Source of the DNA: an uncultured Christensenellaceae bacterium
Lineage (GTDB): Bacteria; Bacillota; Clostridia; Christensenellales; UBA3700
Assembly (NCBI GenBank): GCA_944380295.1
Contig: CALWHE010000001.1
Location: 1,172 to 65,171 of the forward strand
DNA length: 64,000 bases
Reading direction: 5' to 3'
Part shown: positions 1 to 64,000 of the stretch, piece by piece
How the letters are laid out: every line of letters begins with the position of its first letter
Position numbering within the stretch: the stretch's first letter is position 1
The notes under the pieces: generated by a model
Told to the model about the DNA's origin: nothing
Database searches by the model: none
What the model saw: only the letters and a program-made list of their open reading frames with translations
Translations under genes and position numbers: made by a program

Positions 1-2
1 AC

Positions 3-1304
3 GTGAAAGCGTTCATGAAAGAGCAGCATGCGCCGTTTTTGAATCCGGCAACGCTCAAACCTTGCACCGCCGACGACCTTCGTCCGGTCTTTTGTGACGC
101 GGTGATAGAGCAGGAGCTGAACACCACGGACAAATTTATCGAGATCCCGGACGGCATACGCGAATTTTATCATATGTATCGTCCCTCGCCGCTGTGCCGC
201 GCGTATTTTTTGGAAAAGGCTTTGGACACGCCCGCGCACATCTATTATAAGTTCGAGGGCAACAATACGTCCGGCTCGCACAAGCTCAATTCCGCCATCG
301 CGCAGGTCTATTACGCCAAACAGCAGGGCATAACCTCGCTGACCACGGAAACGGGCGCGGGACAATGGGGCACGGCGCTTTCCATGGCGTGCGCGTTTTA
401 CGGCGTGGATCTGAAAGTTTATATGGTCAAAGTGTCCGCGCAGCAAAAGCCTTACCGCAAAGAAGTCATGCGCACATACGGCGCCGAGGTCATCGCCTCT
501 CCGTCCGACACCACGGAAGTGGGGCGCAGGATACTTGCGCAGATGCCCGATACGGGCGGCAGCCTGGGCTGCGCCATCTCCGAGGCGGTGGAAACGGCGG
601 TGAAAACGCCTAATTGCCGCTATGTGTTGGGCAGCGTGCTCGACCATGTGCTTTTGCACCAGAGCGTCATCGGTTTGGAGAGCAAGATAGCGCTCGACAT
701 GTTCGACGTTACGCCGGACATCGTGATCGGCTGCTGCGGCGGCGGATCCAACTTCGGCGGTTTGATAGCTCCCTTTATGGCGGACAGGCTGGAAGGCAAG
801 ACAAACACCGTCTTTATGGGCGTGGAACCGGCGTCCTGCCCCTCGCTCACGCGCGGCAAGTATGCTTACGACTTCTGCGACACGGGCAAAATGACTCCGC
901 TTGCCAAGATGTATACGTTGGGCAGCGGCTTTATCCCTTCGCCCAACCATGCGGGCGGCTTGCGTTATCACGGCATGAGCCCCATCGTGTCCAAACTGTA
1001 TCACGACGGGTATATCACCGCGCGCAGCGTTATGCAGACGGAAGTTTTCAAGGCGGCGGAACTCTTTGCGCGCACGGAAGGCACCTTCCCCGCGCCCGAA
1101 TCTTCGCACGCCATTGCCGCGGCTATCGACGAGGCGCTCAAATGCAAGGAGAGCGGCGAGGCAAAGGACATTCTCTTCGGGCTGACCGGCACGGGTTACT
1201 TCGACATGGCTGCCTACAAGGCGTTCAACGACGGCACCATGACCGATTACGTGCCCACGGACGACGACCTGAAAGTGGGCTTCGATTCTCTGCCCAAGGT
1301 CTGA
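3..1304 (+). CDS. TrpB-like PLP-dependent enzyme (tryptophan synthase beta-like, TrpB2 type); start at window edge uncertain (GTG 3 or ATG 15)
   Basis: 433-aa ORF. PLP-lysine context NNTSGSHKLN and glycine loop GCCGGGSNFGG are typical of the TrpB family. Hairpin plus T-run follows at 1323-1351. Confidence 0.8.
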   Translation: MKAFMKEQHAPFLNPATLKPCTADDLRPVFCDAVIEQELNTTDKFIEIPDGIREFYHMYRPSPLCRAYFLEKALDTPAHIYYKFEGNNTSGSHKLNSAIAQVYYAKQQGITSLTTETGAGQWGTALSMACAFYGVDLKVYMVKVSAQQKPYRKEVMRTYGAEVIASPSDTTEVGRRILAQMPDTGGSLGCAISEAVETAVKTPNCRYVLGSVLDHVLLHQSVIGLESKIALDMFDVTPDIVIGCCGGGSNFGGLIAPFMADRLEGKTNTVFMGVEPASCPSLTRGKYAYDFCDTGKMTPLAKMYTLGSGFIPSPNHAGGLRYHGMSPIVSKLYHDGYITARSVMQTEVFKAAELFARTEGTFPAPESSHAIAAAIDEALKCKESGEAKDILFGLTGTGYFDMAAYKAFNDGTMTDYVPTDDDLKVGFDSLPKV

Positions 1305-1322
1305 ACCAAGCAAAAACAGGCG

Positions 1323-1351
1323 GGCAGGCGCGATAAAGCGCCTGCCTTTTT
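1323..1351 (+). terminator. rho-independent terminator after the trpB-like gene
   Basis: GGCAGGCGC-GATAAA-GCGCCTGCC followed by T5. Confidence 0.75.
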
Positions 1352-1516
1352 CTTTGCCGAGGCGGAACGGCGCCAAGGTGTGCGGGCATTTTACGCCTGT
1401 CGAGGGGCAAAATGCGGCGGGCGGCTTGCAAAAGAGCGGACTGCTCGCGGGCATAAAGGAAGAGCAGCGCTCCTGTCCGCAAAGATGAGGGCAAAGCAAA
1501 TGCGGCTGCTGCCTGC

Positions 1517-1545
1517 AAAAAAACCGCCGGGCGGCGCCCGGCGGT
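1517..1545 (-). terminator. rho-independent terminator after the EEP gene
   Basis: Minus strand ACCGCCGGGC-GCC-GCCCGGCGGT followed by U7. Confidence 0.75.
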
Positions 1546-1567
1546 CTGTTTTGTTGCTCTGAGTTTA

Positions 1568-2455
1568 TCAGGCTATCGTTTTGAACTTTGCCGTCAGCAT
1601 CAGGTGATCGGAAAGATCGGACTGCGTGTTGAAAACTTCTTCAAGCGTCAAAGTGTTTTTGCTGTAGATCACATTGTCGATATAGGCGGGTTTGTTTTGG
1701 TCGCCGTCCGTGAAGAAAGAGGCAACGGGGTTTTCCGGCGTGCTTGCCGGCGCATATTTATCGCTGTTCATAAAAACGGCAAAGTCGTCCCAGCCGCCCG
1801 CGTTGAAGTCGCCCGTGAGGATCTGATAGGGGCAGGTGTCGGAGAGCATCAGCTCATAGACGAACTGCATCTGCGCCAGCCGCAGCAGCGTGCCGTCCGG
1901 CATGGTGGTGCCCGTATAGTCCAGGTGGGTGTTGTAAGCCGCCACCTGCACGCCGTTGATGGTGATGAGCGAGCGCGTCACCACGCGCGGTTCGATCGTG
2001 GCGTTGAAGAGGGTCATGTGTTCGTAAGGATAAGGCAGGAAGAGGGAAAAGCTGCTTTCCATCTTGTGCCGCGAAGCGGTCATGATGCCGTAATCTTCCC
2101 CGAAGTAATAACTCATCGTGGGCGCAAAGAAATATTCCTTCATCGCTCCGGAAGTGAGCGTGGAGATCATCTTGTCGCCCGCGCGTCCGCTTCCGTCCCT
2201 GTCCACTTCCTGCAAGCCGGCGATGTCCGCGCCCGAGGCGTCTATCTGTTCGCGCGCTTTGTCCATCATATCCTGAGTGGCGCCGCCCGAATGCAGATTA
2301 TAACTCACCACGGTGAACTCGATGTCGCCGCGCGCGCCGGTCACGCCCGCGTTGATGTCGTATTCGCCGCTTTTCGGCACGTCTTTGCAGGCGCAGAGGC
2401 AAAAAGTCAGAAGCGCCAAAAGCGCCGCCAAGCCTGCCGCAAGTTTTTTTCTCAT
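1568..2455 (-). CDS. endonuclease/exonuclease/phosphatase (EEP) family lipoprotein
   Basis: Start moved to ATG 2455. Lipobox signal MRKKLAAGLAALLALLTFCLCAC, SD GGGAGGAA just upstream, and C-terminal SDHLML motif typical of the EEP fold. Confidence 0.7.
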   Translation of the reverse strand: MRKKLAAGLAALLALLTFCLCACKDVPKSGEYDINAGVTGARGDIEFTVVSYNLHSGGATQDMMDKAREQIDASGADIAGLQEVDRDGSGRAGDKMISTLTSGAMKEYFFAPTMSYYFGEDYGIMTASRHKMESSFSLFLPYPYEHMTLFNATIEPRVVTRSLITINGVQVAAYNTHLDYTGTTMPDGTLLRLAQMQFVYELMLSDTCPYQILTGDFNAGGWDDFAVFMNSDKYAPASTPENPVASFFTDGDQNKPAYIDNVIYSKNTLTLEEVFNTQSDLSDHLMLTAKFKTIA

Positions 2456-2671
2456 AAAAATTCCTCCCGCAAGGTATTCGTTAATGATATTATAGCATAC
2501 AAAATTTTTCTTCTCAATAGTAAAATCGTTTTCTCCATAAAAGCGGCTTGACAGGCAAAATATGGCAGTTAAGGGGACCACTTTTGCGATTTTGTCAAAA
2601 ATGGACCCCTTAACTTGATTTTTTTATTGCAACATGGTATAATACAACCGTCCGAAAAAGGAGGGCGGCAT

Positions 2672-3901
2672 ATGAAATTGTTCACTCGTGAAAAGTATCT
2701 CAAAAAGATGCGCGGGTTTTATCATGATACGGAGATCATCAAGGTGATCACCGGCGTCAGACGTTCGGGAAAGTCCTGCCTGATGGAAATGGTCAGAGAG
2801 GAATTGCTGCAAAGCGGAGTTATGCCGGACAACATAATTTTCCTCGATTTAGACAGCAAGGCGCTTAGAAAAATCAAAACGGCGGATCGCTTGGAAGAAA
2901 CCATCGACGCTTTGAGCGCGGCGCAAGGGAAGAAATACCTGTTTATCGACGAGATACAAAACGTGAAAGATTTTGAAGAGGTCGTCAATGCATTCCGCGG
3001 CAGCGGCGAATATTCGATTTTTATCACGGGTTCCAATTCCTATCTGCTCAGCGGCGAACTTGCCACCAAACTCACCGGCAGATATGTGGAATTTGAACTT
3101 TTTCCGCTCAGCTTTGACGAATATTTGGATATGAAGGCTTTTTTGGGAAAAGAGGTGAACGCCAACTTGCAGGTGGAATTGAATAATTATCTGCAAGAAG
3201 GCGGTTTTCCCAAGGCGTTGGAATATGACGATTTTGCCGACAAGCGCACTTATGTCAGATCCGTCATCGGCGAGATATTCGACAAGGATATAAAAAAGCG
3301 CGTCAAATTGCGCAACACGGAAACGTTTGATAACATCAGGAATTTTATCATCAACAATTTCGGCGCGACGATCAGCGTGAGAGGCTTGCAGAAAGCTTTG
3401 TCGAAAAACGGCATAGAGATAAAACGCCCCACGCTGGCAAGATATATGGAAGTGCTCACGCAAAGCAAAATATTATACAGGTGCGACCGCTTTGACATGA
3501 AGTCAAAACGGGCGCTCAGCGGCGAGAAAAAATATTATCTTGCGGATATTTCATTCTATTTTGCCACGAATACCGATAACCGCATCAATTACGGTCCCGC
3601 ACTGGAAAACATGGTGTATATCTATGCAAGAAGCTTGGATTATGCGGTGAGCGTGGGCAGGATAGGTAAGTTGGAGTGCGATTTTATCATGCGCGACGTC
3701 ATGCTGAATTATTCTTACGTCCAAGTTGCATACACGATAAGCGAAAGCAAAAAAACCGAAGACAGGGAATACGCGCCGCTTGAATCGATAGCGGACAATT
3801 ACCCGAAATATGTTCTCACCACAGATTACTTGCTGCAAAACAGGAGCGGAGTGAAGCATGTGAATCTGCTTGAATTTATGAAAAGCCATTCCCGCTTTTG
3901 A
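2672..3901 (+). CDS. AAA+ ATPase of the AAA_14/DUF4143 type (COG1373-like), function unknown
   Basis: Start moved to ATG 2672 behind SD AAAAGGAGGG. Walker A GVRRSGKS, Walker B YLFIDEIQ, and the C-terminal region typical of DUF4143 proteins. Confidence 0.75.
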   Translation: MKLFTREKYLKKMRGFYHDTEIIKVITGVRRSGKSCLMEMVREELLQSGVMPDNIIFLDLDSKALRKIKTADRLEETIDALSAAQGKKYLFIDEIQNVKDFEEVVNAFRGSGEYSIFITGSNSYLLSGELATKLTGRYVEFELFPLSFDEYLDMKAFLGKEVNANLQVELNNYLQEGGFPKALEYDDFADKRTYVRSVIGEIFDKDIKKRVKLRNTETFDNIRNFIINNFGATISVRGLQKALSKNGIEIKRPTLARYMEVLTQSKILYRCDRFDMKSKRALSGEKKYYLADISFYFATNTDNRINYGPALENMVYIYARSLDYAVSVGRIGKLECDFIMRDVMLNYSYVQVAYTISESKKTEDREYAPLESIADNYPKYVLTTDYLLQNRSGVKHVNLLEFMKSHSRF

Positions 3902-3950
3902 GTAAAACGCCTGTGGCGGTCAGCCGCCCGGGGTAAAGTTTGATGAGCGT

Positions 3951-3981
3951 AAAAAAAGACAGGCAAACACCTGTCTTTTTT
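3951..3981. terminator. bidirectional terminator between the AAA+ ATPase gene and dapB
   Basis: A7-GACAGG-CAAACA-CCTGTC-T6. Confidence 0.7.
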
Positions 3982-3999
3982 GTGCACTTTTTGGCAGCA

Positions 4000-4755
4000 T
4001 TACTCGCTCAGCATCATGCTCATGTCATATTTGCCCGCGGGTTTTCCCGCCACATATTTGGCGGCGCGCACCGCGCCCACGGCAAAGATCATGCGGCTTT
4101 GCGCCTCGTGAGAGATGGTTATCACCTCGTCTTTGCCGATGAACATGACGTCGTGCTTGCCCACGATCGTGCCGCCGCGAATGGAATGTATGCCCATTTC
4201 CTGCACTTCACGGCGCTTGTTGTCCTCGTGTCTGCCGTAGACGAACTTTTTGCCGCCCTCGTATTGCGCCGCCACTTCCTTGGCGATGGTGACCGCCGTG
4301 CCGGAAGGGGCGTCCACTTTCATGTTGTGGTGCGCTTCCACTATCTCCACGTCATAGGCAAGCCCCAGCACGTTTGCCGCCCTTTTGGCAAGATCTATCA
4401 AAAGGTTTACGCCCAAAGAGAAGTTGCTTGCCTGGAAAACGGGCACTTTTGTGCTCATGGCGACTATTTTCTCTTGCTGCGCGGCGGAATAGCCGGTGGT
4501 TGCCAGCACCAGGGCGCAGCCTGACTTTTGCGCAAACGCCAGAATGTCTTCCAGTGCGTCGGGGCGGGAAAAGTCTATCAGCACGTCCACGTGCTCATGT
4601 GCGTTTTGTGCACTTTCATATACCGGGACTTTGACGGTGTCGGGAGAAAATTTGTCTACGCCGCACACCGCACGGATACCGTCCGCGTCTTTGAGGGCGG
4701 AGAGCACGTTTGCGCCCATCTTGCCGCCTATGCCGTAAATCAAAACGTCTATCAT
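4000..4755 (-). CDS. dapB: 4-hydroxy-tetrahydrodipicolinate reductase
   Basis: Start moved to ATG 4755. N-terminal Rossmann motif MIDVLIYGIGGKMG and the EAHHNMKVDAPSGTA signature of DapB. Confidence 0.9.
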   Translation of the reverse strand: MIDVLIYGIGGKMGANVLSALKDADGIRAVCGVDKFSPDTVKVPVYESAQNAHEHVDVLIDFSRPDALEDILAFAQKSGCALVLATTGYSAAQQEKIVAMSTKVPVFQASNFSLGVNLLIDLAKRAANVLGLAYDVEIVEAHHNMKVDAPSGTAVTIAKEVAAQYEGGKKFVYGRHEDNKRREVQEMGIHSIRGGTIVGKHDVMFIGKDEVITISHEAQSRMIFAVGAVRAAKYVAGKPAGKYDMSMMLSE

Positions 4756-4796
4756 GGTAACTCCTGTCCAAAAGCCCCGCTGGGCGGGGCGGTTTG

Positions 4797-5684
4797 TTAT
4801 TTTATCAGATCCAGCCCGCGCATGATAGCGGCGAGCTTTTCCGCGTTGCCCTCGCTCATGCGCGTGAGGGGCAGGCGCACCTCGTCCGAGCAGATGCCGA
4901 GCAGCGCGCACGCCTTTTTGGCGGGAATGGGGTTGACCTCGCAAAAGAGCGCGTCAAAGAAGGGTTGCAGCCTGAATTGCAGCGCGCGCCCCTTGTCGTA
5001 ATCGCCCGCAAGGCAGGCGTCTACCAGCTGTTTGGTGAGGGCGGGGGCGGCGTTGGATGCAACGGAGATAAGTCCCTTGCCGCCGGCGGCAAAGATGGGC
5101 AGCGCCAAACCGTCGTCACCCGAATAAAGGGTCATGTTCGAACCTTCTATCAGGCGCGCCGTTTCCAAGATCTGCGCCATGTTGCCGCACGCTTCCTTCA
5201 AGCCGATGAGCCTTGGCAGTTCATCTGCCATTTTTGCCGCCGTTTCCGGCTTTATGTTCACGCCCGTCCTGCCGGGCACGTTATAAGCCAAAACGGGCAG
5301 GTCGGTGGCGTTGCAAGCCGCCCTATAATGCTCCAAAAGCCCTTCCTGCGTGCATTTGTTGTAATAAGGCGTGACCACCAAAAGCGCGTCAGCGCCGTGC
5401 TTGGCGCCGCGTTTGCACGCCTGCACCATGGAGGCGGTGGAGTTGCTCCCCGCGCCCACCAGAACGGGCACGCGGTGGTTTATCTCGCGCACGGCAAACT
5501 CTATCACCTTTTCCTTTTCCTCGTCGGAGAGGGTGGGGGGTTCGCCCGTGGTGCCCAGCACCAAAAGCGCGTCCGCGCCGCCGGCTATCTGATATTCCAG
5601 CAGGCGGGCATAAGCGTCGTAGTCCACTTCGCCCTGCGGGGTGAAGGGGGTTATCAAAGCGGTAGCAAGCCCTTGAAACAGCAT
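4797..5684 (-). CDS. dapA: 4-hydroxy-tetrahydrodipicolinate synthase
   Basis: 295 aa. Motifs ALITPF, GTTGE and YNVPGRTG are typical of DapA. Sits between asd and dapB. Confidence 0.92.
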   Translation of the reverse strand: MLFQGLATALITPFTPQGEVDYDAYARLLEYQIAGGADALLVLGTTGEPPTLSDEEKEKVIEFAVREINHRVPVLVGAGSNSTASMVQACKRGAKHGADALLVVTPYYNKCTQEGLLEHYRAACNATDLPVLAYNVPGRTGVNIKPETAAKMADELPRLIGLKEACGNMAQILETARLIEGSNMTLYSGDDGLALPIFAAGGKGLISVASNAAPALTKQLVDACLAGDYDKGRALQFRLQPFFDALFCEVNPIPAKKACALLGICSDEVRLPLTRMSEGNAEKLAAIMRGLDLIK

Positions 5685-5694
5685 AATTTACTCC

Positions 5695-6732
5695 TTACTT
5701 TGCGCCGTGGATGAGTTCGGGCGCTTCCTTTATCATATATTCCGCTATCTGCACGGCGTTGCTTGCCGCGCCCTTGCGGATGTTGTCTGCCACGCACCAG
5801 ATGTTGCAGCCGCTCTCCACGGTGTCGTCCAGGCGCACTCTGCCCACGTAAACTTCGTCGTGACCGGTGGAGAGGATGGGCATGGGATAAACGTTGTGTG
5901 CGGTATCGTCCATGACCACAAGTCCTTTCTGACCCTTGAAGGCGTCGTATATGCCTTGCAGGGTGCAGGGCTTTTCAAACTCTACGTTGATGCTCTCGGA
6001 GTGGCTGTTGAGCACGGGCACGCGCACGGTGGTGGCGGTGACTTTTATCTTGTCGTCGCCCAGGATCTTTTTGGTTTCGTTGACCATTTTGATCTCCTCT
6101 TTGGTGTATCCGTTCTCCGTGAACACATCTATGTGCGGCAGGCAGTTATTGGCGATCTGGTAGGGGAATTTGACGGTTTTATACTCTTTTCCCGCCACAA
6201 ACGCCTTCAAGCCTTCCAGCAGGTCGTTATAGCCGGCAACGCCCGCGCCGGACACTGCCTGGTATGTGGAATAAACCACTCTTTTGATGCCGAACTTGTC
6301 GTAGAGGGGTTTGAGCGCCACCATCGCCTGAATGGTGGAGCAGTTGGGGTTGGCGATGATGCCGTTGTGCCAAGTTATGTCGCCGGGGTTGACCTCGGGG
6401 ACGACCAGGGGGACGTTTTTGTCCATACGCCACTGGGAGGAATTGTCTATCACCACGGCGCCGTGGGCGGCAAAGACGGGCGCAAAGCGCGCGCTTACGG
6501 AACCGCCTGCGGAGAAGAGAGCGATGTCGACGGGCTGTTTTTTGACGTTTTCTTCCGTCAGCTCTATGATGGTATGTTTTTTGCCCATGAAGTCCACCTG
6601 TTTGCCCGCGCTCTTGGCGGAGGCAAAGAGGTAATAGTTGTCTGCGGGCAAATTCTTTTCCGTGAGCACTTCCAAAAATTTGGAGCCGACCATGCCGGTT
6701 GCGCCTACGACGGCGATGTTGTATTTTTTCAT
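5695..6732 (-). CDS. asd: aspartate-semialdehyde dehydrogenase
   Basis: 345 aa. N-terminal VGATGMVG NAD(P) motif and active-site context NPNCSTI. SD AAAGGAG upstream. Confidence 0.92.
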   Translation of the reverse strand: MKKYNIAVVGATGMVGSKFLEVLTEKNLPADNYYLFASAKSAGKQVDFMGKKHTIIELTEENVKKQPVDIALFSAGGSVSARFAPVFAAHGAVVIDNSSQWRMDKNVPLVVPEVNPGDITWHNGIIANPNCSTIQAMVALKPLYDKFGIKRVVYSTYQAVSGAGVAGYNDLLEGLKAFVAGKEYKTVKFPYQIANNCLPHIDVFTENGYTKEEIKMVNETKKILGDDKIKVTATTVRVPVLNSHSESINVEFEKPCTLQGIYDAFKGQKGLVVMDDTAHNVYPMPILSTGHDEVYVGRVRLDDTVESGCNIWCVADNIRKGAASNAVQIAEYMIKEAPELIHGAK

Positions 6733-6842
6733 AAATATCTCCTTTTTGTCCGCCGCCTTGCGCGGCGGAACGGGTATGCTTTTGAGGTGCGGAGGGCTTA
6801 AAGCCGCGCCGCGGAGGCTGCCTTCTGCGCGGCGCGAGGCGT

Positions 6843-6869
6843 AAAAAAACGCGCTCGGAAGGAGCGCGA
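6843..6869 (-). terminator. riboswitch expression-platform terminator
   Basis: Minus strand CGCGCUC-CUUCC-GAGCGCG followed by U7, immediately 3' of the L-box aptamer. Confidence 0.7.
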
Positions 6870-6887
6870 CGGTAAACTTTTTGCCGG

Positions 6888-7047
6888 CTTATAGTGCTCC
6901 ATCCGCAGATGACAGTTGCAACGTTATTGGCGTTGCACCCAGCTTTCACCTCGTCGGGACGGCGGTAAAAACTTCGGCGGCTTTGCCTTTTTGCGGGGGA
7001 TCCCGACCCCTTTTTCCGCATACTTTTCGCGGCCGCGCCTCTATAAG
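6888..7047 (-). promoter_or_regulatory. lysine riboswitch (L-box) aptamer in the asd-dapA-dapB leader
   Basis: Minus-strand read CUUAUAGAGGCGCG...AGUAUGC...GCCGAAG...GGUGAAAG...ACUGUCAUCUGCGGAUGGAGCACUAUAAG. P1 pairs CUUAUAG with CUAUAAG. The conserved L-box boxes are recalled from memory of RF00168 members. Confidence 0.8.
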
Positions 7048-7054
7048 TAATTCG

Positions 7055-7083
7055 ATGATAACACAATTTTACGCGCTTGTAAA
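7055..7083 (-). promoter_or_regulatory. sigma-70-type promoter of the L-box/asd operon
   Basis: Minus strand TTTACA, 17 nt, TATCAT with upstream TGT. Predicted TSS lies a few nt before the aptamer. Confidence 0.5.
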
Positions 7084-7125
7084 GCGTTTGCCGCACATTT
7101 GGCGAAAAAGCGTGGGCAAATTTAT

Positions 7126-7154
7126 TTGCTTTTGCGGAAAAAATGTTGTAATAT
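7126..7154 (+). promoter_or_regulatory. candidate promoter of the 7225-11675 operon
   Basis: TTGCTT, 17 nt, TG-TAATAT. Confidence 0.4.
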
Positions 7155-7224
7155 CTTATTATCGCGTATAAGCCGCGCGGGAAAAAGCGCGCGGAGAGCG
7201 CGCATTAAATATTCGGAGAAAAAT

Positions 7225-8403
7225 ATGGCAAAAACAACGCAATATCTGGCATCCAAAATCGTCTTGCAGCGCGACCTGGCGCCCAAATCGGAAGACGCTC
7301 ACGGCGCGAGATCGGCGCGTCTGCGTGAAGTTTTGAGCGGCAACACCGCCAAGATGTTCACGCTCAACATTCTGACGATCCTCTTTGCGCTGCCGCTCAT
7401 CTGCGTGCTGATCATCTGGCTGCCCATCGAGGAGAGCAAAGCCGTTGCCGGCATGAATTTTTCCGCCAACCTGGGCATAGGATACGGCGCGGTGGACGAA
7501 ACGCTCGAAGGCATACGCGCCATTTACGACCTCAGGCAGCTGTTTATTTTGTGTTCCGTCACGCCCGGATTTATGATAATGTCCATCGGCGTTGCCGGCG
7601 CCATGCATGTTTTGCGCAACTATATGTGGGGCGTGGACGTCAAGCTGCTGCGCCACTTCGGCAGGGGCATAGCCAAGCATTGGTTCAAATATCTGCCCGT
7701 GTTCACGCTGGGCGGACTTATTTCCACTTCCGCGGGCTATTCGCTGATAGAAGTGTTGAAGCGCGAGGCGCTGTTCGGCTCCGCCGGCGCGGGATATTAC
7801 GTGTGGGTGGTGGTCTCCTTTTTGGCGCTGCTGTTTTTTGCCATGTTCCTGTTCGTATACATGCCCATGGCGGTGGCGTATCGCTTCAAGGCGGGTCAGC
7901 TGCTGAAAAACTGTTTTTATTCGGGGCTGATCGTCTTTGTCACCACGCTCATTCTGGTGCTTATTTTGGCGGGTATCCCGCTCATCGCCATTGCAAGCGA
8001 GATAGTCATGTATCTCATATACGGCTTTTTCCTGCTCTTCGGTTTCACGCTTTATCTGCTCATCATCACCGCATACGGGCAGTATGTGTGTGAAAATCTG
8101 ATAGAAGCGCAGCTGGATCTGCAAGAGGAGCAGGAGGCTAAAAAGGCGGAGCAGGAGCGCAAAGCCGCGGCAAAGCAGCAGGCGGCAAAGCAGCCCGCGC
8201 AGAACAGGAGCGCCGTGGCGGCATACAAGAAAAACCGCAAGGCAAAGCAGCAAAGCGCCCGTCCCGCCGCGCCCGTGCAGACGGAAGGGCAGCCGGCTTT
8301 TATCACGGAAGAAGAGGCGCAAAAGCTGCGCGAGGAGCAGAAGGCGGCGCAAAAGCCCGTCTACAAGGGCGGACCTTACAACAAGGGTAAGAAAAAGCAT
8401 TGA
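7225..8403 (+). CDS. polytopic membrane protein (possibly YesL/DUF624-like) with Lys/Ala/Gln-rich C-terminal tail
   Basis: Start moved to ATG 7225. Several long hydrophobic segments. Low-complexity tail QEEQEAKKAEQERKAAAKQQAAKQ. Family assignment is weak. Confidence 0.55.
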   Translation: MAKTTQYLASKIVLQRDLAPKSEDAHGARSARLREVLSGNTAKMFTLNILTILFALPLICVLIIWLPIEESKAVAGMNFSANLGIGYGAVDETLEGIRAIYDLRQLFILCSVTPGFMIMSIGVAGAMHVLRNYMWGVDVKLLRHFGRGIAKHWFKYLPVFTLGGLISTSAGYSLIEVLKREALFGSAGAGYYVWVVVSFLALLFFAMFLFVYMPMAVAYRFKAGQLLKNCFYSGLIVFVTTLILVLILAGIPLIAIASEIVMYLIYGFFLLFGFTLYLLIITAYGQYVCENLIEAQLDLQEEQEAKKAEQERKAAAKQQAAKQPAQNRSAVAAYKKNRKAKQQSARPAAPVQTEGQPAFITEEEAQKLREEQKAAQKPVYKGGPYNKGKKKH

Positions 8404-9092
8404 TATACGATCGGCTTGCCAAGGTCTACGAAAAGCTCATCGGCTTCGATCATCGCGGATACACGGCGTTCATCGCGCCGTATCTGCACGGGGAGGGGAT
8501 AGACCTTGCCTGCGGCAGCGGCGCGGCGACCCGTCTTTTGGCGGAGCGCGGCTTGAAGATGACGGGCGTGGATATCAGCGCGGAAATGCTGAAAGAGGCG
8601 GCGCGCCGCGGGGGAGCGCAATGGGTGTGCGCGGACATCTCCCGTCTGCGCCTGCCCGCGGAGAGTTATGATTTTGCCGTGTGCGTATGCGACGGCTTTA
8701 ATTATCTTTCGCCGCGCGCTCTCGCGCGCACGATAGCGGGCGTGCGTTCGGCTTTGAAGCCGGGCGGGGTGCTGGCGTTTGACGTGAGCACGCCTTTCAA
8801 GCTGAAAAGTCTTTTGGGCAATAAAGACTTTTTTTACGAAGACGGCGGGATATACCTGGGCTGGAACAACTTTTTAGGGCGCGGCGCGTGCGACGTGCAG
8901 CTCACCTGGTTCGTGCCCGCGGGCGGCGGCAAGTTTGAAAAGCATGAAGAAGACCACCGACTTTACGCGCACGAAAAGGCGTTTTTGCAAAAACTTCTCA
9001 AAGGTTTTGAGATAAAAATATACGACGGAGAAAACTATGGCGCGGTAAAAGCCCGCTGCAAACGCTGGCTTTTTTTGTGCAAAAAGGTCTGA
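8400..9092 (+). CDS. class I SAM-dependent methyltransferase
   Basis: TTG start overlaps the upstream TGA. SAM motif I IDLACGSGAATRLL and post-I acidic residue GVDIS. Confidence 0.75.
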   Translation: MIYDRLAKVYEKLIGFDHRGYTAFIAPYLHGEGIDLACGSGAATRLLAERGLKMTGVDISAEMLKEAARRGGAQWVCADISRLRLPAESYDFAVCVCDGFNYLSPRALARTIAGVRSALKPGGVLAFDVSTPFKLKSLLGNKDFFYEDGGIYLGWNNFLGRGACDVQLTWFVPAGGGKFEKHEEDHRLYAHEKAFLQKLLKGFEIKIYDGENYGAVKARCKRWLFLCKKV

Positions 9093-9093
9093 T

Positions 9094-9957
9094 ATGAAAG
9101 ATGTGATGACACGCGCGCTGCTCTTTGACGGGGCGGCGAGCATAACCGTTTGGAACATAACGCAGGCGGCGCAGCAGGGCGCGCGGCTGCACGGCATGAG
9201 TGACGACGCGGCGGAAGTTTACGGCAAACTTCTCTCCGTCACCGCCTATATGAGCGCCGGTTTGAAGGCGGATACGGACAAGCTCACCGTCATCATGGAA
9301 GGGGACGGCAAGCTGGGCAGGGCGGTGGCTTGCGGCGCGGCGGGCGCCAAAGTGCGCGGCTATGTGTCTGAACCTCTGGCGCGTCTGCGCGCGGGCGAAA
9401 CGCAGGCGGCAATGCTGGGCAGCGGCTTTATCAGCGTGATAAAGGACTTGGGCTTGCAGCAGCCTTACCGCGGCTGGGGAGAGATAGTCAAAGGCGACGT
9501 GACGGGCGATTTTGCCGGTTACTTCATGCTCTCGGAGCAAACGCCCACCGCGCTTTCACTGGCGTGCCGCTTTCAAAACGGCAGGTGCGCGGTGTGCGGC
9601 GGCGCGGCGGCGGCGCCTCTGCCCGGCTGCAAAGAAGAGCATCTGGTGGTGCTTGAAGACATCATGCGCAACTTCACCGATGCGGAAGCGGCGCTGGCGG
9701 GAGCGGAGCCGCGCGAGCTGATAGAAGAGCACTTCGGGCATTTTGCGCCCGCTTATCTGCCGGACGTATATCCCGCTTACGAATGCACTTGCAGCCGCGC
9801 GCGCAGTGCGGGCATGATCCGCGCGCTGGGCGCCAAGGAAGCGCGTTCCGTCCTTGCCGAAAACGGTCGAATAGAGGTAAAATGCGAGTTTTGCGGCAAA
9901 AAATACGTATTTAATGCACAAGATATCGATAAACTGTTTGCAGAGGAAAATAAATGA
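9094..9957 (+). CDS. hslO: Hsp33-family redox-regulated chaperone
   Basis: 287 aa. C-terminal zinc centre CTCS...CEFCGKKY (CXC...CXXC) is characteristic of Hsp33. Confidence 0.85.
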   Translation: MKDVMTRALLFDGAASITVWNITQAAQQGARLHGMSDDAAEVYGKLLSVTAYMSAGLKADTDKLTVIMEGDGKLGRAVACGAAGAKVRGYVSEPLARLRAGETQAAMLGSGFISVIKDLGLQQPYRGWGEIVKGDVTGDFAGYFMLSEQTPTALSLACRFQNGRCAVCGGAAAAPLPGCKEEHLVVLEDIMRNFTDAEAALAGAEPRELIEEHFGHFAPAYLPDVYPAYECTCSRARSAGMIRALGAKEARSVLAENGRIEVKCEFCGKKYVFNAQDIDKLFAEENK

Positions 9958-11675
9958 TAGAAATACCGCGCAGCTGCCTTTATTATCTGGAAGCCTGCCG
10001 TGAGGCGGAGCTGAAAGAAGATCATCCCACCGCCTTGCGCATGCTGGGGCTGGCGCTGCATTATGCGGATAATTCCGACGACGAGTTCGAGTGCATGGCG
10101 GAAAAGCTGCGCATTTTCGATCTGTTGGGCGCGGACGTGCCCGCCGTGTGCTACGAATCCATCGCGCGGCGCGCGGACGGGGACGACATGTATATGGCGC
10201 TTTTCAACAACGCCGTGGTGCATAAAAACGCGGAACAGGCGGCTTATTATCTCGACATTTTGGAATCGGATGACGAAGTTCCGCTCATCACCGCCGTGGA
10301 GCACGGCAAAGCGAAAGAGGACGAAGGCTTGGCGCGCGTGAACAAGCTGATAGCGGGGCTGGAACGCGAATACCGCATGTCGGACATCGGCTTTGCCGAC
10401 GCGGAAGAGGAATACGTGGGCAAGGTTTTGGAAAAAGCCGTATCCCTGCTCATCGCCTCGCACGGCAAGGAGATGAGCGGCGTGGAAGAGGCGCTGCAAC
10501 TGCGCACAGACAGCCCCAAACTGAAAGAGAAGATCAACGAAGTGCTGGCGCAATGCGCGGAGATAGCGGCGGACAGGGCGGATACGCGCGGCATATACGA
10601 GCGGCTTTTGCCCCGCGCCTCTTCCCAGCTCACCGTGATGTGCGCGGGGTGCATGTCGCAGGCGGTGCGGGAAGACGAACGGTTGCTGAGCGCATATGAA
10701 GAGGCGCTCTGCGCCGCGGTGGAGGGCAAACAGCTCACCGCGCGCCAGAAGTGCATTGCCGGCTTCACCTTTTTGGAGCGCGGCAGGGCGCAAAAGGCGC
10801 TGGACATACTGGAAGGGTGCGACGTGTCCCTGGCGGACATCTTTGCGCGCCGCGTTTATATCGCCGCGCTCTTTGCGCTGGGCGAGGAGGAAAAGCGCGC
10901 GCTCGACATGTTGGAAGACACCCTGCTTTTGGAAGAATACGAAGACAGGCTGGTTTGGGAGTTTTATCACCACGCGGGCAGGGAAGCGTGCCTGAAATTC
11001 GGCGACAACATATATTCGTCCGTGCCGCGCGCGGCAATGGAAGAGGCGGAGTCGCTCACGGGCGCGGAGCTTAAAGCTCTGGTGAGCAGCCCTTACGGCA
11101 GATATTTGGCGGAGAGCGTGGCGCACATGTCGCCCCCGGGCTTTTTGCAGCGCGACGTATACAGGCACATTTTTTGCATTTACACCGATTTTCACCCGCG
11201 CGCGGCGCTCAAACTGCTCTACGACCACGAGGTAGATCTGACGGTGAAACGCGCCGTTCTGCACCGCTTTTTATATTGCAACGACGTGTATGAAGTGAAA
11301 AAGGCGGTGTTCATGACCTCGCCCGACCGCAACATCACCGTGGAAGACGAGGGCTACGTTTACCGCAACGACGTCATCTTTGACGAAGAATTCGACGAGT
11401 GGCCCGACCGCGTGCGCGCCGCCGCCTGTTCCGCGGCGGTGGACTGCTGTTTTTATAACAATTATCGGGAAGGGGAGATCTTTGCCGCGATCAAACAGGT
11501 CTATGAAAAAACGCGCCATATGCGCGGCGTGGTCACTTTCAACACCGTTTACCGCGCCGTTGTGCTCACGCTTAATCCCGATATAAGAGATTTTCTCTGC
11601 ATCACCGGCATGGAGCGCTCGGAAATGCGCAAGATAGAGGCGGTGGCGAAAAAATTCGGGATAGAGATCAAGTGA
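9954..11675 (+). CDS. hypothetical protein, 573 aa, no recognisable family
   Basis: ATG overlaps the hslO stop (ATGA). Codon usage looks like neighbouring genes. Composition appears predominantly helical and Leu/Ala/Glu-rich. Confidence 0.6.
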   Translation: MIEIPRSCLYYLEACREAELKEDHPTALRMLGLALHYADNSDDEFECMAEKLRIFDLLGADVPAVCYESIARRADGDDMYMALFNNAVVHKNAEQAAYYLDILESDDEVPLITAVEHGKAKEDEGLARVNKLIAGLEREYRMSDIGFADAEEEYVGKVLEKAVSLLIASHGKEMSGVEEALQLRTDSPKLKEKINEVLAQCAEIAADRADTRGIYERLLPRASSQLTVMCAGCMSQAVREDERLLSAYEEALCAAVEGKQLTARQKCIAGFTFLERGRAQKALDILEGCDVSLADIFARRVYIAALFALGEEEKRALDMLEDTLLLEEYEDRLVWEFYHHAGREACLKFGDNIYSSVPRAAMEEAESLTGAELKALVSSPYGRYLAESVAHMSPPGFLQRDVYRHIFCIYTDFHPRAALKLLYDHEVDLTVKRAVLHRFLYCNDVYEVKKAVFMTSPDRNITVEDEGYVYRNDVIFDEEFDEWPDRVRAAACSAAVDCCFYNNYREGEIFAAIKQVYEKTRHMRGVVTFNTVYRAVVLTLNPDIRDFLCITGMERSEMRKIEAVAKKFGIEIK

Positions 11676-11676
11676 T

Positions 11677-11866
11677 GTCCTGCGCAAGGGCGCAATGAGC
11701 GATAAGCGAAGAAATGCGCCCTTGCTTCGGACGTGAAATTTTTGCGCAGATATAAGTGAGCGGTAAGCGAACATATCTTCTGCGCAAAAGTGAAATGTTT
11801 TTGCTTTATGAAGCAAAAACGTGAAATGTGCCCTCAAACCGCAAGCGACGAGAGGGCACGTGAAAT
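11677..11866 (-). repeat. core unit C1 (ATTTCAC dialect)
   Basis: GTGAAAT at 11733, 11790, 11821 and 11860 on the plus strand. h4-h3-h2-h1 in reverse. Confidence 0.9.
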
Positions 11867-12305
11867 GCACGACGATACAGCTCCGCGCTCGTCGTGCGTG
11901 GCGGCTGGGAGCGCGGGGCGCTCCATCCCTAATCAAGCCTTGAAGTAACTTGTTCGTCTATCCGGCTAATCTCTTCACAATGCTTACACAGCAAAATATA
12001 ATAAAGCGCGGGCAGCGTGACGCTGCACCCTTTATATGCTTCGCAGTAACGGAACCGTCGGTTATCGAGGCTCTTCGAACTAATATTTGTTGGGTATATA
12101 ACGATACTAACGGCATGACCATTCACACAATTATGCATTTGGAAATAAGGGTGCAGCGTCACGCTGCCCTGGCAGGCGCTGTTAAGGGTGCGCGGCTGTA
12201 TCGACTTTCTGTCGCTCTTACTATGTTTATAACATTTAATTTGATGTGCCCACAGCACCGCAACGTCCGCGATGCGCCGTGCTATGCACGGCAGTATGAG
12301 CGGGC

Positions 12306-12496
12306 ATTTCACGTGCTCTTTCGTCGCGGAGCGGTTTAAGAGCACATTTCACGTTTTTGCTTTGTAAAGCAAAAACATTTCACTTTTGCGCGGAAGTAAT
12401 GTTCGCTAGCCGCTCACATATATCCGCGCAAAAATTTCACATCCGGAGCAAGGGCGCATTTCTTCGCTTATCGCTCATTGCGCCCTTGCGCAGGAC
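12306..12496 (+). repeat. core unit C2 (ATTTCAC dialect)
   Basis: Four ATTTCAC linkers. h1 allele GTGCTCTT/AAGAGCAC. Confidence 0.9.
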
Positions 12497-12520
12497 ATAA
12501 AGGGGTGCAGCGTCACGCTG

Positions 12521-12608
12521 CCCGGGCAGGCGCTGTTAAGGGTGCGCGGGAGAGTGATGGATTTGCGTGCAGGTTTGGACGGCGGGGGCGCAGGCAATAC
12601 TCTTGCGG
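12521..12608 (+). repeat. module LH, 5' half only (tandem partial duplicate)
   Basis: Near-identical to 12643-12730. Confidence 0.85.
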
Positions 12609-12642
12609 CTCATAATGATATGCTGTTTCGATAACTATTAAT

Positions 12643-12807
12643 GCCGGGCAGGCGCTATTAAGGGTGCGCGGGAGAGTGATGGATTTGCGTGCAGGTTTGG
12701 ACGGCAGGGGCGCAGGCAATACTCTTGCGGTATTGTCAAGCCCCCGCCGTTCAAAGATGTGCGTAAAGACGCACTCTCCCGCGTGCCCTTGATAGCGCCT
12801 GCCCGGC
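12643..12807 (+). repeat. module LH (165-nt long hairpin, 36-bp basal stem)
   Basis: GCCGGGCAGGCGCTATTAAGGGTGCGCGGGAGAGTG pairs with CACTCTCCCGCGTGCCCTTGATAGCGCCTGCCCGGC. All three non-Watson-Crick positions are T:G or G:T. Confidence 0.85.
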
Positions 12808-12833
12808 AAAAGAAAAAAACTTTTTCATTTCTC

Positions 12834-12863
12834 TTGACATTCGCTTTTATCTTATAGTATACT
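12834..12863 (+). promoter_or_regulatory. candidate promoter of infC-rpmI-rplT
   Basis: TTGACA, 18 nt, TATACT. Confidence 0.5.
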
Positions 12864-12998
12864 GTGCAAGACAGCAAAGCAGAAGCACTTTCTCACCTGC
12901 CGCGCGGGGCGCAGGCACGGTCAATAAAAAGCCATATCGGCGGTGAAAGTATTGTCTGCTTTTGCCGCCTATTTTATTACCTGAGGGAGGGACTACCT

Positions 12999-13517
12999 AT
13001 CAAAGAGCTTGCTATTAACGGACAGATCCGTGCGCGTGAAGTGCGTCTTTTGGACAAAGACGGAAGCCAGCTGGGCATCATGTCTTCGTTGGAGGCGCTG
13101 AGGAGGGCGGAAGAACAAAATTTGGATCTGGTGCTCATATCGCCCGTTGCCAATCCGCCGGTGTGTAAGATCATGGATTACGGAAAATACAAATACGAAA
13201 CCATGAAAAAGGAAAAGGAGAACAAGCGCAACCAAAAGGTAGTGGAAGTCAAGGAAGTGTGGCTGTCTGTGGTCATCGACGTGGGCGATCTGAACACAAA
13301 GGCGCGCCAGGCGGGCAAATTCCTTGAAAGCGGCAATAAGGTCAAGGTATCCATCCGCCTCAAAGGCAGGCAGCAGGCACGCCCGGAGATGGCGGTGAAG
13401 GTGCTGAACGATTTTTATGAGATGGAACAGATAAAAGAAGTGGCGCAAATGGACAAACCGCCCGTTGCAGAGGGCAGGAACGTGACCATGATGCTGCTTC
13501 CGATAAATAAAAAATAA
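12999..13517 (+). CDS. infC: translation initiation factor IF-3, probable non-AUG (AUC) start
   Basis: [22 protein letters not shown] matches the conserved IF-3 N-terminus. SD GAGGGAGGG lies 7 nt upstream of ATC 12999. No in-frame ATG/GTG/TTG sits near the SD. Confidence 0.85.
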
Positions 13518-13537
13518 CTGCAAAGGAGTATAGAGTA

Positions 13538-13729
13538 ATGCCTAAACAGAAATCTCACAGCGGCGCCAAAAAGCGTTTTACGCTCACCGGCGGCGGCAAG
13601 TTGAAAAGAGCAAAGATGAACAGGCGCCACATTCTCACCAAAAAGGCGTCCAAGAGAAAGCGCGGTTTGCGCAAGACCGCCTACGTTTCCGTAACGCAGG
13701 AAAAGACCATTAAGAACATGATAGGATAA
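13538..13729 (+). CDS. rpmI: 50S ribosomal protein L35
   Basis: 63 aa, [14 protein letters not shown]... Classic L35. SD AAAGGAG. Confidence 0.9.
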
Positions 13730-13742
13730 CAGGAGGCGCCAT

Positions 13743-14096
13743 ATGAGGATCAAAAGAGGTGTAAACGCAGTTAAAAAGCGCAGAAAGATATTAAAGCAAG
13801 CCAAGGGTTACCGCGGAGCCAAGTCCAAACTTTACAGGATAGCGCGCCAGGCGGTGATGAAGTCGGGCAATTACGCCTATGTGGGGCGCAAGCTGAAAAA
13901 GCGCGATTTCCGCAGCTTGTGGATAGCGCGTATCAACGCGGCGGCGAGAGCCAACGGACTTTCTTACAGCAAGTTCATGTTCGGACTGAAACAGGCGGGC
14001 ATCATGCTCAACCGCAAGGTGCTGGCGGACATGGCGGTGAACGACGCAAACGCTTTCACCGCGCTGTGCGAACAGGCAAAAGCCAAGCTGGCTTAA
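13743..14096 (+). CDS. rplT: 50S ribosomal protein L20
   Basis: 117 aa, [26 protein letters not shown]... Classic L20. Confidence 0.92.
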
Positions 14097-14106
14097 CGCA
14101 AAACAC

Positions 14107-14132
14107 GGGGGCTGCGCGGCAGCCCCTTTTTT
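14107..14132 (+). terminator. rho-independent terminator after rplT
   Basis: GGGGCTGC-GCG-GCAGCCCC followed by T6. Confidence 0.8.
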
Positions 14133-14139
14133 GTTTGGA

Positions 14140-14898
14140 ATGGAACAATACATCACTTCGTCCGCGGGCGCGGGCGTGAAACGCGTAAAAAGGCTGATGG
14201 CGGAGCGGGCTTTCCGCAGGCAGGAAAACGCCGTGACGGCGGAAGGGGAGCGCCTCATCGCCGATCTTCCCGAGGACGTGGAGATAAGCGTTCTCTATAT
14301 CGACGCGGAGAAAAAAGAAAAGTATGCCCGCCTGGCGCAGAGGGCGAAGCAGGTGATATACTGCACGTCCAACGTCATGCGCGCGCTCAGCGATACCGCC
14401 ACGCCCTGCGGCGTGCTTGCCGTGACGGACATGCCGCACAAAAAGTTCAAAGAGGGCGCGCTGGTGATCGCCGACGGCGTGAGCGATCCGGGCAATCTGG
14501 GCGCCGTGATCAGAACGGCGGCGGCGTGCGGCGCGGGCGGCGTGCTTGCCGTGGAGGGGTGCGACGTGTTCTCTCCCAAGGTGGTGCGCGCTTCCATGGG
14601 CGGCGTTTTCCGCGTGCCGCTCATGCAGATAGGGCGGGAAGAATTGGGAGAATATACGCGCGGATATAAGGTATTCGCGCTTGATATGCACGGCGAAAAC
14701 GTGTATAATATGAAAAAAGAGGATTTTTCGGGGCGTTTTGCCCTTGCCGTGGGCGGCGAGGCTTTCGGGCTGTCCGCGCAGGTGAGGGAAGCGGCGGAGA
14801 GGATAATATCCCTGCCCATGAGCGGCGATATGGAATCGCTCAATGCGGCGGTGAGCCTGTCCGTGGCGCTTTACACGGTGCTTTACGCCCTCAAATAA
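14140..14898 (+). CDS. TrmH/SpoU-family RNA 2'-O-methyltransferase
   Basis: Start placed at ATG 14140, after the terminator. SpoU motifs DGVSDPGNLGAVIRTA and ISLPMSGDMESLNAAVS. Confidence 0.8.
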   Translation: MEQYITSSAGAGVKRVKRLMAERAFRRQENAVTAEGERLIADLPEDVEISVLYIDAEKKEKYARLAQRAKQVIYCTSNVMRALSDTATPCGVLAVTDMPHKKFKEGALVIADGVSDPGNLGAVIRTAAACGAGGVLAVEGCDVFSPKVVRASMGGVFRVPLMQIGREELGEYTRGYKVFALDMHGENVYNMKKEDFSGRFALAVGGEAFGLSAQVREAAERIISLPMSGDMESLNAAVSLSVALYTVLYALK

Positions 14899-14921
14899 AA
14901 TAATTTTCGGAGGAAACAGAC

Positions 14922-15665
14922 ATGTCCGGACACAGCAAATGGGCGAACATCAAAAATAAAAAGGGCGCCGCAGACGCCAAGCGCGGCGCGGTCTTTACCA
15001 AGATAGGCAGAGAGATAGCCGTGGCGGTCAAGGCGGGCGGACCCGATCCCGCGTCCAACTCCAAACTGCGCGACGCCATCGCCAAAGCCAAGGCTGCCAA
15101 CATGCCCGGCGATAACATCGAGCGCAGCATAAAAAAAGCCAGCGGCGAACTCACCGCGGTCAACTATGAAGAAAACGTCTATGAAGGTTACGCGCAGGAA
15201 GGCGTGGCGGTCATCGTGGAAACGCTGACGGATAACACCAACCGCACTTCCGCGGACATCCGCCACATTTTCAGCAAATGCGGCGGCTCTTTGGGCACCA
15301 CGGGCTGCGTGTCTTATATGTTCGACAAAAAAGGTCTGATAGTGGTGGACGGCAGCGGCGAAGATGAAGACGCGCTGATGATGGAAGCCCTGGAAGCGGG
15401 CGCTGACGACGTGGTGGCGCAAGACGGTTATTTTGAGATATACACCTCACCCGGCGATTTTTCCGCCGTGCGCGAGGCGATAGAGGCGAACAAGGATCAC
15501 GTCATTTTGGAAGCGGACGTGCAGATGATCCCTTCCAACACGGTCAAACCCTCTGCGGAAGCGGAAGGCAAGATCCGCCGCCTTTTGGACATGCTCGAAG
15601 ACAACGACGACGTGCAGAACGTCTATCACAACGCCGAACTTTCCGAAGAGGAAGAAGAGGAATAA
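14922..15665 (+). CDS. yebC: YebC/PmpR-family transcriptional regulator
   Basis: MSGHSKWANIKNKK N-terminus is diagnostic of the family. 247 aa. Confidence 0.9.
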   Translation: MSGHSKWANIKNKKGAADAKRGAVFTKIGREIAVAVKAGGPDPASNSKLRDAIAKAKAANMPGDNIERSIKKASGELTAVNYEENVYEGYAQEGVAVIVETLTDNTNRTSADIRHIFSKCGGSLGTTGCVSYMFDKKGLIVVDGSGEDEDALMMEALEAGADDVVAQDGYFEIYTSPGDFSAVREAIEANKDHVILEADVQMIPSNTVKPSAEAEGKIRRLLDMLEDNDDVQNVYHNAELSEEEEEE

Positions 15666-15696
15666 AAGCCGCGCTCTTATGCGGCGGAGGTGGGAT

Positions 15697-16959
15697 ATGA
15701 GCTTGACGGTGGAACAGGTTTGCAAAGCGGCGCATGAGGCGCAATACGCCTTGGCGGGCGCAAGCGCGCAGAGCAAAAACGCAATGTTGCGCGCCGTTGC
15801 CGCGGCGCTCAGAGCTGGAGAAAAACACCTGCTTGAAGTGAATAAAACAGACGTGGAGGCGGCAAAAGCCTCCGGCATGTCCTTTGCCATGGTAGACAGG
15901 CTCACCTTAACGCCGGAGCGCATCGCGCTGATGGCGGAAGGCGTGGAGCAGGTGGCGGAACTGCCCGATCCGGTGGGGCAGGTGACGCGCGAGTGGACGG
16001 TGCCTTCCGGCTTGCATATCAAAAAGGTGCGCGTGCCGCTGGGCGTTATCGGCGTTATTTACGAATCCCGTCCCAACGTCACCGCGGACGTGGCGGCGCT
16101 CTGCCTCAAATCGGGCAACTGCGTGGTGCTGCGCGGCGGCAAAGACGCCATCAATTCCAACCGCGCCATTCACGAACTCATCGTTGCCGCTTTGAAAGAG
16201 AGCGGTTTTTCGCCCGCCTGCGTCGGATTTATCGACGACGTGACGCGCGAGGGCAGCTTTGCGCTCTTAAAGCAGGGCAAGTATGTGGACGTGGTGATCC
16301 CGCGCGGCGGTGACGGACTTAAACATTTTGTGCTGGAAAACGCCGTCATGCCCGTCATTGCCAGCGCGGGCGGCGTGTGCCACCTGTTCGTGGAAAAGAG
16401 CGCGCGCCTGGACAAGTGCGTGGCGGTGATAGAAAACGCCAAAATGCAGCGCCCTTCCACCTGCAACGCGCTCGAACAGCTGCTGGTGCAAAAAGAAGTG
16501 GCGGAAAAATTCCTGCCCGTGTGCATAAAAAATCTCACGGATAAGGGCTGCCGCATCACAGCCTGCCCGCAAGCCAAAGCCATTTTGGACAAGGCGGGGG
16601 TGCCTTGCTCTGCGGCAGACGAGGCGGACTTCAAAAAAGAGCACCAGGATTACGAGCTGACCGTGCGCGTGGTCAAAGACACAAGCGAGGCGATAGAGAT
16701 AATAAACGCCAACAACACTTCCCACTCCGACGGCATTCTCTCCGAGGACAAGGCGGAGATAGCGCGCTTTGAAAAGGGCGTGGACGCGGCGTGCGTATAC
16801 GTCAACGCTTCCACCCGTTTCACGGACGGGTTCCAATTCGGATTCGGGGCGGAGATAGGCATCTCCACGCAAAAGCTGCACGCGCGCGGACCGCTGGGGC
16901 TGGAACAGCTCACCAGTGAAAAATATATCGCCCAAGGCGATTACCTCAGCAGAAAATAA
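15697..16959 (+). CDS. proA: glutamate-5-semialdehyde dehydrogenase
   Basis: Start moved to ATG 15697 behind GGAGGTGGG. Aldehyde dehydrogenase-type core with VIYESRPNV and NASTRFTDG motifs. Confidence 0.9.
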   Translation: MSLTVEQVCKAAHEAQYALAGASAQSKNAMLRAVAAALRAGEKHLLEVNKTDVEAAKASGMSFAMVDRLTLTPERIALMAEGVEQVAELPDPVGQVTREWTVPSGLHIKKVRVPLGVIGVIYESRPNVTADVAALCLKSGNCVVLRGGKDAINSNRAIHELIVAALKESGFSPACVGFIDDVTREGSFALLKQGKYVDVVIPRGGDGLKHFVLENAVMPVIASAGGVCHLFVEKSARLDKCVAVIENAKMQRPSTCNALEQLLVQKEVAEKFLPVCIKNLTDKGCRITACPQAKAILDKAGVPCSAADEADFKKEHQDYELTVRVVKDTSEAIEIINANNTSHSDGILSEDKAEIARFEKGVDAACVYVNASTRFTDGFQFGFGAEIGISTQKLHARGPLGLEQLTSEKYIAQGDYLSRK

Positions 16960-17450
16960 TGCGTATCTTAGGCATAGACCCCGGACTTGCCATTGTCGGT
17001 TACGGCGTGATAGACAGTGAAAAGGGCAAAAACAGCGTGGTGGATTACGGCGTGATCACCACGCCCAAAGAGGAAAAACTGCCCGCGCGCCTGCACCTCA
17101 TCTATGACGGTCTTTCCGCATTGATAGACAAATTCAAGCCCGACTGCATGGCGATAGAGGAGCTGTTTTTCACCAAAAACATCACCACGGGCATCGCCGT
17201 GGCGGAAGCGCGCGGCGTTATCCTGCTGTGCGCCACGCACAAGCTGGGGCACATCTTCGAGTATACGCCCAACCAGATCAAAGAAGCGCTCACCGGTTAC
17301 GGCAAAGCCACCAAAACGCAGATGCAGTTCATGGTCACCCGCCTTTTGGGACTTACCGCCGTGCCCAAGCCGGACGATGCCGCCGACGCTTTGGCGGTGG
17401 CGCTCACGCAGGCGCAGACGGGGAGGTTATCGGGCATTTTCCGAGTTTAA
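16959..17450 (+). CDS. ruvC: crossover junction endodeoxyribonuclease RuvC
   Basis: MRILGIDPGLAIVGYGVI plus the catalytic acidic residues. 163 aa. Confidence 0.9.
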   Translation: MRILGIDPGLAIVGYGVIDSEKGKNSVVDYGVITTPKEEKLPARLHLIYDGLSALIDKFKPDCMAIEELFFTKNITTGIAVAEARGVILLCATHKLGHIFEYTPNQIKEALTGYGKATKTQMQFMVTRLLGLTAVPKPDDAADALAVALTQAQTGRLSGIFRV

Positions 17451-17515
17451 GCGAAAAACAAAAGGGATAGGGCGGATATGGTTTTATGCCATATCTGCCC
17501 TTTTGTTTTTCGCTT
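17449..17515 (+). repeat. module T (66-nt hairpin starting in the ruvC stop codon)
   Basis: AAGCGAAAAACAAAAGGG...CCCTTTTGTTTTTCGCTT. Confidence 0.9.
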
Positions 17516-18240
17516 GCTGAAAGACAACCCCGGCATTCGCAATCGATATTATCATTCCAACATACTTTTATTCAGGGTGCAGCACCGCACTGCTCCGCCT
17601 CTTTGCCGTGAGATCGATTGCTTGAGCCGCGGTTTTCTCTCTTTTTGCGGGCGGCGTAATCTCGTATCGCACTTGGTCTTACCGCAAAAATTCACTCTTT
17701 CCGCCGCCGCGGGCGCGGCGCGCAAGGCAGCCGCCTTGCCCAAGGTGCGCTCACCGAAAAGCGCGGTTTTCGGTGGCGGGATATTTGATAAGCGAAAGAC
17801 AACCCCGGCATTCGCAATCGACATATCATTCCAACATACTTTTACTTGGTGTGCAGCGTTAAGCTGCCTCAGCCACTCTGCCATGAAATCGATTGCTTGA
17901 GCCGTGGTTTTCTCTCTTTTTGCGGAACGGAATAACGCTGTTGTGCGGAGAGATATGTATATTAAAGAATACGCTCTTGCAGGGGAATAAGACAGCGTGG
18001 TCACCACGCCACTCTTTCCGCCCTCATTCGCTTCACAAGTTCCGCTCATTCGGAAAATGCGCACGGCGCATTTTAGAGGTGACGCTTGGCAAAAGTGTGA
18101 TTTTGCCGCGCTTTATTACACTTTATCAGGGTGCAGCGTTACGCTGCCGTTCCGCGCTCCGGGTGCAGCGCTATACTTTGATAGCGCCGCAGGCAACCGC
18201 CACGTTTGCGATGCGCCGCTTTGCGGCAGTATGAGCGGAC

Positions 18241-18434
18241 ATTTCACGTGCCCTCTCGTCGCTTGCGGATTGAGGGCACATTTCACGTTTTTGACAACGA
18301 GTTGGCAAAAACATTTCACTTTTGCGCAGCAGATATACATTCGCTTACCGCTCATTTATATCTGCGCAAAAATTTCACGTCCGGAGCGGCGGCGGATCTG
18401 CTTGGAATAATTGTTATTCCGCCGCCGCGCAGGA
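18241..18434 (+). repeat. core unit C3 (ATTTCAC dialect)
   Basis: Four linkers. h4 allele GGCGGCGGA/TCCGCCGCC. Confidence 0.9.
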
Positions 18435-18440
18435 TATCAC

Positions 18441-18469
18441 TTGACATTCCCCCCGCTCTGTATTATCAT
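18441..18469 (+). promoter_or_regulatory. candidate ruvAB-queA promoter giving a leaderless or near-leaderless mRNA
   Basis: TTGACA, 17 nt, TATCAT. The ATG at 18477 lies 7 nt after the -10 and has no SD. Confidence 0.5.
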
Positions 18470-18476
18470 AATATAT

Positions 18477-19073
18477 ATGTATTCTTACATAACGGGAACG
18501 CTTGCCGGCATGGAAGAGGGCAAGGTGATATTGGACAACAACGGGATAGGTTACGAGCTGAACGTATCCTCGTTCACCTTGTCGCGCGTCGGAGCATTGG
18601 GGAGCAGGGTGAAAATCTTCACGCACCTGGGCGTGACGGACGACGCCATGCGGCTTTACGGCTTTGCCACGGAAGAAGAGCGCGCCATGTTTTTGAAGCT
18701 GATCACGGTTTCCGGCATCGGACCCAAGGTGGCTTTGCAGATACTCTCGGGCATGGACGTGCGCACGCTGGCGCTTGCCATTGTCAATTCTGACGCCAAG
18801 GCGCTGGCGCGCATCAAGGGCATAGGCAAAAAAACCGCCGAACGCGTTATTCTGGAACTGCGCGAGCGGGTGGAGGAAGAGGCGGTAGACAGCGGTTCGC
18901 TCGCCGGCGTATCGGGGGCAAGTCCGATGGGTCAGGAAGCGGCGGCGGTGCTGGTTTCTCTGGGACTTTCGCGCACAGACGCGGTAAAAGCGGTGAACAA
19001 CGTGCTCTCCGGCGGCAAAGCCAAAACGCTGGAAGAGGTGATAACCTTGGCGCTTAGGAGTGTGGACAAATAA
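18477..19073 (+). CDS. ruvA: Holliday junction DNA helicase subunit RuvA
   Basis: Start moved to ATG 18477. [10 protein letters not shown]-terminus and GIGPKVAL / [10 protein letters not shown] helix-hairpin-helix motifs. Confidence 0.88.
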
Positions 19074-20140
19074 TGGACTTTATGCCCGAAGACGAAGAGC
19101 GGTTTTTATCTTCATACAATATCGAACGCGAAGGGGACAACGACGTATCGCTGCGCCCCAAGACCATGTCCGATTATGTGGGGCAGGAAAAGATCAAGCG
19201 CAATCTGGAAGTTTATATCCAAGCCGCCAAGGCGCGCGGCGAGGCGCTCGACCATGTGCTGCTTTACGGACCTCCCGGCTTGGGCAAGACCACGCTGGCG
19301 CACATCATTGCGGGGGAGATGAACTCGCAGATCCGCATAACTTCCGGGCCCGCCATAGAAAAAGCGGCGGATCTTGCCGCCATTCTCACCAATTTGGAAC
19401 AGGGCGACGTGCTGTTTATCGACGAGATACACCGCCTTAACCGCGCGGTGGAAGAGATACTTTATCCCGCCATGGAAGATTTTGCTTTGGACTTTATGGT
19501 GGGCAAGGGACCTTCGGCAAAGAGCATACGTCTGCCGCTCAACCGTTTTACGCTCATCGGCGCCACCACCAAGGCGGGTATGCTCACCTCTCCGCTGCGC
19601 GACAGATTCGGCGTAAATTGCCGTTTGGAGCTTTACACGCCGCAGGAACTGGGCGTGATCGTGCGCCGTTCGGCGGGCATTTTGGGCGTGGAGATCACAG
19701 ACGGCGGCGCGCAGGAGATAGCCTCGCGTTCGCGCGGCACGCCCCGCATAGCCAACCGTATCTTAAAGCGCGTGCGCGACTGGGCGCAGGTGCGCGGCAG
19801 TGGGGTGGTGGATCAAAAAGCGGCGGATGAAGCGCTTGCCGGCATGGAGATAGACAAGCGCGGCTTGGACAATATAGACAGGCTCATCCTCACCACCATG
19901 ATAGACAAATTCGGCGGCGGCCCGGTGGGTCTGGATACGCTGGCGGCGGCGGTGGGGGAAGACTCCGGCACCATAGAAGACGTATACGAGCCTTATCTCA
20001 TGCAGATCACGTTCATCGCGCGCACGCCGCGCGGCAGGATCTGCCTGCCGGACGCTTACAAGCACGTGGGCAGGAAATATTACGGTGCGCCCGGCGGACA
20101 GATGAGCATGTTCGACGCGGGCGGAGGGGAAGATGCTTAA
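19073..20140 (+). CDS. ruvB: Holliday junction DNA helicase RuvB
   Basis: Walker [12 protein letters not shown], Walker B LFIDEIHR. 355 aa. ATG overlaps the ruvA stop. Confidence 0.93.
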
Positions 20141-21188
20141 AACTTCCGATTTTGATTATTATCTTCCTCCCGAACTCATCGCGCAGCACCCCTTGGAGCG
20201 GCGCGATTCTTCACGCCTTGCCGTTTTTCATAAAGACAGCGGAAAGATAGAGCACCGCGTTTTTTCCGACGTGGCGGAATATCTGCGCGCCGGGGACGTG
20301 CTGGTGCTCAACGATACGCGCGTGATACCCGCGCGCCTTTTGGGCGTGCGCATATCTTCCGCCGTGCCGCTCGAAAAGGCGCCCGAACACGAAAAAAATT
20401 GCGAAGCGCTGCTCTTAAAGCGGCTTTCGCTCACGCAGTGGGAATGCCTTGTGCGCCCGGGCAGAAAGCTGCTCACGGGTGCGCAGGTGTGGTTTTCGCC
20501 CCGCCTCAGCGCGCGCGTGCAAGAGGTGCGCGAAGAGGGCGTGAGGGTGCTGGAATTTGCGTGCGACGGCGTGTTCGAAGAGGTGCTTGAAGAGGTGGGA
20601 AGCATGCCGCTTCCGCCTTATATCACAGAAAAATTGCAGGATAACAGCCGTTATAACACCGTTTACGCGCAGGTGAACGGCTCTGCCGCCGCACCCACGG
20701 CGGGACTGCACTTCACACCGGAGCTGCTGCAAAAGCTGAAAGACAAGGGCGTGGCGATCGCGCCCGTGCTGCTGCACGTGGGCTTGGGCACTTTCCGTCC
20801 CGTCAAAGAAGAGGACGCGTCCAAACACAAAATGCACAGCGAATATTACGAGATCTCCGAGCAGAGCGCGCAAATCATCAACGCCGCGCGCAAAAACGGC
20901 GGCAGGGTGGTGTGCGTGGGCACCACGTCCGTGCGCACTCTGGAAAGCGCCGCCGCAGAAGACGGCACGCTCAGCGCCTGCCGCGGCAGCACGCAGATCT
21001 TTATCTATCCCGGCTATAAGTTCAAGTGCACAGACGCGCTCATCACCAACTTCCACCTGCCCAAATCGACCCTAATAATGCTCGTTTCCGCTTTTATCGG
21101 CAGAGAAAACACTTTGCGGCTTTATAACGAGGCGGTGAAGGAGAGGTATAGGTTTTTTTCGTTTGGGGATTCGACTCTTCTTATATAA
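20133..21188 (+). CDS. queA: S-adenosylmethionine:tRNA ribosyltransferase-isomerase
   Basis: [21 protein letters not shown]-terminus and C-terminal FSFGD motif typical of QueA. Confidence 0.92.
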
Positions 21189-21253
21189 GCGAAAGAGAAA
21201 AAGGATAAGGCGGGTCCCGTTTTCAACGGGATCTGCCTTTTCCTCTTTCGCTT
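21187..21253 (+). repeat. module T (covarying copy starting in the queA stop codon)
   Basis: AAGCGAAAGAGAAAAAGG...CCTTTTCCTCTTTCGCTT. Confidence 0.9.
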
Positions 21254-21862
21254 GCTGAAAGACAACCCCGGCATTGGAGATAGGCGCCGAGTGAAAGTGC
21301 CGTGCGATAAAGCATTTTAATGTTCTAACGATATCGGCGCACAGCACTTTGCGCCTACGTGTGAGGGGCAAACCCGACACGCTCCGCTGCGGTTTTCCCC
21401 TCGTTTTGCGGCGAGATATAGGAAAGCGTGCAAGCCTTAGCCGCAAAACTTCACCCCTTTCCGCCGCCGCGGGAGCGGCGCGCAAGGCAGTCGCCTTGCC
21501 CAAGGTGCGCTCACCGAAAAGCGCGGTTTTCGGTGGCGGGAAGTTGCACTTTTAGTTTGGGGTGCAGCGGCACGCTGCCGCTCCACAAGTTCCGCTCAAT
21601 CGGAAAATGCGCACGGCGCATTTTAGAGGTGTGCTCACCGAAAAGCGCGGTTTTCGGTGGCAGGATATTACAACATGTTTTTCAGTTTTTGGCAAGGGCG
21701 TTCTGTCCACTAAAGTGGACACTTCAAAAGGAGAGCAAAGGTATTGTCTGTTTATTAGATTTGTCCACTTTTGTGGACAGCTGTTTTTGTGGATAGCGGT
21801 ATATTCCAATAGCGCCGCAGGCAGCCGCCACGCACGACGAGCGCGGAGCTGTATCGTCGTGC

Positions 21863-22051
21863 ATTTCACGTGCCCTCTCGTCGCTTGCGGTTTGAGGGCA
21901 CATTTCACGTTTTTGCCTTGCAAGGCAAAAACATTTCACTTTTGCGCGGAAGTTATGCTCGCTGGGCGCTCACATATATCCGCGCAAAAATTTCACGTCC
22001 GTAGCGGCACGGCGCACTTTCATTTATAGATTTTGCCGTGCCGAGCAGGAC
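21863..22051 (+). repeat. core unit C4 (ATTTCAC dialect)
   Basis: Four linkers. h4 allele GGCACGGC/GCCGTGCC. Confidence 0.9.
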
Positions 22052-22196
22052 ATAAAGGGGTGGAGCGCCCCGCGCTCCCGTCACGCTGCCGATTTTGTGG
22101 ACAGCTGTTTTTGTGGATAGCGGTATATTTCAATAGCGCCGCAGGCAGCCGCCACGTCTGCGATGCGCCGTGCTGTGCGCGGCAGTATGAGCGGAC

Positions 22197-22389
22197 ATTT
22201 CACGTGCCCTCTCGTCGCTTTGCGGTTTGAGGGCACATTTCACGTTTTTGCCAATGTGTTGGCAAAAACATTTCACTTTTGCGCAGCAGTATACGTTCGC
22301 TTACCGCTCACTTGTATCTGCGCAAAAATTTCACGTCCGGAGCGGCACGGCACTCTCTCGCTTATAGATTTTGCCGTGCCGCGCAGGAC
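22197..22389 (+). repeat. core unit C5 (ATTTCAC dialect), representative copy
   Basis: Linkers at 22197, 22237, 22270 and 22328. Hairpins h1 22204-22236, h2 22244-22269, h3 22277-22327, h4 22335-22389. Confidence 0.9.
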
Positions 22390-22396
22390 ATTTTTC

Positions 22397-22425
22397 TTTA
22401 CTTTTTCCGCATTTTCCGTTAGAAT
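22397..22425 (+). promoter_or_regulatory. candidate tgt promoter, near-leaderless
   Basis: TTTACT, 17 nt, TAGAAT. The ATG at 22435 lies 9 nt after the -10 and has no SD. Confidence 0.4.
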
Positions 22426-22434
22426 GATATCGTT

Positions 22435-23553
22435 ATGTTCAAGTATGAAGTTTTACACGTATGCAAGCAAAGCGGCGCGCGCGTGGGCAGGCTGACCACG
22501 CCGCACGGTGAGATTATCACGCCGGTATACATGCCCGTGGGCACCAATGCGGGCGTAAAAGGGCTGACTCCGGAGCAGGTGGAGCAGGCGGGCGCGCAGA
22601 TCGTGCTTGCCAACACATATCATCTTTATCTGCGCCCGGGCAGCGGGATCGTGGAGCGTGCGGGCGGCTTGCACAAGTTCATGAATTGGAATAAGCCCAT
22701 TTTGACGGACAGCGGCGGTTTTCAGGTGTTTTCTCTCTCGTCCATGCGCAAGGTGACGGACGAGGGGGTGAAGTTTTCTTCGTATTACGACGGTTCGGCG
22801 CACTATCTCACGCCGGAAGACGCCATCAAGATAGAAGAGCAGTTGGGCGCGGACATCGTGATGGCGTTTGACGAGTGCACAGCCGCGGGCACGAATTACC
22901 GCAAATCGGCGGCGGCGATGCAGCGCACTCTGCAATGGCTGGAACGCTGCAAAAATGCGCACAAGCGGGAAGATCAGATGCTTTTCCCCATCGTGCAGGG
23001 CAATCTTTTTGAGGATCTGCGCCTGGAAAGCGTGAAAGCCACCGCGCCTTACGCGCGCTGCGGCATGGCGATAGGCGGGCTGTCCGTGGGAGAGCCGAAA
23101 GAGGTCATGTATAAAATGCTGGACGTGATGCGCCCTTATTATCCGCAGGACCAGCCCATATATCTGATGGGCGTGGGTTCGCCCGACTGCATAGTGGAAG
23201 GGGTGCTGCGCGGCGTGGACATGTTCGACTGCGTGCTGGCAACGCGCATGGCGCGCAACGGCGCGGCGTTCACGCGCAGGGGCAACATCACGGTGCGCAA
23301 CGGCAAATACAAGGAGGACTTTGCGCCGGTGGAAGAGGGGTGCGACTGTTATTGCTGCCGCAATTATTCGCGCGCCTATGTGCGGCATATGCTCAACGTG
23401 GGGGAGATAGGCGGCGGACAGCTCTTGTCCGTGCACAATATCCGCCACCTCACGCGGCTGACGGAAGAGATAAGGCAGGCGATATGGGAAGACAGGTTCG
23501 GCGACTTTGTGCGCGACTTCCGCGCCGGTTACGATTGGAGCGTAAAAGGCTGA
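22435..23553 (+). CDS. tgt: queuine tRNA-ribosyltransferase
   Basis: 372 aa. TDSGGFQV and zinc site CDCYCC...H typical of Tgt. Confidence 0.93.
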   Translation: MFKYEVLHVCKQSGARVGRLTTPHGEIITPVYMPVGTNAGVKGLTPEQVEQAGAQIVLANTYHLYLRPGSGIVERAGGLHKFMNWNKPILTDSGGFQVFSLSSMRKVTDEGVKFSSYYDGSAHYLTPEDAIKIEEQLGADIVMAFDECTAAGTNYRKSAAAMQRTLQWLERCKNAHKREDQMLFPIVQGNLFEDLRLESVKATAPYARCGMAIGGLSVGEPKEVMYKMLDVMRPYYPQDQPIYLMGVGSPDCIVEGVLRGVDMFDCVLATRMARNGAAFTRRGNITVRNGKYKEDFAPVEEGCDCYCCRNYSRAYVRHMLNVGEIGGGQLLSVHNIRHLTRLTEEIRQAIWEDRFGDFVRDFRAGYDWSVKG

Positions 23554-23702
23554 GCGGGCGCGGATAATCGGCAAAAAGCGCGGATAGTGTATATAAAATG
23601 TAAGTCAATTTTACATTGCCGCGGAAAAAACAGTTGCAATTTACGCTTAAATACTATATCATAGGGATATAATTGCGTTATAGCGCAAAACAGGAGACAT
23701 TT

Positions 23703-24383
23703 ATGAAGAAAAAACTTTTGACGGCGCTTGCCGTGCTGGGCACTCTCGTCACGATGGTGGCGCTGCTTGCCGGCTGTGCGGGCACTACCGAGGAAAAAAA
23801 TGAAAACAGCTGGGTGATGTTGGTGATCCTCGGCGTGATGGTGGTGTTCTTTGTGCTGATGTCCATTATCCCCAACCGGAAGAGGCAGAAAAAAGCCCAG
23901 GAGATGATGAACAGCATTCGTGTGGGCAGCAAGATCAAGACCATCGGCGGCTTTATCGGCGAGATCAAAGCCATCAATAACGACCGCAACGAATTTGTGG
24001 TGGACATTTCCGCCAACGGCGACAGCAGCATGCTGGTCACCATAGACAGGGCGGCGGTTTATACCGTGCTCAATCCCGCCACTCCCGCGCCCGAGACCGT
24101 TTCTGCGGCAGACGATCTGCAACAGGACATAAAGGCGGAGGAAAAAGCGGAAGAAAAAGCCGAAGAAAAGGCGGAGAAAAAGAAGAAGCGCGGCAAAAAG
24201 CACAGGGAAGAGGGCGTGGACATAGACTCTCTGCCCGCCGACGACGCCGAAGCGGAACGCTCCAGACGGCAGAAGAGGGAAGAAAAGGAGATCTTCGAAC
24301 TCTCTTCCGACGCGCAAGAGGCGGAAACCGCTGCGGAAGCCAAGCCGGAAAACGACAAGCAGGACGAAAATCCCGATATGTGA
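23703..24383 (+). CDS. yajC: preprotein translocase subunit YajC with lipoprotein-like signal and long acidic/lysine-rich tail
   Basis: Start moved to ATG 23703 behind CAGGAG. Core VFFVLMSIIPNRKRQKKAQEMMNSIRVGSKIKTIGGFIGEI is YajC. About 110 aa of EKAEEK-type tail follows. Confidence 0.8.
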   Translation: MKKKLLTALAVLGTLVTMVALLAGCAGTTEEKNENSWVMLVILGVMVVFFVLMSIIPNRKRQKKAQEMMNSIRVGSKIKTIGGFIGEIKAINNDRNEFVVDISANGDSSMLVTIDRAAVYTVLNPATPAPETVSAADDLQQDIKAEEKAEEKAEEKAEKKKKRGKKHREEGVDIDSLPADDAEAERSRRQKREEKEIFELSSDAQEAETAAEAKPENDKQDENPDM

Positions 24384-24405
24384 CAACAAACGAATTTATT
24401 CGGCA

Positions 24406-24430
24406 AAAGCGGCCTTCGGGTCGCTTTTTT
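24406..24430 (+). terminator. rho-independent terminator after yajC
   Basis: AAAGCGGCC-TTCG-GGTCGCTTT followed by a T-run. Confidence 0.6.
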
Positions 24431-24524
24431 GCTGCCCTGAGGCGTTCGGACAAGGCATATCCCGCTTTTGCGGCGCATATCTTAATAGCGCAAGGCGGCA
24501 GGCGCCGCCAAAGGAGGACAGGCT

Positions 24525-24893
24525 ATGACCAAAATAGCAAAAACGGATATATTCGACTTGCTGCGCGCGCTGCTGATCGCGCTGCTCTTTTCCGTGGCGG
24601 GAGTGATAGTGCTCGCCGTGATCGCCAAATTCGCCGATCTGAGCGCGGGCGTGGTGGGCGGCGTCAATATCGCCGTCAGAATGCTGGCGCTGCTCACGGG
24701 CGTTTTGCTGGGCGTAAAGGGCGGACGCGCCGCGATCAAGGGCGTGCTGACGGGACTTTTGTTCGCGCTGTGCACTTATTTTATCTCCGTCATCGTGGCG
24801 GGCGGCTTTTCCGCCTCTTCCATGACCGTGTTCGACGCGCTCGCCTGCGCGCTAGCCGGGCTTATCAGCGGCGGGATAAAGGCGATGGCGTAG
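24525..24893 (+). CDS. small four-helix membrane protein (TIGR04086-like, the type usually found beside SCIFF loci)
   Basis: 122 aa, Gly/Ala/Leu-rich hydrophobic helices, SD AAAGGAGGA. Family call is from memory of the yajC-TIGR04086-scfA-scfB context. Confidence 0.6.
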   Translation: MTKIAKTDIFDLLRALLIALLFSVAGVIVLAVIAKFADLSAGVVGGVNIAVRMLALLTGVLLGVKGGRAAIKGVLTGLLFALCTYFISVIVAGGFSASSMTVFDALACALAGLISGGIKAMA

Positions 24894-25199
24894 CGTGACG
24901 CTGCACTCTGATATGCTCTGAAATTGCAAAAAAATAGCAACGCATCATAACGCTTCGCACAAATAATATGTATTGACATGCGGACGTTTCACGTGCCTTT
25001 TCCGTGAGTGCGTAAGCGTTTTGCATTGCGGTCACATATATCGGGGTGGAGCGCCCTGCGCTCCCCGCCACGCACGACGAGCGCGGAGCTGTATCGTCTT
25101 TCTGTCGCTCTTGCTATGTTTTGTAACATTCTATTTAATGTGCCCACAGCACCGCCACGTCCGCGATGCGCCGTGCCGTGCACGGCTGTATGAGCGGAC

Positions 25200-25389
25200 A
25201 TTTCACGTGCCCTCTCGTCGCTTGCGGTTTGAGGGCACATTTCACGTTTTTGCCTTGTGAGGCAAAAACATTTCACTTTTGCGCGGAAGTAATGTTCGCT
25301 AGCCGCTCACATATATCCGCGCAAAAATTTCACGTCCGGAGCCGCCGAACACACTTGCGCTTATTTGATTTTGTTCGGCGGCGCAGGAC
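25200..25389 (+). repeat. core unit C6 (ATTTCAC dialect)
   Basis: Four linkers. h4 allele CGCCGAACA/TGTTCGGCG. Confidence 0.9.
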
Positions 25390-25393
25390 ATAA

Positions 25394-25540
25394 AAGGGTG
25401 CCCAGAAGGGCGATGGATTTGCGTGTGATTTTGGACAAAGGTGCCGCAGGCAATACTCTTGCGGTATTGTCAAGGCGCATTTGTGCAAAAGCGCGCGTAA
25501 AGACGCACTCTCATGCGTGCCCGCATAGCGTCTGCCCGGC
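25394..25540 (+). repeat. module LH, copy with degenerate 5' arm
   Basis: Shares GATGGATTTGCGTG...GCAGGCAATACTCTTGCGGTATTGTCAAG...GTAAAGACGCACTCTC with the other copies. Confidence 0.8.
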
Positions 25541-25554
25541 AGAGAAAAAAATTC

Positions 25555-25583
25555 TTGCTTTTTTTCTTTATATCATTTATAAT
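25555..25583 (+). promoter_or_regulatory. candidate scfAB promoter
   Basis: TTGCTT, 17 nt, TATAAT. Confidence 0.5.
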
Positions 25584-25612
25584 AATGGCAGAAAACAATA
25601 GGGAGGTGCGTT

Positions 25613-25783
25613 ATGCATATCAATTCCATCGTTAAAAAGACCATTCGCAAAGAAGGCAAAATAGGTTGCGGCGAGTGCCAGTCCAGCTGCCAGTCCGCTT
25701 GCAAGACCAGTTGCACCGTGGGCAACCAGAGCTGCAAAAACAACGGCGAAAAGGTGAACGTCATCCGCAAGCCCCTCATCTGA
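25613..25783 (+). CDS. scfA: SCIFF (six-cysteines-in-forty-five) ranthipeptide precursor, 56 aa; absent from the ORF track
   Basis: MHINSIVKKTIRKEGKIGCGECQSSCQSACKTSCTVGNQSCKNNGEKVNVIRKPLI. SD GGGAGG 6 nt upstream. Conserved GCGECQ-SCQSACKTSCTV-NQ-C core. Confidence 0.85.
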   Translation: MHINSIVKKTIRKEGKIGCGECQSSCQSACKTSCTVGNQSCKNNGEKVNVIRKPLI

Positions 25784-27144
25784 TGGTCCACACGTTTGAT
25801 TTTACCTATCGGGGCAAAACGCATTATTTTGCCTGGGATACGGAAAGCGGCAGTCTGCACAATGTTGACAGGGTCGCTTTTCTTATCGTCCGCCGTCTTT
25901 ACGGGCGCGAGCCTTTGAGCGCGGCGGAAGAGGCGGAGCTTGCCGCGGTAGACGGCGGGGAATACGAGGGCATTGTTTCCGAGCTGAAAAATCTGGAAGC
26001 GGAGGGCGCGCTCAACGCTCCTTGCACCACTTATGCGGAAAAAAAGCGCACGGGCGAGATCAAGGCGCTCTGCCTGAACGTGTGTTACGACTGCAATTTG
26101 CGCTGCAAGTATTGCTTTGCCGAGGAAGGCACATACCACACCGCCTCCCGCGCGCACATGAGCGCGGAAGTGGGCAGGGCGGCGATAGACTGGCTGATCG
26201 CAAAAAGCGGCGGACGGCATAATTTGGAAGTGGACTTTTTCGGCGGCGAACCGCTTTTGTGCTGGGACACGGTGCAAAAAACGGTGGAATACGCCCGTTC
26301 GCGCGAAAAGGAAACGGGCAAGACCTTTTCCTTTACCATGACCACCAACTGTCTGCTTTTGGACGAAGAAAAGGCAAAGTGGCTGGATGAGAACATGAGC
26401 AACGTGGTGCTCTCTCTTGACGGCAGGAAGGAAGTGCACAACCGCATGCGCCCCACGGCAAACGGCAAAGACGTTTATGAGCTGATCCGCAAAAACGCGC
26501 TTTACATGGCAAAGCTGCGCGGGAAGAAGTTTTATTACGTGCGCGGCACTTTCACGCACGAAAACCTTGATTTTGCCGACGACGTGCGCGCCATGGTGGA
26601 AGCGGGCTTTGACAGCGTGTCCGTGGAACCGGTGGTGACGGACATTCCCGGCATTGCCATCACGGAAGAAGATCTGCCCCGCATCAAGGAAGAATACGAC
26701 AAGCTGGCGCGTTATTATCTGCAAAGGCGGGAAGAGGGCAGAGGCTTCACCTTTTTCCATTATTTCATCGATCTGCAAACTTCACCCTGCATGGTCAAGC
26801 GGCTCACCGGCTGCGGCAGCGGCTGCGAATACGTGGCGGTATCGCCCGAGGGCAGGATATATCCCTGCCACCAGTTCTGCGAGCAGGAAGAATATTGCAT
26901 GGGCGACGTGTGGGGCGGCAGCGGCAAAGAGGGCGTGGAAGACTTTTTTGCCGGCAACATCGTCACGCGCAAGAGCGAGTGCAAAAACTGCTTTGCCAAA
27001 TATTATTGCAGCGGCGGCTGCGCGGCAAACAACATCAAGTTCGGCGGCGGCATGGACAAGGTCACGCCGCTCACCTGCGAGATGATGAAAAAACGCTTGG
27101 AAAACGCGCTGTTCATCGCGGCGTTCGAGCTGAGCGGGGAATAA
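25783..27144 (+). CDS. scfB: SCIFF radical SAM/SPASM maturase
   Basis: ATG overlaps the scfA TGA by 1 nt. Radical SAM CNLRCKYC and C-terminal SPASM cysteines CKNCFAKYYCSGGC. Confidence 0.88.
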   Translation: MVHTFDFTYRGKTHYFAWDTESGSLHNVDRVAFLIVRRLYGREPLSAAEEAELAAVDGGEYEGIVSELKNLEAEGALNAPCTTYAEKKRTGEIKALCLNVCYDCNLRCKYCFAEEGTYHTASRAHMSAEVGRAAIDWLIAKSGGRHNLEVDFFGGEPLLCWDTVQKTVEYARSREKETGKTFSFTMTTNCLLLDEEKAKWLDENMSNVVLSLDGRKEVHNRMRPTANGKDVYELIRKNALYMAKLRGKKFYYVRGTFTHENLDFADDVRAMVEAGFDSVSVEPVVTDIPGIAITEEDLPRIKEEYDKLARYYLQRREEGRGFTFFHYFIDLQTSPCMVKRLTGCGSGCEYVAVSPEGRIYPCHQFCEQEEYCMGDVWGGSGKEGVEDFFAGNIVTRKSECKNCFAKYYCSGGCAANNIKFGGGMDKVTPLTCEMMKKRLENALFIAAFELSGE

Positions 27145-27232
27145 AAACTCTTGCGCGCGGCGCGCGTGTTTTTCCGCCGCGCGTTTCTGATTAAAATGCG
27201 CTTTTTTGCGCGGGTATTTTCGCTTTTTTTCG

Positions 27233-27261
27233 TTGACTTATATATATAAAAATATTATAAT
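27233..27261 (+). promoter_or_regulatory. candidate secDF promoter
   Basis: TTGACT, 17 nt, TATAAT. Confidence 0.55.
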
Positions 27262-27294
27262 GATTATAACTATGTAGTAAAGGAGGCGATCCTC

Positions 27295-28785
27295 TTGGCA
27301 GGTTCTAAGGGAAAAGACGTCAAAAAGAGGAGATCGGGCGCCGCGGAGGGCGGAAAAGGCAAGTCCAAGCGCACCAGATCCATCGTATTTTTGACCGTTC
27401 TTTCTGTTTTGATAGTATTTGCCGCGGTGTTTGCGTTCGTATCTTTCGACCTCAACGCCACGGACGAATATCACGGCTATGTGAACACCATTTCGCTGGG
27501 CTTGGATCTGAGCGGCGGCGTTTATGCCGTTTATAACGTAGACACGGATTCAGAAGAATACACTTCCATGACCGCAGACGAGCAAAAAGCCGCCATCAAC
27601 GGCACGGCGGAGACCATGCAGCGTCTGCTCTTCAACCGCGGTTACACGGAAGCGCAGGTCACCGTTTACAACAACACCATTCGTGTGGAAGTGCCGGACG
27701 TGGAAGATCCGGAGCGCATTTTCGATCTGGTGGGACGTCCGGCGTCTTTGTGGTTGCAGGGCAGCTCTTCCCAGCTTTCCGACAGCAGCGCTTACGACGA
27801 GGACGCTGACGGCATGGACGGCAGCCACATTGCCAATGCCGGTCTGAGCCTTGACAGCTCCACGGGCGAATACGTGGTGGTGCTGGAATTCGACGACGAG
27901 GGCACGCAGATGTTCTCCGATCTGACCACCGATTATTCCGGTAAATACATCGGCATTTTCGTCAACCGCGAACTGCTCATCTGCCCCAGCGTGAACGAAG
28001 CCATCACTTCCGGTCAGTGCACCATCACCGGCGGCTGGACGGGCACGGAAGGCTATCAGAGCGCATACGAGCTGGCGGTGCAGATCATGGCAGGCTCTTT
28101 CGCCGTGCCGCTCGACATGGCTGAAAGCGGCGTTATCTCCGCCACGCTGGGCAGCAGCGCCATCACGGCAGGTATCATCTCCGGCGCGGTGGGCTTGGCG
28201 CTTATCGTCATATACATGATAATTTTGTATCGCATGATGGGCGTTGCCTCTGCGCTTTCGCTCATTTATTATTCATTCACTTATCTCTTCTTCCTGGCGG
28301 TGTTCCCCTGGGTGCAGCTTACGCTCTCCGGTATTGCGGGCGTGTTGCTCTCCATAGGCATGGCGGTGGACGCCAACGTGATCATCTTTGAAAGGATAAA
28401 GGAAGAAAGCGCCACGGGCAAGGCTTTGCAAACGGCGTGCTCTTTGGGCTTCAAGCGTTCCGCCGGCGCCATCATAGACGGCAACGTGACCACCATTTTC
28501 GGCGCGATCATTCTGATAGTGGTGGGTTCGTTCGGCGCTTCCGCGCTGCAAGGCTTCGGTATCACGCTGCTCATCGGTATCGTGCTCTCGCTTTTGTGCT
28601 CCATGCTGCTCACCAGGGTGATCCTGGCGGCGATCCGCATCCTCACGGAAGGGGACGAGGACAAGCTCAAAGCCAAAGACGAAAAATACGCCGGCTATGC
28701 GGAAAGGCTGTTCGGCGTGCACAGGGGCAAGCCTGTGAGTGAAGAAGAACTGCTTGCCGAAAATCTTGCAAAGGAGGCGGAATAA
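27295..28785 (+). CDS. secD: protein translocase subunit SecD
   Basis: TTG start 7 nt after GGAGG. N-terminal TM, periplasmic domain and C-terminal six-TM block with GMAVDANVIIFERIKEE. Confidence 0.9.
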   Translation: MAGSKGKDVKKRRSGAAEGGKGKSKRTRSIVFLTVLSVLIVFAAVFAFVSFDLNATDEYHGYVNTISLGLDLSGGVYAVYNVDTDSEEYTSMTADEQKAAINGTAETMQRLLFNRGYTEAQVTVYNNTIRVEVPDVEDPERIFDLVGRPASLWLQGSSSQLSDSSAYDEDADGMDGSHIANAGLSLDSSTGEYVVVLEFDDEGTQMFSDLTTDYSGKYIGIFVNRELLICPSVNEAITSGQCTITGGWTGTEGYQSAYELAVQIMAGSFAVPLDMAESGVISATLGSSAITAGIISGAVGLALIVIYMIILYRMMGVASALSLIYYSFTYLFFLAVFPWVQLTLSGIAGVLLSIGMAVDANVIIFERIKEESATGKALQTACSLGFKRSAGAIIDGNVTTIFGAIILIVVGSFGASALQGFGITLLIGIVLSLLCSMLLTRVILAAIRILTEGDEDKLKAKDEKYAGYAERLFGVHRGKPVSEEELLAENLAKEAE

Positions 28786-30239
28786 TGGCGAACAATAAGA
28801 ACAAGAACTATCAGCCGCCTTACAAAAAGAAAAAGACTCAAAAGCCCGCGCCCGCGGAAGAGCTCTTGCAGGCGCAGGACGTGACCGCGGCGGAAGAGAG
28901 CGCCGCCGAGGCGCCCGCGGAAAACATCGCTCCCGTGGCGGGACCCGCGGAAAACATCGCTCCCGCAGAGCAAGCGCCCGCGGAAAAAGCCGCAGAGCAG
29001 GCGCCCGCGGAAGCCGCCGAGCAAGCCGCACCGCAGGAAGCCGCGGCTGCCGGCAAGCCGCTCAAAGGCGGCAGTCTGGCAGACAAGTGGAGCCGCTTCC
29101 GTCTGACCTCTTTCTGGCGCATTTGGGTGAGCATACCCTTTGTGGTGATAGCCATCGCCATCATCTGTTTCGGCGCTTACGCCGGGCAGGGCGGCGCGTT
29201 TGAAAACGGTATCAATATCGGTATCGACTTCAAGGGCGGCACCATCATCACCACCAAACTGGGCGAAGACATCGTGCAGAACGATTACGACGAATATTAC
29301 GACATTATCGAGGGTGCCATCAACGATGCGGCGATAGCGGACGAGGTGATCGCATACGCGCAGGAAAACGAAATATCTTCCTCGCTCACGCAGAACGTGG
29401 TGATCCCCAACATCAACTATACGCAGACTTCCGGCGTGGGAGAAGAGATGGCTATCGTGTTCAAGATAGACAACATCTCCTCTTCTTTCGACAACGAAGC
29501 CAACGACATCACTCGTTACCGCAACGGGCTTATCCTGGAAAAGATAGCCGCGGACATCAACGCGCGTTTCGGGGAAAAAGAGGTGTCCGACCGCGTTTAC
29601 GTGAACGAAGACATCACGTCCGAATATATCGGCGCTTCCGCAAGTTCGCGTCTGCTCATGCTGGGCGGTATCGCGCTTTTGGTGGCGATCGTGGTGATAC
29701 TTGTTTACGTCATGATCAGGTTCGAAGTGTTCAGCGGTCTGTCCGCGGTGATAGCGCTGATACATGACGTTGCCATCATGTTCTGCATCACCATCATCTT
29801 CCGCATCCAGGTGAACGCGGCGTTCGTATCGGCGATAATCACCATCGTGGCTTACTCCATCAACAATACGATAGTCATTTTCGACCGCGTGCGTGAGAAC
29901 AACAAGATAGCCAAAAAGCTGGCGGAGAACAACGCCGCGCTGAGCGCGTCTTCCACGCTGCGCCCCCTGGTGGACAGGTCGGTGCGCGAAACCACTCTGC
30001 GCAACTTCAACTCCACGATAACCACCTTGGTGATGATCTTGCTCTTCTCCATCATCGGCACTTCTTCCGTGCGCGAGTTCGGCGTGCCGGTCATAGCGGG
30101 ACTGGTGGGCGGTTTCTATTCGTCCATGTTCCTCTCTCCTTCGCTCTATATCCTGATGAAGGAAGCGGACGAAAAACGCAAAGCCAAAAAGGCGGCGAAA
30201 AAGGCAGCCGCTCCAACGGCGCAAAAAGCAAAGGCTTGA
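28785..30239 (+). CDS. secF: protein translocase subunit SecF with about 100-aa Pro/Ala/Glu-rich N-terminal extension
   Basis: TAATG overlap with secD. Core GIDFKGGT...AYSINNTIVIFDRVREN is SecF. Confidence 0.9.
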   Translation: MANNKNKNYQPPYKKKKTQKPAPAEELLQAQDVTAAEESAAEAPAENIAPVAGPAENIAPAEQAPAEKAAEQAPAEAAEQAAPQEAAAAGKPLKGGSLADKWSRFRLTSFWRIWVSIPFVVIAIAIICFGAYAGQGGAFENGINIGIDFKGGTIITTKLGEDIVQNDYDEYYDIIEGAINDAAIADEVIAYAQENEISSSLTQNVVIPNINYTQTSGVGEEMAIVFKIDNISSSFDNEANDITRYRNGLILEKIAADINARFGEKEVSDRVYVNEDITSEYIGASASSRLLMLGGIALLVAIVVILVYVMIRFEVFSGLSAVIALIHDVAIMFCITIIFRIQVNAAFVSAIITIVAYSINNTIVIFDRVRENNKIAKKLAENNAALSASSTLRPLVDRSVRETTLRNFNSTITTLVMILLFSIIGTSSVREFGVPVIAGLVGGFYSSMFLSPSLYILMKEADEKRKAKKAAKKAAAPTAQKAKA

Positions 30240-30240
30240 C

Positions 30241-30267
30241 AAAAAAGCGGCGCGAGCCGCTTTTTTT
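30241..30267 (+). terminator. rho-independent terminator after secF
   Basis: A6-GCGGC-GCGA-GCCGC-T7. Confidence 0.8.
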
Positions 30268-30472
30268 GTCCTGCGCGGCACGGCAATGAGCGTAAGCGAA
30301 AGGATGCCGTGCCGCTCCGGACGCGATATATTTTGCCTTTGCAATCATTTACATAAGTCAAACACTCCTAACGGCAAAATGCGATATGTCGGCTTTGCCG
30401 ACGCGATATGTCCTGCGCGGCGGCGGAATAACATTTGCCCCATCGGATCCGCCGCCGCTCCGGACGCGATAT
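30268..30472 (-). repeat. core unit C11 (ATATCGC dialect)
   Basis: GCGATAT at 30323, 30381, 30403 and 30466 on the plus strand. Confidence 0.9.
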
Positions 30473-30569
30473 ATTTTGCCGTGCCAAACATTTAGAATAA
30501 GCGTAAAAGCACCAAACGGCAAAATGCGGCGGTATCTTGCGGCATTCTGCCGCAAATCAAAATCATATA

Positions 30570-30721
30570 TTGTTGTTGCGAAGAGTAACGCTTATCGGTA
30601 TTTTATATTGCTGCGAAGCATATCAAGGGTGCAGCGTCACGCTGCTTGTTGTTGCGAAGAGTAACGCTTATCGGTATTTTATATTGCTGCGAAGCATATC
30701 AAGGGTGCAGCGTCACGCTGC
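30570..30721 (+). repeat. perfect tandem duplication, 76 bp x2, inside island I5
   Basis: TTGTTGTTGCGAAGAGTAACGC...GGGTGCAGCGTCACGCTGC occurs twice without a mismatch. Confidence 0.9.
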
Positions 30722-30923
30722 CGCCGCAGGCAGCCATTACATTTTGCCGTTGACATATCTTATGTGCTTGTTTATGATGATAATTATGCCGGACAGGCGC
30801 TATGCGGGCACGCAGTAGAGCGCGGCTTTACGCACATCTTTGGACGGTGGGGTATTCAAATAGCGCCGCAGGCAGCCGCCACGTCCGCGATGCGCAGTGC
30901 TATGCACGGCAGTATGAGCGGAC

Positions 30924-31115
30924 ATTTCACGTGCCCTCTCGTCGCTTGCGGATTGAGGGCACATTTCACGTTTTTGCCTTGCTAGGCAAAAACATTTCAC
31001 TTTTCGGCAGAAAGAGTAGCGGCGCTTGTGCAACCGCTATATCTGCCGAAAAATTTCACGTCCGGAGCGGCGGCGGATTTGTTTGGAATATTGTTTTTCC
31101 GCCGCCGAGCAGGAC
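30924..31115 (+). repeat. core unit C7 (ATTTCAC dialect)
   Basis: Four linkers. h3 allele TTTTCGGCAGA/TCTGCCGAAAA. Confidence 0.9.
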
Positions 31116-31126
31116 ATAACGCCGCC

Positions 31127-31155
31127 TTGCATTCGGCGGAGATTTGTGTTAGAAT
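31127..31155 (+). promoter_or_regulatory. candidate recJ operon promoter, near-leaderless
   Basis: TTGCAT, 17 nt, TAGAAT with upstream TGT. The ATG at 31167 has no SD. Confidence 0.45.
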
Positions 31156-31166
31156 ATATATAATTT

Positions 31167-33416
31167 ATGGAAAGCGCAAGAGAAAGAGAGATAATAAACA
31201 GCCTGCTGGCGGAGCGGGGGATAAAGAGCGAGGAAGAAAAGATAAATTTCTTTTCCCCGTCGCTCGGCGCGCTCACGCCGCTCAAAGCGTATCAGGGCTT
31301 GGCGCAGGCGGCGGAGCGGGTGAAGCAGGCGCTGGACGAGCGGCAAAAGATAGTCATATACGGCGATTACGACTGCGACGGGCTGTGCGCCACCGCCATT
31401 TTATACGAATATCTCACTTCCCGCGGCGCGGACTGCGGCTACTATATCCCCAACCGGCACACAGAGGGATACGGGCTTAATTTCGACGCGCTGGCGGACA
31501 TAGCGGAGCGCGAATTTCCCGATCTCATCATCAGCGTGGACTGCGGCGTGACCTCTGTGGACGAGGTGCGCTTTGCCGTGGAGGATCTGGGCATGGACGT
31601 GGTGGTGACCGACCATCATGAGCCGGGCGCGGAGCTGCCGGACTGCGTGGTGTTCGACCCCAAACTCAGTGAAAACGTCTGCCGCGATCTGTGCGGCGCG
31701 GGCGTGGCGCTCAGGCTGGTGGAAGCGCTGGGCGGACGCGCGGCGGCGGAGAATTTTTTGGACATTGCCGCCATCGCCACGGTGGCGGACGTGGTGCCGC
31801 TCACGGGCGACAACCGGGTGATAACCTCTTTGGGGCTGGTGCAGCTGAACAAGCGGCGCAGGCGCGGGCTGAACATGCTCATGGACAGCTGCGTGAAAGG
31901 GCGGGTCACCGCGCGTGACATCGCCTTTAAGCTGGGACCGCGCATAAACGCCACGGGCAGGGTGGACACGGCATATGAAACGGTGGCGCTCTTTTATGAA
32001 AAAGACGCCTTTGTGCTGGAAACGCTGGTCAAGAACATCAACGAATGCAACGAGCGGCGCAAGCAGTTCACGCGCGATCTGACGGCGGCATGCATAGAAA
32101 AACTGCAAGAAGAAGACATTTCGCAGCGGCGCGTGCTGGTGCTCTACGACCCTTATTGGGACGACGGCGTGCTGGGCATAACCGCCTCGCGCCTGGTGGA
32201 GCTTTACGACCGCCCCGTGATCCTCATCACAGACAGCGGCAAAGAAGCGAAAGGCTCCGGCAGGAGCGTTGAAGGCATAGACATCCTCAAATGCGTGAGT
32301 GCCTGTTCCTCTTATCTGATCCGTTGCGGCGGGCACAAGCGCGCCTGCGGACTGACGATAAAAAAGTCGCTCATCAAGGAATTTGCCTACATCCTCGACC
32401 GTTTTATCGCCACGGAATATCCGCATTTTCAGCCGCACTTCAAGCGCCGCACGGGCATAGAACTTGACTTGCCCGTGAGCGCGGAATTTGCCTTGCAGCT
32501 GCAACGCTTCGAGCCGTGCGGCGAGGGAAATCCGCGCCCCGTGTTCAGCGCCTGTTTGGAGCGCGGCGCGTTCACGCGCATGGGCGGCGGCGCGCACCTC
32601 AAAGAAAACGTGGGCGAGGGGTGCGAGATGGTGCACTTTTTTGCCGGAGAAAACGTGCAGTGGTATAACAGCGCGGCAAAAAAGGATTTTGTGTTCAACG
32701 TGGAGTATTCCCTCTTCAACAATATGGAGCGCGCCACGCTGGACGTGACGGCGGCATATCCTCTGCAAGCGCCGCCCGGACAGCTGCTGCTGCTTTCTCA
32801 TCTGGCTTTGAGCGCGGGCGGAGAGGAGAGTTCCGTGTTCGAGCCGCAGCCGATAGGGGCGGAGGAGATAGCCGCGCTTAAAGGCGGAGTCTGCCTGCTG
32901 GCATGCTCGCAGGAGGGCGCGCAGGCGGCGGAGCGCTTTGCCGGGCAGTTTATCCGCGCCGTGGGTAAGCCTTATACGCCTTGCCCTTACGACACCGTTT
33001 TATACTGTCCCGACCCGCAGGCGGATCTTGCCGGGTTCGCGCACGTGGTCTTTATGCAAAAACCGCTGCTTGCGGGCGGCATAGACCTGATGAAATTGGG
33101 CAAAAACTGCCGCGTGCATTATCTGGACGTCAAGCCGCGCGGCTTGCTCGTCCCGTCCTATGCGGAGCTGGGGGAGGCATACAAAGGCGTGCGCGCGGCG
33201 CTGCGCGTGAAGGCGGGCGCGAGCGCGGCGGGGCTTTACAACGCGGCGGGAAAAGCGCTGGGCTGGGAAAAATTTATCGCCGCCTTGTTTACCTTTGTCG
33301 ATTTAGGTATTATAATATATAAAGAAGGCGGCTTCGAGCTGCCCGAACAAGTGCAAAAACGCGAATTGTCCGCAAGCAGGTTATTCAGGCGTTTGCAAGA
33401 GGAATACGATGGATAA
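31167..33416 (+). CDS. recJ: single-stranded-DNA-specific exonuclease RecJ
   Basis: DHH-family motifs IYGDYDCDG, SVDCG and VTDHH. 749 aa. Confidence 0.9.
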   Translation: MESAREREIINSLLAERGIKSEEEKINFFSPSLGALTPLKAYQGLAQAAERVKQALDERQKIVIYGDYDCDGLCATAILYEYLTSRGADCGYYIPNRHTEGYGLNFDALADIAEREFPDLIISVDCGVTSVDEVRFAVEDLGMDVVVTDHHEPGAELPDCVVFDPKLSENVCRDLCGAGVALRLVEALGGRAAAENFLDIAAIATVADVVPLTGDNRVITSLGLVQLNKRRRRGLNMLMDSCVKGRVTARDIAFKLGPRINATGRVDTAYETVALFYEKDAFVLETLVKNINECNERRKQFTRDLTAACIEKLQEEDISQRRVLVLYDPYWDDGVLGITASRLVELYDRPVILITDSGKEAKGSGRSVEGIDILKCVSACSSYLIRCGGHKRACGLTIKKSLIKEFAYILDRFIATEYPHFQPHFKRRTGIELDLPVSAEFALQLQRFEPCGEGNPRPVFSACLERGAFTRMGGGAHLKENVGEGCEMVHFFAGENVQWYNSAAKKDFVFNVEYSLFNNMERATLDVTAAYPLQAPPGQLLLLSHLALSAGGEESSVFEPQPIGAEEIAALKGGVCLLACSQEGAQAAERFAGQFIRAVGKPYTPCPYDTVLYCPDPQADLAGFAHVVFMQKPLLAGGIDLMKLGKNCRVHYLDVKPRGLLVPSYAELGEAYKGVRAALRVKAGASAAGLYNAAGKALGWEKFIAALFTFVDLGIIIYKEGGFELPEQVQKRELSASRLFRRLQEEYDG

Positions 33417-35562
33417 GCAGGAATTTCTCGAAAAAGCCAAAGAGGTCTACAAGCCGGCATCCTACGCGCGCATAGTCAAAGCCTTTGAGTATGCGGAGGA
33501 GCGGCACAAGGACCAATACCGCCTCTCGGGTGAGCCTTATATAGCCCACCCCGTGGAAGTTGCCGCCATTCTGATGGATCTGGGCATGGACAAAAACAGC
33601 ATCATCGCCGCGCTTTTGCACGACGTGGTGGAAGACACCGGCGCCAAGGAAGGGGAGATAAAGGAGCACTTCGGCAGCACGGTGGCGTCACTGGTGCACG
33701 GCGTGACCAAGCTGAGCATGCTCAACTTCAAATCCAAAGAAGAGGCGCAGGCGGAAAATTACCGCCGCATGTTCCTTGCCATGTCCAACGATATCCGCGT
33801 CATCATCATCAAGCTGGCGGACAGGCTGCACAACATGCGCACGCTTTCCTTCAAAGATCCCGCCTCGCAGCTGCGCATAGCGCAGGAAACGCTGGACATC
33901 TATGCGCCCATCGCCGCCCGCCTGGGTATCGCGGGCATAAAAGGCGAGCTGGAAGATCTTTCGCTCAAATATCTGCACCCGCAGGACTTCAAATATATCA
34001 CTTCTAAGGTGGCTGCCACCAGGGACGAGCGCGTGCAATTCGTCAATCGCATCATTGCGCGCATAGACGCCAAGTTAAAAGAGCTGGGCATAAAAGCGGA
34101 GATAAACGGGCGTCCCAAGCATTATTACAGCATTTGGCGCAAGATGCAAAAGGGCAAATCTTTTGAAGAGATATACGATCTGCACGCCATCCGCATCATC
34201 GTGGACACGGTCAAGGACTGTTACGAGGTGCTGGGGACGATCCACACCATGTGGAAGCCCCTGCCTTACCGCTTCAAGGATTATATCTCCGTGCCCAAAG
34301 CCAACCTTTATCAGTCTTTGCACACCACGGTGCTCAGCAGCGTGGGCGTGCCCTTTGAGATACAGATACGCACACACGAGATGCACCGCGTTGCCGAATA
34401 CGGTATTGCGGCGCATTGGAAGTATAAGCAGGGCGAGAAGTTCTCCACCGACTCCAACGACCGCAAACTGGCGTGGATACGCAACGTGATGGAGCTGCAA
34501 AGCGAGGTGGACGACTCTTCCGAATTTTTGGACATGCTCAAACTCGACCTTTATCAGGATCAGGTGTATGTGTTCACGCCGGCGGGGGATGTGGTCAACC
34601 TGCCCAGCGGTTCCACGGGCATAGACTTTGCTTACAGCGTGCACAGCGAGGTGGGCAACAAGTGCGTGGGCATCAAGATAAATTCCAAGATGGCGCACCT
34701 CAACACCAAGCTGGAAAACGGCGACGTGGTGGAAGTGATCACGTCGAGCGCGTCCCGCGGACCTTCGCGCGACTGGCTCAACTTTGTGGTCACGCCGGGC
34801 GCCAAATCCAAGATACGCGCCTTCTTCAAAAAGGAGATGAAGGAAGAAAACGAGCGCCGCGGCAAAGACATGCTGGAAAAAGAGGTCAAGCGGCGCGGTT
34901 ACAATCTCTCCGAGCTTTTGTCCTGCGACGACTGGAAGAGCTATATCCTCAAAAAGTATAACACCACGCGTCAGGAAGAGATCTTCGCCATGATAGGTTA
35001 CGGCGGTCTGACCACCAACCAGGTGGCGGTGAAGATGATAGACTGCTTCAAAAACCAGATGTCCAAAGAAAACGTTTTGGACATCAAGCCCGTGCAGGCG
35101 CAGGGGGCGGAAGGGGGCGGCAGCGGCGTGCTCATCAAGGGCTACGACGGCTTTCTCATCCGCTTTTCACACTGCTGCAACCCTCTGCCGGGCGACAAAA
35201 TTGTGGGCTATGTGTCGCGCGGGCGCGGCGTTTCCATTCACAGGGCAGACTGTCCCAACGTGGCTGGTTATGAGCCGGAGCGGCTGATAGAGGCGTCCTG
35301 GCCGGCGGGGATCGGAGAAAAGTTCACCGCTTCCGTCAACATAGAAGGGGACGACCGCACCGGACTGTTCAGCGACGTTGCCACCGCGCTCAACAACATG
35401 AAGATATACATGACGGGCATTTCCGCCAAGGCGGACAAAGAGGTGGGCACTGCCGTGGTCACCGTCACCATGGAAGTGGACAATCTGGAAACGCTCGACC
35501 ACGTCATCAACAAACTGCGCTCGGTCAAGGGCGTTTACAAAGTGTATAGGAAGAGCAAATAA
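33409..35562 (+). CDS. relA: bifunctional (p)ppGpp synthetase/hydrolase RelA/SpoT family
   Basis: HD hydrolase motif HPVEVA...LHDVVED, synthetase domain, then TGS and ACT regions. 717 aa. Confidence 0.92.
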   Translation: MDKQEFLEKAKEVYKPASYARIVKAFEYAEERHKDQYRLSGEPYIAHPVEVAAILMDLGMDKNSIIAALLHDVVEDTGAKEGEIKEHFGSTVASLVHGVTKLSMLNFKSKEEAQAENYRRMFLAMSNDIRVIIIKLADRLHNMRTLSFKDPASQLRIAQETLDIYAPIAARLGIAGIKGELEDLSLKYLHPQDFKYITSKVAATRDERVQFVNRIIARIDAKLKELGIKAEINGRPKHYYSIWRKMQKGKSFEEIYDLHAIRIIVDTVKDCYEVLGTIHTMWKPLPYRFKDYISVPKANLYQSLHTTVLSSVGVPFEIQIRTHEMHRVAEYGIAAHWKYKQGEKFSTDSNDRKLAWIRNVMELQSEVDDSSEFLDMLKLDLYQDQVYVFTPAGDVVNLPSGSTGIDFAYSVHSEVGNKCVGIKINSKMAHLNTKLENGDVVEVITSSASRGPSRDWLNFVVTPGAKSKIRAFFKKEMKEENERRGKDMLEKEVKRRGYNLSELLSCDDWKSYILKKYNTTRQEEIFAMIGYGGLTTNQVAVKMIDCFKNQMSKENVLDIKPVQAQGAEGGGSGVLIKGYDGFLIRFSHCCNPLPGDKIVGYVSRGRGVSIHRADCPNVAGYEPERLIEASWPAGIGEKFTASVNIEGDDRTGLFSDVATALNNMKIYMTGISAKADKEVGTAVVTVTMEVDNLETLDHVINKLRSVKGVYKVYRKSK

Positions 35563-35999
35563 TGCGGGCGATCGTGCAGAGGATAAACCGTTGCGCGCTG
35601 AGTGTGGACGGCAAGCAGATAAGTTCCTGCGGCTTCGGCTATCTGGTGCTGGTGGGCTTCACGCAGGGGGACACGCGCGAGCAGGCGGACTACATCGTGC
35701 GCCGCATCGTCAACATGCGCATTTTCCGCGACGGGGAGGGCAAACTCAACCTCTCGCTGGCGGACGTGGGCGGGCAGGTGATGTGCGTGTCCAACTTCAC
35801 CATATATGCCGACCCTTCCACGGGCAGAAGACCCAATTTTGCGCATGCGCTCGCCCACGACGAGGCGCTGCCCCTTTACGAGTATACGGTAAACAAATTC
35901 AAGGAGTTGCTGGGCGAATGCGCGCAGGGCGCCTTCGGGGAGCACATGCACCTCGACTGCGATCTGGACGGTCCGGTGACGGTGGTGTTTGAAAAATGA
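35562..35999 (+). CDS. dtd: D-aminoacyl-tRNA deacylase
   Basis: MRAIVQRI...VSNFTIYAD... Typical Dtd. 145 aa. Confidence 0.9.
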   Translation: MRAIVQRINRCALSVDGKQISSCGFGYLVLVGFTQGDTREQADYIVRRIVNMRIFRDGEGKLNLSLADVGGQVMCVSNFTIYADPSTGRRPNFAHALAHDEALPLYEYTVNKFKELLGECAQGAFGEHMHLDCDLDGPVTVVFEK

Positions 36000-36619
36000 T
36001 AGAAGTCAAAACTCTCACGCTCGGTTTTATGGCGGTGAATTGTTATGTGGTGCGGCGGGAAGAGAGCCGCGAATGCGTGGTGATAGATCCCGGAGACAGG
36101 TTTTCCAAGATCAAAAAATTTATAGACGAAACGGGACTCTCCGTGCGCGGCATTTTGCTCACGCACGGGCATTTCGACCACATCGGCGCCTGCGCCGCGC
36201 TGCGCGAGGAAACGGGCGCCAAGGTGTATATCCACGCCCTTGACGCCGACAAACTTGCCGATCCGCAAAAGTCCCTGGCGGCTTATTCCATGGCAAAGTG
36301 CCCGCCTTTTGAAGCGGACGTGCTGCTCAAAGGCGGAGAAACGCTTGACCTTGCCGGCATGCGGATAGAGGTGCTGCACACGCCCGGGCACTCCGCCGGC
36401 GGAGCGACTTATTTCATAGAAGAGAGCGCCTTTTGCGGCGACACGCTCTTCTGCGGTTCCTTCGGCAGATACGATTTTTACGACGGCGACCTGTCCGCGC
36501 TCGTATCTTCCGTGCAGAACATTTTGGCGCGGGAAGGGGACTTTGACATTTATCCCGGGCACGGGCAGAAGAGCAGCGCAAGTTTTGAACGGGCGCAAAA
36601 CCCGCTGAGGAAAAGATGA
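35996..36619 (+). CDS. MBL-fold metallo-hydrolase
   Basis: THGHFDH zinc motif. 207 aa. Confidence 0.8.
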   Translation: MIEVKTLTLGFMAVNCYVVRREESRECVVIDPGDRFSKIKKFIDETGLSVRGILLTHGHFDHIGACAALREETGAKVYIHALDADKLADPQKSLAAYSMAKCPPFEADVLLKGGETLDLAGMRIEVLHTPGHSAGGATYFIEESAFCGDTLFCGSFGRYDFYDGDLSALVSSVQNILAREGDFDIYPGHGQKSSASFERAQNPLRKR

Positions 36620-38031
36620 AGTTTTATTGCAACATAGAAAATTTCACCGCGGACATCGCGGAGGTGATCCGCGCCTTTACGCCCCGCGCCTTGGAAGAAG
36701 AGGGTGGCGGAGAGCTTTTTTTGCAAATTTTGCAGCGGGAGGACAATTCCGCCGCCATAACGCTGACTTTTCAAGGCGAAAAAGGGCGTCAGACCTCTGA
36801 AAAAACCCTCGGCAGCGCGGAATTTTCCGACCCTTTGGAGCAGACAAGGCGCGTAAAACGCGCCGCCAAAGTGCTGGTCTACGACTTTATGAGCGCGCAT
36901 TGCGGCGCCACTTTGCCATACGGTTCGCTCACGGGCGTGCGCCCCACCAAACTTTTTCACGACCTTACGGCAAGGGGAGAAGACGCTTTTGCCCTCTTCA
37001 CCCGCGATTTGCGCGTGAGTGAAGACAAGGCAAAACTCATCCAAAGCGTGTGCCGCGCCCAGCAGGGCTTGAAGAGGGAGCGGAATGACAGCGCGGACAT
37101 CTTTGTCAACATCCCTTTCTGCACCACGCGGTGCAGTTACTGCTCCTTCATCTCCGCGGAGATAGGCAGGGTCAAGCGCTTTATCCCCGCTTACGTGGAG
37201 CTACTTGTCAGGGAGATAGAAGCCGCGCGGGAGATAATAAGAGAGCGCGGTTTCACCCTGCGCGCCGTGTATGTGGGCGGCGGCACGCCCACCTCGCTCT
37301 CCGATGAAGACTTTGCCCGCGTGCTGGGTGCGCTCAAAGGCTTGGACGCGGAGTTCACCGTGGAGGCGGGCAGACCGGATACCATCTGCGCGTCCAAGCT
37401 GGACATTATGGACAAAACGGGGGTGACGCGCATTTCCGTCAATCCCCAGTCACTCAACGATAAGACGATCGCGCTCATCGGCAGGAAGCACACCGCAAAA
37501 GACTTTCTCCGCGCATATGACTTGGCGCGGAAGTATCCGTTCGACGTCAACTGCGACCTCATCGCCGGGCTGCCCGGAGAGGACGAGGCGGACTTTGCCC
37601 GCAGCGCGGACGGCGTTTTCCGCTTGCTGCCGGACAACGTGACCGTGCACACGCTGGCGCTGAAAAAGGGCTCGGGGCTGAAACTCGCCGGCTTTGACAA
37701 TTCCTCGGGCGCCACCGCCGGCATGGTGGACTATGCCCGCGCGCTGGCGGAAAGGCGGGGCTATATCCCTTACTACATGTATCGGCAGAAGTATATGAGC
37801 GGCAATCTGGAAAACGCGGGATACTGCCTGCCCGGCAAGCAGTGCTTATACAATATAGACGTCATGGAAGAGTGCGCCAACATCATCGCCTGCGGCGCGG
37901 GCGGGATCAGCAAACTTTATCTGCCCGAGCAAAACCGTCTGGAACGGCTCGCCGACCCCAAGGGCTTGGACGTATATCTCGAACGCGGAGAGCGGCTCAT
38001 TGCCGCCAAGCGGGCGTTTTTCGGGCTGTGA
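36616..38031 (+). CDS. hemZ: HemN-like radical SAM protein, HemZ type
   Basis: Radical SAM CTTRCSYC. Position after recJ-relA-dtd-MBL is typical of clostridial hemZ. Confidence 0.8.
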   Translation: MKFYCNIENFTADIAEVIRAFTPRALEEEGGGELFLQILQREDNSAAITLTFQGEKGRQTSEKTLGSAEFSDPLEQTRRVKRAAKVLVYDFMSAHCGATLPYGSLTGVRPTKLFHDLTARGEDAFALFTRDLRVSEDKAKLIQSVCRAQQGLKRERNDSADIFVNIPFCTTRCSYCSFISAEIGRVKRFIPAYVELLVREIEAAREIIRERGFTLRAVYVGGGTPTSLSDEDFARVLGALKGLDAEFTVEAGRPDTICASKLDIMDKTGVTRISVNPQSLNDKTIALIGRKHTAKDFLRAYDLARKYPFDVNCDLIAGLPGEDEADFARSADGVFRLLPDNVTVHTLALKKGSGLKLAGFDNSSGATAGMVDYARALAERRGYIPYYMYRQKYMSGNLENAGYCLPGKQCLYNIDVMEECANIIACGAGGISKLYLPEQNRLERLADPKGLDVYLERGERLIAAKRAFFGL

Positions 38032-38238
38032 GGCGGGGCGATTTTTGAAAAACCGCGCGGCAGGGCGCGGTTTTTTCTGCCGCGCGGGCGCAAAATTCTT
38101 TTATCCGCCTTTATTTTTTCGATTTTTATGCGTTTTTTCTTAAAGGCGGCGGGGCGCGCGCAGGGCAGCAGTGCAAAGTTTGAGTAAAATTTTTTTGCTC
38201 CGAACCGCATTTATCCCCACAAATGCCCGAAATTACTA

Positions 38239-38267
38239 TTGACATTTATTTTTGCGTATAATATAAT
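38239..38267 (+). promoter_or_regulatory. candidate promoter of the giant repeat-protein gene
   Basis: TTGACA, 17 nt, TATAAT. Confidence 0.55.
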
Positions 38268-38317
38268 TATATTAACGTGGGGACAGGACCGCGTAGTTTA
38301 TGTTAAGAGGTTCGATT

Positions 38318-41300
38318 ATGAGGGAAAGCGTAAAGTTGCATTCGTCTTTCAAATTCGTGGTGGCGATGATTTTGGTGGCCGCGCTTTGCGTCGCGGCTTT
38401 TTCTCCGCTCTTCGCGCCCGCGTCCGCCGCGGCGGAAGCCTGGCAGGGCACGGCGACGTATCAGCTCGGCAACGGCTACACACAGGATACAGTCATTCCC
38501 GGCGCGTATAAAGTGGTATGCGACGGCGTTACATACGATTCCGGCGTGCCCGAAGTCTTGGGCGAGATAGCGCCGAATGCGGGCTATAAATTCGTCGGCT
38601 TCCAAGATAACGGCGGCACTTTGGTGGCTGAGTTCGACGGCGACGATACCTTTACCGTGACGGAAGCGTTCATCAATGCGACCGGCACTTATACTCTGAT
38701 CCCCGCCTTCGAAGTGATAGAATACAAAATAACTTACGATCTGAACGTGCCGAGCGGCGTGACGGCGCAGCCCTCCAACCCCAACACGGCAAAAACTTAC
38801 ACGGTCGAGGATAACCCCGTCGCTTTGGCGGTGCCCACGCTGGCGGGCTGGGAATTCGGCGGCTGGCAGCTGCCGAACGACGACATCGTGCAGCAGATAG
38901 ACTCTTCCCTGATAGCTGCTCTGACAGCGGACGGCGAGCTGCCCGGTAACGAGTTGGTTCTTACGGCGCAGTGGGCGGAACAGACCTTCACGCTCACCGT
39001 GATGATAGATCAGACCAAAATAGAATACGAAGCCATCCCCGGCGTGTCGATCGGTAACTATATCGGCGCTCTCACTCCCGAAGACAAGGGCGACTCCGAA
39101 CAATTTTTGGGCTGGGAGATGGACGGCAAGATCATCGATGTGATGACCACGCTCATGCCTGAGAAAAACACCACGGTCAACGCCAAATTCGGCATTCCCT
39201 CAGTTCACGTGAGCTTTATCGTTAAAAAAGCCACGGTGGAAGACGCAAACAAGTTCGATACAAAAAATGATATATTTATCGAAGTCACGGAAGGAACATA
39301 TACTCCCGAAGCGCTTGCCGCGCAAGCGGGTAGCAAGCTTAACTATACCGGATTCACCCGCACGTCGGTCACCTGGGAAGACGGCACCGATGCAGCCAAA
39401 GAGGTGAGCGGTTCGTGCTCCGTAGTGTGCATTTATGAGCGCGACCAATGCAATCTGCTCATCCATTATCGTTACGACCTCAACGGCGACGGCATTCCCG
39501 ACGACATAGACGGCGACGGCGAGGCGGACATCGCGGCGTTCGATGTGCGTGACAGCGGCGTTTACGGCGACAGATACGAAAAGTCTTCTCCGCAGATAAA
39601 GGGCATGCAGGCGCTCACGGGCACGGTGGCGGGCATATATGACAGAGATTTCACGGAAGTGACCGTGCTTTACACCACCGCTCCGGACAAGCGCAAGGCG
39701 GAACTGGGCGGCATAGGCGGCACGGTCACCAATGACGAAGGCGGCTTGATAGACGCCGCCGTCAGCGTCACCTGGGATCCGGCGGCTGCGGGCGCGCACA
39801 GTGCCATGGCGGCAGGCACGGGCAACGAAGCTTACGGCGTGCTCTCCGTGGAGATAGCGGAAGCGGAAGGCGCGGTGTTCGGCGCCCGCGGCGTTTACAC
39901 TCTCACCGTGGACCTGGGCGAGAGCATGGCGGACAAGACTTATTATAATGTATATAAAATAAATGACGACGGCACATACGCGCCCATCTCCGTCAGATAC
40001 AGCGGCAGCACTCTGGTGCTCACGGTAGACGCCGCCGGCGATTATCTGGTCACCGGCACGCCCGTGCAGGACAACACGCTGCTTTGGGTGCTCATCGCGC
40101 TACTCATCCTGCTGCTCATCCTGCTGATAGTGCTGTTGCTCGTCCTGTTGCTGCTGAGCAAAAAGACGGTCAGCTTTGAAGTGAACGGCGGCGAAGAAGT
40201 GGATAAGATAAAAGCCAAGAAGGGCAACGTGATAGAACTGCCTCTGCCCGAACGCGAAGGTTACGAATTTGCCGGCTGGTATCTGGACGAAGAGTGCACG
40301 ATCCCCGCGCCGCTCGAACCGGGAGAGGCGGACAAAGACGAAGCGCCCGCCGAGGACAAAAAGGGCAAAAAGGATAAAAAAGCCAAAAAGGACAAGAAAG
40401 GCAAAAAGGCGGCGCCCGTAGAAGCGCCCGCGGAAGAAGCCCCTGCGCAAGAAGCCCCTGCGGAAGAAACGCCGGCAGAGGAAGCGCCCGCGGCAGAAGC
40501 CCCGGCGGACGAGGCTCCGGCAGAGGAAACCCCTGCCGAAGAAGCTCCCGTGGAAGCGCCTGCGGAAGAAGCCCCGGCAGAAGCGCCTGCGGAAGAAGCC
40601 CCGGCAGAAGCGCCTGCGGAAGAAGCCCCGGCGGAAGCGCCTGCGGAAGAAGCCCCGGCGGAAGCGCCTGCGGAAGAAGCCCCGGCGGAAGCGCCTGCGG
40701 AAGAAGCCTCGGCAGACGAGGCTCCCGCAGAGGAAGCGCCCGCGCAAGAGCAAAGCGAAGAGATCAGGATATATGACGAGCCGGACGGCAAAGACGTCAC
40801 CGACGAACAAAAAGGAGGAGGCACCACCGATACCATGAGTTCCAAACGCGCCAAAAAGGCAAAAAACAATAAGCCGGCGGCTCCCGCCGCGGCAGAGGAA
40901 CAAGCCCCTGCGGAAACTCCCGCCGAGGAAGTCCCTGCCCAAGCGCCCGCGGAAGAAACTCCCGCAGAGGACGCCCCCGCGGCAGACGCGCCCGTGGAAG
41001 AAACTCCCGCCGAGGACGCCCCCGCGGCAGACGCTCCCGTCGAGGAAGTCCCCGCGGAAGAAGCGCCGGCGGAAGTCCCCGCGGAAGAAGTTCCCGCAGC
41101 TGACGCCCCCGCAGAAGCTCCTGCGGAAGACGCTCCCGCAGCGCCCGCTGAATTTGTGTTGCCGGAGGTCATGCGCTTCAAGGTGACGGGCAGCGTAAAA
41201 CTTTACGCCAAGTGGAAAGAGATAGTGCCGGAAGAGGCGCACGCGGTCAACTTTGTCGCCTGCGGCGTTATCCAGAGCACGGTCAAAACGATGGGCAAAG

Positions 41301-42949
41301 AGCCTGTTGCCGTGCCCGCGGCGCCCGCGTTGCCCGGATACGCCTTTGCCCGCTGGATCTTCAAGGACAAAAAGGGAGAAGAGGTCGCCTTTACGGAAAG
41401 CACGCTGGCGGACAAATATCTGCTGGAAGATCTCAACGTCATCGCCGATTACATCAAGGTGGTGCCCAAGATCAGATTTTATGCCTGCGGCGTGTTGCAG
41501 CGCACGCTGGAAGTGCAGGGCATCTGCGCCGTGCAGCTTCCCGAAGCGCCCGCGCTGGAAGAATACCGCTTCTGCAACTGGTATACCCTGCAAAACGGCG
41601 CGCAGGTGCCGTTCACGGGCAGAGAGACCGCGCAGAGTTATCTGACGGAAGATCTGAACGTCTATGCCGAATATATCAAGCCGGTGCCCGTGGCGGAAGC
41701 GCCCGAACCTCACCTCATCACCTTTATGGCGGACGGCGAGGTGGTGGCTACCATAGAAACCGCCGGCAGGGACGCGCTCGATCTGCCCGCCGCGCCCGTC
41801 AAGGAAGGCTTTGTCTTCCGCGGCTGGTTCACGGACGAAGAAAAGCACAACGAGGTGGTGGAAGAGAGCAGTTATGTGGATAAGGATCTTGAAGAGGATC
41901 TGATCCTTTACGCCTTCTATGAAGAAGAGAAGGAGCCGGAAAAGGAAGAAGATTTTGCCGCGGCTGCCATCTTGCCGGAAGAAGACGATGAAGAGCCGGA
42001 GGAAGAGCCGGAAGAAGAGGACGAAACCCCCGAAGTGGAAGAGAAAGAAGACGACGAAGAAGAGCCGGAAGAAGAGCTCGAACCGGGCGCGCCCAGGATG
42101 ATCACGGCGGCGGACGCCATCAAGCGCCGCACGTCCACCATGCGCGGACGTCTGAGATACGGTTCGGACGTGAACAAAGCCATATACGAAGAGCTGGTCA
42201 ACCACCTGTTGCAGTTCAAGAACGTGTCCCGTTCGCTCACCAACAGGGCGGACAACTTCAAGAGCAAGGGCGCGCTGCTTGCCAAGATCACGCTCACGGG
42301 CAAAACGCTCAAACTCTATCTGCCTCTGGACGCTGAGCAATACGATTACGACAAGTATCATCAGCTCATCACGGAAAAGAAGGGCTATGAAGAAGTGCCT
42401 TTCACCATCAAGGTCAAATCCAACCGCGGCTTGAAATATGCCAAGGAACTGATAGACGAAGCCATGGCGCAGGCGGGCGTGGAACGCAAGAAGAAGGCGG
42501 GCGAGAAGAAGAGCTTCAAGGAGCTGATCCTGCTGCAAAAGGGCAGCCTGCTCATCAAGAACAAAAAGACGGAAAAGCTGCGCTCGCGCGTAGACTCGCA
42601 GGACGCCAACGCCCAGCTCACGGACGCGGAGGCGCAGGAGCTGATCAGGATCAAATACGTGCCCGTGTCCGACGAGGTGAAAAAGACGGCTTTCGTGGGC
42701 TTGGACAAGATAGAAGATCTTTACAACGACTGCGACATGGTCAACATCAAAACGCTGCGCAAGCGCGGGCTGGTCAAAGACGAGCATAACCGCGTGAAGA
42801 TAATCGGCGGCGGCACGCTGACCAAATCGCTCAAAGTTTATGCGGACGAATATTCGCTCACGGCGGTCAAGATGATCGTGCTTTTGGGCGGCAAAGTGGT
42901 CAAAAACGTGGAAGAAAGCGTGGAAAAACCGGAAGAGGGCAAGCAATAA
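38318..42949 (+). CDS. about 1543-aa repeat protein: signal peptide, Listeria-Bacteroides (Flg_new-type) repeats, central hydrophobic helix, further Flg_new-type repeats, Pro/Ala/Glu tandem repeats, acidic tract, uL15-like C-terminal segment
   Basis: Start moved to ATG 38318 behind AAGAGG. Repeat signatures such as GYKFVGF, LAGWEFGGW, REGYEFAGWY, LPGYAFARW and KEGFVFRGWF. Terminator at 42971-42996. Confidence 0.75.
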   Translation: MRESVKLHSSFKFVVAMILVAALCVAAFSPLFAPASAAAEAWQGTATYQLGNGYTQDTVIPGAYKVVCDGVTYDSGVPEVLGEIAPNAGYKFVGFQDNGGTLVAEFDGDDTFTVTEAFINATGTYTLIPAFEVIEYKITYDLNVPSGVTAQPSNPNTAKTYTVEDNPVALAVPTLAGWEFGGWQLPNDDIVQQIDSSLIAALTADGELPGNELVLTAQWAEQTFTLTVMIDQTKIEYEAIPGVSIGNYIGALTPEDKGDSEQFLGWEMDGKIIDVMTTLMPEKNTTVNAKFGIPSVHVSFIVKKATVEDANKFDTKNDIFIEVTEGTYTPEALAAQAGSKLNYTGFTRTSVTWEDGTDAAKEVSGSCSVVCIYERDQCNLLIHYRYDLNGDGIPDDIDGDGEADIAAFDVRDSGVYGDRYEKSSPQIKGMQALTGTVAGIYDRDFTEVTVLYTTAPDKRKAELGGIGGTVTNDEGGLIDAAVSVTWDPAAAGAHSAMAAGTGNEAYGVLSVEIAEAEGAVFGARGVYTLTVDLGESMADKTYYNVYKINDDGTYAPISVRYSGSTLVLTVDAAGDYLVTGTPVQDNTLLWVLIALLILLLILLIVLLLVLLLLSKKTVSFEVNGGEEVDKIKAKKGNVIELPLPEREGYEFAGWYLDEECTIPAPLEPGEADKDEAPAEDKKGKKDKKAKKDKKGKKAAPVEAPAEEAPAQEAPAEETPAEEAPAAEAPADEAPAEETPAEEAPVEAPAEEAPAEAPAEEAPAEAPAEEAPAEAPAEEAPAEAPAEEAPAEAPAEEASADEAPAEEAPAQEQSEEIRIYDEPDGKDVTDEQKGGGTTDTMSSKRAKKAKNNKPAAPAAAEEQAPAETPAEEVPAQAPAEETPAEDAPAADAPVEETPAEDAPAADAPVEEVPAEEAPAEVPAEEVPAADAPAEAPAEDAPAAPAEFVLPEVMRFKVTGSVKLYAKWKEIVPEEAHAVNFVACGVIQSTVKTMGKEPVAVPAAPALPGYAFARWIFKDKKGEEVAFTESTLADKYLLEDLNVIADYIKVVPKIRFYACGVLQRTLEVQGICAVQLPEAPALEEYRFCNWYTLQNGAQVPFTGRETAQSYLTEDLNVYAEYIKPVPVAEAPEPHLITFMADGEVVATIETAGRDALDLPAAPVKEGFVFRGWFTDEEKHNEVVEESSYVDKDLEEDLILYAFYEEEKEPEKEEDFAAAAILPEEDDEEPEEEPEEEDETPEVEEKEDDEEEPEEELEPGAPRMITAADAIKRRTSTMRGRLRYGSDVNKAIYEELVNHLLQFKNVSRSLTNRADNFKSKGALLAKITLTGKTLKLYLPLDAEQYDYDKYHQLITEKKGYEEVPFTIKVKSNRGLKYAKELIDEAMAQAGVERKKKAGEKKSFKELILLQKGSLLIKNKKTEKLRSRVDSQDANAQLTDAEAQELIRIKYVPVSDEVKKTAFVGLDKIEDLYNDCDMVNIKTLRKRGLVKDEHNRVKIIGGGTLTKSLKVYADEYSLTAVKMIVLLGGKVVKNVEESVEKPEEGKQ
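40562..40712 (+). repeat. intragenic perfect tandem repeat, 27-nt unit x5 plus a partial unit (AEEAPAEAP)
   Basis: GCGGAAGAAGCCCCGGC(A/G)GAAGCGCCT repeated head-to-tail. Units differ only at one synonymous position. Confidence 0.9.
40952..41041 (+). repeat. intragenic tandem repeat, 45-nt unit x2 (EETPAEDAPAADAPV)
   Basis: Two adjacent 45-nt units differ at 3 synonymous positions. Confidence 0.85.
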
Positions 42950-42970
42950 GCAGCTTGTGAAGGAGAGGAA

Positions 42971-42996
42971 AGCCCGCCGCCGAGGCGGGCTTTTTT
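42971..42996 (+). terminator. rho-independent terminator after the giant gene
   Basis: AGCCCGCC-GCCGA-GGCGGGCT followed by T6. Confidence 0.8.
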
Positions 42997-43053
42997 CACG
43001 CCGCGATTTTGCGCCGCGCGGGGTAAAGCGCGCACTTTACCCCTTCAATTTGC

Positions 43054-43082
43054 TTGCATAAACTTTTTTATTGTGTTAAAAT
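43054..43082 (+). promoter_or_regulatory. candidate rpsO promoter
   Basis: TTGCAT, 17 nt, TG-n-TAAAAT. Confidence 0.5.
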
Positions 43083-43170
43083 AACATACGTACCTGCGGC
43101 TGGGTCTTGCAAACACTCCGATGTATCACTCGGCGGCAGGCAAATAAATTTTCCGACGGAGGTAAAAACA

Positions 43171-43434
43171 ATGGAAAAAATGGAGAAGAAGGACATCATC
43201 GCCACATACGGCGTCAAGGAAGGCGACACCGGCTCGCCCGAAGTGCAGATAGCGTTGCTCACCGCGCGCATAGAGCTGCTCAACGAGCACCTCAAACAGC
43301 ACCCCAACGATCTTCACTCCAAGAGAGGACTTCTCAAACTGGTCAGCAGAAGGCGCAGAATGCAGAATTATCTGAAAAAGAACGATATCGAGCGTTATCG
43401 TGCCATCAACGCCAAGCTGGAATTGAGAAAGTAA
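43171..43434 (+). CDS. rpsO: 30S ribosomal protein S15
   Basis: Start moved to ATG 43171 behind [22 protein letters not shown]...[14 protein letters not shown] is classic S15. Confidence 0.9.
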
Positions 43435-43436
43435 GC

Positions 43437-43466
43437 ATAAGGCGGCGTTTTTGCCGCCTTATTTTT
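43437..43466 (+). terminator. terminator/attenuator between rpsO and pnp
   Basis: ATAAGGCGGC-GTTTTT-GCCGCCTTAT followed by TTTT. Confidence 0.75.
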
Positions 43467-43523
43467 AACGGTCACAAAAAAAAGAGAATATATTCACACA
43501 TTGAACGGAGGTATAGTGATCTG

Positions 43524-45605
43524 ATGGAAAGACACGTGTTCAAAACCACCATCGGCGGCAGAGAAGTTGTCGTGCAGTCGGGCGCATATTGCGGTCAGGC
43601 GGGCGGCAGCTGCATGGTGCAATGCGGAGATACGGTGGTGATGGTCAATGCGACCATGGCAAAACAACCCCGCGACGGGATAGACTTTTTCCCGCTCGGC
43701 GTGGATTTTGAAGAAAAAATGTATTCCGTGGGCAAGATCCCCGGAGGCTTTAAGAAGAGAGAAGGCCGTCCCAGCGACAAGGCTATCCTCACTTCTCGTC
43801 TGATAGACAGACCCCTGCGCCCGCTCTTCCCCAAGGGCTTTTATAACGACGTGGCGGTGGTCGCCACCTGCCTTTCGGTAGACCCGGACATTCCCCCGGA
43901 GATCTATGCGATGATAGGCAGTTCCGTGGCGCTGAGCATATCGGAGATCCCCTTTGCCGGTCCCACCGGTTCCGTGGTCGTGGGCATGGTAGACGGCGAA
44001 TACGTCATCAACCCCAACTCCGAACAGCGCGACAGGAGCAGACTGCACCTTTCTCTGAGCGGCACCAAAGAGGCTATCCTGATGGTGGAAGCCGGCGCCA
44101 ACGAAGTCACGGAAGAAGAGATGATAGGCGCCATCTTGTTCGGTCATGAAGAGATCAAAAAGATAGTCACCTTTATCGAAGGCATTCAGGCGGAGATAGG
44201 CAAAAAGAAGATAGATCCGGAGCTTTATCACCCCGCCGCCGACGTGGAAGAAGCCGTCAAGGCATACGCGGACGCCAAGATGGACAAGGTCTTGGAAAAT
44301 TACGACCGCCAGGAGCGTGAAAAGGCGGAAGAAGAGCTGGAAGCCGACGTATACGATCATTTTGCCGAGGAATTCCCCGAGGGCAGAAAAGACATAGGCG
44401 AAGTGCTTTACGCCATGAAAAAAGCCAAAGTGCGCAGCAAGATACTGGACAAGGGCATTCGTCCCGACGGCAGGAGCCTGACGGAGATCCGTCCCATCTG
44501 GTGCGAAGCGGGCATACTCCCCCGCGTGCACGGCAGCGGCGTGTTCACCCGCGGTCAGACGCAGGTGCTCACCACCTGCACGCTCGGCAGCATTTCCGAA
44601 GTGCAAAAGCTGGAAGGCTTGGACGATGAGATGTTCAAGAGGTATATCCATCATTACAACATGCCCCCTTACAGCACGGGCGAAGCCAAGCCCATGCGCA
44701 GCCCCGGCAGGCGTGAGATAGGTCACGGCGCCCTGGCAGAGCGCGCCTTGGAGCCTATGCTGCCCAGTGAAGAGGCGTTCCCTTACGCCATCCGCACCGT
44801 GTCCGAAGTGCTGTCCAGTAACGGTTCCACTTCCCAGGCGAGCGTGTGCGGTTCCACCCTGGCGCTCATGGACGCCGGCGTGCCCATCAAGCGTCCCGTG
44901 GCGGGCGTTGCCATGGGTCTTATCTCCAATGAAGACAAGAGCAAGATAGCCGTGCTCACGGATATCCAGGGCTTGGAAGACTTCTTCGGCGACATGGACT
45001 TCAAAGTTGCCGGCACCACGGAAGGCATCACCGCCATCCAGATGGACATCAAGATCAAGGGCATCAACGAAGAGATCCTGCGCAAAGCGCTGGCTCAGGC
45101 GCATGACGGCAGAATGTTCATTTTGGGCAAGATGCTGGAAGTGCTGCCCAAATACCGCGATCATCTCTCGCAATACGCGCCCAAGATAGAGTCCTTCAAG
45201 ATAAATCCCGACAAGATAAAAGACGTGATCGGCAGCGGCGGCAAGACCATCAATAAGATAATCGACGCCACCGGCGTGAAGATAGACATCAGCGATAACG
45301 GCGACGTGTTCATCGCGGGCGTAGATCCGGAAATGCTGGACAAGGCAAAGAAGATGATCGAACTCATCGTCAACGATCCCGCCATCGGCGAAGTGCTGGA
45401 AGGCACGGTGGTGCGCACCATCGCCTGCGGCGCGTTCGTGGAATTCTGCCCCGGCAAAGACGGCATGATCCACATCTCCAAGCTCGCCAATAAAAAGGTG
45501 GACAAGGTGGAAGACGTGGTCAACATCGGCGACAAAGTCAAAGTGGAAGTGCTGAAAATCGACGCCAAGGGCATCGGCTTGAAGCTTTTGGAAAAGCTCG
45601 ACTGA
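43524..45605 (+). CDS. pnp: polyribonucleotide nucleotidyltransferase (PNPase)
   Basis: Start moved to ATG 43524 behind GGAGG. Two RNase PH domains, then KH (GSGGKTINKI) and S1 domains. Confidence 0.93.
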   Translation: MERHVFKTTIGGREVVVQSGAYCGQAGGSCMVQCGDTVVMVNATMAKQPRDGIDFFPLGVDFEEKMYSVGKIPGGFKKREGRPSDKAILTSRLIDRPLRPLFPKGFYNDVAVVATCLSVDPDIPPEIYAMIGSSVALSISEIPFAGPTGSVVVGMVDGEYVINPNSEQRDRSRLHLSLSGTKEAILMVEAGANEVTEEEMIGAILFGHEEIKKIVTFIEGIQAEIGKKKIDPELYHPAADVEEAVKAYADAKMDKVLENYDRQEREKAEEELEADVYDHFAEEFPEGRKDIGEVLYAMKKAKVRSKILDKGIRPDGRSLTEIRPIWCEAGILPRVHGSGVFTRGQTQVLTTCTLGSISEVQKLEGLDDEMFKRYIHHYNMPPYSTGEAKPMRSPGRREIGHGALAERALEPMLPSEEAFPYAIRTVSEVLSSNGSTSQASVCGSTLALMDAGVPIKRPVAGVAMGLISNEDKSKIAVLTDIQGLEDFFGDMDFKVAGTTEGITAIQMDIKIKGINEEILRKALAQAHDGRMFILGKMLEVLPKYRDHLSQYAPKIESFKINPDKIKDVIGSGGKTINKIIDATGVKIDISDNGDVFIAGVDPEMLDKAKKMIELIVNDPAIGEVLEGTVVRTIACGAFVEFCPGKDGMIHISKLANKKVDKVEDVVNIGDKVKVEVLKIDAKGIGLKLLEKLD

Positions 45606-45630
45606 GCGCCAAAATCACAATAACAGGCAG

Positions 45631-45657
45631 AGCGGTCCGGCAACGGACCGCTTTTTG
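45631..45657 (+). terminator. rho-independent terminator after pnp
   Basis: AGCGGTCCG-GCAA-CGGACCGCT followed by T5. Confidence 0.8.
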
Positions 45658-45913
45658 TTTGCCGCCCGGCGAGCAAAAGCCCTGTGGTAAACGACATATG
45701 CGTCAAAATAAACGGGCAAGAAAAGCCTTATTTATCGCAAATGCGACATGCCCGTCCGCTAAGGCGGACAAGCAATAGTAAAACGCATTTAAGCGTAAAC
45801 GGTAAAACCGTCCGCAAAAGCGGACAAAAGCAAAATGAGCAAGTGTTTTTTCGGCGTAAATATATCGCAGGCAAAGCGCCAAGGCGTTCAAGACGGAACA
45901 AAAACGGTGGGCG

Positions 45914-46588
45914 TCACGCAAGGGAGAGAGCGTGGCTTTCAAAGAGAGTTATCACGTCTTCCAGGCTGTCGCAGACGGCAAAGAGGTTCTCGCGCAGATA
46001 GGGGGTGGGCGGAGTGAGATCGGGGACCATCACGCCGATAAAGCCGCCGTTGACGGCAGCTTCGTTGCCTTGCAGGCTGTCTTCCAGCACAAGGCAGTTT
46101 TGCGGCTTTTCACCCAATTTTTCCGCCGCCAGCAAAAAGATGTCGGGGGCGGGCTTGCCGCGGGAAACCATGTCGCCGTAAACGCAGAGGCGGAAAAAAT
46201 TCTTGGTATTTGAGCGTTCCAGATTGCCTTGCGTCCATTCGCGGCTGGAAGAGGTGGCAACGGCGGCGGGAACATCGTGCGCTTTCAGATAAGAGAGCAG
46301 TTCCTTCAAACCCTTTTTGACGGGTATGCCGAACTTGTTCACGTATTCGTAAGTGCGGCGGCGCTTTTCCATGTTCATCTCGTCAAAGGGGGCGTCTTGA
46401 CCGTAATGCGCCAAAAAGGCGGCTTTGATCTCCGCCACGCTTCTGCCGCGCACGCTTTTGAGAAAATCTTCGTTCACGTCGTAACCGAATTTTTTGCCGG
46501 CATAAGCCCAGCCTTCGGCAACCAGACGTTCGCTGTCGAACATCAAGCCGTCTTGATCGAATATCACCGCTTTGACAAGTTTTTTCAT
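45914..46588 (-). CDS. HAD-family hydrolase (beta-phosphoglucomutase-like subfamily)
   Basis: Start moved to ATG 46588. Motif I VIFDQDGLMFDSE and later HAD motifs. Confidence 0.8.
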   Translation of the reverse strand: MKKLVKAVIFDQDGLMFDSERLVAEGWAYAGKKFGYDVNEDFLKSVRGRSVAEIKAAFLAHYGQDAPFDEMNMEKRRRTYEYVNKFGIPVKKGLKELLSYLKAHDVPAAVATSSSREWTQGNLERSNTKNFFRLCVYGDMVSRGKPAPDIFLLAAEKLGEKPQNCLVLEDSLQGNEAAVNGGFIGVMVPDLTPPTPYLRENLFAVCDSLEDVITLFESHALSLA

Positions 46589-46749
46589 ATGCACCTCGCT
46601 ATATATAATATATTTTCCGCGCTTATAAGTCAAGAAAACGGCGGCAAAAGCGGCTTGCTAAATCATGCCGCTTTCGGCATATGTGCGGCGCGATAAGTGC
46701 GGCAAAAGCGCGTTTTCATAATATACGCGCACAGGGCATAAGATGTGAT

Positions 46750-47496
46750 ATGAAAGAGAGAAAAAGATCTGAAAAAGCGCCCTTGAAAGTGCGGCGCTTC
46801 CGCCGCGTGAGCAATGTGCTGATCGTGTGCACCTTGGTTGCGTTGGTGGCGGTGACCATGGGCGCGGGCGGCGCGGGCGGCGTGCTTGCCATGAACAGGG
46901 AGGACGTCTATTACTCGGGCAGGACAGACACCTCTTCCGTGGCGGTGATGATAAACGTGTATTGGGGAGAAGAATATCTGCCGCAGATCTTGCAGACGCT
47001 GCAAGACGCAGGCGCCAAAGCCACGTTTTTTATCGGCGGCAGTTGGGCGGACGACCACAACGGGGAGCTTTTGAGCATTGTTAGGGCGGGTCACGAAGTG
47101 GGAAGCCACGGTTATTTCCACAAAGACGGCAACAAGTTGGACTTGCAGGGGAACTTGCGAGAGGTGCGCTCTGCCAACGCGCTTTTGCAGGCGATCACGG
47201 GAGAAAAGCCGCAATTATTCGCGCCGCCCTCCGGCGCATACGGAGAAGACACCTTGCAGGCGTGCCGGCAGGAGGGCATGAAGGTGATCATGTGGAGCAA
47301 AGACACCATCGACTGGCGCGATAAAGACGAGGAACTGGTCTATGCACGGGCAACGGATGGAGTGAAGGCGGGAGATCTGATCCTCATGCACCCCACCGCG
47401 CACACGGCAAACGCGCTGCCGCGCATTTTGCGTGCCTATGAGCGGGCGGGGCTGAAAGCGGTGACGGTGAGCGAGCTTGTGGACATAAAAATATAA
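46750..47496 (+). CDS. polysaccharide deacetylase (NodB domain) with N-terminal membrane anchor
   Basis: Start moved to ATG 46750. Motifs ATFFIGG...GHEVGSHGYFH and TIDWRD. Confidence 0.8.
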   Translation: MKERKRSEKAPLKVRRFRRVSNVLIVCTLVALVAVTMGAGGAGGVLAMNREDVYYSGRTDTSSVAVMINVYWGEEYLPQILQTLQDAGAKATFFIGGSWADDHNGELLSIVRAGHEVGSHGYFHKDGNKLDLQGNLREVRSANALLQAITGEKPQLFAPPSGAYGEDTLQACRQEGMKVIMWSKDTIDWRDKDEELVYARATDGVKAGDLILMHPTAHTANALPRILRAYERAGLKAVTVSELVDIKI

Positions 47497-47759
47497 TGTA
47501 TGTTTTATGCACTTGCATGTGCGCCGGCGCCACTCGCCTGCCGGCGGCGGGGAGATAAAGCCGCGCGCCTTTTTTGTTCGGCGTGCGGACAAAGCGCTGC
47601 AATGTGCAGGCGTTGCACGGCAAAATGCGCTGCATATATCCGAATAATTTCGCCATGCGCTCCGATAAAGGGCGGTAAAGCGCTTTGCGGAGCGGCGCGC
47701 CGATATGCTTGCGGAGGAGCGCCGCTTACACTGCAAGTGCAGATAACATACACTTTTTT
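47497..47759 (+). repeat. GC-rich non-coding segment closed by an imperfect roughly 25-nt inverted repeat and followed by a T-run
   Basis: TGTATGTTTTATGCACTTGCATGTG (47497-47521) pairs with CACTGCAAGTGCAGATAACATACAC (47729-47753), then TTTTTT. Confidence 0.6.
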
Positions 47760-47865
47760 GCCGTTTTCTTTTCCCCGCCGCACCCTGCGGCATAAAAACA
47801 TTTTATTCGCATTATTAAAATAAAGGTAATATTTGGGCGCATAATATAATTTAAGGGCAACTTTC

Positions 47866-47894
47866 TTGACATTCTGTCGAAAAAAGTATATATT
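47866..47894 (+). promoter_or_regulatory. candidate promoter of the small membrane protein/ABC genes
   Basis: TTGACA, 17 nt, TATATT. Confidence 0.5.
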
Positions 47895-47908
47895 ATCGGT
47901 AAGGGAAA

Positions 47909-48343
47909 ATGAATGCGATAATAGCCGACTTCGGTTGGATAATAAAAAGTCCTTATAGTTTGCTCGTGCTCACGGCATTGTGCGTCTGCTTCAAAGATAC
48001 GCTTGCCGATATGTTTTCGAGCGTCTTTTCTTTTACAAAATCATTTCTCTGTGTCGTTTTCAGGCTCTGCATGGTCGCTCTCGCCGTTATGGCAGGCGCC
48101 ATGGCGCTCGCCTTCGGACAAAGTTTCGTGCATTTTACGGATAAGCTGATCGCCGCCCTGGTGATAGCCTTTCTCATCGTGCTGGTGGACATGTTCGTTC
48201 TGCTTGCAAAAAGAGTGCTGATGTTGTTCATCGGCGGCTTTATGAGAAGGGAAAGGGCGGAACAAGCGCGTGAATTTACCGTCGGCACACCCGTATTTGC
48301 GGCGGCGGGCACCCGGTTCGCGGGGCTGAGAATGAGGCAGTAA
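47909..48343 (+). CDS. hypothetical small membrane protein
   Basis: 144-aa ORF with 3-4 hydrophobic segments, weak SD AAGGGA, AT-richer than surroundings. No family recognised. Confidence 0.45.
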   Translation: MNAIIADFGWIIKSPYSLLVLTALCVCFKDTLADMFSSVFSFTKSFLCVVFRLCMVALAVMAGAMALAFGQSFVHFTDKLIAALVIAFLIVLVDMFVLLAKRVLMLFIGGFMRRERAEQAREFTVGTPVFAAAGTRFAGLRMRQ

Positions 48344-48396
48344 GATCCTTTTTCCACCCGCTCGTGCGGGACAAATAAAGGAAAAAGGAGAATAAT

Positions 48397-50982
48397 ATGT
48401 TAAGACTTGAAAATATCACCAAAGACTATGTGGTGGAGAAAAACGTTACCCATGCCCTCAAAGGCATAAACATAGAGTTCAGACCCGGCGAATTCGTGGC
48501 GGTGCTCGGTCCTTCCGGCTGCGGCAAGACCACGCTTTTGAACATCATCGGCGGTTTGGACAGATACACGGACGGCGATCTTTATGTGAACGGCCGTTCC
48601 ACCAAGGAATACGAAGATTACGACTGGGACCGTTACCGCAACAAGACCATCGGTTTCATCTTCCAAAATTACAATCTCATCATGCACCAGACCATCCTCT
48701 CCAATGTGGAGCTGGCGCTCACGCTCATCGGCGTGGGCAGGGCGGAGCGCAAGCGGCGCGCCATGGCGGCGTTGGAAAGCGTGGGACTTGCCGACCAGGT
48801 CTACAAAAGGCCCAACCAGCTCTCCGGCGGTCAGATGCAGCGTGTGGCGATCGCGCGCGCCATCGTCAACGATCCCAAGATACTTCTGGCAGACGAACCC
48901 ACCGGCGCGCTGGACAGTGAAAGCTCCAAGCAGGTGATGGACATTCTCAAAGATTTGTCCAAAGACAGGCTGGTCATCATGGTCACGCACAACGACGATC
49001 TGGCGGAACAATACGCAGACAGGATAGTGCGCATAAAAGACGGGGTGGTGCAGAGCGATTCCAACCCTTACGAAAGCGGCATAGAACCCGAACCCGCCAA
49101 GCCGCGCGAAAAAAATCTCATCAAGCGCATACAAAACTTTTTCAAGCACGACAAGGCGGAAAAACACACGTCGATGTCCTATGAGAGCGCGATCCGCCTT
49201 TCGGCAAACAACCTTTCCACCAAAAAGATGCGCACGGCGCTCACCTCGTTTGCCGGCAGCATAGGCATAATCGGCATAGCGATAGTTTTGTCGCTCTCTT
49301 CCGGTTTTTCCGGTTACATAGCTTCGATGGAAGAGGGCGCGCTGGCGTCTTATCCCATCGTGGTGGGCGCGGAATCGGGCTTCAACCTGCAACAGGCGAT
49401 GAGTTCCGTGCTGCAAAGTTCAAACCAAAAAGAAGAAGATCTGCCGCCGCTGTTCTCCGACATGGACGATCTGTATATCCAAAACGTGTTGGGCGTGGTG
49501 GGCATGCAATATCTGACCGATTCTTTGACGGGCAAGAACACCGATCTGACCGATTTCACCAAATATTTGGACGAGAATTGGGACGCGAGCCTGGGGTATT
49601 ACAAGTATAATTACAACGTGGGCTTGCAGCTTTGGTCGGACAACGTGAGGAACGCGGACGGCACGCAGATCAAAGACGGCAATTACACGCGCATATATCC
49701 CTTTGCGGACCTGATGGAAGGGACGGATTTCGAATCTTATATAGACATGGTATCCAACATGACCGTGATAGAAGAGATGCCGTCGAGCGAAACCATGAAC
49801 GCGCAATACGACGTCATATACGGGCGCATGCCGAGCGAAGAAGCCGCCGACGAAGTGGTGCTGTTTGTGGACAGCCGCAACCAGATAGTGGACTTCATGC
49901 TGTTGGCGCTGGGCATCGTGGAGATAGACACCAACACGTCCGTGTTCAAAATAGCCACGGAACTGGACAAATTCAAAGACGGGCTGGACTTTGAAAACCT
50001 GGTCTTTGACGGAGAAGGGGACAAGGCATATTTGGAATACAAAGTGACCACCACCGGCGACGGTTATGCGCGCGCGGCGGGGGATCAGGAGAGATTCGTG
50101 CTCAAAGACGAGTCCCTGCGCGCGTCCGAGGCGGCGGGCAGTGAAATGACGCTCAGAGTCGTGGGCGTGGCGCGCGTGAAAGACGGTGTGGAAAACACTT
50201 CCATGTCCGGTGTGCTGGGATATACCAACAAATTGACCGAATGGCTGATAACGCATAATAACGCCACGGAAGTGGTGCAGGCGCAGCTTGCCAGCAAAGG
50301 CAGGAGCGTGATCTATTCCACCAACAGCGACGGTTATTGGACGAACGAAGAAACCAAGCAGACCGATTACGAAAACGCTTTGGCAACGCTGGGTTATTCC
50401 ATTTACGGCAAGCCTTCCACGATCAACATCTTTGCCGCTTCCATAGACAGCAAGGATAAGATCATCGCCATGATAGACGGGTATAACGACGGCGCTTTGA
50501 ACGAAAAAGGTCGTGAAGCCATTCCGTATACCGACATGCTCGGAGAAATGATGGAATTCATCAACAGCCTCTCCGACACCGTCACCTATGTGCTGGTGGG
50601 CTTCTCCGCCATCTCGCTGATAGTGTCGTGTATCATGATAGGCATCATCACTTACATCTCCGTGCTCGAACGCACCAAAGAAATAGGTATATTGCGCAGC
50701 ATAGGCGCGCGCAAACGCGACATCGCGCGCGTATTCAATGCGGAAACCTTTATGATAGGTCTGCTCTCCGGCATCATCGGCGTGGTGTTCACCTGCATAG
50801 TTTACTTCCCCGCCAACGCCATTCTCAACGCCGTGCTGGGCATAGCCAACCTCTTCCAACTGGTGTGGTGGCAGCTGGTGGGACTTGTCATCATCAGCGT
50901 GGTGCTTACGCTCATCTCCGGCTTTATCCCGGCGCATATGGCGGCAAAGAAGGATCCGGTGATCGCGCTGAGAAGCGAATAA
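48397..50982 (+). CDS. fused ABC transporter ATP-binding protein/FtsX-type permease (MacB-like)
   Basis: Walker A GPSGCGKTT, signature LSGGQMQR, Walker B LLADEPT. Large extracytoplasmic domain and C-terminal FtsX helices. Confidence 0.85.
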   Translation: MLRLENITKDYVVEKNVTHALKGINIEFRPGEFVAVLGPSGCGKTTLLNIIGGLDRYTDGDLYVNGRSTKEYEDYDWDRYRNKTIGFIFQNYNLIMHQTILSNVELALTLIGVGRAERKRRAMAALESVGLADQVYKRPNQLSGGQMQRVAIARAIVNDPKILLADEPTGALDSESSKQVMDILKDLSKDRLVIMVTHNDDLAEQYADRIVRIKDGVVQSDSNPYESGIEPEPAKPREKNLIKRIQNFFKHDKAEKHTSMSYESAIRLSANNLSTKKMRTALTSFAGSIGIIGIAIVLSLSSGFSGYIASMEEGALASYPIVVGAESGFNLQQAMSSVLQSSNQKEEDLPPLFSDMDDLYIQNVLGVVGMQYLTDSLTGKNTDLTDFTKYLDENWDASLGYYKYNYNVGLQLWSDNVRNADGTQIKDGNYTRIYPFADLMEGTDFESYIDMVSNMTVIEEMPSSETMNAQYDVIYGRMPSEEAADEVVLFVDSRNQIVDFMLLALGIVEIDTNTSVFKIATELDKFKDGLDFENLVFDGEGDKAYLEYKVTTTGDGYARAAGDQERFVLKDESLRASEAAGSEMTLRVVGVARVKDGVENTSMSGVLGYTNKLTEWLITHNNATEVVQAQLASKGRSVIYSTNSDGYWTNEETKQTDYENALATLGYSIYGKPSTINIFAASIDSKDKIIAMIDGYNDGALNEKGREAIPYTDMLGEMMEFINSLSDTVTYVLVGFSAISLIVSCIMIGIITYISVLERTKEIGILRSIGARKRDIARVFNAETFMIGLLSGIIGVVFTCIVYFPANAILNAVLGIANLFQLVWWQLVGLVIISVVLTLISGFIPAHMAAKKDPVIALRSE

Positions 50983-50986
50983 GAAT

Positions 50987-51053
50987 AAGCGAAAAACAAA
51001 AGGGATAGGGCGGATATGGTTTTATGCCATATCTGCCCTTTCGTTTTTCGCTT
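50987..51053 (+). repeat. module T (copy after the ABC gene; its TAA is an in-frame second stop)
   Basis: Nearly identical to the I2 copy. Confidence 0.9.
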
Positions 51054-51589
51054 GTTTGAGGGGACACCCCGCCATTCAAAAATAAAACGAACAAGCGGAG
51101 ATATAGGCGCAATATATCGCCGTTTTATTTTTTTGAGGCGTAGTTTCCCCTCTTTTTGCGGGCGGCATAATCTCGTATCGCACTTGGTCTTACCGCAAAA
51201 ATTCACCCTTTCCGCCCTCATTCGCTCCGCGTGCTCCGCTCACTCGGAAAATGCGCACGGCGCATTTTAGAGGTGACGCTTGGCAAAAGTGTGATTTTGC
51301 CGCGCTTTATTACACTTTATTGTGTAAGCATTGCAAAGAGTTCAGCTGAAAATACGGAAAAGTTACTTCAAGGCTTTATCAGGGATGGAGCGCCCCGCGC
51401 TCCGGGTGCAGCGTCACGCTGCCGCTCGTCCAAAAGTGCGATTTTGGACGGCGGGATATTACACTTTATCGTGTAAGTATTGCAGAGAGATTAGCCGGAA
51501 AACGAACAAGTTACTTCGAGGCACGATCGGGGGTGGAGCGCCCCGCGCTCCCCGCCACGCACGACGAGCGCGTAGCTGTATCGTCGTGC

Positions 51590-51831
51590 ATTTCACGTGC
51601 CCCTCTGTGAGCGCGCAAGTTCTTCACATTGCGGTCACATATGATCGGGGTGCAGCGTCACGCTGCTTTGAGGGCACATTTCACGTTTTTGCCAATGTGT
51701 TGGCAAAAACATTTCACTTTTCGGCGTTTGTCATGTTCGCTTTTCGCTCACATTGGCAACGCCGAAAAATTTCACGTCCTGAACAAGGGCGCACACTTTC
51801 GTTTATCGCTCATTGCGCCCTTGTGCAGGAC
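51590..51831 (+). repeat. core unit C8 (ATTTCAC dialect) with 64-nt h1 loop
   Basis: The h1 arms at 51597-51605 and 51670-51677 enclose other modules. h3 allele TTTTCGGCGTT/AACGCCGAAAA. Confidence 0.9.
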
Positions 51832-51836
51832 ATTTC

Positions 51837-51863
51837 TTGACTTTTTCCCGCATTGCATATAAT
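51837..51863 (+). promoter_or_regulatory. candidate promoter of the M16 peptidase gene, near-leaderless
   Basis: TTGACT, 15 nt (short), TATAAT. The ATG at 51873 has no SD. Confidence 0.35.
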
Positions 51864-51872
51864 ATATCTGTT

Positions 51873-53150
51873 ATGGAAAAGAATTTTTACACATTCCCGG
51901 ACGGGCTTAAATTGGTGCATTGCAGGGCGGACGGCGTTTATTCCGCCGCGCTCACCGTGATGACGGGGGCGGGCAGCGGTAACGAAACCGCGGAGAACAA
52001 CGGCATTTCCCATTGCGTGGAGCACATGCTCTTCAAGGGCACGGGCAGGCGCACGGCGTTTGAGATCAGCAACGACATAGACAAGCTGGGCGCGCAGTCC
52101 AACGCCTTCACTTCCAAACTTGCCACCGGTTATTACACGGTGGGGCTTGCCGAGCATTTGGAAGAGTGCGCGGACGTTTTATCCGACATACTCACAAACA
52201 GCACTTTCGATGACAAGGAGTTGGACAAAGAGCGCAAGGTGATAGACGAAGAGATCTCCATGAGCGAAGACGACGGCGCGGATCTGTGCCTGGACGAACT
52301 TTCGCGCGTTTATTTCGGCGATCACGCCTTGGGGCGCACCATTTTGGGACCGCGCGAAAACGTGGCGCGCTTCAAGGGCGCGGATCTGAGAAAATACGTT
52401 GCGGAGAATTACGCGTCCGACAGCACGGTGGTGTGCATTGCCGGCAATGTGGAGTTCGAGCGCGCCAAGGCGGTGGCGGAGCGCTATTTTGCGGGAAAAC
52501 TGCCGCGCCTGGGGCGCAGATGGCAGGACGAAAAGGCGCAGACCAAGCCCGGGCGCTTTGTGCGTGAAAAAGCGGACGAGCAGGCGCACCTCGGCATGGC
52601 TTTTCCCTCGCTGCCTTATAAGCACGAAAAAGACGCGGCGCTGGCGGTGTTCAACGCGGTGCTCGGGGGCAGCATGAGCAGCAGACTTTTCCAGGAAGTG
52701 CGGGAAAAAGAGGGCTTGGCATACAGCGTTTTTTCCGCCATGTCCACCTATATAAATAACGGCTATATGTGCGTTTACGCGGGCATAAATCCCGCCAATG
52801 CGGAAAGGGCGGCGCACACGATAGCGCGCGTGATCAAGGAGATAAAAACCACCCGTCCCATCACCCGGGAAGAGCTGGAGAGGGGCAAGGAACAGATAAA
52901 AACCGCTTACGCGCTCTCCGGAGAAAACATGGGCGGCTGCGCTTCGCTCTACTCTAGATACGCCCTCTATACCGGCGAACTTTTGGACACGGGCAGGGAG
53001 ATAGAGCGCGTGCAAAAGGTGACTTTGGACGATATGGCTTGGCTGGCGGAACACATTTTGCGCCCTGAAGCGGCAAGCATATCTTACGTGGGCAAAAACG
53101 CCGAGGGGAAAGGGGAAAGGTTGTCCTGCGCGGCACGGCAATGGCGATAA
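51873..53150 (+). CDS. M16-family (pitrilysin/insulinase-like) zinc peptidase
   Basis: Start moved to ATG 51873. Inverted zinc motif HCVEH. The last 9 codons and the stop lie inside a repeat module. Confidence 0.8.
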   Translation: MEKNFYTFPDGLKLVHCRADGVYSAALTVMTGAGSGNETAENNGISHCVEHMLFKGTGRRTAFEISNDIDKLGAQSNAFTSKLATGYYTVGLAEHLEECADVLSDILTNSTFDDKELDKERKVIDEEISMSEDDGADLCLDELSRVYFGDHALGRTILGPRENVARFKGADLRKYVAENYASDSTVVCIAGNVEFERAKAVAERYFAGKLPRLGRRWQDEKAQTKPGRFVREKADEQAHLGMAFPSLPYKHEKDAALAVFNAVLGGSMSSRLFQEVREKEGLAYSVFSAMSTYINNGYMCVYAGINPANAERAAHTIARVIKEIKTTRPITREELERGKEQIKTAYALSGENMGGCASLYSRYALYTGELLDTGREIERVQKVTLDDMAWLAEHILRPEAASISYVGKNAEGKGERLSCAARQWR

Positions 53151-53191
53151 GCGAAAGTGTGCCGTGCCGCTCCGGACGTGAATTTTTCTCT

Positions 53192-53355
53192 GCCGGACAG
53201 ACGCTATGCGGGCACGCAGTAGAGCGCGGCTTTACGCACGCCTTTGCACAAATGCGCCTTGACAATACCGCAAGAGTATTGCCTGCGGCACCTTTGTCCA
53301 AATCCGCACGCAAATCCATCGCCCTCCCGCGCACCCTTATAGACGTCTGTCCGGC
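53192..53355 (-). repeat. module LH, inverted copy
   Basis: Reverse complement aligns with 12643-12807. Same GGGTGCGC/GCGTGCCC wobble pair positions. Confidence 0.85.
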
Positions 53356-53395
53356 ATAATTATCATCATAAACAAACACATAAGATATACCAACT

Positions 53396-53509
53396 TCGCA
53401 AAAGTGAAATGTTTTGCCTGCAAGGCAAAACGTGAAATGTGCTCTTAAACCGCTCCGCGACGAAAGAGCACGTGAAATGCACGACGATACAGCTCCGCGC
53501 TCGTCGTGC
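53396..53509 (-). repeat. truncated core unit C9 (ATTTCAC dialect)
   Basis: GTGAAAT at 53404, 53432 and 53472. h4 and half of h3 are missing. Confidence 0.85.
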
Positions 53510-53771
53510 GTGGCGGTGCTGTGGGCACATTAAATAAAGTGTTATAAAACATAGCAAGAGCGACAGAAAGACGATACAGCTGCACGCTCGTCGTGCGTGG
53601 CGGGCAGCGTGCCACTGCACCCCCAATCGTGCCTTGAAGTCACTTTTCCGTTTGTTCGGCTTACCTCTTCGCAATGCTTACACGATAAAGTGTAATAAAG
53701 CGCCTCAGGCAGCCTTTACATTTTGCCGTTCGGCACAGTGCGGTTACTCAATACGTTTGTTACGGCAAAAT

Positions 53772-53977
53772 ATATCGCGTCCGGAGCCGCCGAACATTTT
53801 TATCGCTATTCGCTTTTGTTCGGTGGCGCAGGACATATCGCGTCGGCGCAGCCGACATATCGCTTTTGCGCAGCAGATATAAGTTTGCTAGCCGCTCACA
53901 TATATCTGCGCAAAAATATCGCGTCCGGAGCGGCACGGCACACTTTCGCTTATCGCCATTGCCGTGCCGCGCAGGAC
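53772..53977 (+). repeat. core unit C10 (ATATCGC dialect)
   Basis: ATATCGC at 53772, 53835, 53857 and 53916. Order is h4, GTCGGC-GCA-GCCGAC, h3, h4. Confidence 0.9.
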
Positions 53978-54000
53978 ATAAAATATTATTTATTATATAC

Positions 54001-54030
54001 TTGTATTTTCCCGCACGTATGTGTTATAAT
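54001..54030 (+). promoter_or_regulatory. candidate ftsK promoter
   Basis: TTGTAT, 18 nt, TG-n-TATAAT. Confidence 0.45.
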
Positions 54031-54064
54031 TTTTATACACAATTAAAGCAGGGAGTATAGCCCG

Positions 54065-57019
54065 TTGAAAAGAAAAGATCCTAACAACACACAACCGCAG
54101 GAAGAAAAGCAGGAAAAGGAGATAAGCAACTCTCTCTTCACCGCGCTCATTTGTTTGGGCGTGTCCGTGCTTTGCATGCTCATCTTGTTCGGAGCGTTCG
54201 GCAGGGCGGGCGATTACGTCAACAGATATTTCTTTTTGGGGATATTCGGTTTTGCCTCATACGGCGCGGCGGTGGCGCTGTTTGTCGTGGGCATTCTCAA
54301 ATTGTTCAAGGTGCGCGTGAAGGTTTCTCTCGGTATGACGGCTTTGTATATCGTCACGCTTTGCGTGGTGATCCTCATGTGTCACCTTGCCACGGCGCGC
54401 GGACACGCGACCATGGACGAAAGCCGCAGCTGGGGCGATTACATCAAAAATTGTTATCTTGGCGCGGATACGGCGGGCGGAGTGCTGTTTTCTCTGCTCA
54501 CATATCCCTTGCTGCTGTCCGATTTCATGTATATTTTCAGCATGGTGGTGCTGGGACTTGTGGTGGGCGGACTGGTCGCGCTCATCGTGGTGTGCATGTT
54601 CAACCTGGACAAGCTGGTGGCGCAGCGCCGCGCGGCAAAGCTGGGCAAGATAAGCTCCGCGGGCGACTACATGACTTACGAAAAGCCCGAGCAGGACGGC
54701 TTGCGCAGCGTGGGCACAGAGATGTATAACGGCACGGTGTCGGGCAAAAAGCTGGAAGACACCTTCCGCACCGGCTGGTTCAAGCGTCCCACGGACGTCA
54801 AACCGATAGAAAAACTGGACGAAAACGCTCCGCAGGAAGATCCCGTGCCCGACGTGCGGGGGACGGTGGAGATGTATAAAGGTCTGGACAGGGCGCAGGC
54901 GATGGGGCTGTTATACGGCGAGCGCGAGCCGCGCGAGGCGGCGGAGCGCCGCGAAGTGACGCGTGACGACGCGGGCAGGATCTTATACGGTAAAGAGGAA
55001 GAAGCGCCCGCGCCTCCGCCTTACGAAAAGCCCGCGGGCATAGACATGGATCTGTATTTCACCGCCACGCGTGAAGAAAACCTCAAACGCAACCTGGAAA
55101 AGATGTATTCCGGCAGGGAAGAGGAAAAGAGCGATTCGGACAGGGAGATAGACGAATTCATCAACAATGCCGTGCACGGCGCATTCGGCGCGAAAAAGGA
55201 GCAAACACCGCCCGAAGAGCCGCAGGACAAGGCGGAGGAACCGGAGGACAAGTCCGACCGCAGCGAGCGCGTTTTTGAAGATTTTTCCGAGCTGTTCGGC
55301 AAGAACAAAAAAGCGGAAACTCCCGAACCGCCCGCGCCCGAACCGCCCGCGCCGGAGCCTGTCAAGCCGGAGCCGGTCAAGCCCGCGCCCCAGCCCAAAC
55401 CGGAGCCGGTCAGACCCGAACCGGTAAAGCCGGCGTTCACGCCGCCCGAACCTTCCAAGCCCGTCAAGGCGGAGGAGAAGAAGGAAGAAAAAGAAGAAGA
55501 CGACGCCAACAAATTCAACGGCATACCTATCTTTGTGCCGGTGCGCACGCGCAAATACGTGCCGCCCAAGCTGGAATTGATGGCGGACTATGAAGAAAAG
55601 GTGAGCAATAACGTCAATTTCAGCGCCATGGTGGAAGAGCTTGAACGCACGCTGGAAGACTTCAAGGTGCCCGCCAAGGTGGTCAACATCGTGCAGGGAC
55701 CGGCGTTTTCGCGCTTTGAGCTGCAAATGCCGCGTTCGGTGTCCGTCAAGGAGATACCCAAGCTGGAAGAGGACATACGCGCCTGCCTGATGGTGGACAG
55801 CATTCGTATCGAAGCGCCCATTCGCGGCAAAAACCTGGTGGGCATAGAAGTGCCCAACAAGGCGAGAGGCAAGGTGGGCTTGAAGAGCGTGATAAACTCC
55901 ACGGAATTTATCCGCGCGGACAAGAATAAGGGGCTTTATTTTGCATTGGGCAAAGACATAGACAACGTCAATTACGTGTGCAACATCTGCGACTTCCCGC
56001 ACGCGTTGGTGGCGGGCTCGAGCGGTTCGGGCAAGAGCGTGTTCCTCAACTGCCTCTTGTGCAGCATGGTGTATAAGTATTCTCCGCAGGACGTGCGCTT
56101 TTTGCTGATAGACCCCAAGGTGGTGGAATTCAAGCGTTATTCGGGCTTGCCGCACATGCTTTTGCCCTATGCGCTTTCCGACGAGCGCATGGCTATCAAG
56201 GCGTTGGAATGGCTGGTCAACGAGATGGAATACCGCTACTCGCTCTTCGGCGACAGCATGGTGAGCAATCTCACGGAATACAACGCCGCGCACCCGGAGG
56301 GCAAACTGCCCAGCATAGTGCTGATAGTGGACGAGGTGGGCGACATCATGTCCTCGCCGGTGAGCAAGGACTTTGAGATACTCATCAAGCGCCTGGCGCA
56401 AAAGGCGCGCGCCGCGGGCATCAGTATTATTTTGGCGACCCAGCGCCCCTCCGTGGACGTGATCACGGGCACGATAAAAGCCAACCTGCCCACGCGCATC
56501 GCCTTTGCCGTTACCTCCGCGGTGGACTCCAAGACCATTTTGGACACGGTGGGCGCGGAAAAGCTGCTGCGTTACGGCGACATGCTTTATAAAGAGGGCA
56601 GTAAGCCCAACATGGTCAGGGTGCAGGGCGCGCTGATCCAGAACAGCGAAATAAACGCCATCGTGGACGACGTCAAGGCGCACAACGAGGCAAAGTTCGA
56701 CGCGGAGATAGAAAAATACATCACCACGGTGGAAGAAGAAAAGCCCGCCGCCTCTGCCGACGGGGCGGACGCGAACGCCTCGCCCGCGGACGATCCTTAC
56801 TTTGTGCGCGTGCTCAAATATGCGGTGGAAGCGGGCAGCATATCCACTTCCAAGGTGCAGCGCGTGTTCGGTTTGGGATATCCGCGCGCGGCAAAGCTGG
56901 TGGATATGATGATCGCCCAGGGCTATGTGGAAGCCACCAGCACGGGCAATAAAGAAAAGGGCGTGCTCATCACCTTGGAGCAGTTCAAAGCCCTTTACGG
57001 AGAAGACGATGCAAGCTGA
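54065..57019 (+). CDS. ftsK: DNA translocase FtsK/SpoIIIE
   Basis: TTG start behind AGGGAG. N-terminal TM helices, Pro/Glu/Lys linker, motor domain with GSSGSGKS, and C-terminal gamma winged helix. Confidence 0.9.
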   Translation: MKRKDPNNTQPQEEKQEKEISNSLFTALICLGVSVLCMLILFGAFGRAGDYVNRYFFLGIFGFASYGAAVALFVVGILKLFKVRVKVSLGMTALYIVTLCVVILMCHLATARGHATMDESRSWGDYIKNCYLGADTAGGVLFSLLTYPLLLSDFMYIFSMVVLGLVVGGLVALIVVCMFNLDKLVAQRRAAKLGKISSAGDYMTYEKPEQDGLRSVGTEMYNGTVSGKKLEDTFRTGWFKRPTDVKPIEKLDENAPQEDPVPDVRGTVEMYKGLDRAQAMGLLYGEREPREAAERREVTRDDAGRILYGKEEEAPAPPPYEKPAGIDMDLYFTATREENLKRNLEKMYSGREEEKSDSDREIDEFINNAVHGAFGAKKEQTPPEEPQDKAEEPEDKSDRSERVFEDFSELFGKNKKAETPEPPAPEPPAPEPVKPEPVKPAPQPKPEPVRPEPVKPAFTPPEPSKPVKAEEKKEEKEEDDANKFNGIPIFVPVRTRKYVPPKLELMADYEEKVSNNVNFSAMVEELERTLEDFKVPAKVVNIVQGPAFSRFELQMPRSVSVKEIPKLEEDIRACLMVDSIRIEAPIRGKNLVGIEVPNKARGKVGLKSVINSTEFIRADKNKGLYFALGKDIDNVNYVCNICDFPHALVAGSSGSGKSVFLNCLLCSMVYKYSPQDVRFLLIDPKVVEFKRYSGLPHMLLPYALSDERMAIKALEWLVNEMEYRYSLFGDSMVSNLTEYNAAHPEGKLPSIVLIVDEVGDIMSSPVSKDFEILIKRLAQKARAAGISIILATQRPSVDVITGTIKANLPTRIAFAVTSAVDSKTILDTVGAEKLLRYGDMLYKEGSKPNMVRVQGALIQNSEINAIVDDVKAHNEAKFDAEIEKYITTVEEEKPAASADGADANASPADDPYFVRVLKYAVEAGSISTSKVQRVFGLGYPRAAKLVDMMIAQGYVEATSTGNKEKGVLITLEQFKALYGEDDAS

Positions 57020-58340
57020 AACAAAAAAGTTGGGCGTCATCTCCCTGGGGTGCGATAAAAACCGCGTGGACACGGAAAACGCCTTGGCGTATTTTGCGGA
57101 CGCGGGCTGGGCGGCGGTATCCGATCTGTCGCAGGCGGACGCCATTTTGGTCAACACCTGCGCCTTTATAGACCCGGCAAAGCAGGAGAGCATAGACGCC
57201 GTTTTGGAAGCGGCGGAATATAAAAAGAGCGACAAGTGCAAGGTGCTTGCCGTGAGCGGTTGTCTGCCGCAGCGTTACTTTGCGCAGCTCAAAGAGGGCT
57301 TGCCGGAGATAGACGTGCTTGCCGGCACGGACAGATACAAAGATCTGCCCGCGGCGGTGGAGGCGGCGCTGGCGGGCAGCGGCGGCGCGGAGCTTGCCAA
57401 CGATAAAAACTCCCGCAGCTTCACCTGCAAGCGCGTGCTCACCACGCCCCGGCATTACGCCTATTTGAAGATAGCGGAAGGCTGTTCCAACCGCTGCACT
57501 TATTGCGCGATCCCCGCCATCCGCGGCGATTACACTTCGCGCGCGGAAGAGGAACTGACGGCGGAGGCGCGCACGCTCGCGCAGGAGTGGGGCGTGAAAG
57601 AACTGATCCTGGTGGCGCAGGACGTTTCCCGTTACGGCACGGACGGGGGAGAAAAGCGGCTGATCCCGCTTTTGGACAAACTCTCCGCGCTGCCGTTTGA
57701 ACGCATTCGTCTTTTGTATCTCTACCCGGAGCAGGTGGACGACGAATTGATCGAATACATTGCAAAAAATGACAAAATTTGCAAATATGTTGACATACCT
57801 TTGCAACATATAAGCGATAAGATATTAAAGAGGATGGGCAGGCGCGTGAACGGCGCCTACATCAGAGAGCTTACGGAAAAGCTGCGCGCCAAGGGCATAT
57901 TCATGCGTTCGGCGTTCATCGTGGGCTTTCCGGGGGAGAGCGAAGAGGACTTTGAGGAGTTGCTCGGCTTTTTGCGGGAAGCGCGGCTTTACGCCTGCGG
58001 ATTTTTTGCCTATTCCAAAGAAGACGGCACCGCCGCGGCGCGTTTGGACGGGCAGCTGCCGGAGCGGGTGAAAAAGGCGCGGCGCAAGCGCGCTTATCAG
58101 GTGCAGGCGCAGGTTTCCGCAAGAAGCAAAGCCGAACTCATCGGCAAGGTGTTCGACGTCATCTATGAAGACATAGATTACGAAAAGCAGCTCTTCTGCG
58201 GCAGGACGGGTTTTCAGACCCCGGACGTAGACGGAGTTACATATTTCACTTCCGGGCAGCCGTTGGACGTGGGCGGCACATACCGCGTGCGCATAACGGG
58301 CGTGTCGGGTGAAGATCTGTTGGGAGAGGTAACGGAGTAA
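57009..58340 (+). CDS. rimO: ribosomal protein S12 methylthiotransferase RimO
   Basis: Start moved to ATG 57009, overlapping the ftsK end. UPF0004 N-domain, radical SAM CSNRCTYC, and TRAM domain. Confidence 0.9.
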   Translation: MQAETKKLGVISLGCDKNRVDTENALAYFADAGWAAVSDLSQADAILVNTCAFIDPAKQESIDAVLEAAEYKKSDKCKVLAVSGCLPQRYFAQLKEGLPEIDVLAGTDRYKDLPAAVEAALAGSGGAELANDKNSRSFTCKRVLTTPRHYAYLKIAEGCSNRCTYCAIPAIRGDYTSRAEEELTAEARTLAQEWGVKELILVAQDVSRYGTDGGEKRLIPLLDKLSALPFERIRLLYLYPEQVDDELIEYIAKNDKICKYVDIPLQHISDKILKRMGRRVNGAYIRELTEKLRAKGIFMRSAFIVGFPGESEEDFEELLGFLREARLYACGFFAYSKEDGTAAARLDGQLPERVKKARRKRAYQVQAQVSARSKAELIGKVFDVIYEDIDYEKQLFCGRTGFQTPDVDGVTYFTSGQPLDVGGTYRVRITGVSGEDLLGEVTE

Positions 58341-58341
58341 A

Positions 58342-59007
58342 ATGGGAAAGATACATATCAATTTACCCACAAAGATAACGATAGCGCGCCTGGCGCTCAT
58401 ACCGCTGATCATCGCGGCTTATTGCGTGCAGGAGGCGTTCAAGGCGGAGTCAAACTGGCTGTGCGCCGTCACGGCGGGGCTGTTCTGCCTGGCGGGGTGG
58501 ACGGACTTTTTTGACGGTTACATCGCGCGCAAATACCACATGGTCACGGACCTGGGCAAGTTTTTGGACCCCATCGCGGACAAGATCCTGGTAATCGCGG
58601 GGCTTGCCTTTGTGATGGACGGGCAGTATTTTGCCGCCATCGGCGTGCCCTATGCGGCGATGATATGTTCCGTGATCATCATCGCGCGCGAATTCATCAT
58701 CGGACTTTTGCGGCAGATAGCGGCGCTCAAAAGTTTTGTGATAGCGGCAGACAAGATGGGCAAGCTCAAAACCATCGCCACGCTCTCCGCGCTCACCACG
58801 CTTCTGTTTTCGCCGCTGCACGTGGTGATATGCTGGCTGGGCTTTGCGGAGCTTTTGGTGGCAACGCTGCTCACCGTCATCTCCGGCGCGCATTATATTT
58901 ACAAAAACCGCGCCCTTTTTGCGGAAGACAGAGGGGCGGAGCAAGGCGCCGCGGCGGAAAACGATTTGAACGGGGCGGAAAGTTCCGCGCATGATAAGGA
59001 GGAATAA
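58342..59007 (+). CDS. pgsA: CDP-diacylglycerol-glycerol-3-phosphate 3-phosphatidyltransferase
   Basis: CDP-alcohol phosphatidyltransferase motif DFFDGYIARK...GKFLDPIADK. Confidence 0.88.
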   Translation: MGKIHINLPTKITIARLALIPLIIAAYCVQEAFKAESNWLCAVTAGLFCLAGWTDFFDGYIARKYHMVTDLGKFLDPIADKILVIAGLAFVMDGQYFAAIGVPYAAMICSVIIIAREFIIGLLRQIAALKSFVIAADKMGKLKTIATLSALTTLLFSPLHVVICWLGFAELLVATLLTVISGAHYIYKNRALFAEDRGAEQGAAAENDLNGAESSAHDKEE

Positions 59008-59010
59008 AAC

Positions 59011-59727
59011 ATGATGGAAGAAGAGGACTTTCGCAATTATTGCGTGATAAAGACCTTCGGGGTGAGGACGAGCGACATGCAGCCTTACCTGCAAACGGGC
59101 GGCGTGAGCGTGGAGTTTACCGAGGACTGCCTCGACGGCACCGTGCGCGTGGTCAACACGGAAGGGGACAGAGAGCAGTTCAACGCCGTGGTGGCGGAGA
59201 TAACCGCGGCTTTCAAAGACAAGGTATACGCGGAGGGGGAAACCTCTCTGGCGGAGAGGCTGGTGGAAGAGTGCCGCAACAGGGGTATCACGCTGGCGGT
59301 GGCGGAATCGCTCACGGGCGGCATGATCTGTTCTGCCATCGTGGACGTGCCGGGAGCCAGCGCCGTGCTCAGCGAGGGCTTTGTCACATACACCAACGCG
59401 GCAAAGGTGAGGCGTCTGCACGTCAGACTTTCCACCATAGAGAGCGAGGGCGCCGTTTCCGCCAAAACCGCGGGCGAGATGGCAAAGGGACTTATCGAAG
59501 ACAGGACGGCGGACGTGGCGATATCCACCACCGGCTGCGCCGGTCCGGACAGCGACGAAAACGATACGCCCGTAGGACTGGCGTTTGTGGGCGTGACCAC
59601 GCGCACGGGCGGCAAGGTGTATCGGCTTAATTTGTCGGGAGAGCGGAATTACATCAGAAAATGCGTGGCGAACACCGCCATGTTTTATGCGCTGAAATGC
59701 GTGGAGAACAAAGACAAGGAGATTTGA
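59011..59727 (+). CDS. cinA: CinA-family protein, PncC (nicotinamide-nucleotide amidase) domain with short N-terminal extension, no MoCF domain
   Basis: AESLTGGMI motif and position between pgsA and recA. Confidence 0.8.
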
Positions 59728-59728
59728 T

Positions 59729-60739
59729 ATGGCAAACGAAGAGCCTAAGAAGAGCAAGGATAAGAGCGATCTGCTGGATGAGGCGATCGCCAAGATAGAA
59801 AAGCAATACGGCAAGGGCGCCATCATGAAGTTGGGCGACGAGAACGTGGAACCGATAGAGGTCATCAGCACCGACTGTCTGACCTTAGACTTTGCCCTGG
59901 GCGTGGGCGGCTTGCCCCGCGGCAGGATAGTGGAGATATACGGACCGGAATCTTCCGGCAAGACCACGGTGGCGCTGCACGCGATAGCGTCCTGCCAGCG
60001 CGGCGGCGGCACGGCGGCGTTCATAGACGCGGAGCACGCGCTCGATCCCGTTTATGCGGAAAATCTGGGCGTGAACATACGCGATCTTTACGTGTCCCAG
60101 CCGGACAACGGCGAACAGGCGCTGGACATTGCGGAAATGCTGGTGCGCAGCAACGCGGTGGACATCATCGTCATCGACTCCGTGGCGGCGCTCACTCCGC
60201 GCGTGGAGATAGAGGGTGAGATGGATCAATCCACCGTGGGCGCGCAGGCGAGGCTGATGTCCAAGGCGCTGCGCAAGCTCACCGGCATCGTGAACAAGGC
60301 AAAGACCTGCATCATCTTCATCAACCAGCTGCGCGAAAAGGTGGGCGTGATGTTCGGCAATCCGGAAACCACCACGGGCGGCAGGGCGCTCAAATTTTAT
60401 TCGAGCGTGCGCATAGAGATACGCAAGGGCGACACCATCAAAAACGGTTCGGAGATCGTGGGCAGCCGCACGCGCGCCAAGGTGGTGAAAAACAAGCTGG
60501 CTCCGCCCTTCAAAACGGCGGAATTCGACATCATCTTCGGCAAAGGCATCTCCGCAAACGGCTGTCTGATAGACCTGGCGCAGGAGAAGGGCGTGGTGGT
60601 CAAATCCGGCTCCTGGTTCAGCTATAACGGCGACAAGATAGGACAGGGCAGAGAAAAGACCATCCAATTCTTGGACGACAATCCGGAAGTTGCGGCGGAG
60701 ATCAAGGGAAAGCTGGTGGAGCTGATGAAGCAGCAATGA
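59729..60739 (+). CDS. recA: recombinase RecA
   Basis: GPESSGKTT Walker A and overall RecA sequence. 336 aa. Confidence 0.95.
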
Positions 60740-60795
60740 GCGGCGTTTGCGCAAAATAAGGCGCGCAAAAAGCGGTTTTTCGCAAAAGTTATTGA

Positions 60796-60820
60796 AAAAG
60801 CGGCGGTTTTGCCGCTTTTT
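60796..60820 (+). terminator. rho-independent terminator after recA
   Basis: AAGCGGC-GGTTTT-GCCGCTT followed by a T-run. Confidence 0.7.
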
Positions 60821-60897
60821 CTTTTGCTTTTCCGCCGGAAGGGCGCGGACGCACGGCGGGCGCGGGAAAAGGGCGCGTTTTCTTTTTTCCAAATGCC

Positions 60898-60926
60898 TTG
60901 ACATATCTGTTCAGTTAATATATAAT
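60898..60926 (+). promoter_or_regulatory. candidate rny promoter
   Basis: TTGACA, 17 nt, TATAAT. Confidence 0.55.
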
Positions 60927-61026
60927 AATTATAATGTAATAAGTGCAGGCGCCCGCGCGCTTGCGCAGAACATTATAACAACAATATAAAGCGCCGCTTC
61001 GGCGGCGTTCAACGGGAGGAATCGAA

Positions 61027-62631
61027 ATGTTTAATTCGTTAAGCTTTCTCCTTGGTAGTGTCTCAACCGGCGGCGTCATCGGACTCGCCGTAGGCATACC
61101 GGCAGCACTCATCTTGGGTGCGGTCGTGGGTTACGTAATATTCAGATACGGCGCGCGCAAAAAGCTCGGCTCCATCAAGGAAGAGTGCGCGCGGCTTTTG
61201 GACAGCGCAAGATCCAACGCGGACACTTACTTGAAGGAAGCAAGGCTGGAGATCAAAGAAGAACAGCACAAAATGCGTTCCGATCTGGACAAAGAATCCA
61301 GGGAGCGCAGAGCGGAATTGCAGCGCACGGAAAACAGGCTTTCCCAGAGGGAAGATCAGCTCTCTTCCAGAGAGCTGCTGTTGGACAAGAAGTCCGCTTA
61401 TTTGGACGATCGCAAAAAGGCGATAGAAGTCAAAGAACAGCAGGTGGGCGAGTTGCAGACCGAACTTTCGCGCGCGCATGACAAGATGATAGAGCAGCTG
61501 GAAAAAGCCGCTCAGCTCACGCAGGAAGAGGCAAAGGCGCAGCTGATGGAACAGCTGCTCGACCAGGTGCGCAAAGACGCGGGCGAAAAGGCGCGCGAAA
61601 TTGAGCAGACCGCCAAAGACGAGGCGGAAAAGAAAGCCAAAAACATCGTGGGGCTTGCCGTGCAGCGCTGTGCGGCGGATCACGCCTCGGAGATAGCCGT
61701 ATCCACCGTGGCGTTGCCCAGCGATGAGATGAAAGGGCGCCTGATAGGCAGAGTGGGGCGCAACATCCGTTCGATAGAAAACTGCACGGGCGTGGACCTC
61801 ATCATAGACGACACCCCGGACGTGGTCACGGTGTCCGCCTTCGACCCGGTGCGCAGAGAAGTTGCCAAGCTGGCGATAGAGCGCCTGGTGGCGGACGGAC
61901 GCATCCACCCCGCACGCATAGAAGAAACGGTGGAAAAGGTCAGGCGCGAACTGGACAACCAGATGAAGGAAGCGGCGGAAAACGCGGCGTTCGACGCGGG
62001 CGTTTACGGCTTGCACCCGGAAGTCATCAAGCTGCTGGGCAGGCTCAAATACCGCACCAGTTACGGGCAGAACGTGCTCAAACACTCGCTTGAAGTCAGT
62101 TATCTCGCCGGCGCCATGGCGTCGGAGCTGGGCGCGGACTTCAAGGTGTGCAGAAGGGCGGGACTTTTGCACGACATCGGCAAGGCGGTGGACCATGAAG
62201 TGGAGGGCACGCACGTGTCCATCGGCGTGGAGATATTAAAGCGCTTCAAAGAATCTCCCGCGGTCATCCACGCGGTGGAAGCGCACCATAACGACGTGGA
62301 ACCTGCCACCATAGAGGCGATCATCGTGCAGGCGGCGGACTCCATCTCCGGCGCACGTCCCGGCGCGAGAAGGGAATCGATAGAAAATTACGTCAAGCGT
62401 CTGGAAAAGATAGAAAACGTGGCAAATTCCTTTGCCGGCGTGGAGCAGTCTTATGCCATTCAGGCGGGCAGAGAGATCCGCGTGATGGTCAAACCGGACG
62501 AAGTGGACGACGCAGCCACCATGTTTATGGCAAAAGAGATAGCAAGCAAGCTGGAAGCGGAGCTCGATTATCCCGGACAGATAAAAGTCAACGTCATCAG
62601 AGAACTGCGCAGCGTGGAATACGCCAAGTGA
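61027..62631 (+). CDS. rny: ribonuclease Y
   Basis: N-terminal TM, coiled-coil, KH domain and HD domain (LLHDIGKA). 534 aa. Confidence 0.93.
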
Positions 62632-62646
62632 AAAGCAGAGCTTTTC

Positions 62647-62677
62647 GCGCCCGCCTCAAAGCGGGCGCTTTTTTTTT
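62647..62677 (+). terminator. rho-independent terminator after rny
   Basis: GCGCCCGC-CTCAAA-GCGGGCGC followed by T9. Confidence 0.85.
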
Positions 62678-62774
62678 GCCTTTGCGGCAAAAAGATCCGT
62701 TCTTGACTCACGCGCGCATATATAGTATCATATAATCAAGGTTTTGCGCCGCGCGTGCGGCGAAGAGGGAAATT

Positions 62775-64000
62775 ATGAAAGAAAAACTTCAAAACATGTG
62801 GCTGACCGTCCGCCGTTATTGGCAGCGCCCGCAAAAGGGCGAAACGGTGGCATACAAGGAAGTGGCGGCATACTCCGTGGGCGCGATGGGCGTGAAATCG
62901 TTCGGCTCTTTGCTCACTTACATACAGATGGCGCCCACCTGCCTTTTGATCGCCTCCGTTTACGGGCTTAGTCCCACAGACATCATGTGGCTGTTCATCG
63001 TCACCAACGTGGTGGGCGTGATAAAAACGCCCTTTGTGAGCATGTTGCAGGACAACACAAACACGCCTCTGGGCAAATTCCGCCCTTACATGCTGTGGGC
63101 GGGCATCCCCTGCGTGATCAGCACGGTGGCGCTCACCTGGCTGATCCCGTGCAACGCCTCGGTCATTCCCTTTGACGTATCGCAGATGGATCCGGAAACG
63201 GTGCGTATCCTCAAAATCGTGCTCATCGCCGTCTTTTTCAACCTGTTCAGCATCGCCCAGCCGCTGCTCACCAATGCGTTCACGGCGATCTCGCAGGTGA
63301 TAAGCCCCAACTCCAAAGAGCGCACGCGCGTGATGGGCATTTCGGAATTTTTGGGCAATCTGGGACCCAGTATCGTTCAATTCCTGCTGCCCACGCTGGG
63401 GCTTATCTGCTTTGGCAGCGAATCGTTGGAAAACATCTGGACTTACCGCATATTCATGCCCATTCTGGCGCTGACAGGCTTTTTGCTCGGGCTTTTGGTG
63501 ATGACCGGCTCGCACGAGCGGGTGGTGCTGCCCAAGAGTTACGTGAACAAGGTCAAGTTCACGGACGGCATGAGGATACTTGCCAAAAACAAGGAGTTCT
63601 GGCTGATGACCATGACCAAGTTTTTCGGCGGGTTCCAGGGCGTGCTCACCACGCTTTTGCCTTGGGTGTGCGCTTATCAGCTGGGCAACAGCGGACTTAC
63701 CGGCATTGTGCAGACCATCACTTCCGTGGGCTTTACGCCCGGCATCATCCTTGCCCCGATCATCATCGCCAAACTGGGCGCGCGCAAGGGCGGTTTCATC
63801 TTTGCCATGGGCAACGCCGTGGCGGCGGCGATCATGTTTTTCACCTTCCGGCAGGGCTTTGCCTTTTTTGTCATCTCGCTGTTCATCTATAATTTTGCGC
63901 TGGGACCGCAATATATCATGCAGACCACGGTCATGTCGGACGGCTTCGACGCCCAGCAGCTGAAAGAGGACGCCAGGATAGAAGGTTTTGCCAACAACTT
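62775..64000 (+). CDS. MFS transporter, glycoside-pentoside-hexuronide (GPH)-like; 3' end beyond window
   Basis: Frame is open from ATG 62775 to the window end and is absent from the track because it has no stop. Translation MKEKLQNMWLTVRRYWQRPQKGETVAYKEVAAYSVGAMG... has repeated hydrophobic helices. The 391-aa minus ORF opposite is an Arg/His-rich shadow. Confidence 0.7.
   Translation, partial: MKEKLQNMWLTVRRYWQRPQKGETVAYKEVAAYSVGAMGVKSFGSLLTYIQMAPTCLLIASVYGLSPTDIMWLFIVTNVVGVIKTPFVSMLQDNTNTPLGKFRPYMLWAGIPCVISTVALTWLIPCNASVIPFDVSQMDPETVRILKIVLIAVFFNLFSIAQPLLTNAFTAISQVISPNSKERTRVMGISEFLGNLGPSIVQFLLPTLGLICFGSESLENIWTYRIFMPILALTGFLLGLLVMTGSHERVVLPKSYVNKVKFTDGMRILAKNKEFWLMTMTKFFGGFQGVLTTLLPWVCAYQLGNSGLTGIVQTITSVGFTPGIILAPIIIAKLGARKGGFIFAMGNAVAAAIMFFTFRQGFAFFVISLFIYNFALGPQYIMQTTVMSDGFDAQQLKEDARIEGFANN

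Follow-up and report, generated by a model that had tools for sequence, protein, structure and literature searches.

Gut-1 (RF01706) was reported in 2010 from human-gut metagenomes only, no function was given to it, and the family was classed as RNA in the same work (Weinberg et al., 2010, PMC2864571) as well as by Rfam, whose curators rate it as certainly RNA. The consensus of its model is an alternation of a short constant sequence with hairpins, UGAAAU-hairpin-GUGAAAU-hairpin-GUGAAAU-hairpin-GUGAAAU. A literature search revealed no follow-up work on Gut-1 since 2010, and neither PMC2864571 nor the literature searched describes high copy number, junction dialects or strain turnover in this family.

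Other described systems are built in a comparable way. Pneumococcal BOX elements (boxA-boxB(n)-boxC) are modular, hairpin-forming intergenic repeats of Firmicutes with a variable number of modules, and REP/BIME/REPIN sequences, known mainly from Proteobacteria, are high-copy intergenic palindromes in which a short conserved tag (5′ GTAG, or else CGTC) lies by the hairpin and which occur as inverted doublets. Neisseria intergenic mosaic elements (NIMEs) consist of RS blocks separated by dRS3, which are CGTC-tagged repeats (PMC3733652), and the loops of TIGR arrays contain two 8-12-nt spacers flanked by box C/D, with the arrays adjoining the Nop-domain gene Tas (PMC12045711).

The repeat analysed here lies in a window of 64 kb (the whole stretch of DNA under study, with a G+C content of 55.7%) that carries housekeeping operons of an uncultured Clostridia lineage, including infC-rpmI-rplT, ruvC, ruvAB, queA, tgt, SCIFF, secDF, recJ, relA, ftsK, recA and rny; outside the species, the closest RecJ is 74% identical and comes from metagenomes only. 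Seven intergenic islands, located at 11653-12830, 17448-18444, 21436-22413, 24987-25562, 30262-31122 (I5), 50986-51854 and 53121-53983 (I7), occupy 9.9% of the window and contain 11 repeat units, all of them intergenic. In each unit, hairpin cassettes that are nearly perfect palindromes alternate with a short polar heptamer. The hairpin named h4 is outermost in all units and faces the adjacent gene end or promoter: units on the minus strand adjoin the stop codon or terminator of the upstream gene, and those on the plus strand stop shortly before the promoter-like -35/-10 elements of the downstream gene. As judged by position, this suggests that the arrays may act like REP/BIME at operon boundaries, as 3′-end hairpin blocks or insulators. 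No transposase, integrase, Y1/HUH or Nop-domain gene was detected in the 64 kb or in about 10 kb beyond.

Nine units belong to a main type with the order h0-ATTTCAC-h1-ATTTCAC-h2-ATTTCAC-h3-ATTTCAC-h4, and 35 of the 42 ATTTCAC copies fall inside the islands. U11 (11677-11866, minus), with four ATTTCAC, starts 2 nt past the stop codon of a 573-aa gene and has U12 (12306-12496, plus) as its inverted partner. Also on the plus strand are U18 (18241-18435), upstream of the ruvA promoter and with a fifth, terminal heptamer ATATCAC at 18434-18440, U21 (21863-22051), U22 (22197-22389), upstream of tgt, U25 (25200-25389), U30b (30924-31115) and U51 (51590-51831), the h1 of which is 81 nt long. The ninth, U53a, on the minus strand, has three ATTTCAC junctions together with h1 and h2 at 53404-53478; its h3 is split by a MITE-like insertion of roughly 215 nt (about 53190-53355), and a decayed main-type junction, AATTCAC (53178-53184, minus), adjoins the right end of this insertion.

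The two remaining units, D30 and D53, use ATATCGC. A first-pass annotation of this DNA had proposed that both carry ATATCGC at all four linkers as the outcome of a concerted switch, and the eight junctions were all located, on the minus strand in D30 (30466-30472, 30403-30409, 30381-30387, 30323-30329) and on the plus strand in D53 (53772-53778, 53835-53841, 53857-53863, 53916-53922). The slot order, with L′ as the ATATCGC junction, is hA-L′-h4-L′-GTCGGCnnnGCCGAC-L′-(hA-like or h3)-L′-h4; a strong hairpin occupies every interval between junctions, and the loops are of 3 nt in the mini hairpin and otherwise of a conserved TTCGCTTATCGCTCA-type sequence. In D30 the 5′ hairpin hA (ATTTTGCCG...CGGCAAAAT, 30473-30525, minus) lies before the first junction, and the core (30268-30472, minus), with four junction heptamers and four hairpins, contains an h4-type hairpin with a class A stem (GCGGCGGCGGA..., 30410-30465) common to the main units U18 and U30b, the mini hairpin GTCGGC-AAA-GCCGAC (30388-30402), which makes a 29-mer with its two ATATCGC flanks, an hA-like hairpin (30330-30380) and an outermost h4-type hairpin with a class B stem (30268-30322) beside the secF terminator. 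In D53, hA (53720-53771, plus) precedes a core (53772-53977, plus) made of an h4 of class D, the mini hairpin GTCGGC-GCA-GCCGAC (53842-53856), h3 (53864-53915) and a terminal h4 of class B (53923-53977), after which comes the ftsK promoter-like region.

The annotation was also right in that no unit of the window mixes heptamers internally (35 ATTTCAC and 8 ATATCGC internal junctions). Its description of the cassettes needs correcting in two points: the third slot of D30 holds an hA-like hairpin and not h3, and two hairpins of each unit are of h4 type. Island I5 is an inverted pair, D30(-) and U30b(+), with differing junction types, and in I7 the pair is U53a(-) and D53(+). The single h4 that had been described in I7 as joined to a linker of each type is really two inverted copies, since 53123-53177 (minus), the terminal hairpin of the interrupted U53a, is the exact reverse complement of 53923-53977 (100% identity); these perfect 55-bp copies stand at both bounds of the island, and the main-type linker is the decayed AATTCAC of the unit with the MITE-like insertion. 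Neither is the heptamer the only invariant part of the units, the adjoining stem feet being just as invariant (126 of 255 aligned columns). Finally, eight linkers out of eight do not represent eight independent events, since D30 and D53 share one architecture by descent, and the two differences between the heptamers are inherited together because they are only 3 nt apart.

It is extremely improbable that the D-type units are the product of chance or of the assembly. The excess of ATATCGC in the whole window is mild (17 copies vs 8.8 ± 2.9 in shuffles, a count reached in 1 of 100 shuffles), as such an explanation would have it. However, by chance only about 6e-5 groups of four copies spanning 151 nt would be expected per window, and such four-junction clusters, placed around strong hairpins, were seen twice. 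Moreover, both units recur at 100% identity in independent metagenome assemblies from other samples, and comparable arrays are absent from about 2 Mb of unrelated loci.

The main units are related to Gut-1, GTGAAAT being the reverse complement of ATTTCAC. In a permissive Rfam scan the model matched each of the nine main units, invariably on the other strand from that used in the annotation, with 22.3-37.6 bits; these scores stay below the gathering threshold of 50 bits because the hairpins of the window carry 14-40 extra nt relative to the model. The best match was U30b (37.6 bits, minus strand), and in the alignment to 30919-31061 (minus) the model places four GUGAAAU copies and three stems. 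No match to D30 or D53 was obtained with the covariance model at E ≤ 10. Like Gut-1, the units are hairpin arrays separated and flanked by GUGAAAU, with four heptamers around three hairpins, and they contain the at least three hairpins flanked by GUGAAAU or a seed variant that characterize the family. The small hairpins of Gut-1 (stems of 4-8 bp, loops of 3-5 nt) are found only in the 15-nt GTCGGCnnnGCCGAC cassette; the others exceed the Gut-1 size three- to tenfold (24-56 nt, the loops being conserved; 50-56 nt for h3, h4 and hA). The window also differs in having units with five typed slots, 11 copies in 64 kb and mosaic islands. Altogether, the element is an expanded, high-copy, long-cassette variant of a Gut-1-like class, and it is not new in kind.

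A further likeness is that the Gut-1 seed, with sequences of gut Clostridia type, itself includes GUGAUAU and GCGAUAU variants and inverted half-arrays. Its junctions were counted as GUGAAAU (54), GUGAUAU (21), GCGAUAU (2, the reverse complement of ATATCGC), AUUUCAC (33), AUAUCAC (52) and AUAUCGC (2), in addition to a type AUGAAAU/AUUUCAU. As a rule a seed array is a pair of inverted half-arrays. At least one deviant junction is present in about half of those tallied, and some arrays combine GUGAAAU, GCGAUAU and AUAUCAC. Two orthologous seed loci differ by precisely one module, formed by a 21-nt hairpin plus GUGAAAU, and thus modules are gained or lost exactly at the heptamers. This difference fits slippage between the direct repeats that flank the hairpin and also a site-specific insertion. 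Taken as a general explanation, the latter would place modules of hairpin plus heptamer beside or within matching heptamers, by an HUH/IS200-like process acting 3′ of a target or by a target-duplicating one; every junction of an array would derive from the first or be obliged to match it, and the dialects would be variants of the target or cleavage site. Besides the seed loci, such insertion agrees with the unrelated hairpins and identical junctions seen within one array, with the polarity of the motif and the purine-rich loops on the heptamer-sense strand, and with the inverted half-arrays, which resemble REPIN/BIME doublets. Yet slippage deletion between 7-nt direct repeats explains the one-module difference equally, in this species the slot order of the units is fixed and exchange proceeds block by block, and no transposase, integrase or HUH gene was found near any array examined; we consider module insertion quite unlikely.

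As to the other systems, the likeness to REP/BIME/REPIN includes, along with the features mentioned above, the location after genes and between co-directional genes and the existence of several sub-families per genome. The hairpins within a window unit are directly oriented rather than alternating, however, the tag is a 7-mer between hairpins instead of a 5′ GTAG, no RAYT gene was seen, and the host belongs to Clostridia. There is no GTAG tag in the units; CGTC spans the boundaries of the junction with h4 and with the mini hairpin (ATTTCA-CGTC-C, ATATCG-CGTC-G), where it is part of the stem, and it is absent at h1, h2 and h3. NIMEs are likewise mosaic intergenic islands of variable blocks and a short constant repeat, with strain variation driven by recombination and no dedicated transposase known, but their punctuating repeat is a 20-bp palindrome, their variable blocks are not hairpins, and no sequence relationship was found. 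BOX modules differ in being fixed in sequence and in lacking a constant junction heptamer. The resemblance to TIGR-Tas arrays resides in the tandem hairpins with variable but palindromic stems and in the occurrence in gut bacteria and phages, whereas the loops of the window are of 3-5 nt or conserved and its units are dispersed in many copies; with no Nop-domain Tas gene in the window or flanks and no spacers flanked by box C/D, this identity was discarded. A CRISPR-like array was rejected as well (a "repeat" of 7 nt is too short, palindromes take the place of the "spacers" and cas genes are missing), and so were an integron attC array, defined by IntI, ORF cassettes and GTTRRRY (an integrase gene is missing, the cassettes consist of nothing but hairpins and the heptamer stands between palindromes, not inside them), and omega-type heptad operators, which are contiguous, the heptamers of the window being 15-56 nt hairpins apart. 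The architecture is compatible with that of IS200/IS605-derived PATEs, which have subterminal hairpins and an oligonucleotide recognized by TnpA(Y1); no TnpA gene is present in the window or flanks, and neither excision nor insertion junctions were seen.

The behaviour of the units within the species was followed in sister loci found by exact-protein look-ups of the flanking genes, and five more loci were obtained by a protein database search with the translation of D53, which led to spurious ORFs called across units. All these sequences are metagenome assemblies, in which such repeats may be joined wrongly; the interpretation draws on structures present in two or more independent samples, as is the case of a D-type unit at the U11 locus (L382 and L384) and of the same fusion architecture at two loci (L384 and L385). 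In three assemblies with an identity to the window of 99.95% or more, 12 positions differ. Islands contain all of them, and just two hairpins account for 10, namely h2 of U11 and the first h4 of D53, in which one stem change is compensatory. In strain L259 (98%) D30 is unchanged and U21 is missing, and U30b has h1-h3 swapped en bloc with h0, h4 and all junctions identical.

Whole units are also replaced between strains. The flanking genes of L382, L384 and L385 are 97-99% identical to the window where the loci overlap, and at the U11 locus L382 and L384 contain a D-type unit (three ATATCGC and one ATATCGT) in place of the main unit, with an identical gene-side junction between GCGCAGGAC and ATCACTTGATCTC. 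Another strain has a D-type unit in place of the main unit U53a, and its orthologue of D53 displays a different h3 and ATTTCAC as the fourth junction. The U18 locus of L384 holds a fusion array that begins as h0-ATTTCAC-h1-ATTTCAC-h2-ATTTCGC-h3 and continues from this h3 as ATATCGC-h4-ATATCGC-mini-ATATCGC-hA-ATATCGC-h4, and the U51 locus of L385 a mixed unit with ATTTCAC, three ATATCGC and ATATCAC. One D unit of the sister loci is without its first junction, and an h4 variant was "perfected" to a full palindrome (GTCCTGCGCC...GGCGCAGGAC), the adjoining junction having become ATATCGT, which lengthens the stem. In a sample of about 26 units the junctions were 61 ATTTCAC, 37 ATATCGC, 4 ATATCGT, 1 ATTTCGC and 1 ATATCAC. 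Hybrid heptamers are rare within the species (2/106). Both one-step intermediates (ATTTCGC and ATATCAC) were found, and the two variable positions occur in all four possible combinations. In relatives with 68-74% RecJ identity the secF-recJ spacer measures 50-107 nt and has no units; from the absence of units in this orthologous spacer, their expansion is probably recent.

Given the mixed and replaced units, the intermediate heptamers and the swapped cassettes, what had been seen as a concerted switch is better described as block inheritance and recombination of two alleles. The reading we favour, to which we give somewhat more than an even chance, is that the element is a lineage-specific, high-copy, Gut-1-like intergenic mosaic repeat whose dialects are two alleles of one degenerate heptamer. 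The annotation had deduced from the ATATCGC units that two specificities coexist, which amounts to two trans-acting readers (for example, RAYT/TnpA-like or RNA-binding paralogues) for one heptamer each, with homogeneity needed for function. The unmixed units of the window, the strong bimodality of the junctions at the species level and the fact that Gut-1 and phage arrays are often of one dialect in both inverted halves speak for it. Nevertheless, bimodality is expected from sites just 3 nt apart, both dialects draw on one set of h3 and h4 cassettes, identical in their stem feet, the Gut-1 seed contains mixed arrays with all three dialects, and in sister strains main units are replaced by D units at the same loci, both intermediates exist and promoter-proximal loci hold mixed and fusion units. 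Mixed linkers, which the annotation itself had named as the observation that would tell against its proposal, thus occur in several units of the species. The partner gene that it called for was not found either, no RAYT/TnpA or other candidate being present in the window or the flanks examined (nor any RAYT/Y1 transposase, PF01797, in the window, the flanks, L381 or the L383-L385 loci). Since sister strains mix the two spellings, the ATATCGC dialect does not show two separate recognition systems, and we regard two readers as very unlikely; the two-allele reading makes two specificities unnecessary, without disproving them. Block-wise mixing would agree, too, with a degree of selection for local homogeneity, and the dialect shared by inverted half-arrays in Gut-1 seeds and phages is not fully explained by pure descent.

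Related arrays occur outside the species. The 29-mer ATATCGC-GTCGGCnnnGCCGAC-ATATCGC was found in three other Clostridia MAGs (chance expectation for the collection, about 3e-4), which contain mini-hairpin arrays with junctions ATATCGC, ATTTAGC or AATTCAT(G); some arrays mix junctions, for example TTTCAC followed by ATATCGC. Phage contigs have arrays of this type as well, between the terminase and portal genes and beside the major head gene, their junctions being ATATCGC, ATATCGA or ATATCAC, and the inverted halves of phage and Gut-1 seed arrays are usually of one dialect. Mini-arrays of phage and Clostridia loci with ATATCGC, ATATCGA and AATTCAT match Gut-1 at 31-41 bits, those of phages with ATATCGC at 32-41 bits. 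Two scans of genome collections with weak patterns (ATNTCNCGTCCGGAGC; gapped h4 ends) returned nearly only chance matches in GC-rich genomes, and more specific junction patterns gave nothing real in the genome or JGI metagenome collections, from which the species is absent. The junction variants of these relatives indicate that the junction of the whole family is a polar heptamer of degenerate sequence, written ATWTCRY on one strand or RYGAWAU as oriented by Rfam. The core A-T-.-T-C-.-. is kept across genera and phages, and it is probably either recognized by some factor or copied in the process by which the arrays are built. The proposal that the heptamer is functionally read thus survives to the extent that the heptamer is constrained and family-defining, as the inter-hairpin sequence of Gut-1 and as the junction in other genera and phages; the step from concerted change to two specificities does not.

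The arrays could act as RNA or as DNA. According to the former possibility, they would be structured RNAs, either sRNAs or cis-acting intergenic RNAs that expose single-stranded heptamers to a protein or RNase; in a variant of this explanation, the heptamers of inverted half-arrays would pair and the dialects would represent covariation. It relies on the classification by Rfam and Weinberg et al. (2010), on the minus units that begin 0-2 nt from upstream stop codons and must be transcribed as 3′ UTRs, on the phage arrays inside late operons, beside the portal and major head genes, and on the matching inverted halves (GUGAUAU with AUAUCAC, AUGAAAU with AUUUCAU, GCGATAT with ATATCGC). On the other hand, G:U pairs are virtually missing from the stems: 441 Watson-Crick, 2 G:T and 1 A:C pairs were counted in the window, where h4 adds conserved G.A/A.G mismatches, and 200, 2 and 1, respectively, in the Gut-1 seed; the few G:T and A:C pairs (2 against 1) do not discriminate between the strands. 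Relative to transcription, either strand can carry the polar motif, in inverted half-arrays or in inverted units, and many arrays lie directly past intrinsic terminators. I5 and I7 join halves of different dialects, with heptamers unable to base-pair, and pairing of inverted half-arrays was rejected on this ground as the cause of homogeneity. In the seed, the loops on the ATWTCRY strand are 82% purine, with GAA, AAA and GCA triloops and GNRA-like tetraloops as the dominant forms. GAA, GCA and AAA triloops closed by C-G are typical of stable DNA mini-hairpins such as d(GCGAAGC), which also argues against RNA. A structured RNA is rather unlikely in our estimation; the scarcity of wobble pairs and the loops of d(GNA) type speak for DNA-level processes and perhaps for a function of the DNA itself, although the missing G:U pairs could instead reflect a recent origin.

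The two-allele reading can be accommodated in a simple scheme. ATTTCAC and ATATCGC differ at two positions 3 nt apart, both of them tolerated, so that each allele would be inherited as a block, and the reader of the heptamer would tolerate W at position 3 and R at position 6. The unit architectures M (h0-h1-h2-h3-h4) and D (hA-h4-mini-X-h4) would be copied and exchanged whole, and hairpin cassettes would turn over through short events confined to palindromes, apparently ectopic gene conversion or template switching, palindrome "perfection" and slippage deletion between the flanking heptamers. Mixing, where it occurs, is block-wise, and would result from fusion or from conversion tracts that extend past a single junction. 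More speculatively, the heptamer might be the crossover or cleavage site of a putative, dedicated ssDNA recombination system of gut Clostridia and their phages, by which palindromic hairpin cassettes would be inserted, deleted and shuffled at ATWTCRY, with the dialects as compatibility groups, a proposal that we consider unlikely.

Gut-1 has remained an orphan Rfam family since 2010, known from human-gut metagenome fragments only. The Gut-1-like element described here is a high-copy mosaic repeat that makes up about a tenth of a segment of a Clostridia chromosome, is placed at operon boundaries, by promoters and gene ends, with related arrays in phage late operons, and evolves faster than the rest of the region between strains about 98% identical. 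The islands break short-read assemblies and may seed mis-assemblies in gut metagenomes. The alleles, cassette classes, fusion units and orthologous replacements provide material for finding the reader of the heptamer. Gut-1 is thereby recast as a REP-like, probably DNA-level element, and, if the reading as a recombination system were true, the Gut-1 "RNAs" would be DNA substrates, integron- or REP-RAYT-like, with hairpins as cassettes.

The hairpin loops of the h3-type and h4-type cassettes have a conserved motif in common, TTCGCTTA(C/T)CGCTCA (examples at 18340-18356, 22352-22372, and 53944-53958), in which the TTATCGC part is similar to the ATATCGC junction of the D units. Directly 3′ of h4, promoter-like -35/-10 modules were detected at 18436-18480, 22390-22437, 31116-31169, and 51832-51867, and these are in part repeated themselves (CTTGACTTTTTCCCGCA...). 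In tgt and recJ, as well as in the M16 peptidase gene, the ATG lies just 9-11 nt past the -10 element and is not preceded by a Shine-Dalgarno sequence, suggesting that the corresponding mRNAs may be leaderless or near-leaderless and that their promoters would be borne by the repeats.

A MITE-like element of ~215 nt, which ends in terminal inverted repeats (GCCGGACAGACGCTAT... / ...ATAGCGTCTGTCCGGC), is located at about 12540-12800 (two copies), 25395-25555, and 53190-53355, with a partial copy at 30768-30800. The unit hairpins are recurrent insertion sites of this element, as found for h3 of the main unit U53a and for an hA-type hairpin in the intergenic repeat island I5; a truncated junction (..GAGAAAA-ATTCAC or -ATTCGC) adjoins its right end. 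At the same-species metagenomic locus L383, chimeras between main and D units seem to have been created through recombination between copies of the element.

Several seed arrays of Gut-1 (RF01706), the Rfam hairpin-array motif to which the units are related, are directly preceded by a tRNA 3′ end and an intrinsic terminator (PMC2864571, supplementary file 95). At the centre of these arrays, the complement of the first hairpin's 5′ arm and of the heptamer upstream of it is found again (PMC2864571), so that an alternative long-range helix enclosing the left half-array could be formed.

In island I3 (21700-21800 and 22090-22125), a repeated module contains the DnaA-box-like motif CTATCCACA at 21788 and 22112, as well as TGTGGACAG and GTCCAC...GTGGAC palindromes, and a similar module is present in the relative L260 (GTGTCCACTATAGTGGACAG). 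Over the whole window, 16 one-mismatch DnaA boxes were observed vs 6.9 expected. Regarding known RNA families, a lysine riboswitch (RF00168, 85 bits) was identified on the minus strand at 6884-7051, upstream of asd-dapA-dapB, which are encoded on that strand, and another is present in locus L001. The plus-strand segment 12871-12982, directly upstream of infC-rpmI-rplT, matched the ribosomal protein L20 leader (RF00558) below threshold (27 bits; gathering score 58.7).

The gene encoding a Flg_new-domain surface protein of 1549 aa (38300-42949; internal repeats at 40412-41152) varies among strains, the length of the product being 1505-1624 aa (L259, L260, and L262). Island I5 contains a perfect 76-bp tandem duplication (30570-30645/30646-30721) of a sequence that is single copy in the 98% strain L259. 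In a sister strain, the ruvC-ruvA island, which corresponds to I2, has an additional gene encoding a 625-aa Flg_new/DUF6273 protein (L384, 2293-4170); therefore, the islands are sites of gene gain and loss too.

Follow-up and report, generated by a model that had tools for sequence, protein, structure and literature searches.

Ribosomal protein uL15 (rplO; PF00828, TIGR01071) is a protein of ~145 aa whose N-terminal extension, rich in Gly and Arg, threads into 23S rRNA, and we know of no role of its fold other than rRNA binding. The Flg_new or B-repeats of Listeria InlB and other surface proteins are otherwise familiar as extracellular domains, and in InlB they are followed by GW modules. ToxR-like proteins have an N-terminal cytoplasmic winged-HTH, a TM helix and a C-terminal periplasmic sensor. 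The genomes of gut Clostridia and Erysipelotrichia are rich in large envelope proteins annotated as 'hypothetical'. [quoted passage not shown] DUF2357 is the N-terminal domain of McrC (PMC11090510).

The window, which is the whole 64,000-nucleotide stretch of DNA that we analyzed, comes from a chicken-gut Clostridia bacterium and contains a gene for a 1543-aa protein (Table 1). Its C-terminus consists of a basic domain, which we call X, a helical linker and a uL15-like domain. More than 1000 uncharacterized protein clusters share one strongly conserved cytoplasmic end-piece of this kind, X plus a uL15 paralogue.

Table 1. Features of the gene and its 1543-aa product, in window coordinates (a slash within the signal peptide marks the cleavage site)
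Feature	Position	Strand	Residues and details
Sigma-70-type promoter	38239..38267	+	TTGACA-17-TATAAT; 12/12 consensus matches
Shine-Dalgarno site	38304..38309	+	AAGAGG, 8 nt 5' of ATG 38318; read from sequence
ORF	38300/38318..42949	+	1543 aa from ATG 38318 (MRESVKL...)
Signal peptide	38318..38428	+	aa 1-37; K/R n-region MRESVKLHSSFK, h-region, c-region APASA/AAE; hydropathy
Ectodomain part 1	38429..39199	+	aa 38-294; three divergent InlB-B-repeat/Flg_new-like units
Ectodomain part 2	39200..40075	+	aa 295-586; no family match
Two adjoining DxDxDG calcium-loop-like motifs	39476-39523	+	aa 387-402, starting at aa 387 and 396
Transmembrane helix	40076..40156	+	aa 587-613; Kyte-Doolittle up to 3.95
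Flg_new repeat 1, N-terminal part	40163..40300	+	aa 616-661; 49.4 bits, profile positions 2-47 of 65
Disordered insertion	40358..41152	+	Lys patch aa 681-697 and Pro/Ala/Glu repeats aa 698-945
Lys patch			aa 681-697, KKGKKDKKAKKDKKGKK; composition
Putative closing strand of Flg_new repeat 1, and repeats 2-4	41153..41923	+	LYAKW motif, aa 946-968; repeats 2-4, aa 969-1202
Poly-acidic tract	41924..42088	+	aa 1203-1257; net -31
Domain X	42107..42493	+	aa 1264-1392; strongly basic alpha/beta domain, ~125 aa
Helical linker, X to uL15-like domain	42494..42679	+	aa 1393-1454
uL15 C-terminal-domain paralogue	42680..42907	+	aa 1455-1530
Intrinsic terminator	42972..42996	+	GCCCGCC-GCCGA-GGCGGGC-TTTTTT (T6); read from sequence

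The open reading frame is a real, transcribed gene. Metatranscriptome contigs, of which the one starting at 38291 is from run X6, cover 38291-40603 and 41104-42932 at a depth of 43-53, vs 16 for the upstream gene, where these are assembled contigs that carry no strand information and may include DNA carry-over. Their outer ends coincide with the promoter and terminator limits; the contig of the upstream gene stops at 38036 and the next one, rpsO, begins at 43108. The initial annotation had described a mosaic protein whose gene has its own consensus promoter and terminator between housekeeping genes. Both signals were recovered, and the gene forms a transcription unit of its own. The ORF list, hydropathy, composition and Pfam matches showed the frame and nearly all of the listed features to be real; signal peptide, repeats, TM helix, spacers and basic C-terminus were all mapped. 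The orthologue alignment shows a common MR(E/D/V) protein start, and we rejected the ATG at 38300, whose Shine-Dalgarno site is poorer and which the orthologues do not share. A 948-aa antisense ORF (40100..42946, minus strand) is an R/F/G-rich mirror image of the Pro/Ala/Glu and acidic codons, and it was rejected as a gene because family matches and coding-type conservation occur in the plus frame only. Upstream lie recJ, relA, dtd, an MBL hydrolase and a radical-SAM gene, and downstream rpsO and pnp. The order radical-SAM gene, 1543-aa gene, rpsO-pnp is kept in at least two lineages, and this synteny is limited to the close orthologue group. No conserved operon partner was found in nine loci, and no conserved neighbour suggests a pathway.

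The signal peptide is probably cleaved at its A-S-A/A motif, as the AxA/AE pattern is kept in the aligned orthologues. Motif and regex searches of the 1543-aa protein found neither a lipobox nor an LPXTG-like motif, and 930 residues follow the hydrophobic helix. Of the ~560 aa that had been described as carrying Listeria-Bacteroides-type repeats, aa 38-294 do contain three weak repeats (Flg_new_2 and Flg_new scores of 18.1, 21.0 and 14.9 bits, every one sub-threshold), but aa 295-586 match nothing in Pfam, and a sequence search of the PDB with the ectodomain was empty. The calcium-binding-like motif noted earlier was confirmed, as two DxDxDG motifs retained in 4/5 orthologues. The net charge of the whole ectodomain is -52.

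A type I single-pass topology, with ~550 aa outside and ~930 aa in the cytoplasm, is well supported by three sequence features that the aligned orthologues share: signal peptide, TM helix and, in all of them, (S/R/N)KK after the helix. The localization had been called unclear; taken together with the family statistics, the sequence places the C-terminal 930 aa in the cytoplasm. Of 114 relatives with a TM helix upstream of the module, 101 carry more K/R in the 15 residues that follow their last TM helix than in the 15 that precede it, and only 2 carry fewer (means of 3.8 after and 0.6 before). Where the only TM helix is N-terminal, 26/28 relatives combine an uncharged N-terminus with K/R beyond the helix, which argues for an N-out, C-in orientation, and the reverse pattern was seen in 0/28. 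One relative is a MIP aquaporin with X fused to its C-terminal end; the termini of such a protein are cytoplasmic, and together with the charge bias this places the module inside.

Flg_new (PF09479) reaches 133.7 bits (cut-off 27) over five stretches of the protein, with at least one repeat above the gathering score, and TIGR02543 scores 53.5 bits against 20.95. Three weak repeats would be extracellular, and the four clearest ones come after the TM helix, in what is predicted to be the cytoplasmic part. This placement is odd and is a point against our main model. The first post-helix repeat appears to be split by a 285-aa Lys/PAE insertion, since Flg_new_2 bridges the join (E 0.043) in a spliced construct from which the insertion was removed; the scores after the insertion are 22.0, 21.5 and 46.3 bits. 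The Pro/Ala/Glu tract contains 44 P, 83 A and 61 E among its 248 residues, with a net charge of about -65, and at the DNA level consists of 27- and 45-nt tandem repeats. The length of the insertion varies between strains, with orthologues lacking 14-142 of its residues. Several Flg_new beta-grasp units, the signal peptide and a C-terminal region of basic charge are shared with InlB and other Flg_new surface proteins, but the window protein is TM-anchored, and the prediction puts four of its repeats and the basic module in the cytoplasm. Pfam gave no LRR, GW or SH3-like match in the window protein, and it does not qualify as an internalin.

A basic C-terminal region of ~260 aa had been recognized before, and it is indeed basic (aa 1259-1530, net +20), but the conserved module within it, X and the uL15-like domain, had been overlooked. 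Structure prediction of the C-terminus followed by Foldseek, as proposed at that time, gave a double-wing-like X and matched uL15 chains. The AF2 model of X has a pLDDT of 92.6 and suggests a YjbR/YdhG/DUF5655-like 'double-wing' fold (alpha-beta4-beta-alpha), with alignments to YjbR/MmcQ, YdhG (DUF1801) and DUF5655 at TM 0.55-0.67; the similarity to YjbR is weak. The matches were a phage DUF5655 protein (E 3.4e-5, TMq 0.67), E. coli YjbR (2fki; E 2.5e-3, TM 0.59-0.62), 9t2w, 2oc6 and 2kl4 at TM 0.5-0.58, Listeria and B. subtilis YdhG-like proteins, frataxin-like YdhG and, at low rank, the type III secretion chaperones SigE, Spa15 and ExsC. X differs from YjbR, YdhG and DUF5655 in being far more basic, in occurring in tandem arrays and in having no sequence-level membership. 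No Pfam HMM, including MmcQ/YjbR (PF04237), DUF1801 and DUF5655, matched the window's X above noise, weak matches to DUF3788 or DUF5655 (E 0.016-0.05) occurred in only 2-3 of 44 X copies, and a search of PDB sequences with the X profile was empty. X copies have a mean net charge of +10.6 and ~14 conserved K/R columns. The fold class also takes in iron-binding (frataxin-like YdhG) and secretion-chaperone-like proteins.

The uL15-like domain scores 38.8 bits against PF00828 (Ribosomal_L27A/uL15; cut-off 21.5), which puts it within the globular L15/L18e fold. It matches S. aureus uL15 aa 72-141 (E 6e-5), the family profile matches E. faecalis uL15 aa 74-145 (E 6.8e-14; Firmicutes uL15 aa ~72-146), and uL15 chains are the top Foldseek matches (E 2e-5). 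The K(V/I)(L/I)GxGxLxKxLxV and terminal GG motifs of uL15 are kept in aa 1455-1530. By its sequence this segment is nonetheless a paralogous domain and not a ribosomal protein. TIGR01071 (rplO_bact) scores 34.5 bits against a cut-off of 77.95 and covers model positions 70-143 only, so that the protein is not an equivalog; X and the helical linker stand where uL15 has its Gly/Arg-rich extension; and the domain ends a 1543-aa membrane protein outside a ribosomal-protein operon, 13 aa before the stop codon. A conserved AD/AN (acidic or neutral) occupies two positions that are basic in uL15 (VKAHK in S. aureus), and the mean charge of the domain is +1, near neutral. AF2 modelled the complete module with a pLDDT of 88.7 and a pTM of 0.78, and a module made of X and a helical linker packed against a paralogue of the globular uL15 C-terminal domain is well supported.

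The two ends of the protein evolve very differently. Orthologue identity is 75-96% in the module and 25-45% in the ectodomain, with dN/dS of 0.04-0.14 and 0.2-0.8, respectively. Part 1 of the ectodomain is the fastest-evolving portion (32-44% identity between orthologues; 89% identity and a dN/dS of 0.83 to the near-identical strain L001). Within the module, X is 75-93% identical (dN/dS 0.08-0.14), the helical linker is 73-92% identical, and the uL15-like domain has a dN/dS of 0.04-0.10. From these ratios, strong purifying selection on the 270-aa terminal module is well supported.

Exhaustive HMMER searches with the C-terminal 286 aa of the window protein found the module in 1138 clusters of Firmicutes at E<=1e-10. 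Word-index searches recovered few homologues, and none with the X alignment, and a single-protein scan of the 1543-aa protein returned only five close MAG relatives. X is present in 1-7 tandem copies per protein with the uL15-like domain variably present, and where the latter occurs it ends no more than 25 aa from the C-terminus in 89 of 90 cases. In membrane-protein relatives the module is invariably C-terminal to the last TM helix, and a hydrophobic segment follows the first X in just 1/156. The window protein fits this pattern of X, helical linker and C-terminal uL15-like domain downstream of the last TM helix. Linkers have a median length of 104 aa and reach 692 aa. The hosts are adhesin-like giant surface proteins, polytopic proteins, the MIP aquaporin, a signal-peptidase-like protein and bare N-terminal anchors. 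Soluble multi-X relatives carry DUF2357 in 7/7 tested, and X is always tethered either to membranes or to DUF2357. Two candidates for free-standing module proteins, P0085 and P0154, are probably split or mis-called genes and were discarded as support for a module that stands alone. At the one DUF2357-(X)n gene examined there was no McrB-like neighbour, and we do not claim a McrBC system for these genes. Neither the module nor a typical X domain had matches in phage collections, plasmid collections or PHROGs. The initial annotation knew of no characterized protein with this architecture and proposed a survey of homologues and their domain orders; the survey found varied domain orders and no characterized member. 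All source names were 'hypothetical protein', and searches of the literature on uL15-like domains, PF00828 fusions, Flg_new membrane proteins and PDC-S18 turned up nothing relevant.

By analogy, the arrangement recalls FtsK/SpoIIIE, RNase Y, the basic ribosome-binding tails of YidC2/Oxa1, and ToxR-type regulators: a membrane anchor, a long low-complexity linker and, for the window protein, a putative cytoplasmic binder of nucleic acid or ribosomes. The minimal relatives have the same layout as RNase Y: an uncharged N-out stub, a TM helix, a linker and the module. Domain searches found no homology to any of these and no ATPase, nuclease, KH or wHTH domain. Relative to ToxR, the wHTH/Trans_reg_C match is absent and the polarity of the window protein is opposite, with its N-terminus outside.

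Given these observations, we tentatively favour, at a little below an even chance, a surface protein with a membrane-tethered nucleic-acid- or ribosome-binding tail. In the well-supported part of this reading, the signal peptide exports ~550 acidic, fast-diverging residues, including a membrane-proximal domain, and the single TM helix anchors them. The ectodomain is probably an adhesin or receptor under diversifying pressure. The module would act as a polyanion binder, for which we count the charge and conserved K/R columns of X, its fusion to DUF2357 and the double-wing fold. Its ligand would most likely be nucleic acid, because members of the X fold class are predicted or shown to bind DNA and binding to rRNA is the only role known for the uL15 fold. 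Such a protein would fasten RNA, ribosomes or the nucleoid to the membrane below a surface domain that varies, and the acidic spacers could give flexible reach or serve as an intramolecular nucleic-acid mimic that covers the basic module. The uL15 site of mature 50S subunits is already occupied by genuine uL15, so simple binding at that site is unlikely. Further points against this reading are the AD/AN in place of basic uL15 residues, the near-neutral uL15-like domain, the weak likeness of X to YjbR, the iron-binding and chaperone-like members of its fold class, and the lack of a conserved neighbour that suggests a pathway. For the family as a whole, it is possible, if doubtful, that the X plus uL15-like tail marks an unrecognized, widespread Firmicutes class of membrane-to-nucleic-acid tethers, in which the duplicated half of a ribosomal protein, linked to a basic double-wing-like domain, would couple adhesins, channels and other membrane proteins to RNA, the nucleoid, or ribosomes and pre-ribosomal particles.

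The tail could instead be a protein-protein or membrane-lipid module, such as a clustering scaffold, an anchor to the cytoskeleton or the cell pole, or a binder of peptides in the manner of a chaperone, that positions or stabilizes diverse membrane proteins without binding nucleic acid. The very diverse hosts would suit a general localization tag, the fold class of X includes type III secretion chaperones and frataxin-like YdhG, the uL15-like domain is near neutral, and anionic phospholipids are possible ligands of basic domains. We nevertheless consider this unlikely, given that the charge of X is high, conserved and repeated in tandem behind acidic spacers, that the uL15 fold is known for rRNA binding alone, that soluble relatives join X to the McrC N-terminal domain, and that linkers of the observed length are needless for reaching an adjacent membrane.

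Transmembrane signalling is less probable still. Here the ectodomain would sense a ligand and intramembrane or juxtamembrane proteolysis would free the tail to regulate transcription or translation, as in RsgI and ToxR types with reversed polarity. The order of ectodomain, single TM helix and nucleic-acid-binding-type cytoplasmic domain would allow this, long disordered linkers are open to proteases, and membrane-bound one-component regulators are common and widespread (PMC10269533). However, many relatives have no ectodomain or are polytopic and transport-type, which argues against sensing as the core function; at the loci examined, genes for a site-2 protease, a sigma factor or a regulator are not among the conserved neighbours; and domain searches found no helix-turn-helix or known regulator domain.

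A role in defence against phages or mobile elements, with the surface domain as receptor or decoy and X recognizing invading nucleic acid at the membrane, seems quite improbable, even though the ectodomain shares its fast evolution with phage receptors. The link comes from the PADLOC candidate system PDC-S18, whose models have X as their C-terminal third: model positions ~190-330 match X copies in many relatives (P0003, P0005, P0006, P0012, P0013, P0028, P0031, P0058 and P0157), and the soluble multi-X proteins bear the McrC N-terminal domain. PDC-S18 and the McrC-like DUF2357-(X)n proteins share X with the window protein, but the latter has no DUF2357, is membrane-anchored, carries a large ectodomain and sits in a housekeeping locus, conserved in at least two lineages, rather than in a defence island. 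PDLC04945 and PDLC04946 match neither the whole window protein (E<=0.01) nor its C-terminal 286 aa (E<=1), domain searches found no nuclease or other effector domain, no homologues turned up in the phage and plasmid collections, and PDC-S18 is itself a candidate system.

That the whole C-terminal half lies outside, with the basic module as a non-covalent wall anchor on teichoic acids like the GW modules of InlB, is very improbable: B-repeats are classically extracellular and four follow the hydrophobic helix, a basic C-terminal module behind B-repeats recalls InlB, and the PAE-rich tracts look like wall-spanning regions of Gram-positive surface proteins, but the signal peptide and a single 27-residue L/I/V helix followed by KK predict a C-terminus inside, the family-wide positive-inside statistics and the MIP fusion put the module in the cytoplasm, and relatives that start with just an uncharged stretch and a TM helix lack a signal peptide for its export.

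If the module does bind ribosomes, RNA or DNA, it would represent a new and common monoderm route to membrane-organized translation or nucleoid, with translation or the chromosome organized at specific membrane sites across the tether class, and it would open a large block of dark-matter proteins to functional study. The window protein, read as a tether, would be a direct link from a hypervariable surface domain to the machinery of translation or of the nucleoid. The predicted topology, variable outside and conserved inside, indicates which part is the candidate adhesin, antigen or phage receptor. For annotation, the name 'uL15 family ribosomal protein' is inappropriate for module-bearing proteins, and domain X merits a family model of its own.

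The C-terminal tail of the window protein (286 aa), which the initial annotation had described as a basic region, in fact consists of two conserved domains, and these are the key feature that was missed at first. At residues 1460-1528 the Pfam family Ribosomal_L27A (uL15/L18e) scores 38.8 bits (cut-off 21.5), residues 1454-1524 align with residues 72-141 of S. aureus uL15 (phmmer against the PDB), the NCBIfam rplO model matches over its positions 70-143 only and below its cut-off, and a profile built from 23 family members matches residues about 72-146 of Firmicutes uL15 with an E-value of 6.8e-14. The domain is thus a paralogue of the uL15 globular half, without the N-terminal extension that threads through rRNA. 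The window protein fails the equivalog test and so is not itself a uL15 ribosomal protein.

Upstream of the uL15-like domain lies a second conserved domain, here called X (residues ~1264-1392), which has no Pfam family or other family model and no sequence relative in the PDB; nothing relevant came from the literature searches. When the tail was modelled with AlphaFold2 and compared with Foldseek, as the initial annotation had proposed, all 286 residues formed one confident unit (pLDDT 88.7, pTM 0.78), with a pLDDT of 92.6 for X alone. The X model best matches E. coli YjbR (E 2.5e-3, TM about 0.6), and it also matches YdhG/DUF1801 proteins and a phage DUF5655 protein (E 3.4e-5), which suggests a fold of the 'double-wing' class, the likeness being weak and at the level of the fold only. 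DNA binding of the T4 MotA-C kind is predicted for YjbR, which also resembles McrB-N (PMC7641849, PMC3424535). The net charge of X copies averages +10.6, and in about 14 alignment columns K/R make up 60% or more; conserved K/R residues of the window protein include R1278, K1329, K1365 and K1367. The copies are placed behind long acidic spacers.

Localisation had been considered unclear, but it can be resolved as type I from the signal peptide, the charged residues after the membrane helix, the charge bias of the family and a fusion to an aquaporin. The signal peptide has an AxA|AE site that is conserved in the orthologue alignment, where it is probably cleaved, the 27-residue L/I/V helix has (S/R/N)KK after it in every orthologue, and a motif search of the window protein found neither LPXTG nor a lipobox. 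Based on these features, we predict a type I protein with about 550 residues outside and about 930 inside, so the four best Flg_new (Listeria-Bacteroides-type) repeat units would be cytoplasmic, which is odd; we know of no precedent for this. For 114 relatives with a transmembrane (TM) helix ahead of the module, K/R were counted in the 15-residue stretches on either side of the last TM: the stretch after the helix is the richer one in 101 cases and the poorer one in 2 (means 3.8 after vs 0.6 before), and only 1 of 156 relatives has a hydrophobic segment beyond the first X. Where there is a single N-terminal TM, 26/28 lack charges at the N-terminus and have clustered K/R beyond the helix, and none of the 28 has the reverse pattern; these segments are N-out, C-in anchors, not signal peptides. 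In relative P0170, X follows a MIP aquaporin as a C-terminal fusion; the C-terminus of that family is cytoplasmic, so this fusion agrees with a tail that is inside. We rejected 'signal peptide plus two TMs' as a description of the giant relatives: they have three hydrophobic segments and are K-rich after the first and third, which therefore would also place their tails inside. In the giants of Erysipelotrichaceae type (P0019, P0037, P0039, P0018, P0015), this conserved anchor reads TM-KKKK-short hydrophobic hairpin 'LLPIIFLSHYLD'-TM-KKK and is followed by two or three X and the uL15-like domain.

The nearest relatives are encoded by MAGs of Christensenellales from the chicken gut (Ca. Caccalectryoclostridium at 92%, Ca. 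Alloclostridium at 86%), and the gene order radical-SAM, window gene, rpsO-pnp is kept in two lineages. Identity among orthologues is 76-96% in the uL15-like domain (dN/dS 0.04-0.10), 75-93% in X (0.08-0.14), 49-74% in the cytoplasmic Flg_new units (0.22-0.33), and 25-45% in the ectodomain (residues 38-586), rising to 66% in its membrane-proximal part (0.2-0.46 for diverged pairs and 0.58-0.83 when compared with L001, a near-identical strain). The outer part is fast-evolving; constraint falls on the tail, as the functional core. Residues 38-294 are 89% identical to L001 (dN/dS 0.83) vs 96-100% elsewhere, and the metatranscriptome strain has SNPs at 2.9% in this part vs 1.2% in the 3' half, which suggests diversifying selection or recombination at the exposed tip.

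An exhaustive HMMER search with the tail returned 3261 clusters at E<=1e-3, of which 1138 remain at E<=1e-10 and 111 at E<=1e-30; the weakest matches probably include genuine uL15 proteins. Domains were mapped in the 150 best matches; the mapping counts 1-5 X in tandem per protein (up to 7 in relative P0026), and the uL15-like domain is found in 90, ending 25 residues or less from the C-terminus in 89 of them. Of the 150, 51 begin with a hydrophobic segment that is followed by an ectodomain of >100 aa and then by one or more TM helices; 35 have an N-terminal TM only, 6 are polytopic, another 20 differ in TM arrangement, and 38 lack a TM. Relatives are up to 4721 aa long and contain almost no Pfam family besides PF00828 and Flg_new. 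All source names found read 'hypothetical protein', the MAGs concerned being those of Clostridia or Erysipelotrichaceae, and the literature searches were negative, so the early statement that no characterised protein has this architecture holds. In addition to the aquaporin, X is joined to a signal-peptidase-I-like membrane protein (P0005); the module decorates membrane proteins of unrelated function. All seven soluble multi-X relatives tested (P0013, P0026, P0028, P0031, P0041, P0043, P0058; 3-7 X) begin with DUF2357, the N-terminal domain of McrC (PMC11090510). Genes that seem to encode the module by itself are probably artefacts of annotation: P0085 looks like part of a split gene, since it abuts an ORF of 2628 aa (L010 1-5915), and an extra X copy lies on the + strand beneath minus-strand gene calls just 5' of P0154 (L011 4282-4656).

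The window protein belongs with the repeat-containing, membrane-anchored envelope proteins known from Firmicutes, and its tail module occurs in no characterised protein. Internalins, sortase substrates and lipoproteins are classes to which it does not belong. Given the charge pattern and fold class of X, the fusion to a McrC-type N-domain, and the uL15 fold, for which rRNA binding is the sole job known to us, we prefer to see the tail as a membrane-tethered nucleic-acid-binding device, by analogy. The presumed ligand could be RNA, ribosomal particles or DNA, and the acidic spacers may provide reach or mask the basic module. Against this we count the weak fold likeness of X, whose fold class includes iron-binding and chaperone-like proteins, the conserved AD/AN that stands where uL15 has basic residues, the uL15 site in mature 50S subunits, which is already filled by genuine uL15, and the lack of conserved neighbour genes at the loci examined. 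The tail could instead be a protein or lipid scaffold, or a regulator that is freed by proteolysis. That the tail represents a truly novel class of tethers between the membrane and ribosomes or the nucleoid seems to us less likely than not.

A defence function is another rival: the C-terminal third of the PADLOC candidate system PDC-S18 is an X domain and matches many relatives, but the PDC-S18 models do not match the window protein, which is not a member. No McrB-like neighbour was present at the single DUF2357-(X)n locus inspected (L012 4985-8536), and X and the whole module were absent from the phage collection, plasmid collection and PHROGs searched. An extracellular wall anchor at the C-terminus is the rival that the data contradict most directly.

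Features of the window discussed in the text
Feature	Position	Strand	Basis or remark
Lysine riboswitch, Rfam RF00168	6884-7051	-	full-length, 85.4 bits vs gathering score 30
Own terminator of upstream radical-SAM gene	~38053-38076		sequence
Perfect TTGACA-17-TATAAT promoter	38239-38267	+	sequence
Shine-Dalgarno AAGAGG		+	read from sequence; 8-nt spacing to ATG 38318
ORF, 1543 codons	38318-42949	+	
Exposed tip (aa 38-294)	38429-39199		
Antisense ORF, 948 aa	40100-42946	-	R/F/G-rich, low complexity, overlaps gene
Pro/Ala/Glu (PAE) tract	40409-41152		27- and 45-nt units
GC-rich hairpin, then T6 run	42972-42996	+	sequence
Second GC-rich hairpin, no T-tail	43020-43043		between the gene's terminator and rpsO promoter-like site
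Promoter-like TTGCAT...TAAAAT 5' of rpsO	region 43050-43110		

Contigs assembled from a gut metatranscriptome (run X6) span two stretches of the gene, 38291-40603 and 41104-42932, and the adjoining contigs stop at 38036 upstream and begin at 43108 downstream, with a word depth of 43-53 for the gene vs 16 for the upstream gene and a very high 319 for rpsO. The contigs are unstranded, but because their limits coincide with the predicted promoter and terminator, which had been noted from the outset, the gene is real, monocistronic and apparently expressed. An in-frame ATG at 38300 is disfavoured as the start since the MR(E/D/V) N-terminus of ATG 38318 is common to orthologues. The antisense ORF was judged to be an artefact that mirrors the GAA/GCC-rich PAE and acidic codons, because family matches and coding-type conservation are confined to the + frame. 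The second hairpin could serve as a leader or a regulatory element of rpsO; it has no match in Rfam.

The compositional features of the initial annotation are all present where it placed them; its observation is confirmed, and its interpretation is partly supported. About 560 residues of Listeria-Bacteroides-type repeats had been proposed for the ectodomain, but the repeat signal is confined to residues 38-294, where each repeat is below threshold; residues 295-586 have no match in Pfam or the PDB. Beyond the hydrophobic helix, the first Flg_new repeat (residues 616-661) matches profile positions 2-47 of 65 and seems to be completed by residues 946-968 (LYAKW motif), which would make the Lys patch and PAE tract a 285-aa insertion inside one Flg_new unit. 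The net charge is -65 in the PAE tract and -31 in the poly-acidic tract. The PAE tract varies in length among strains and orthologues, relatives lacking 14-142 of its residues, and is the break point of short-read assemblies in several runs.
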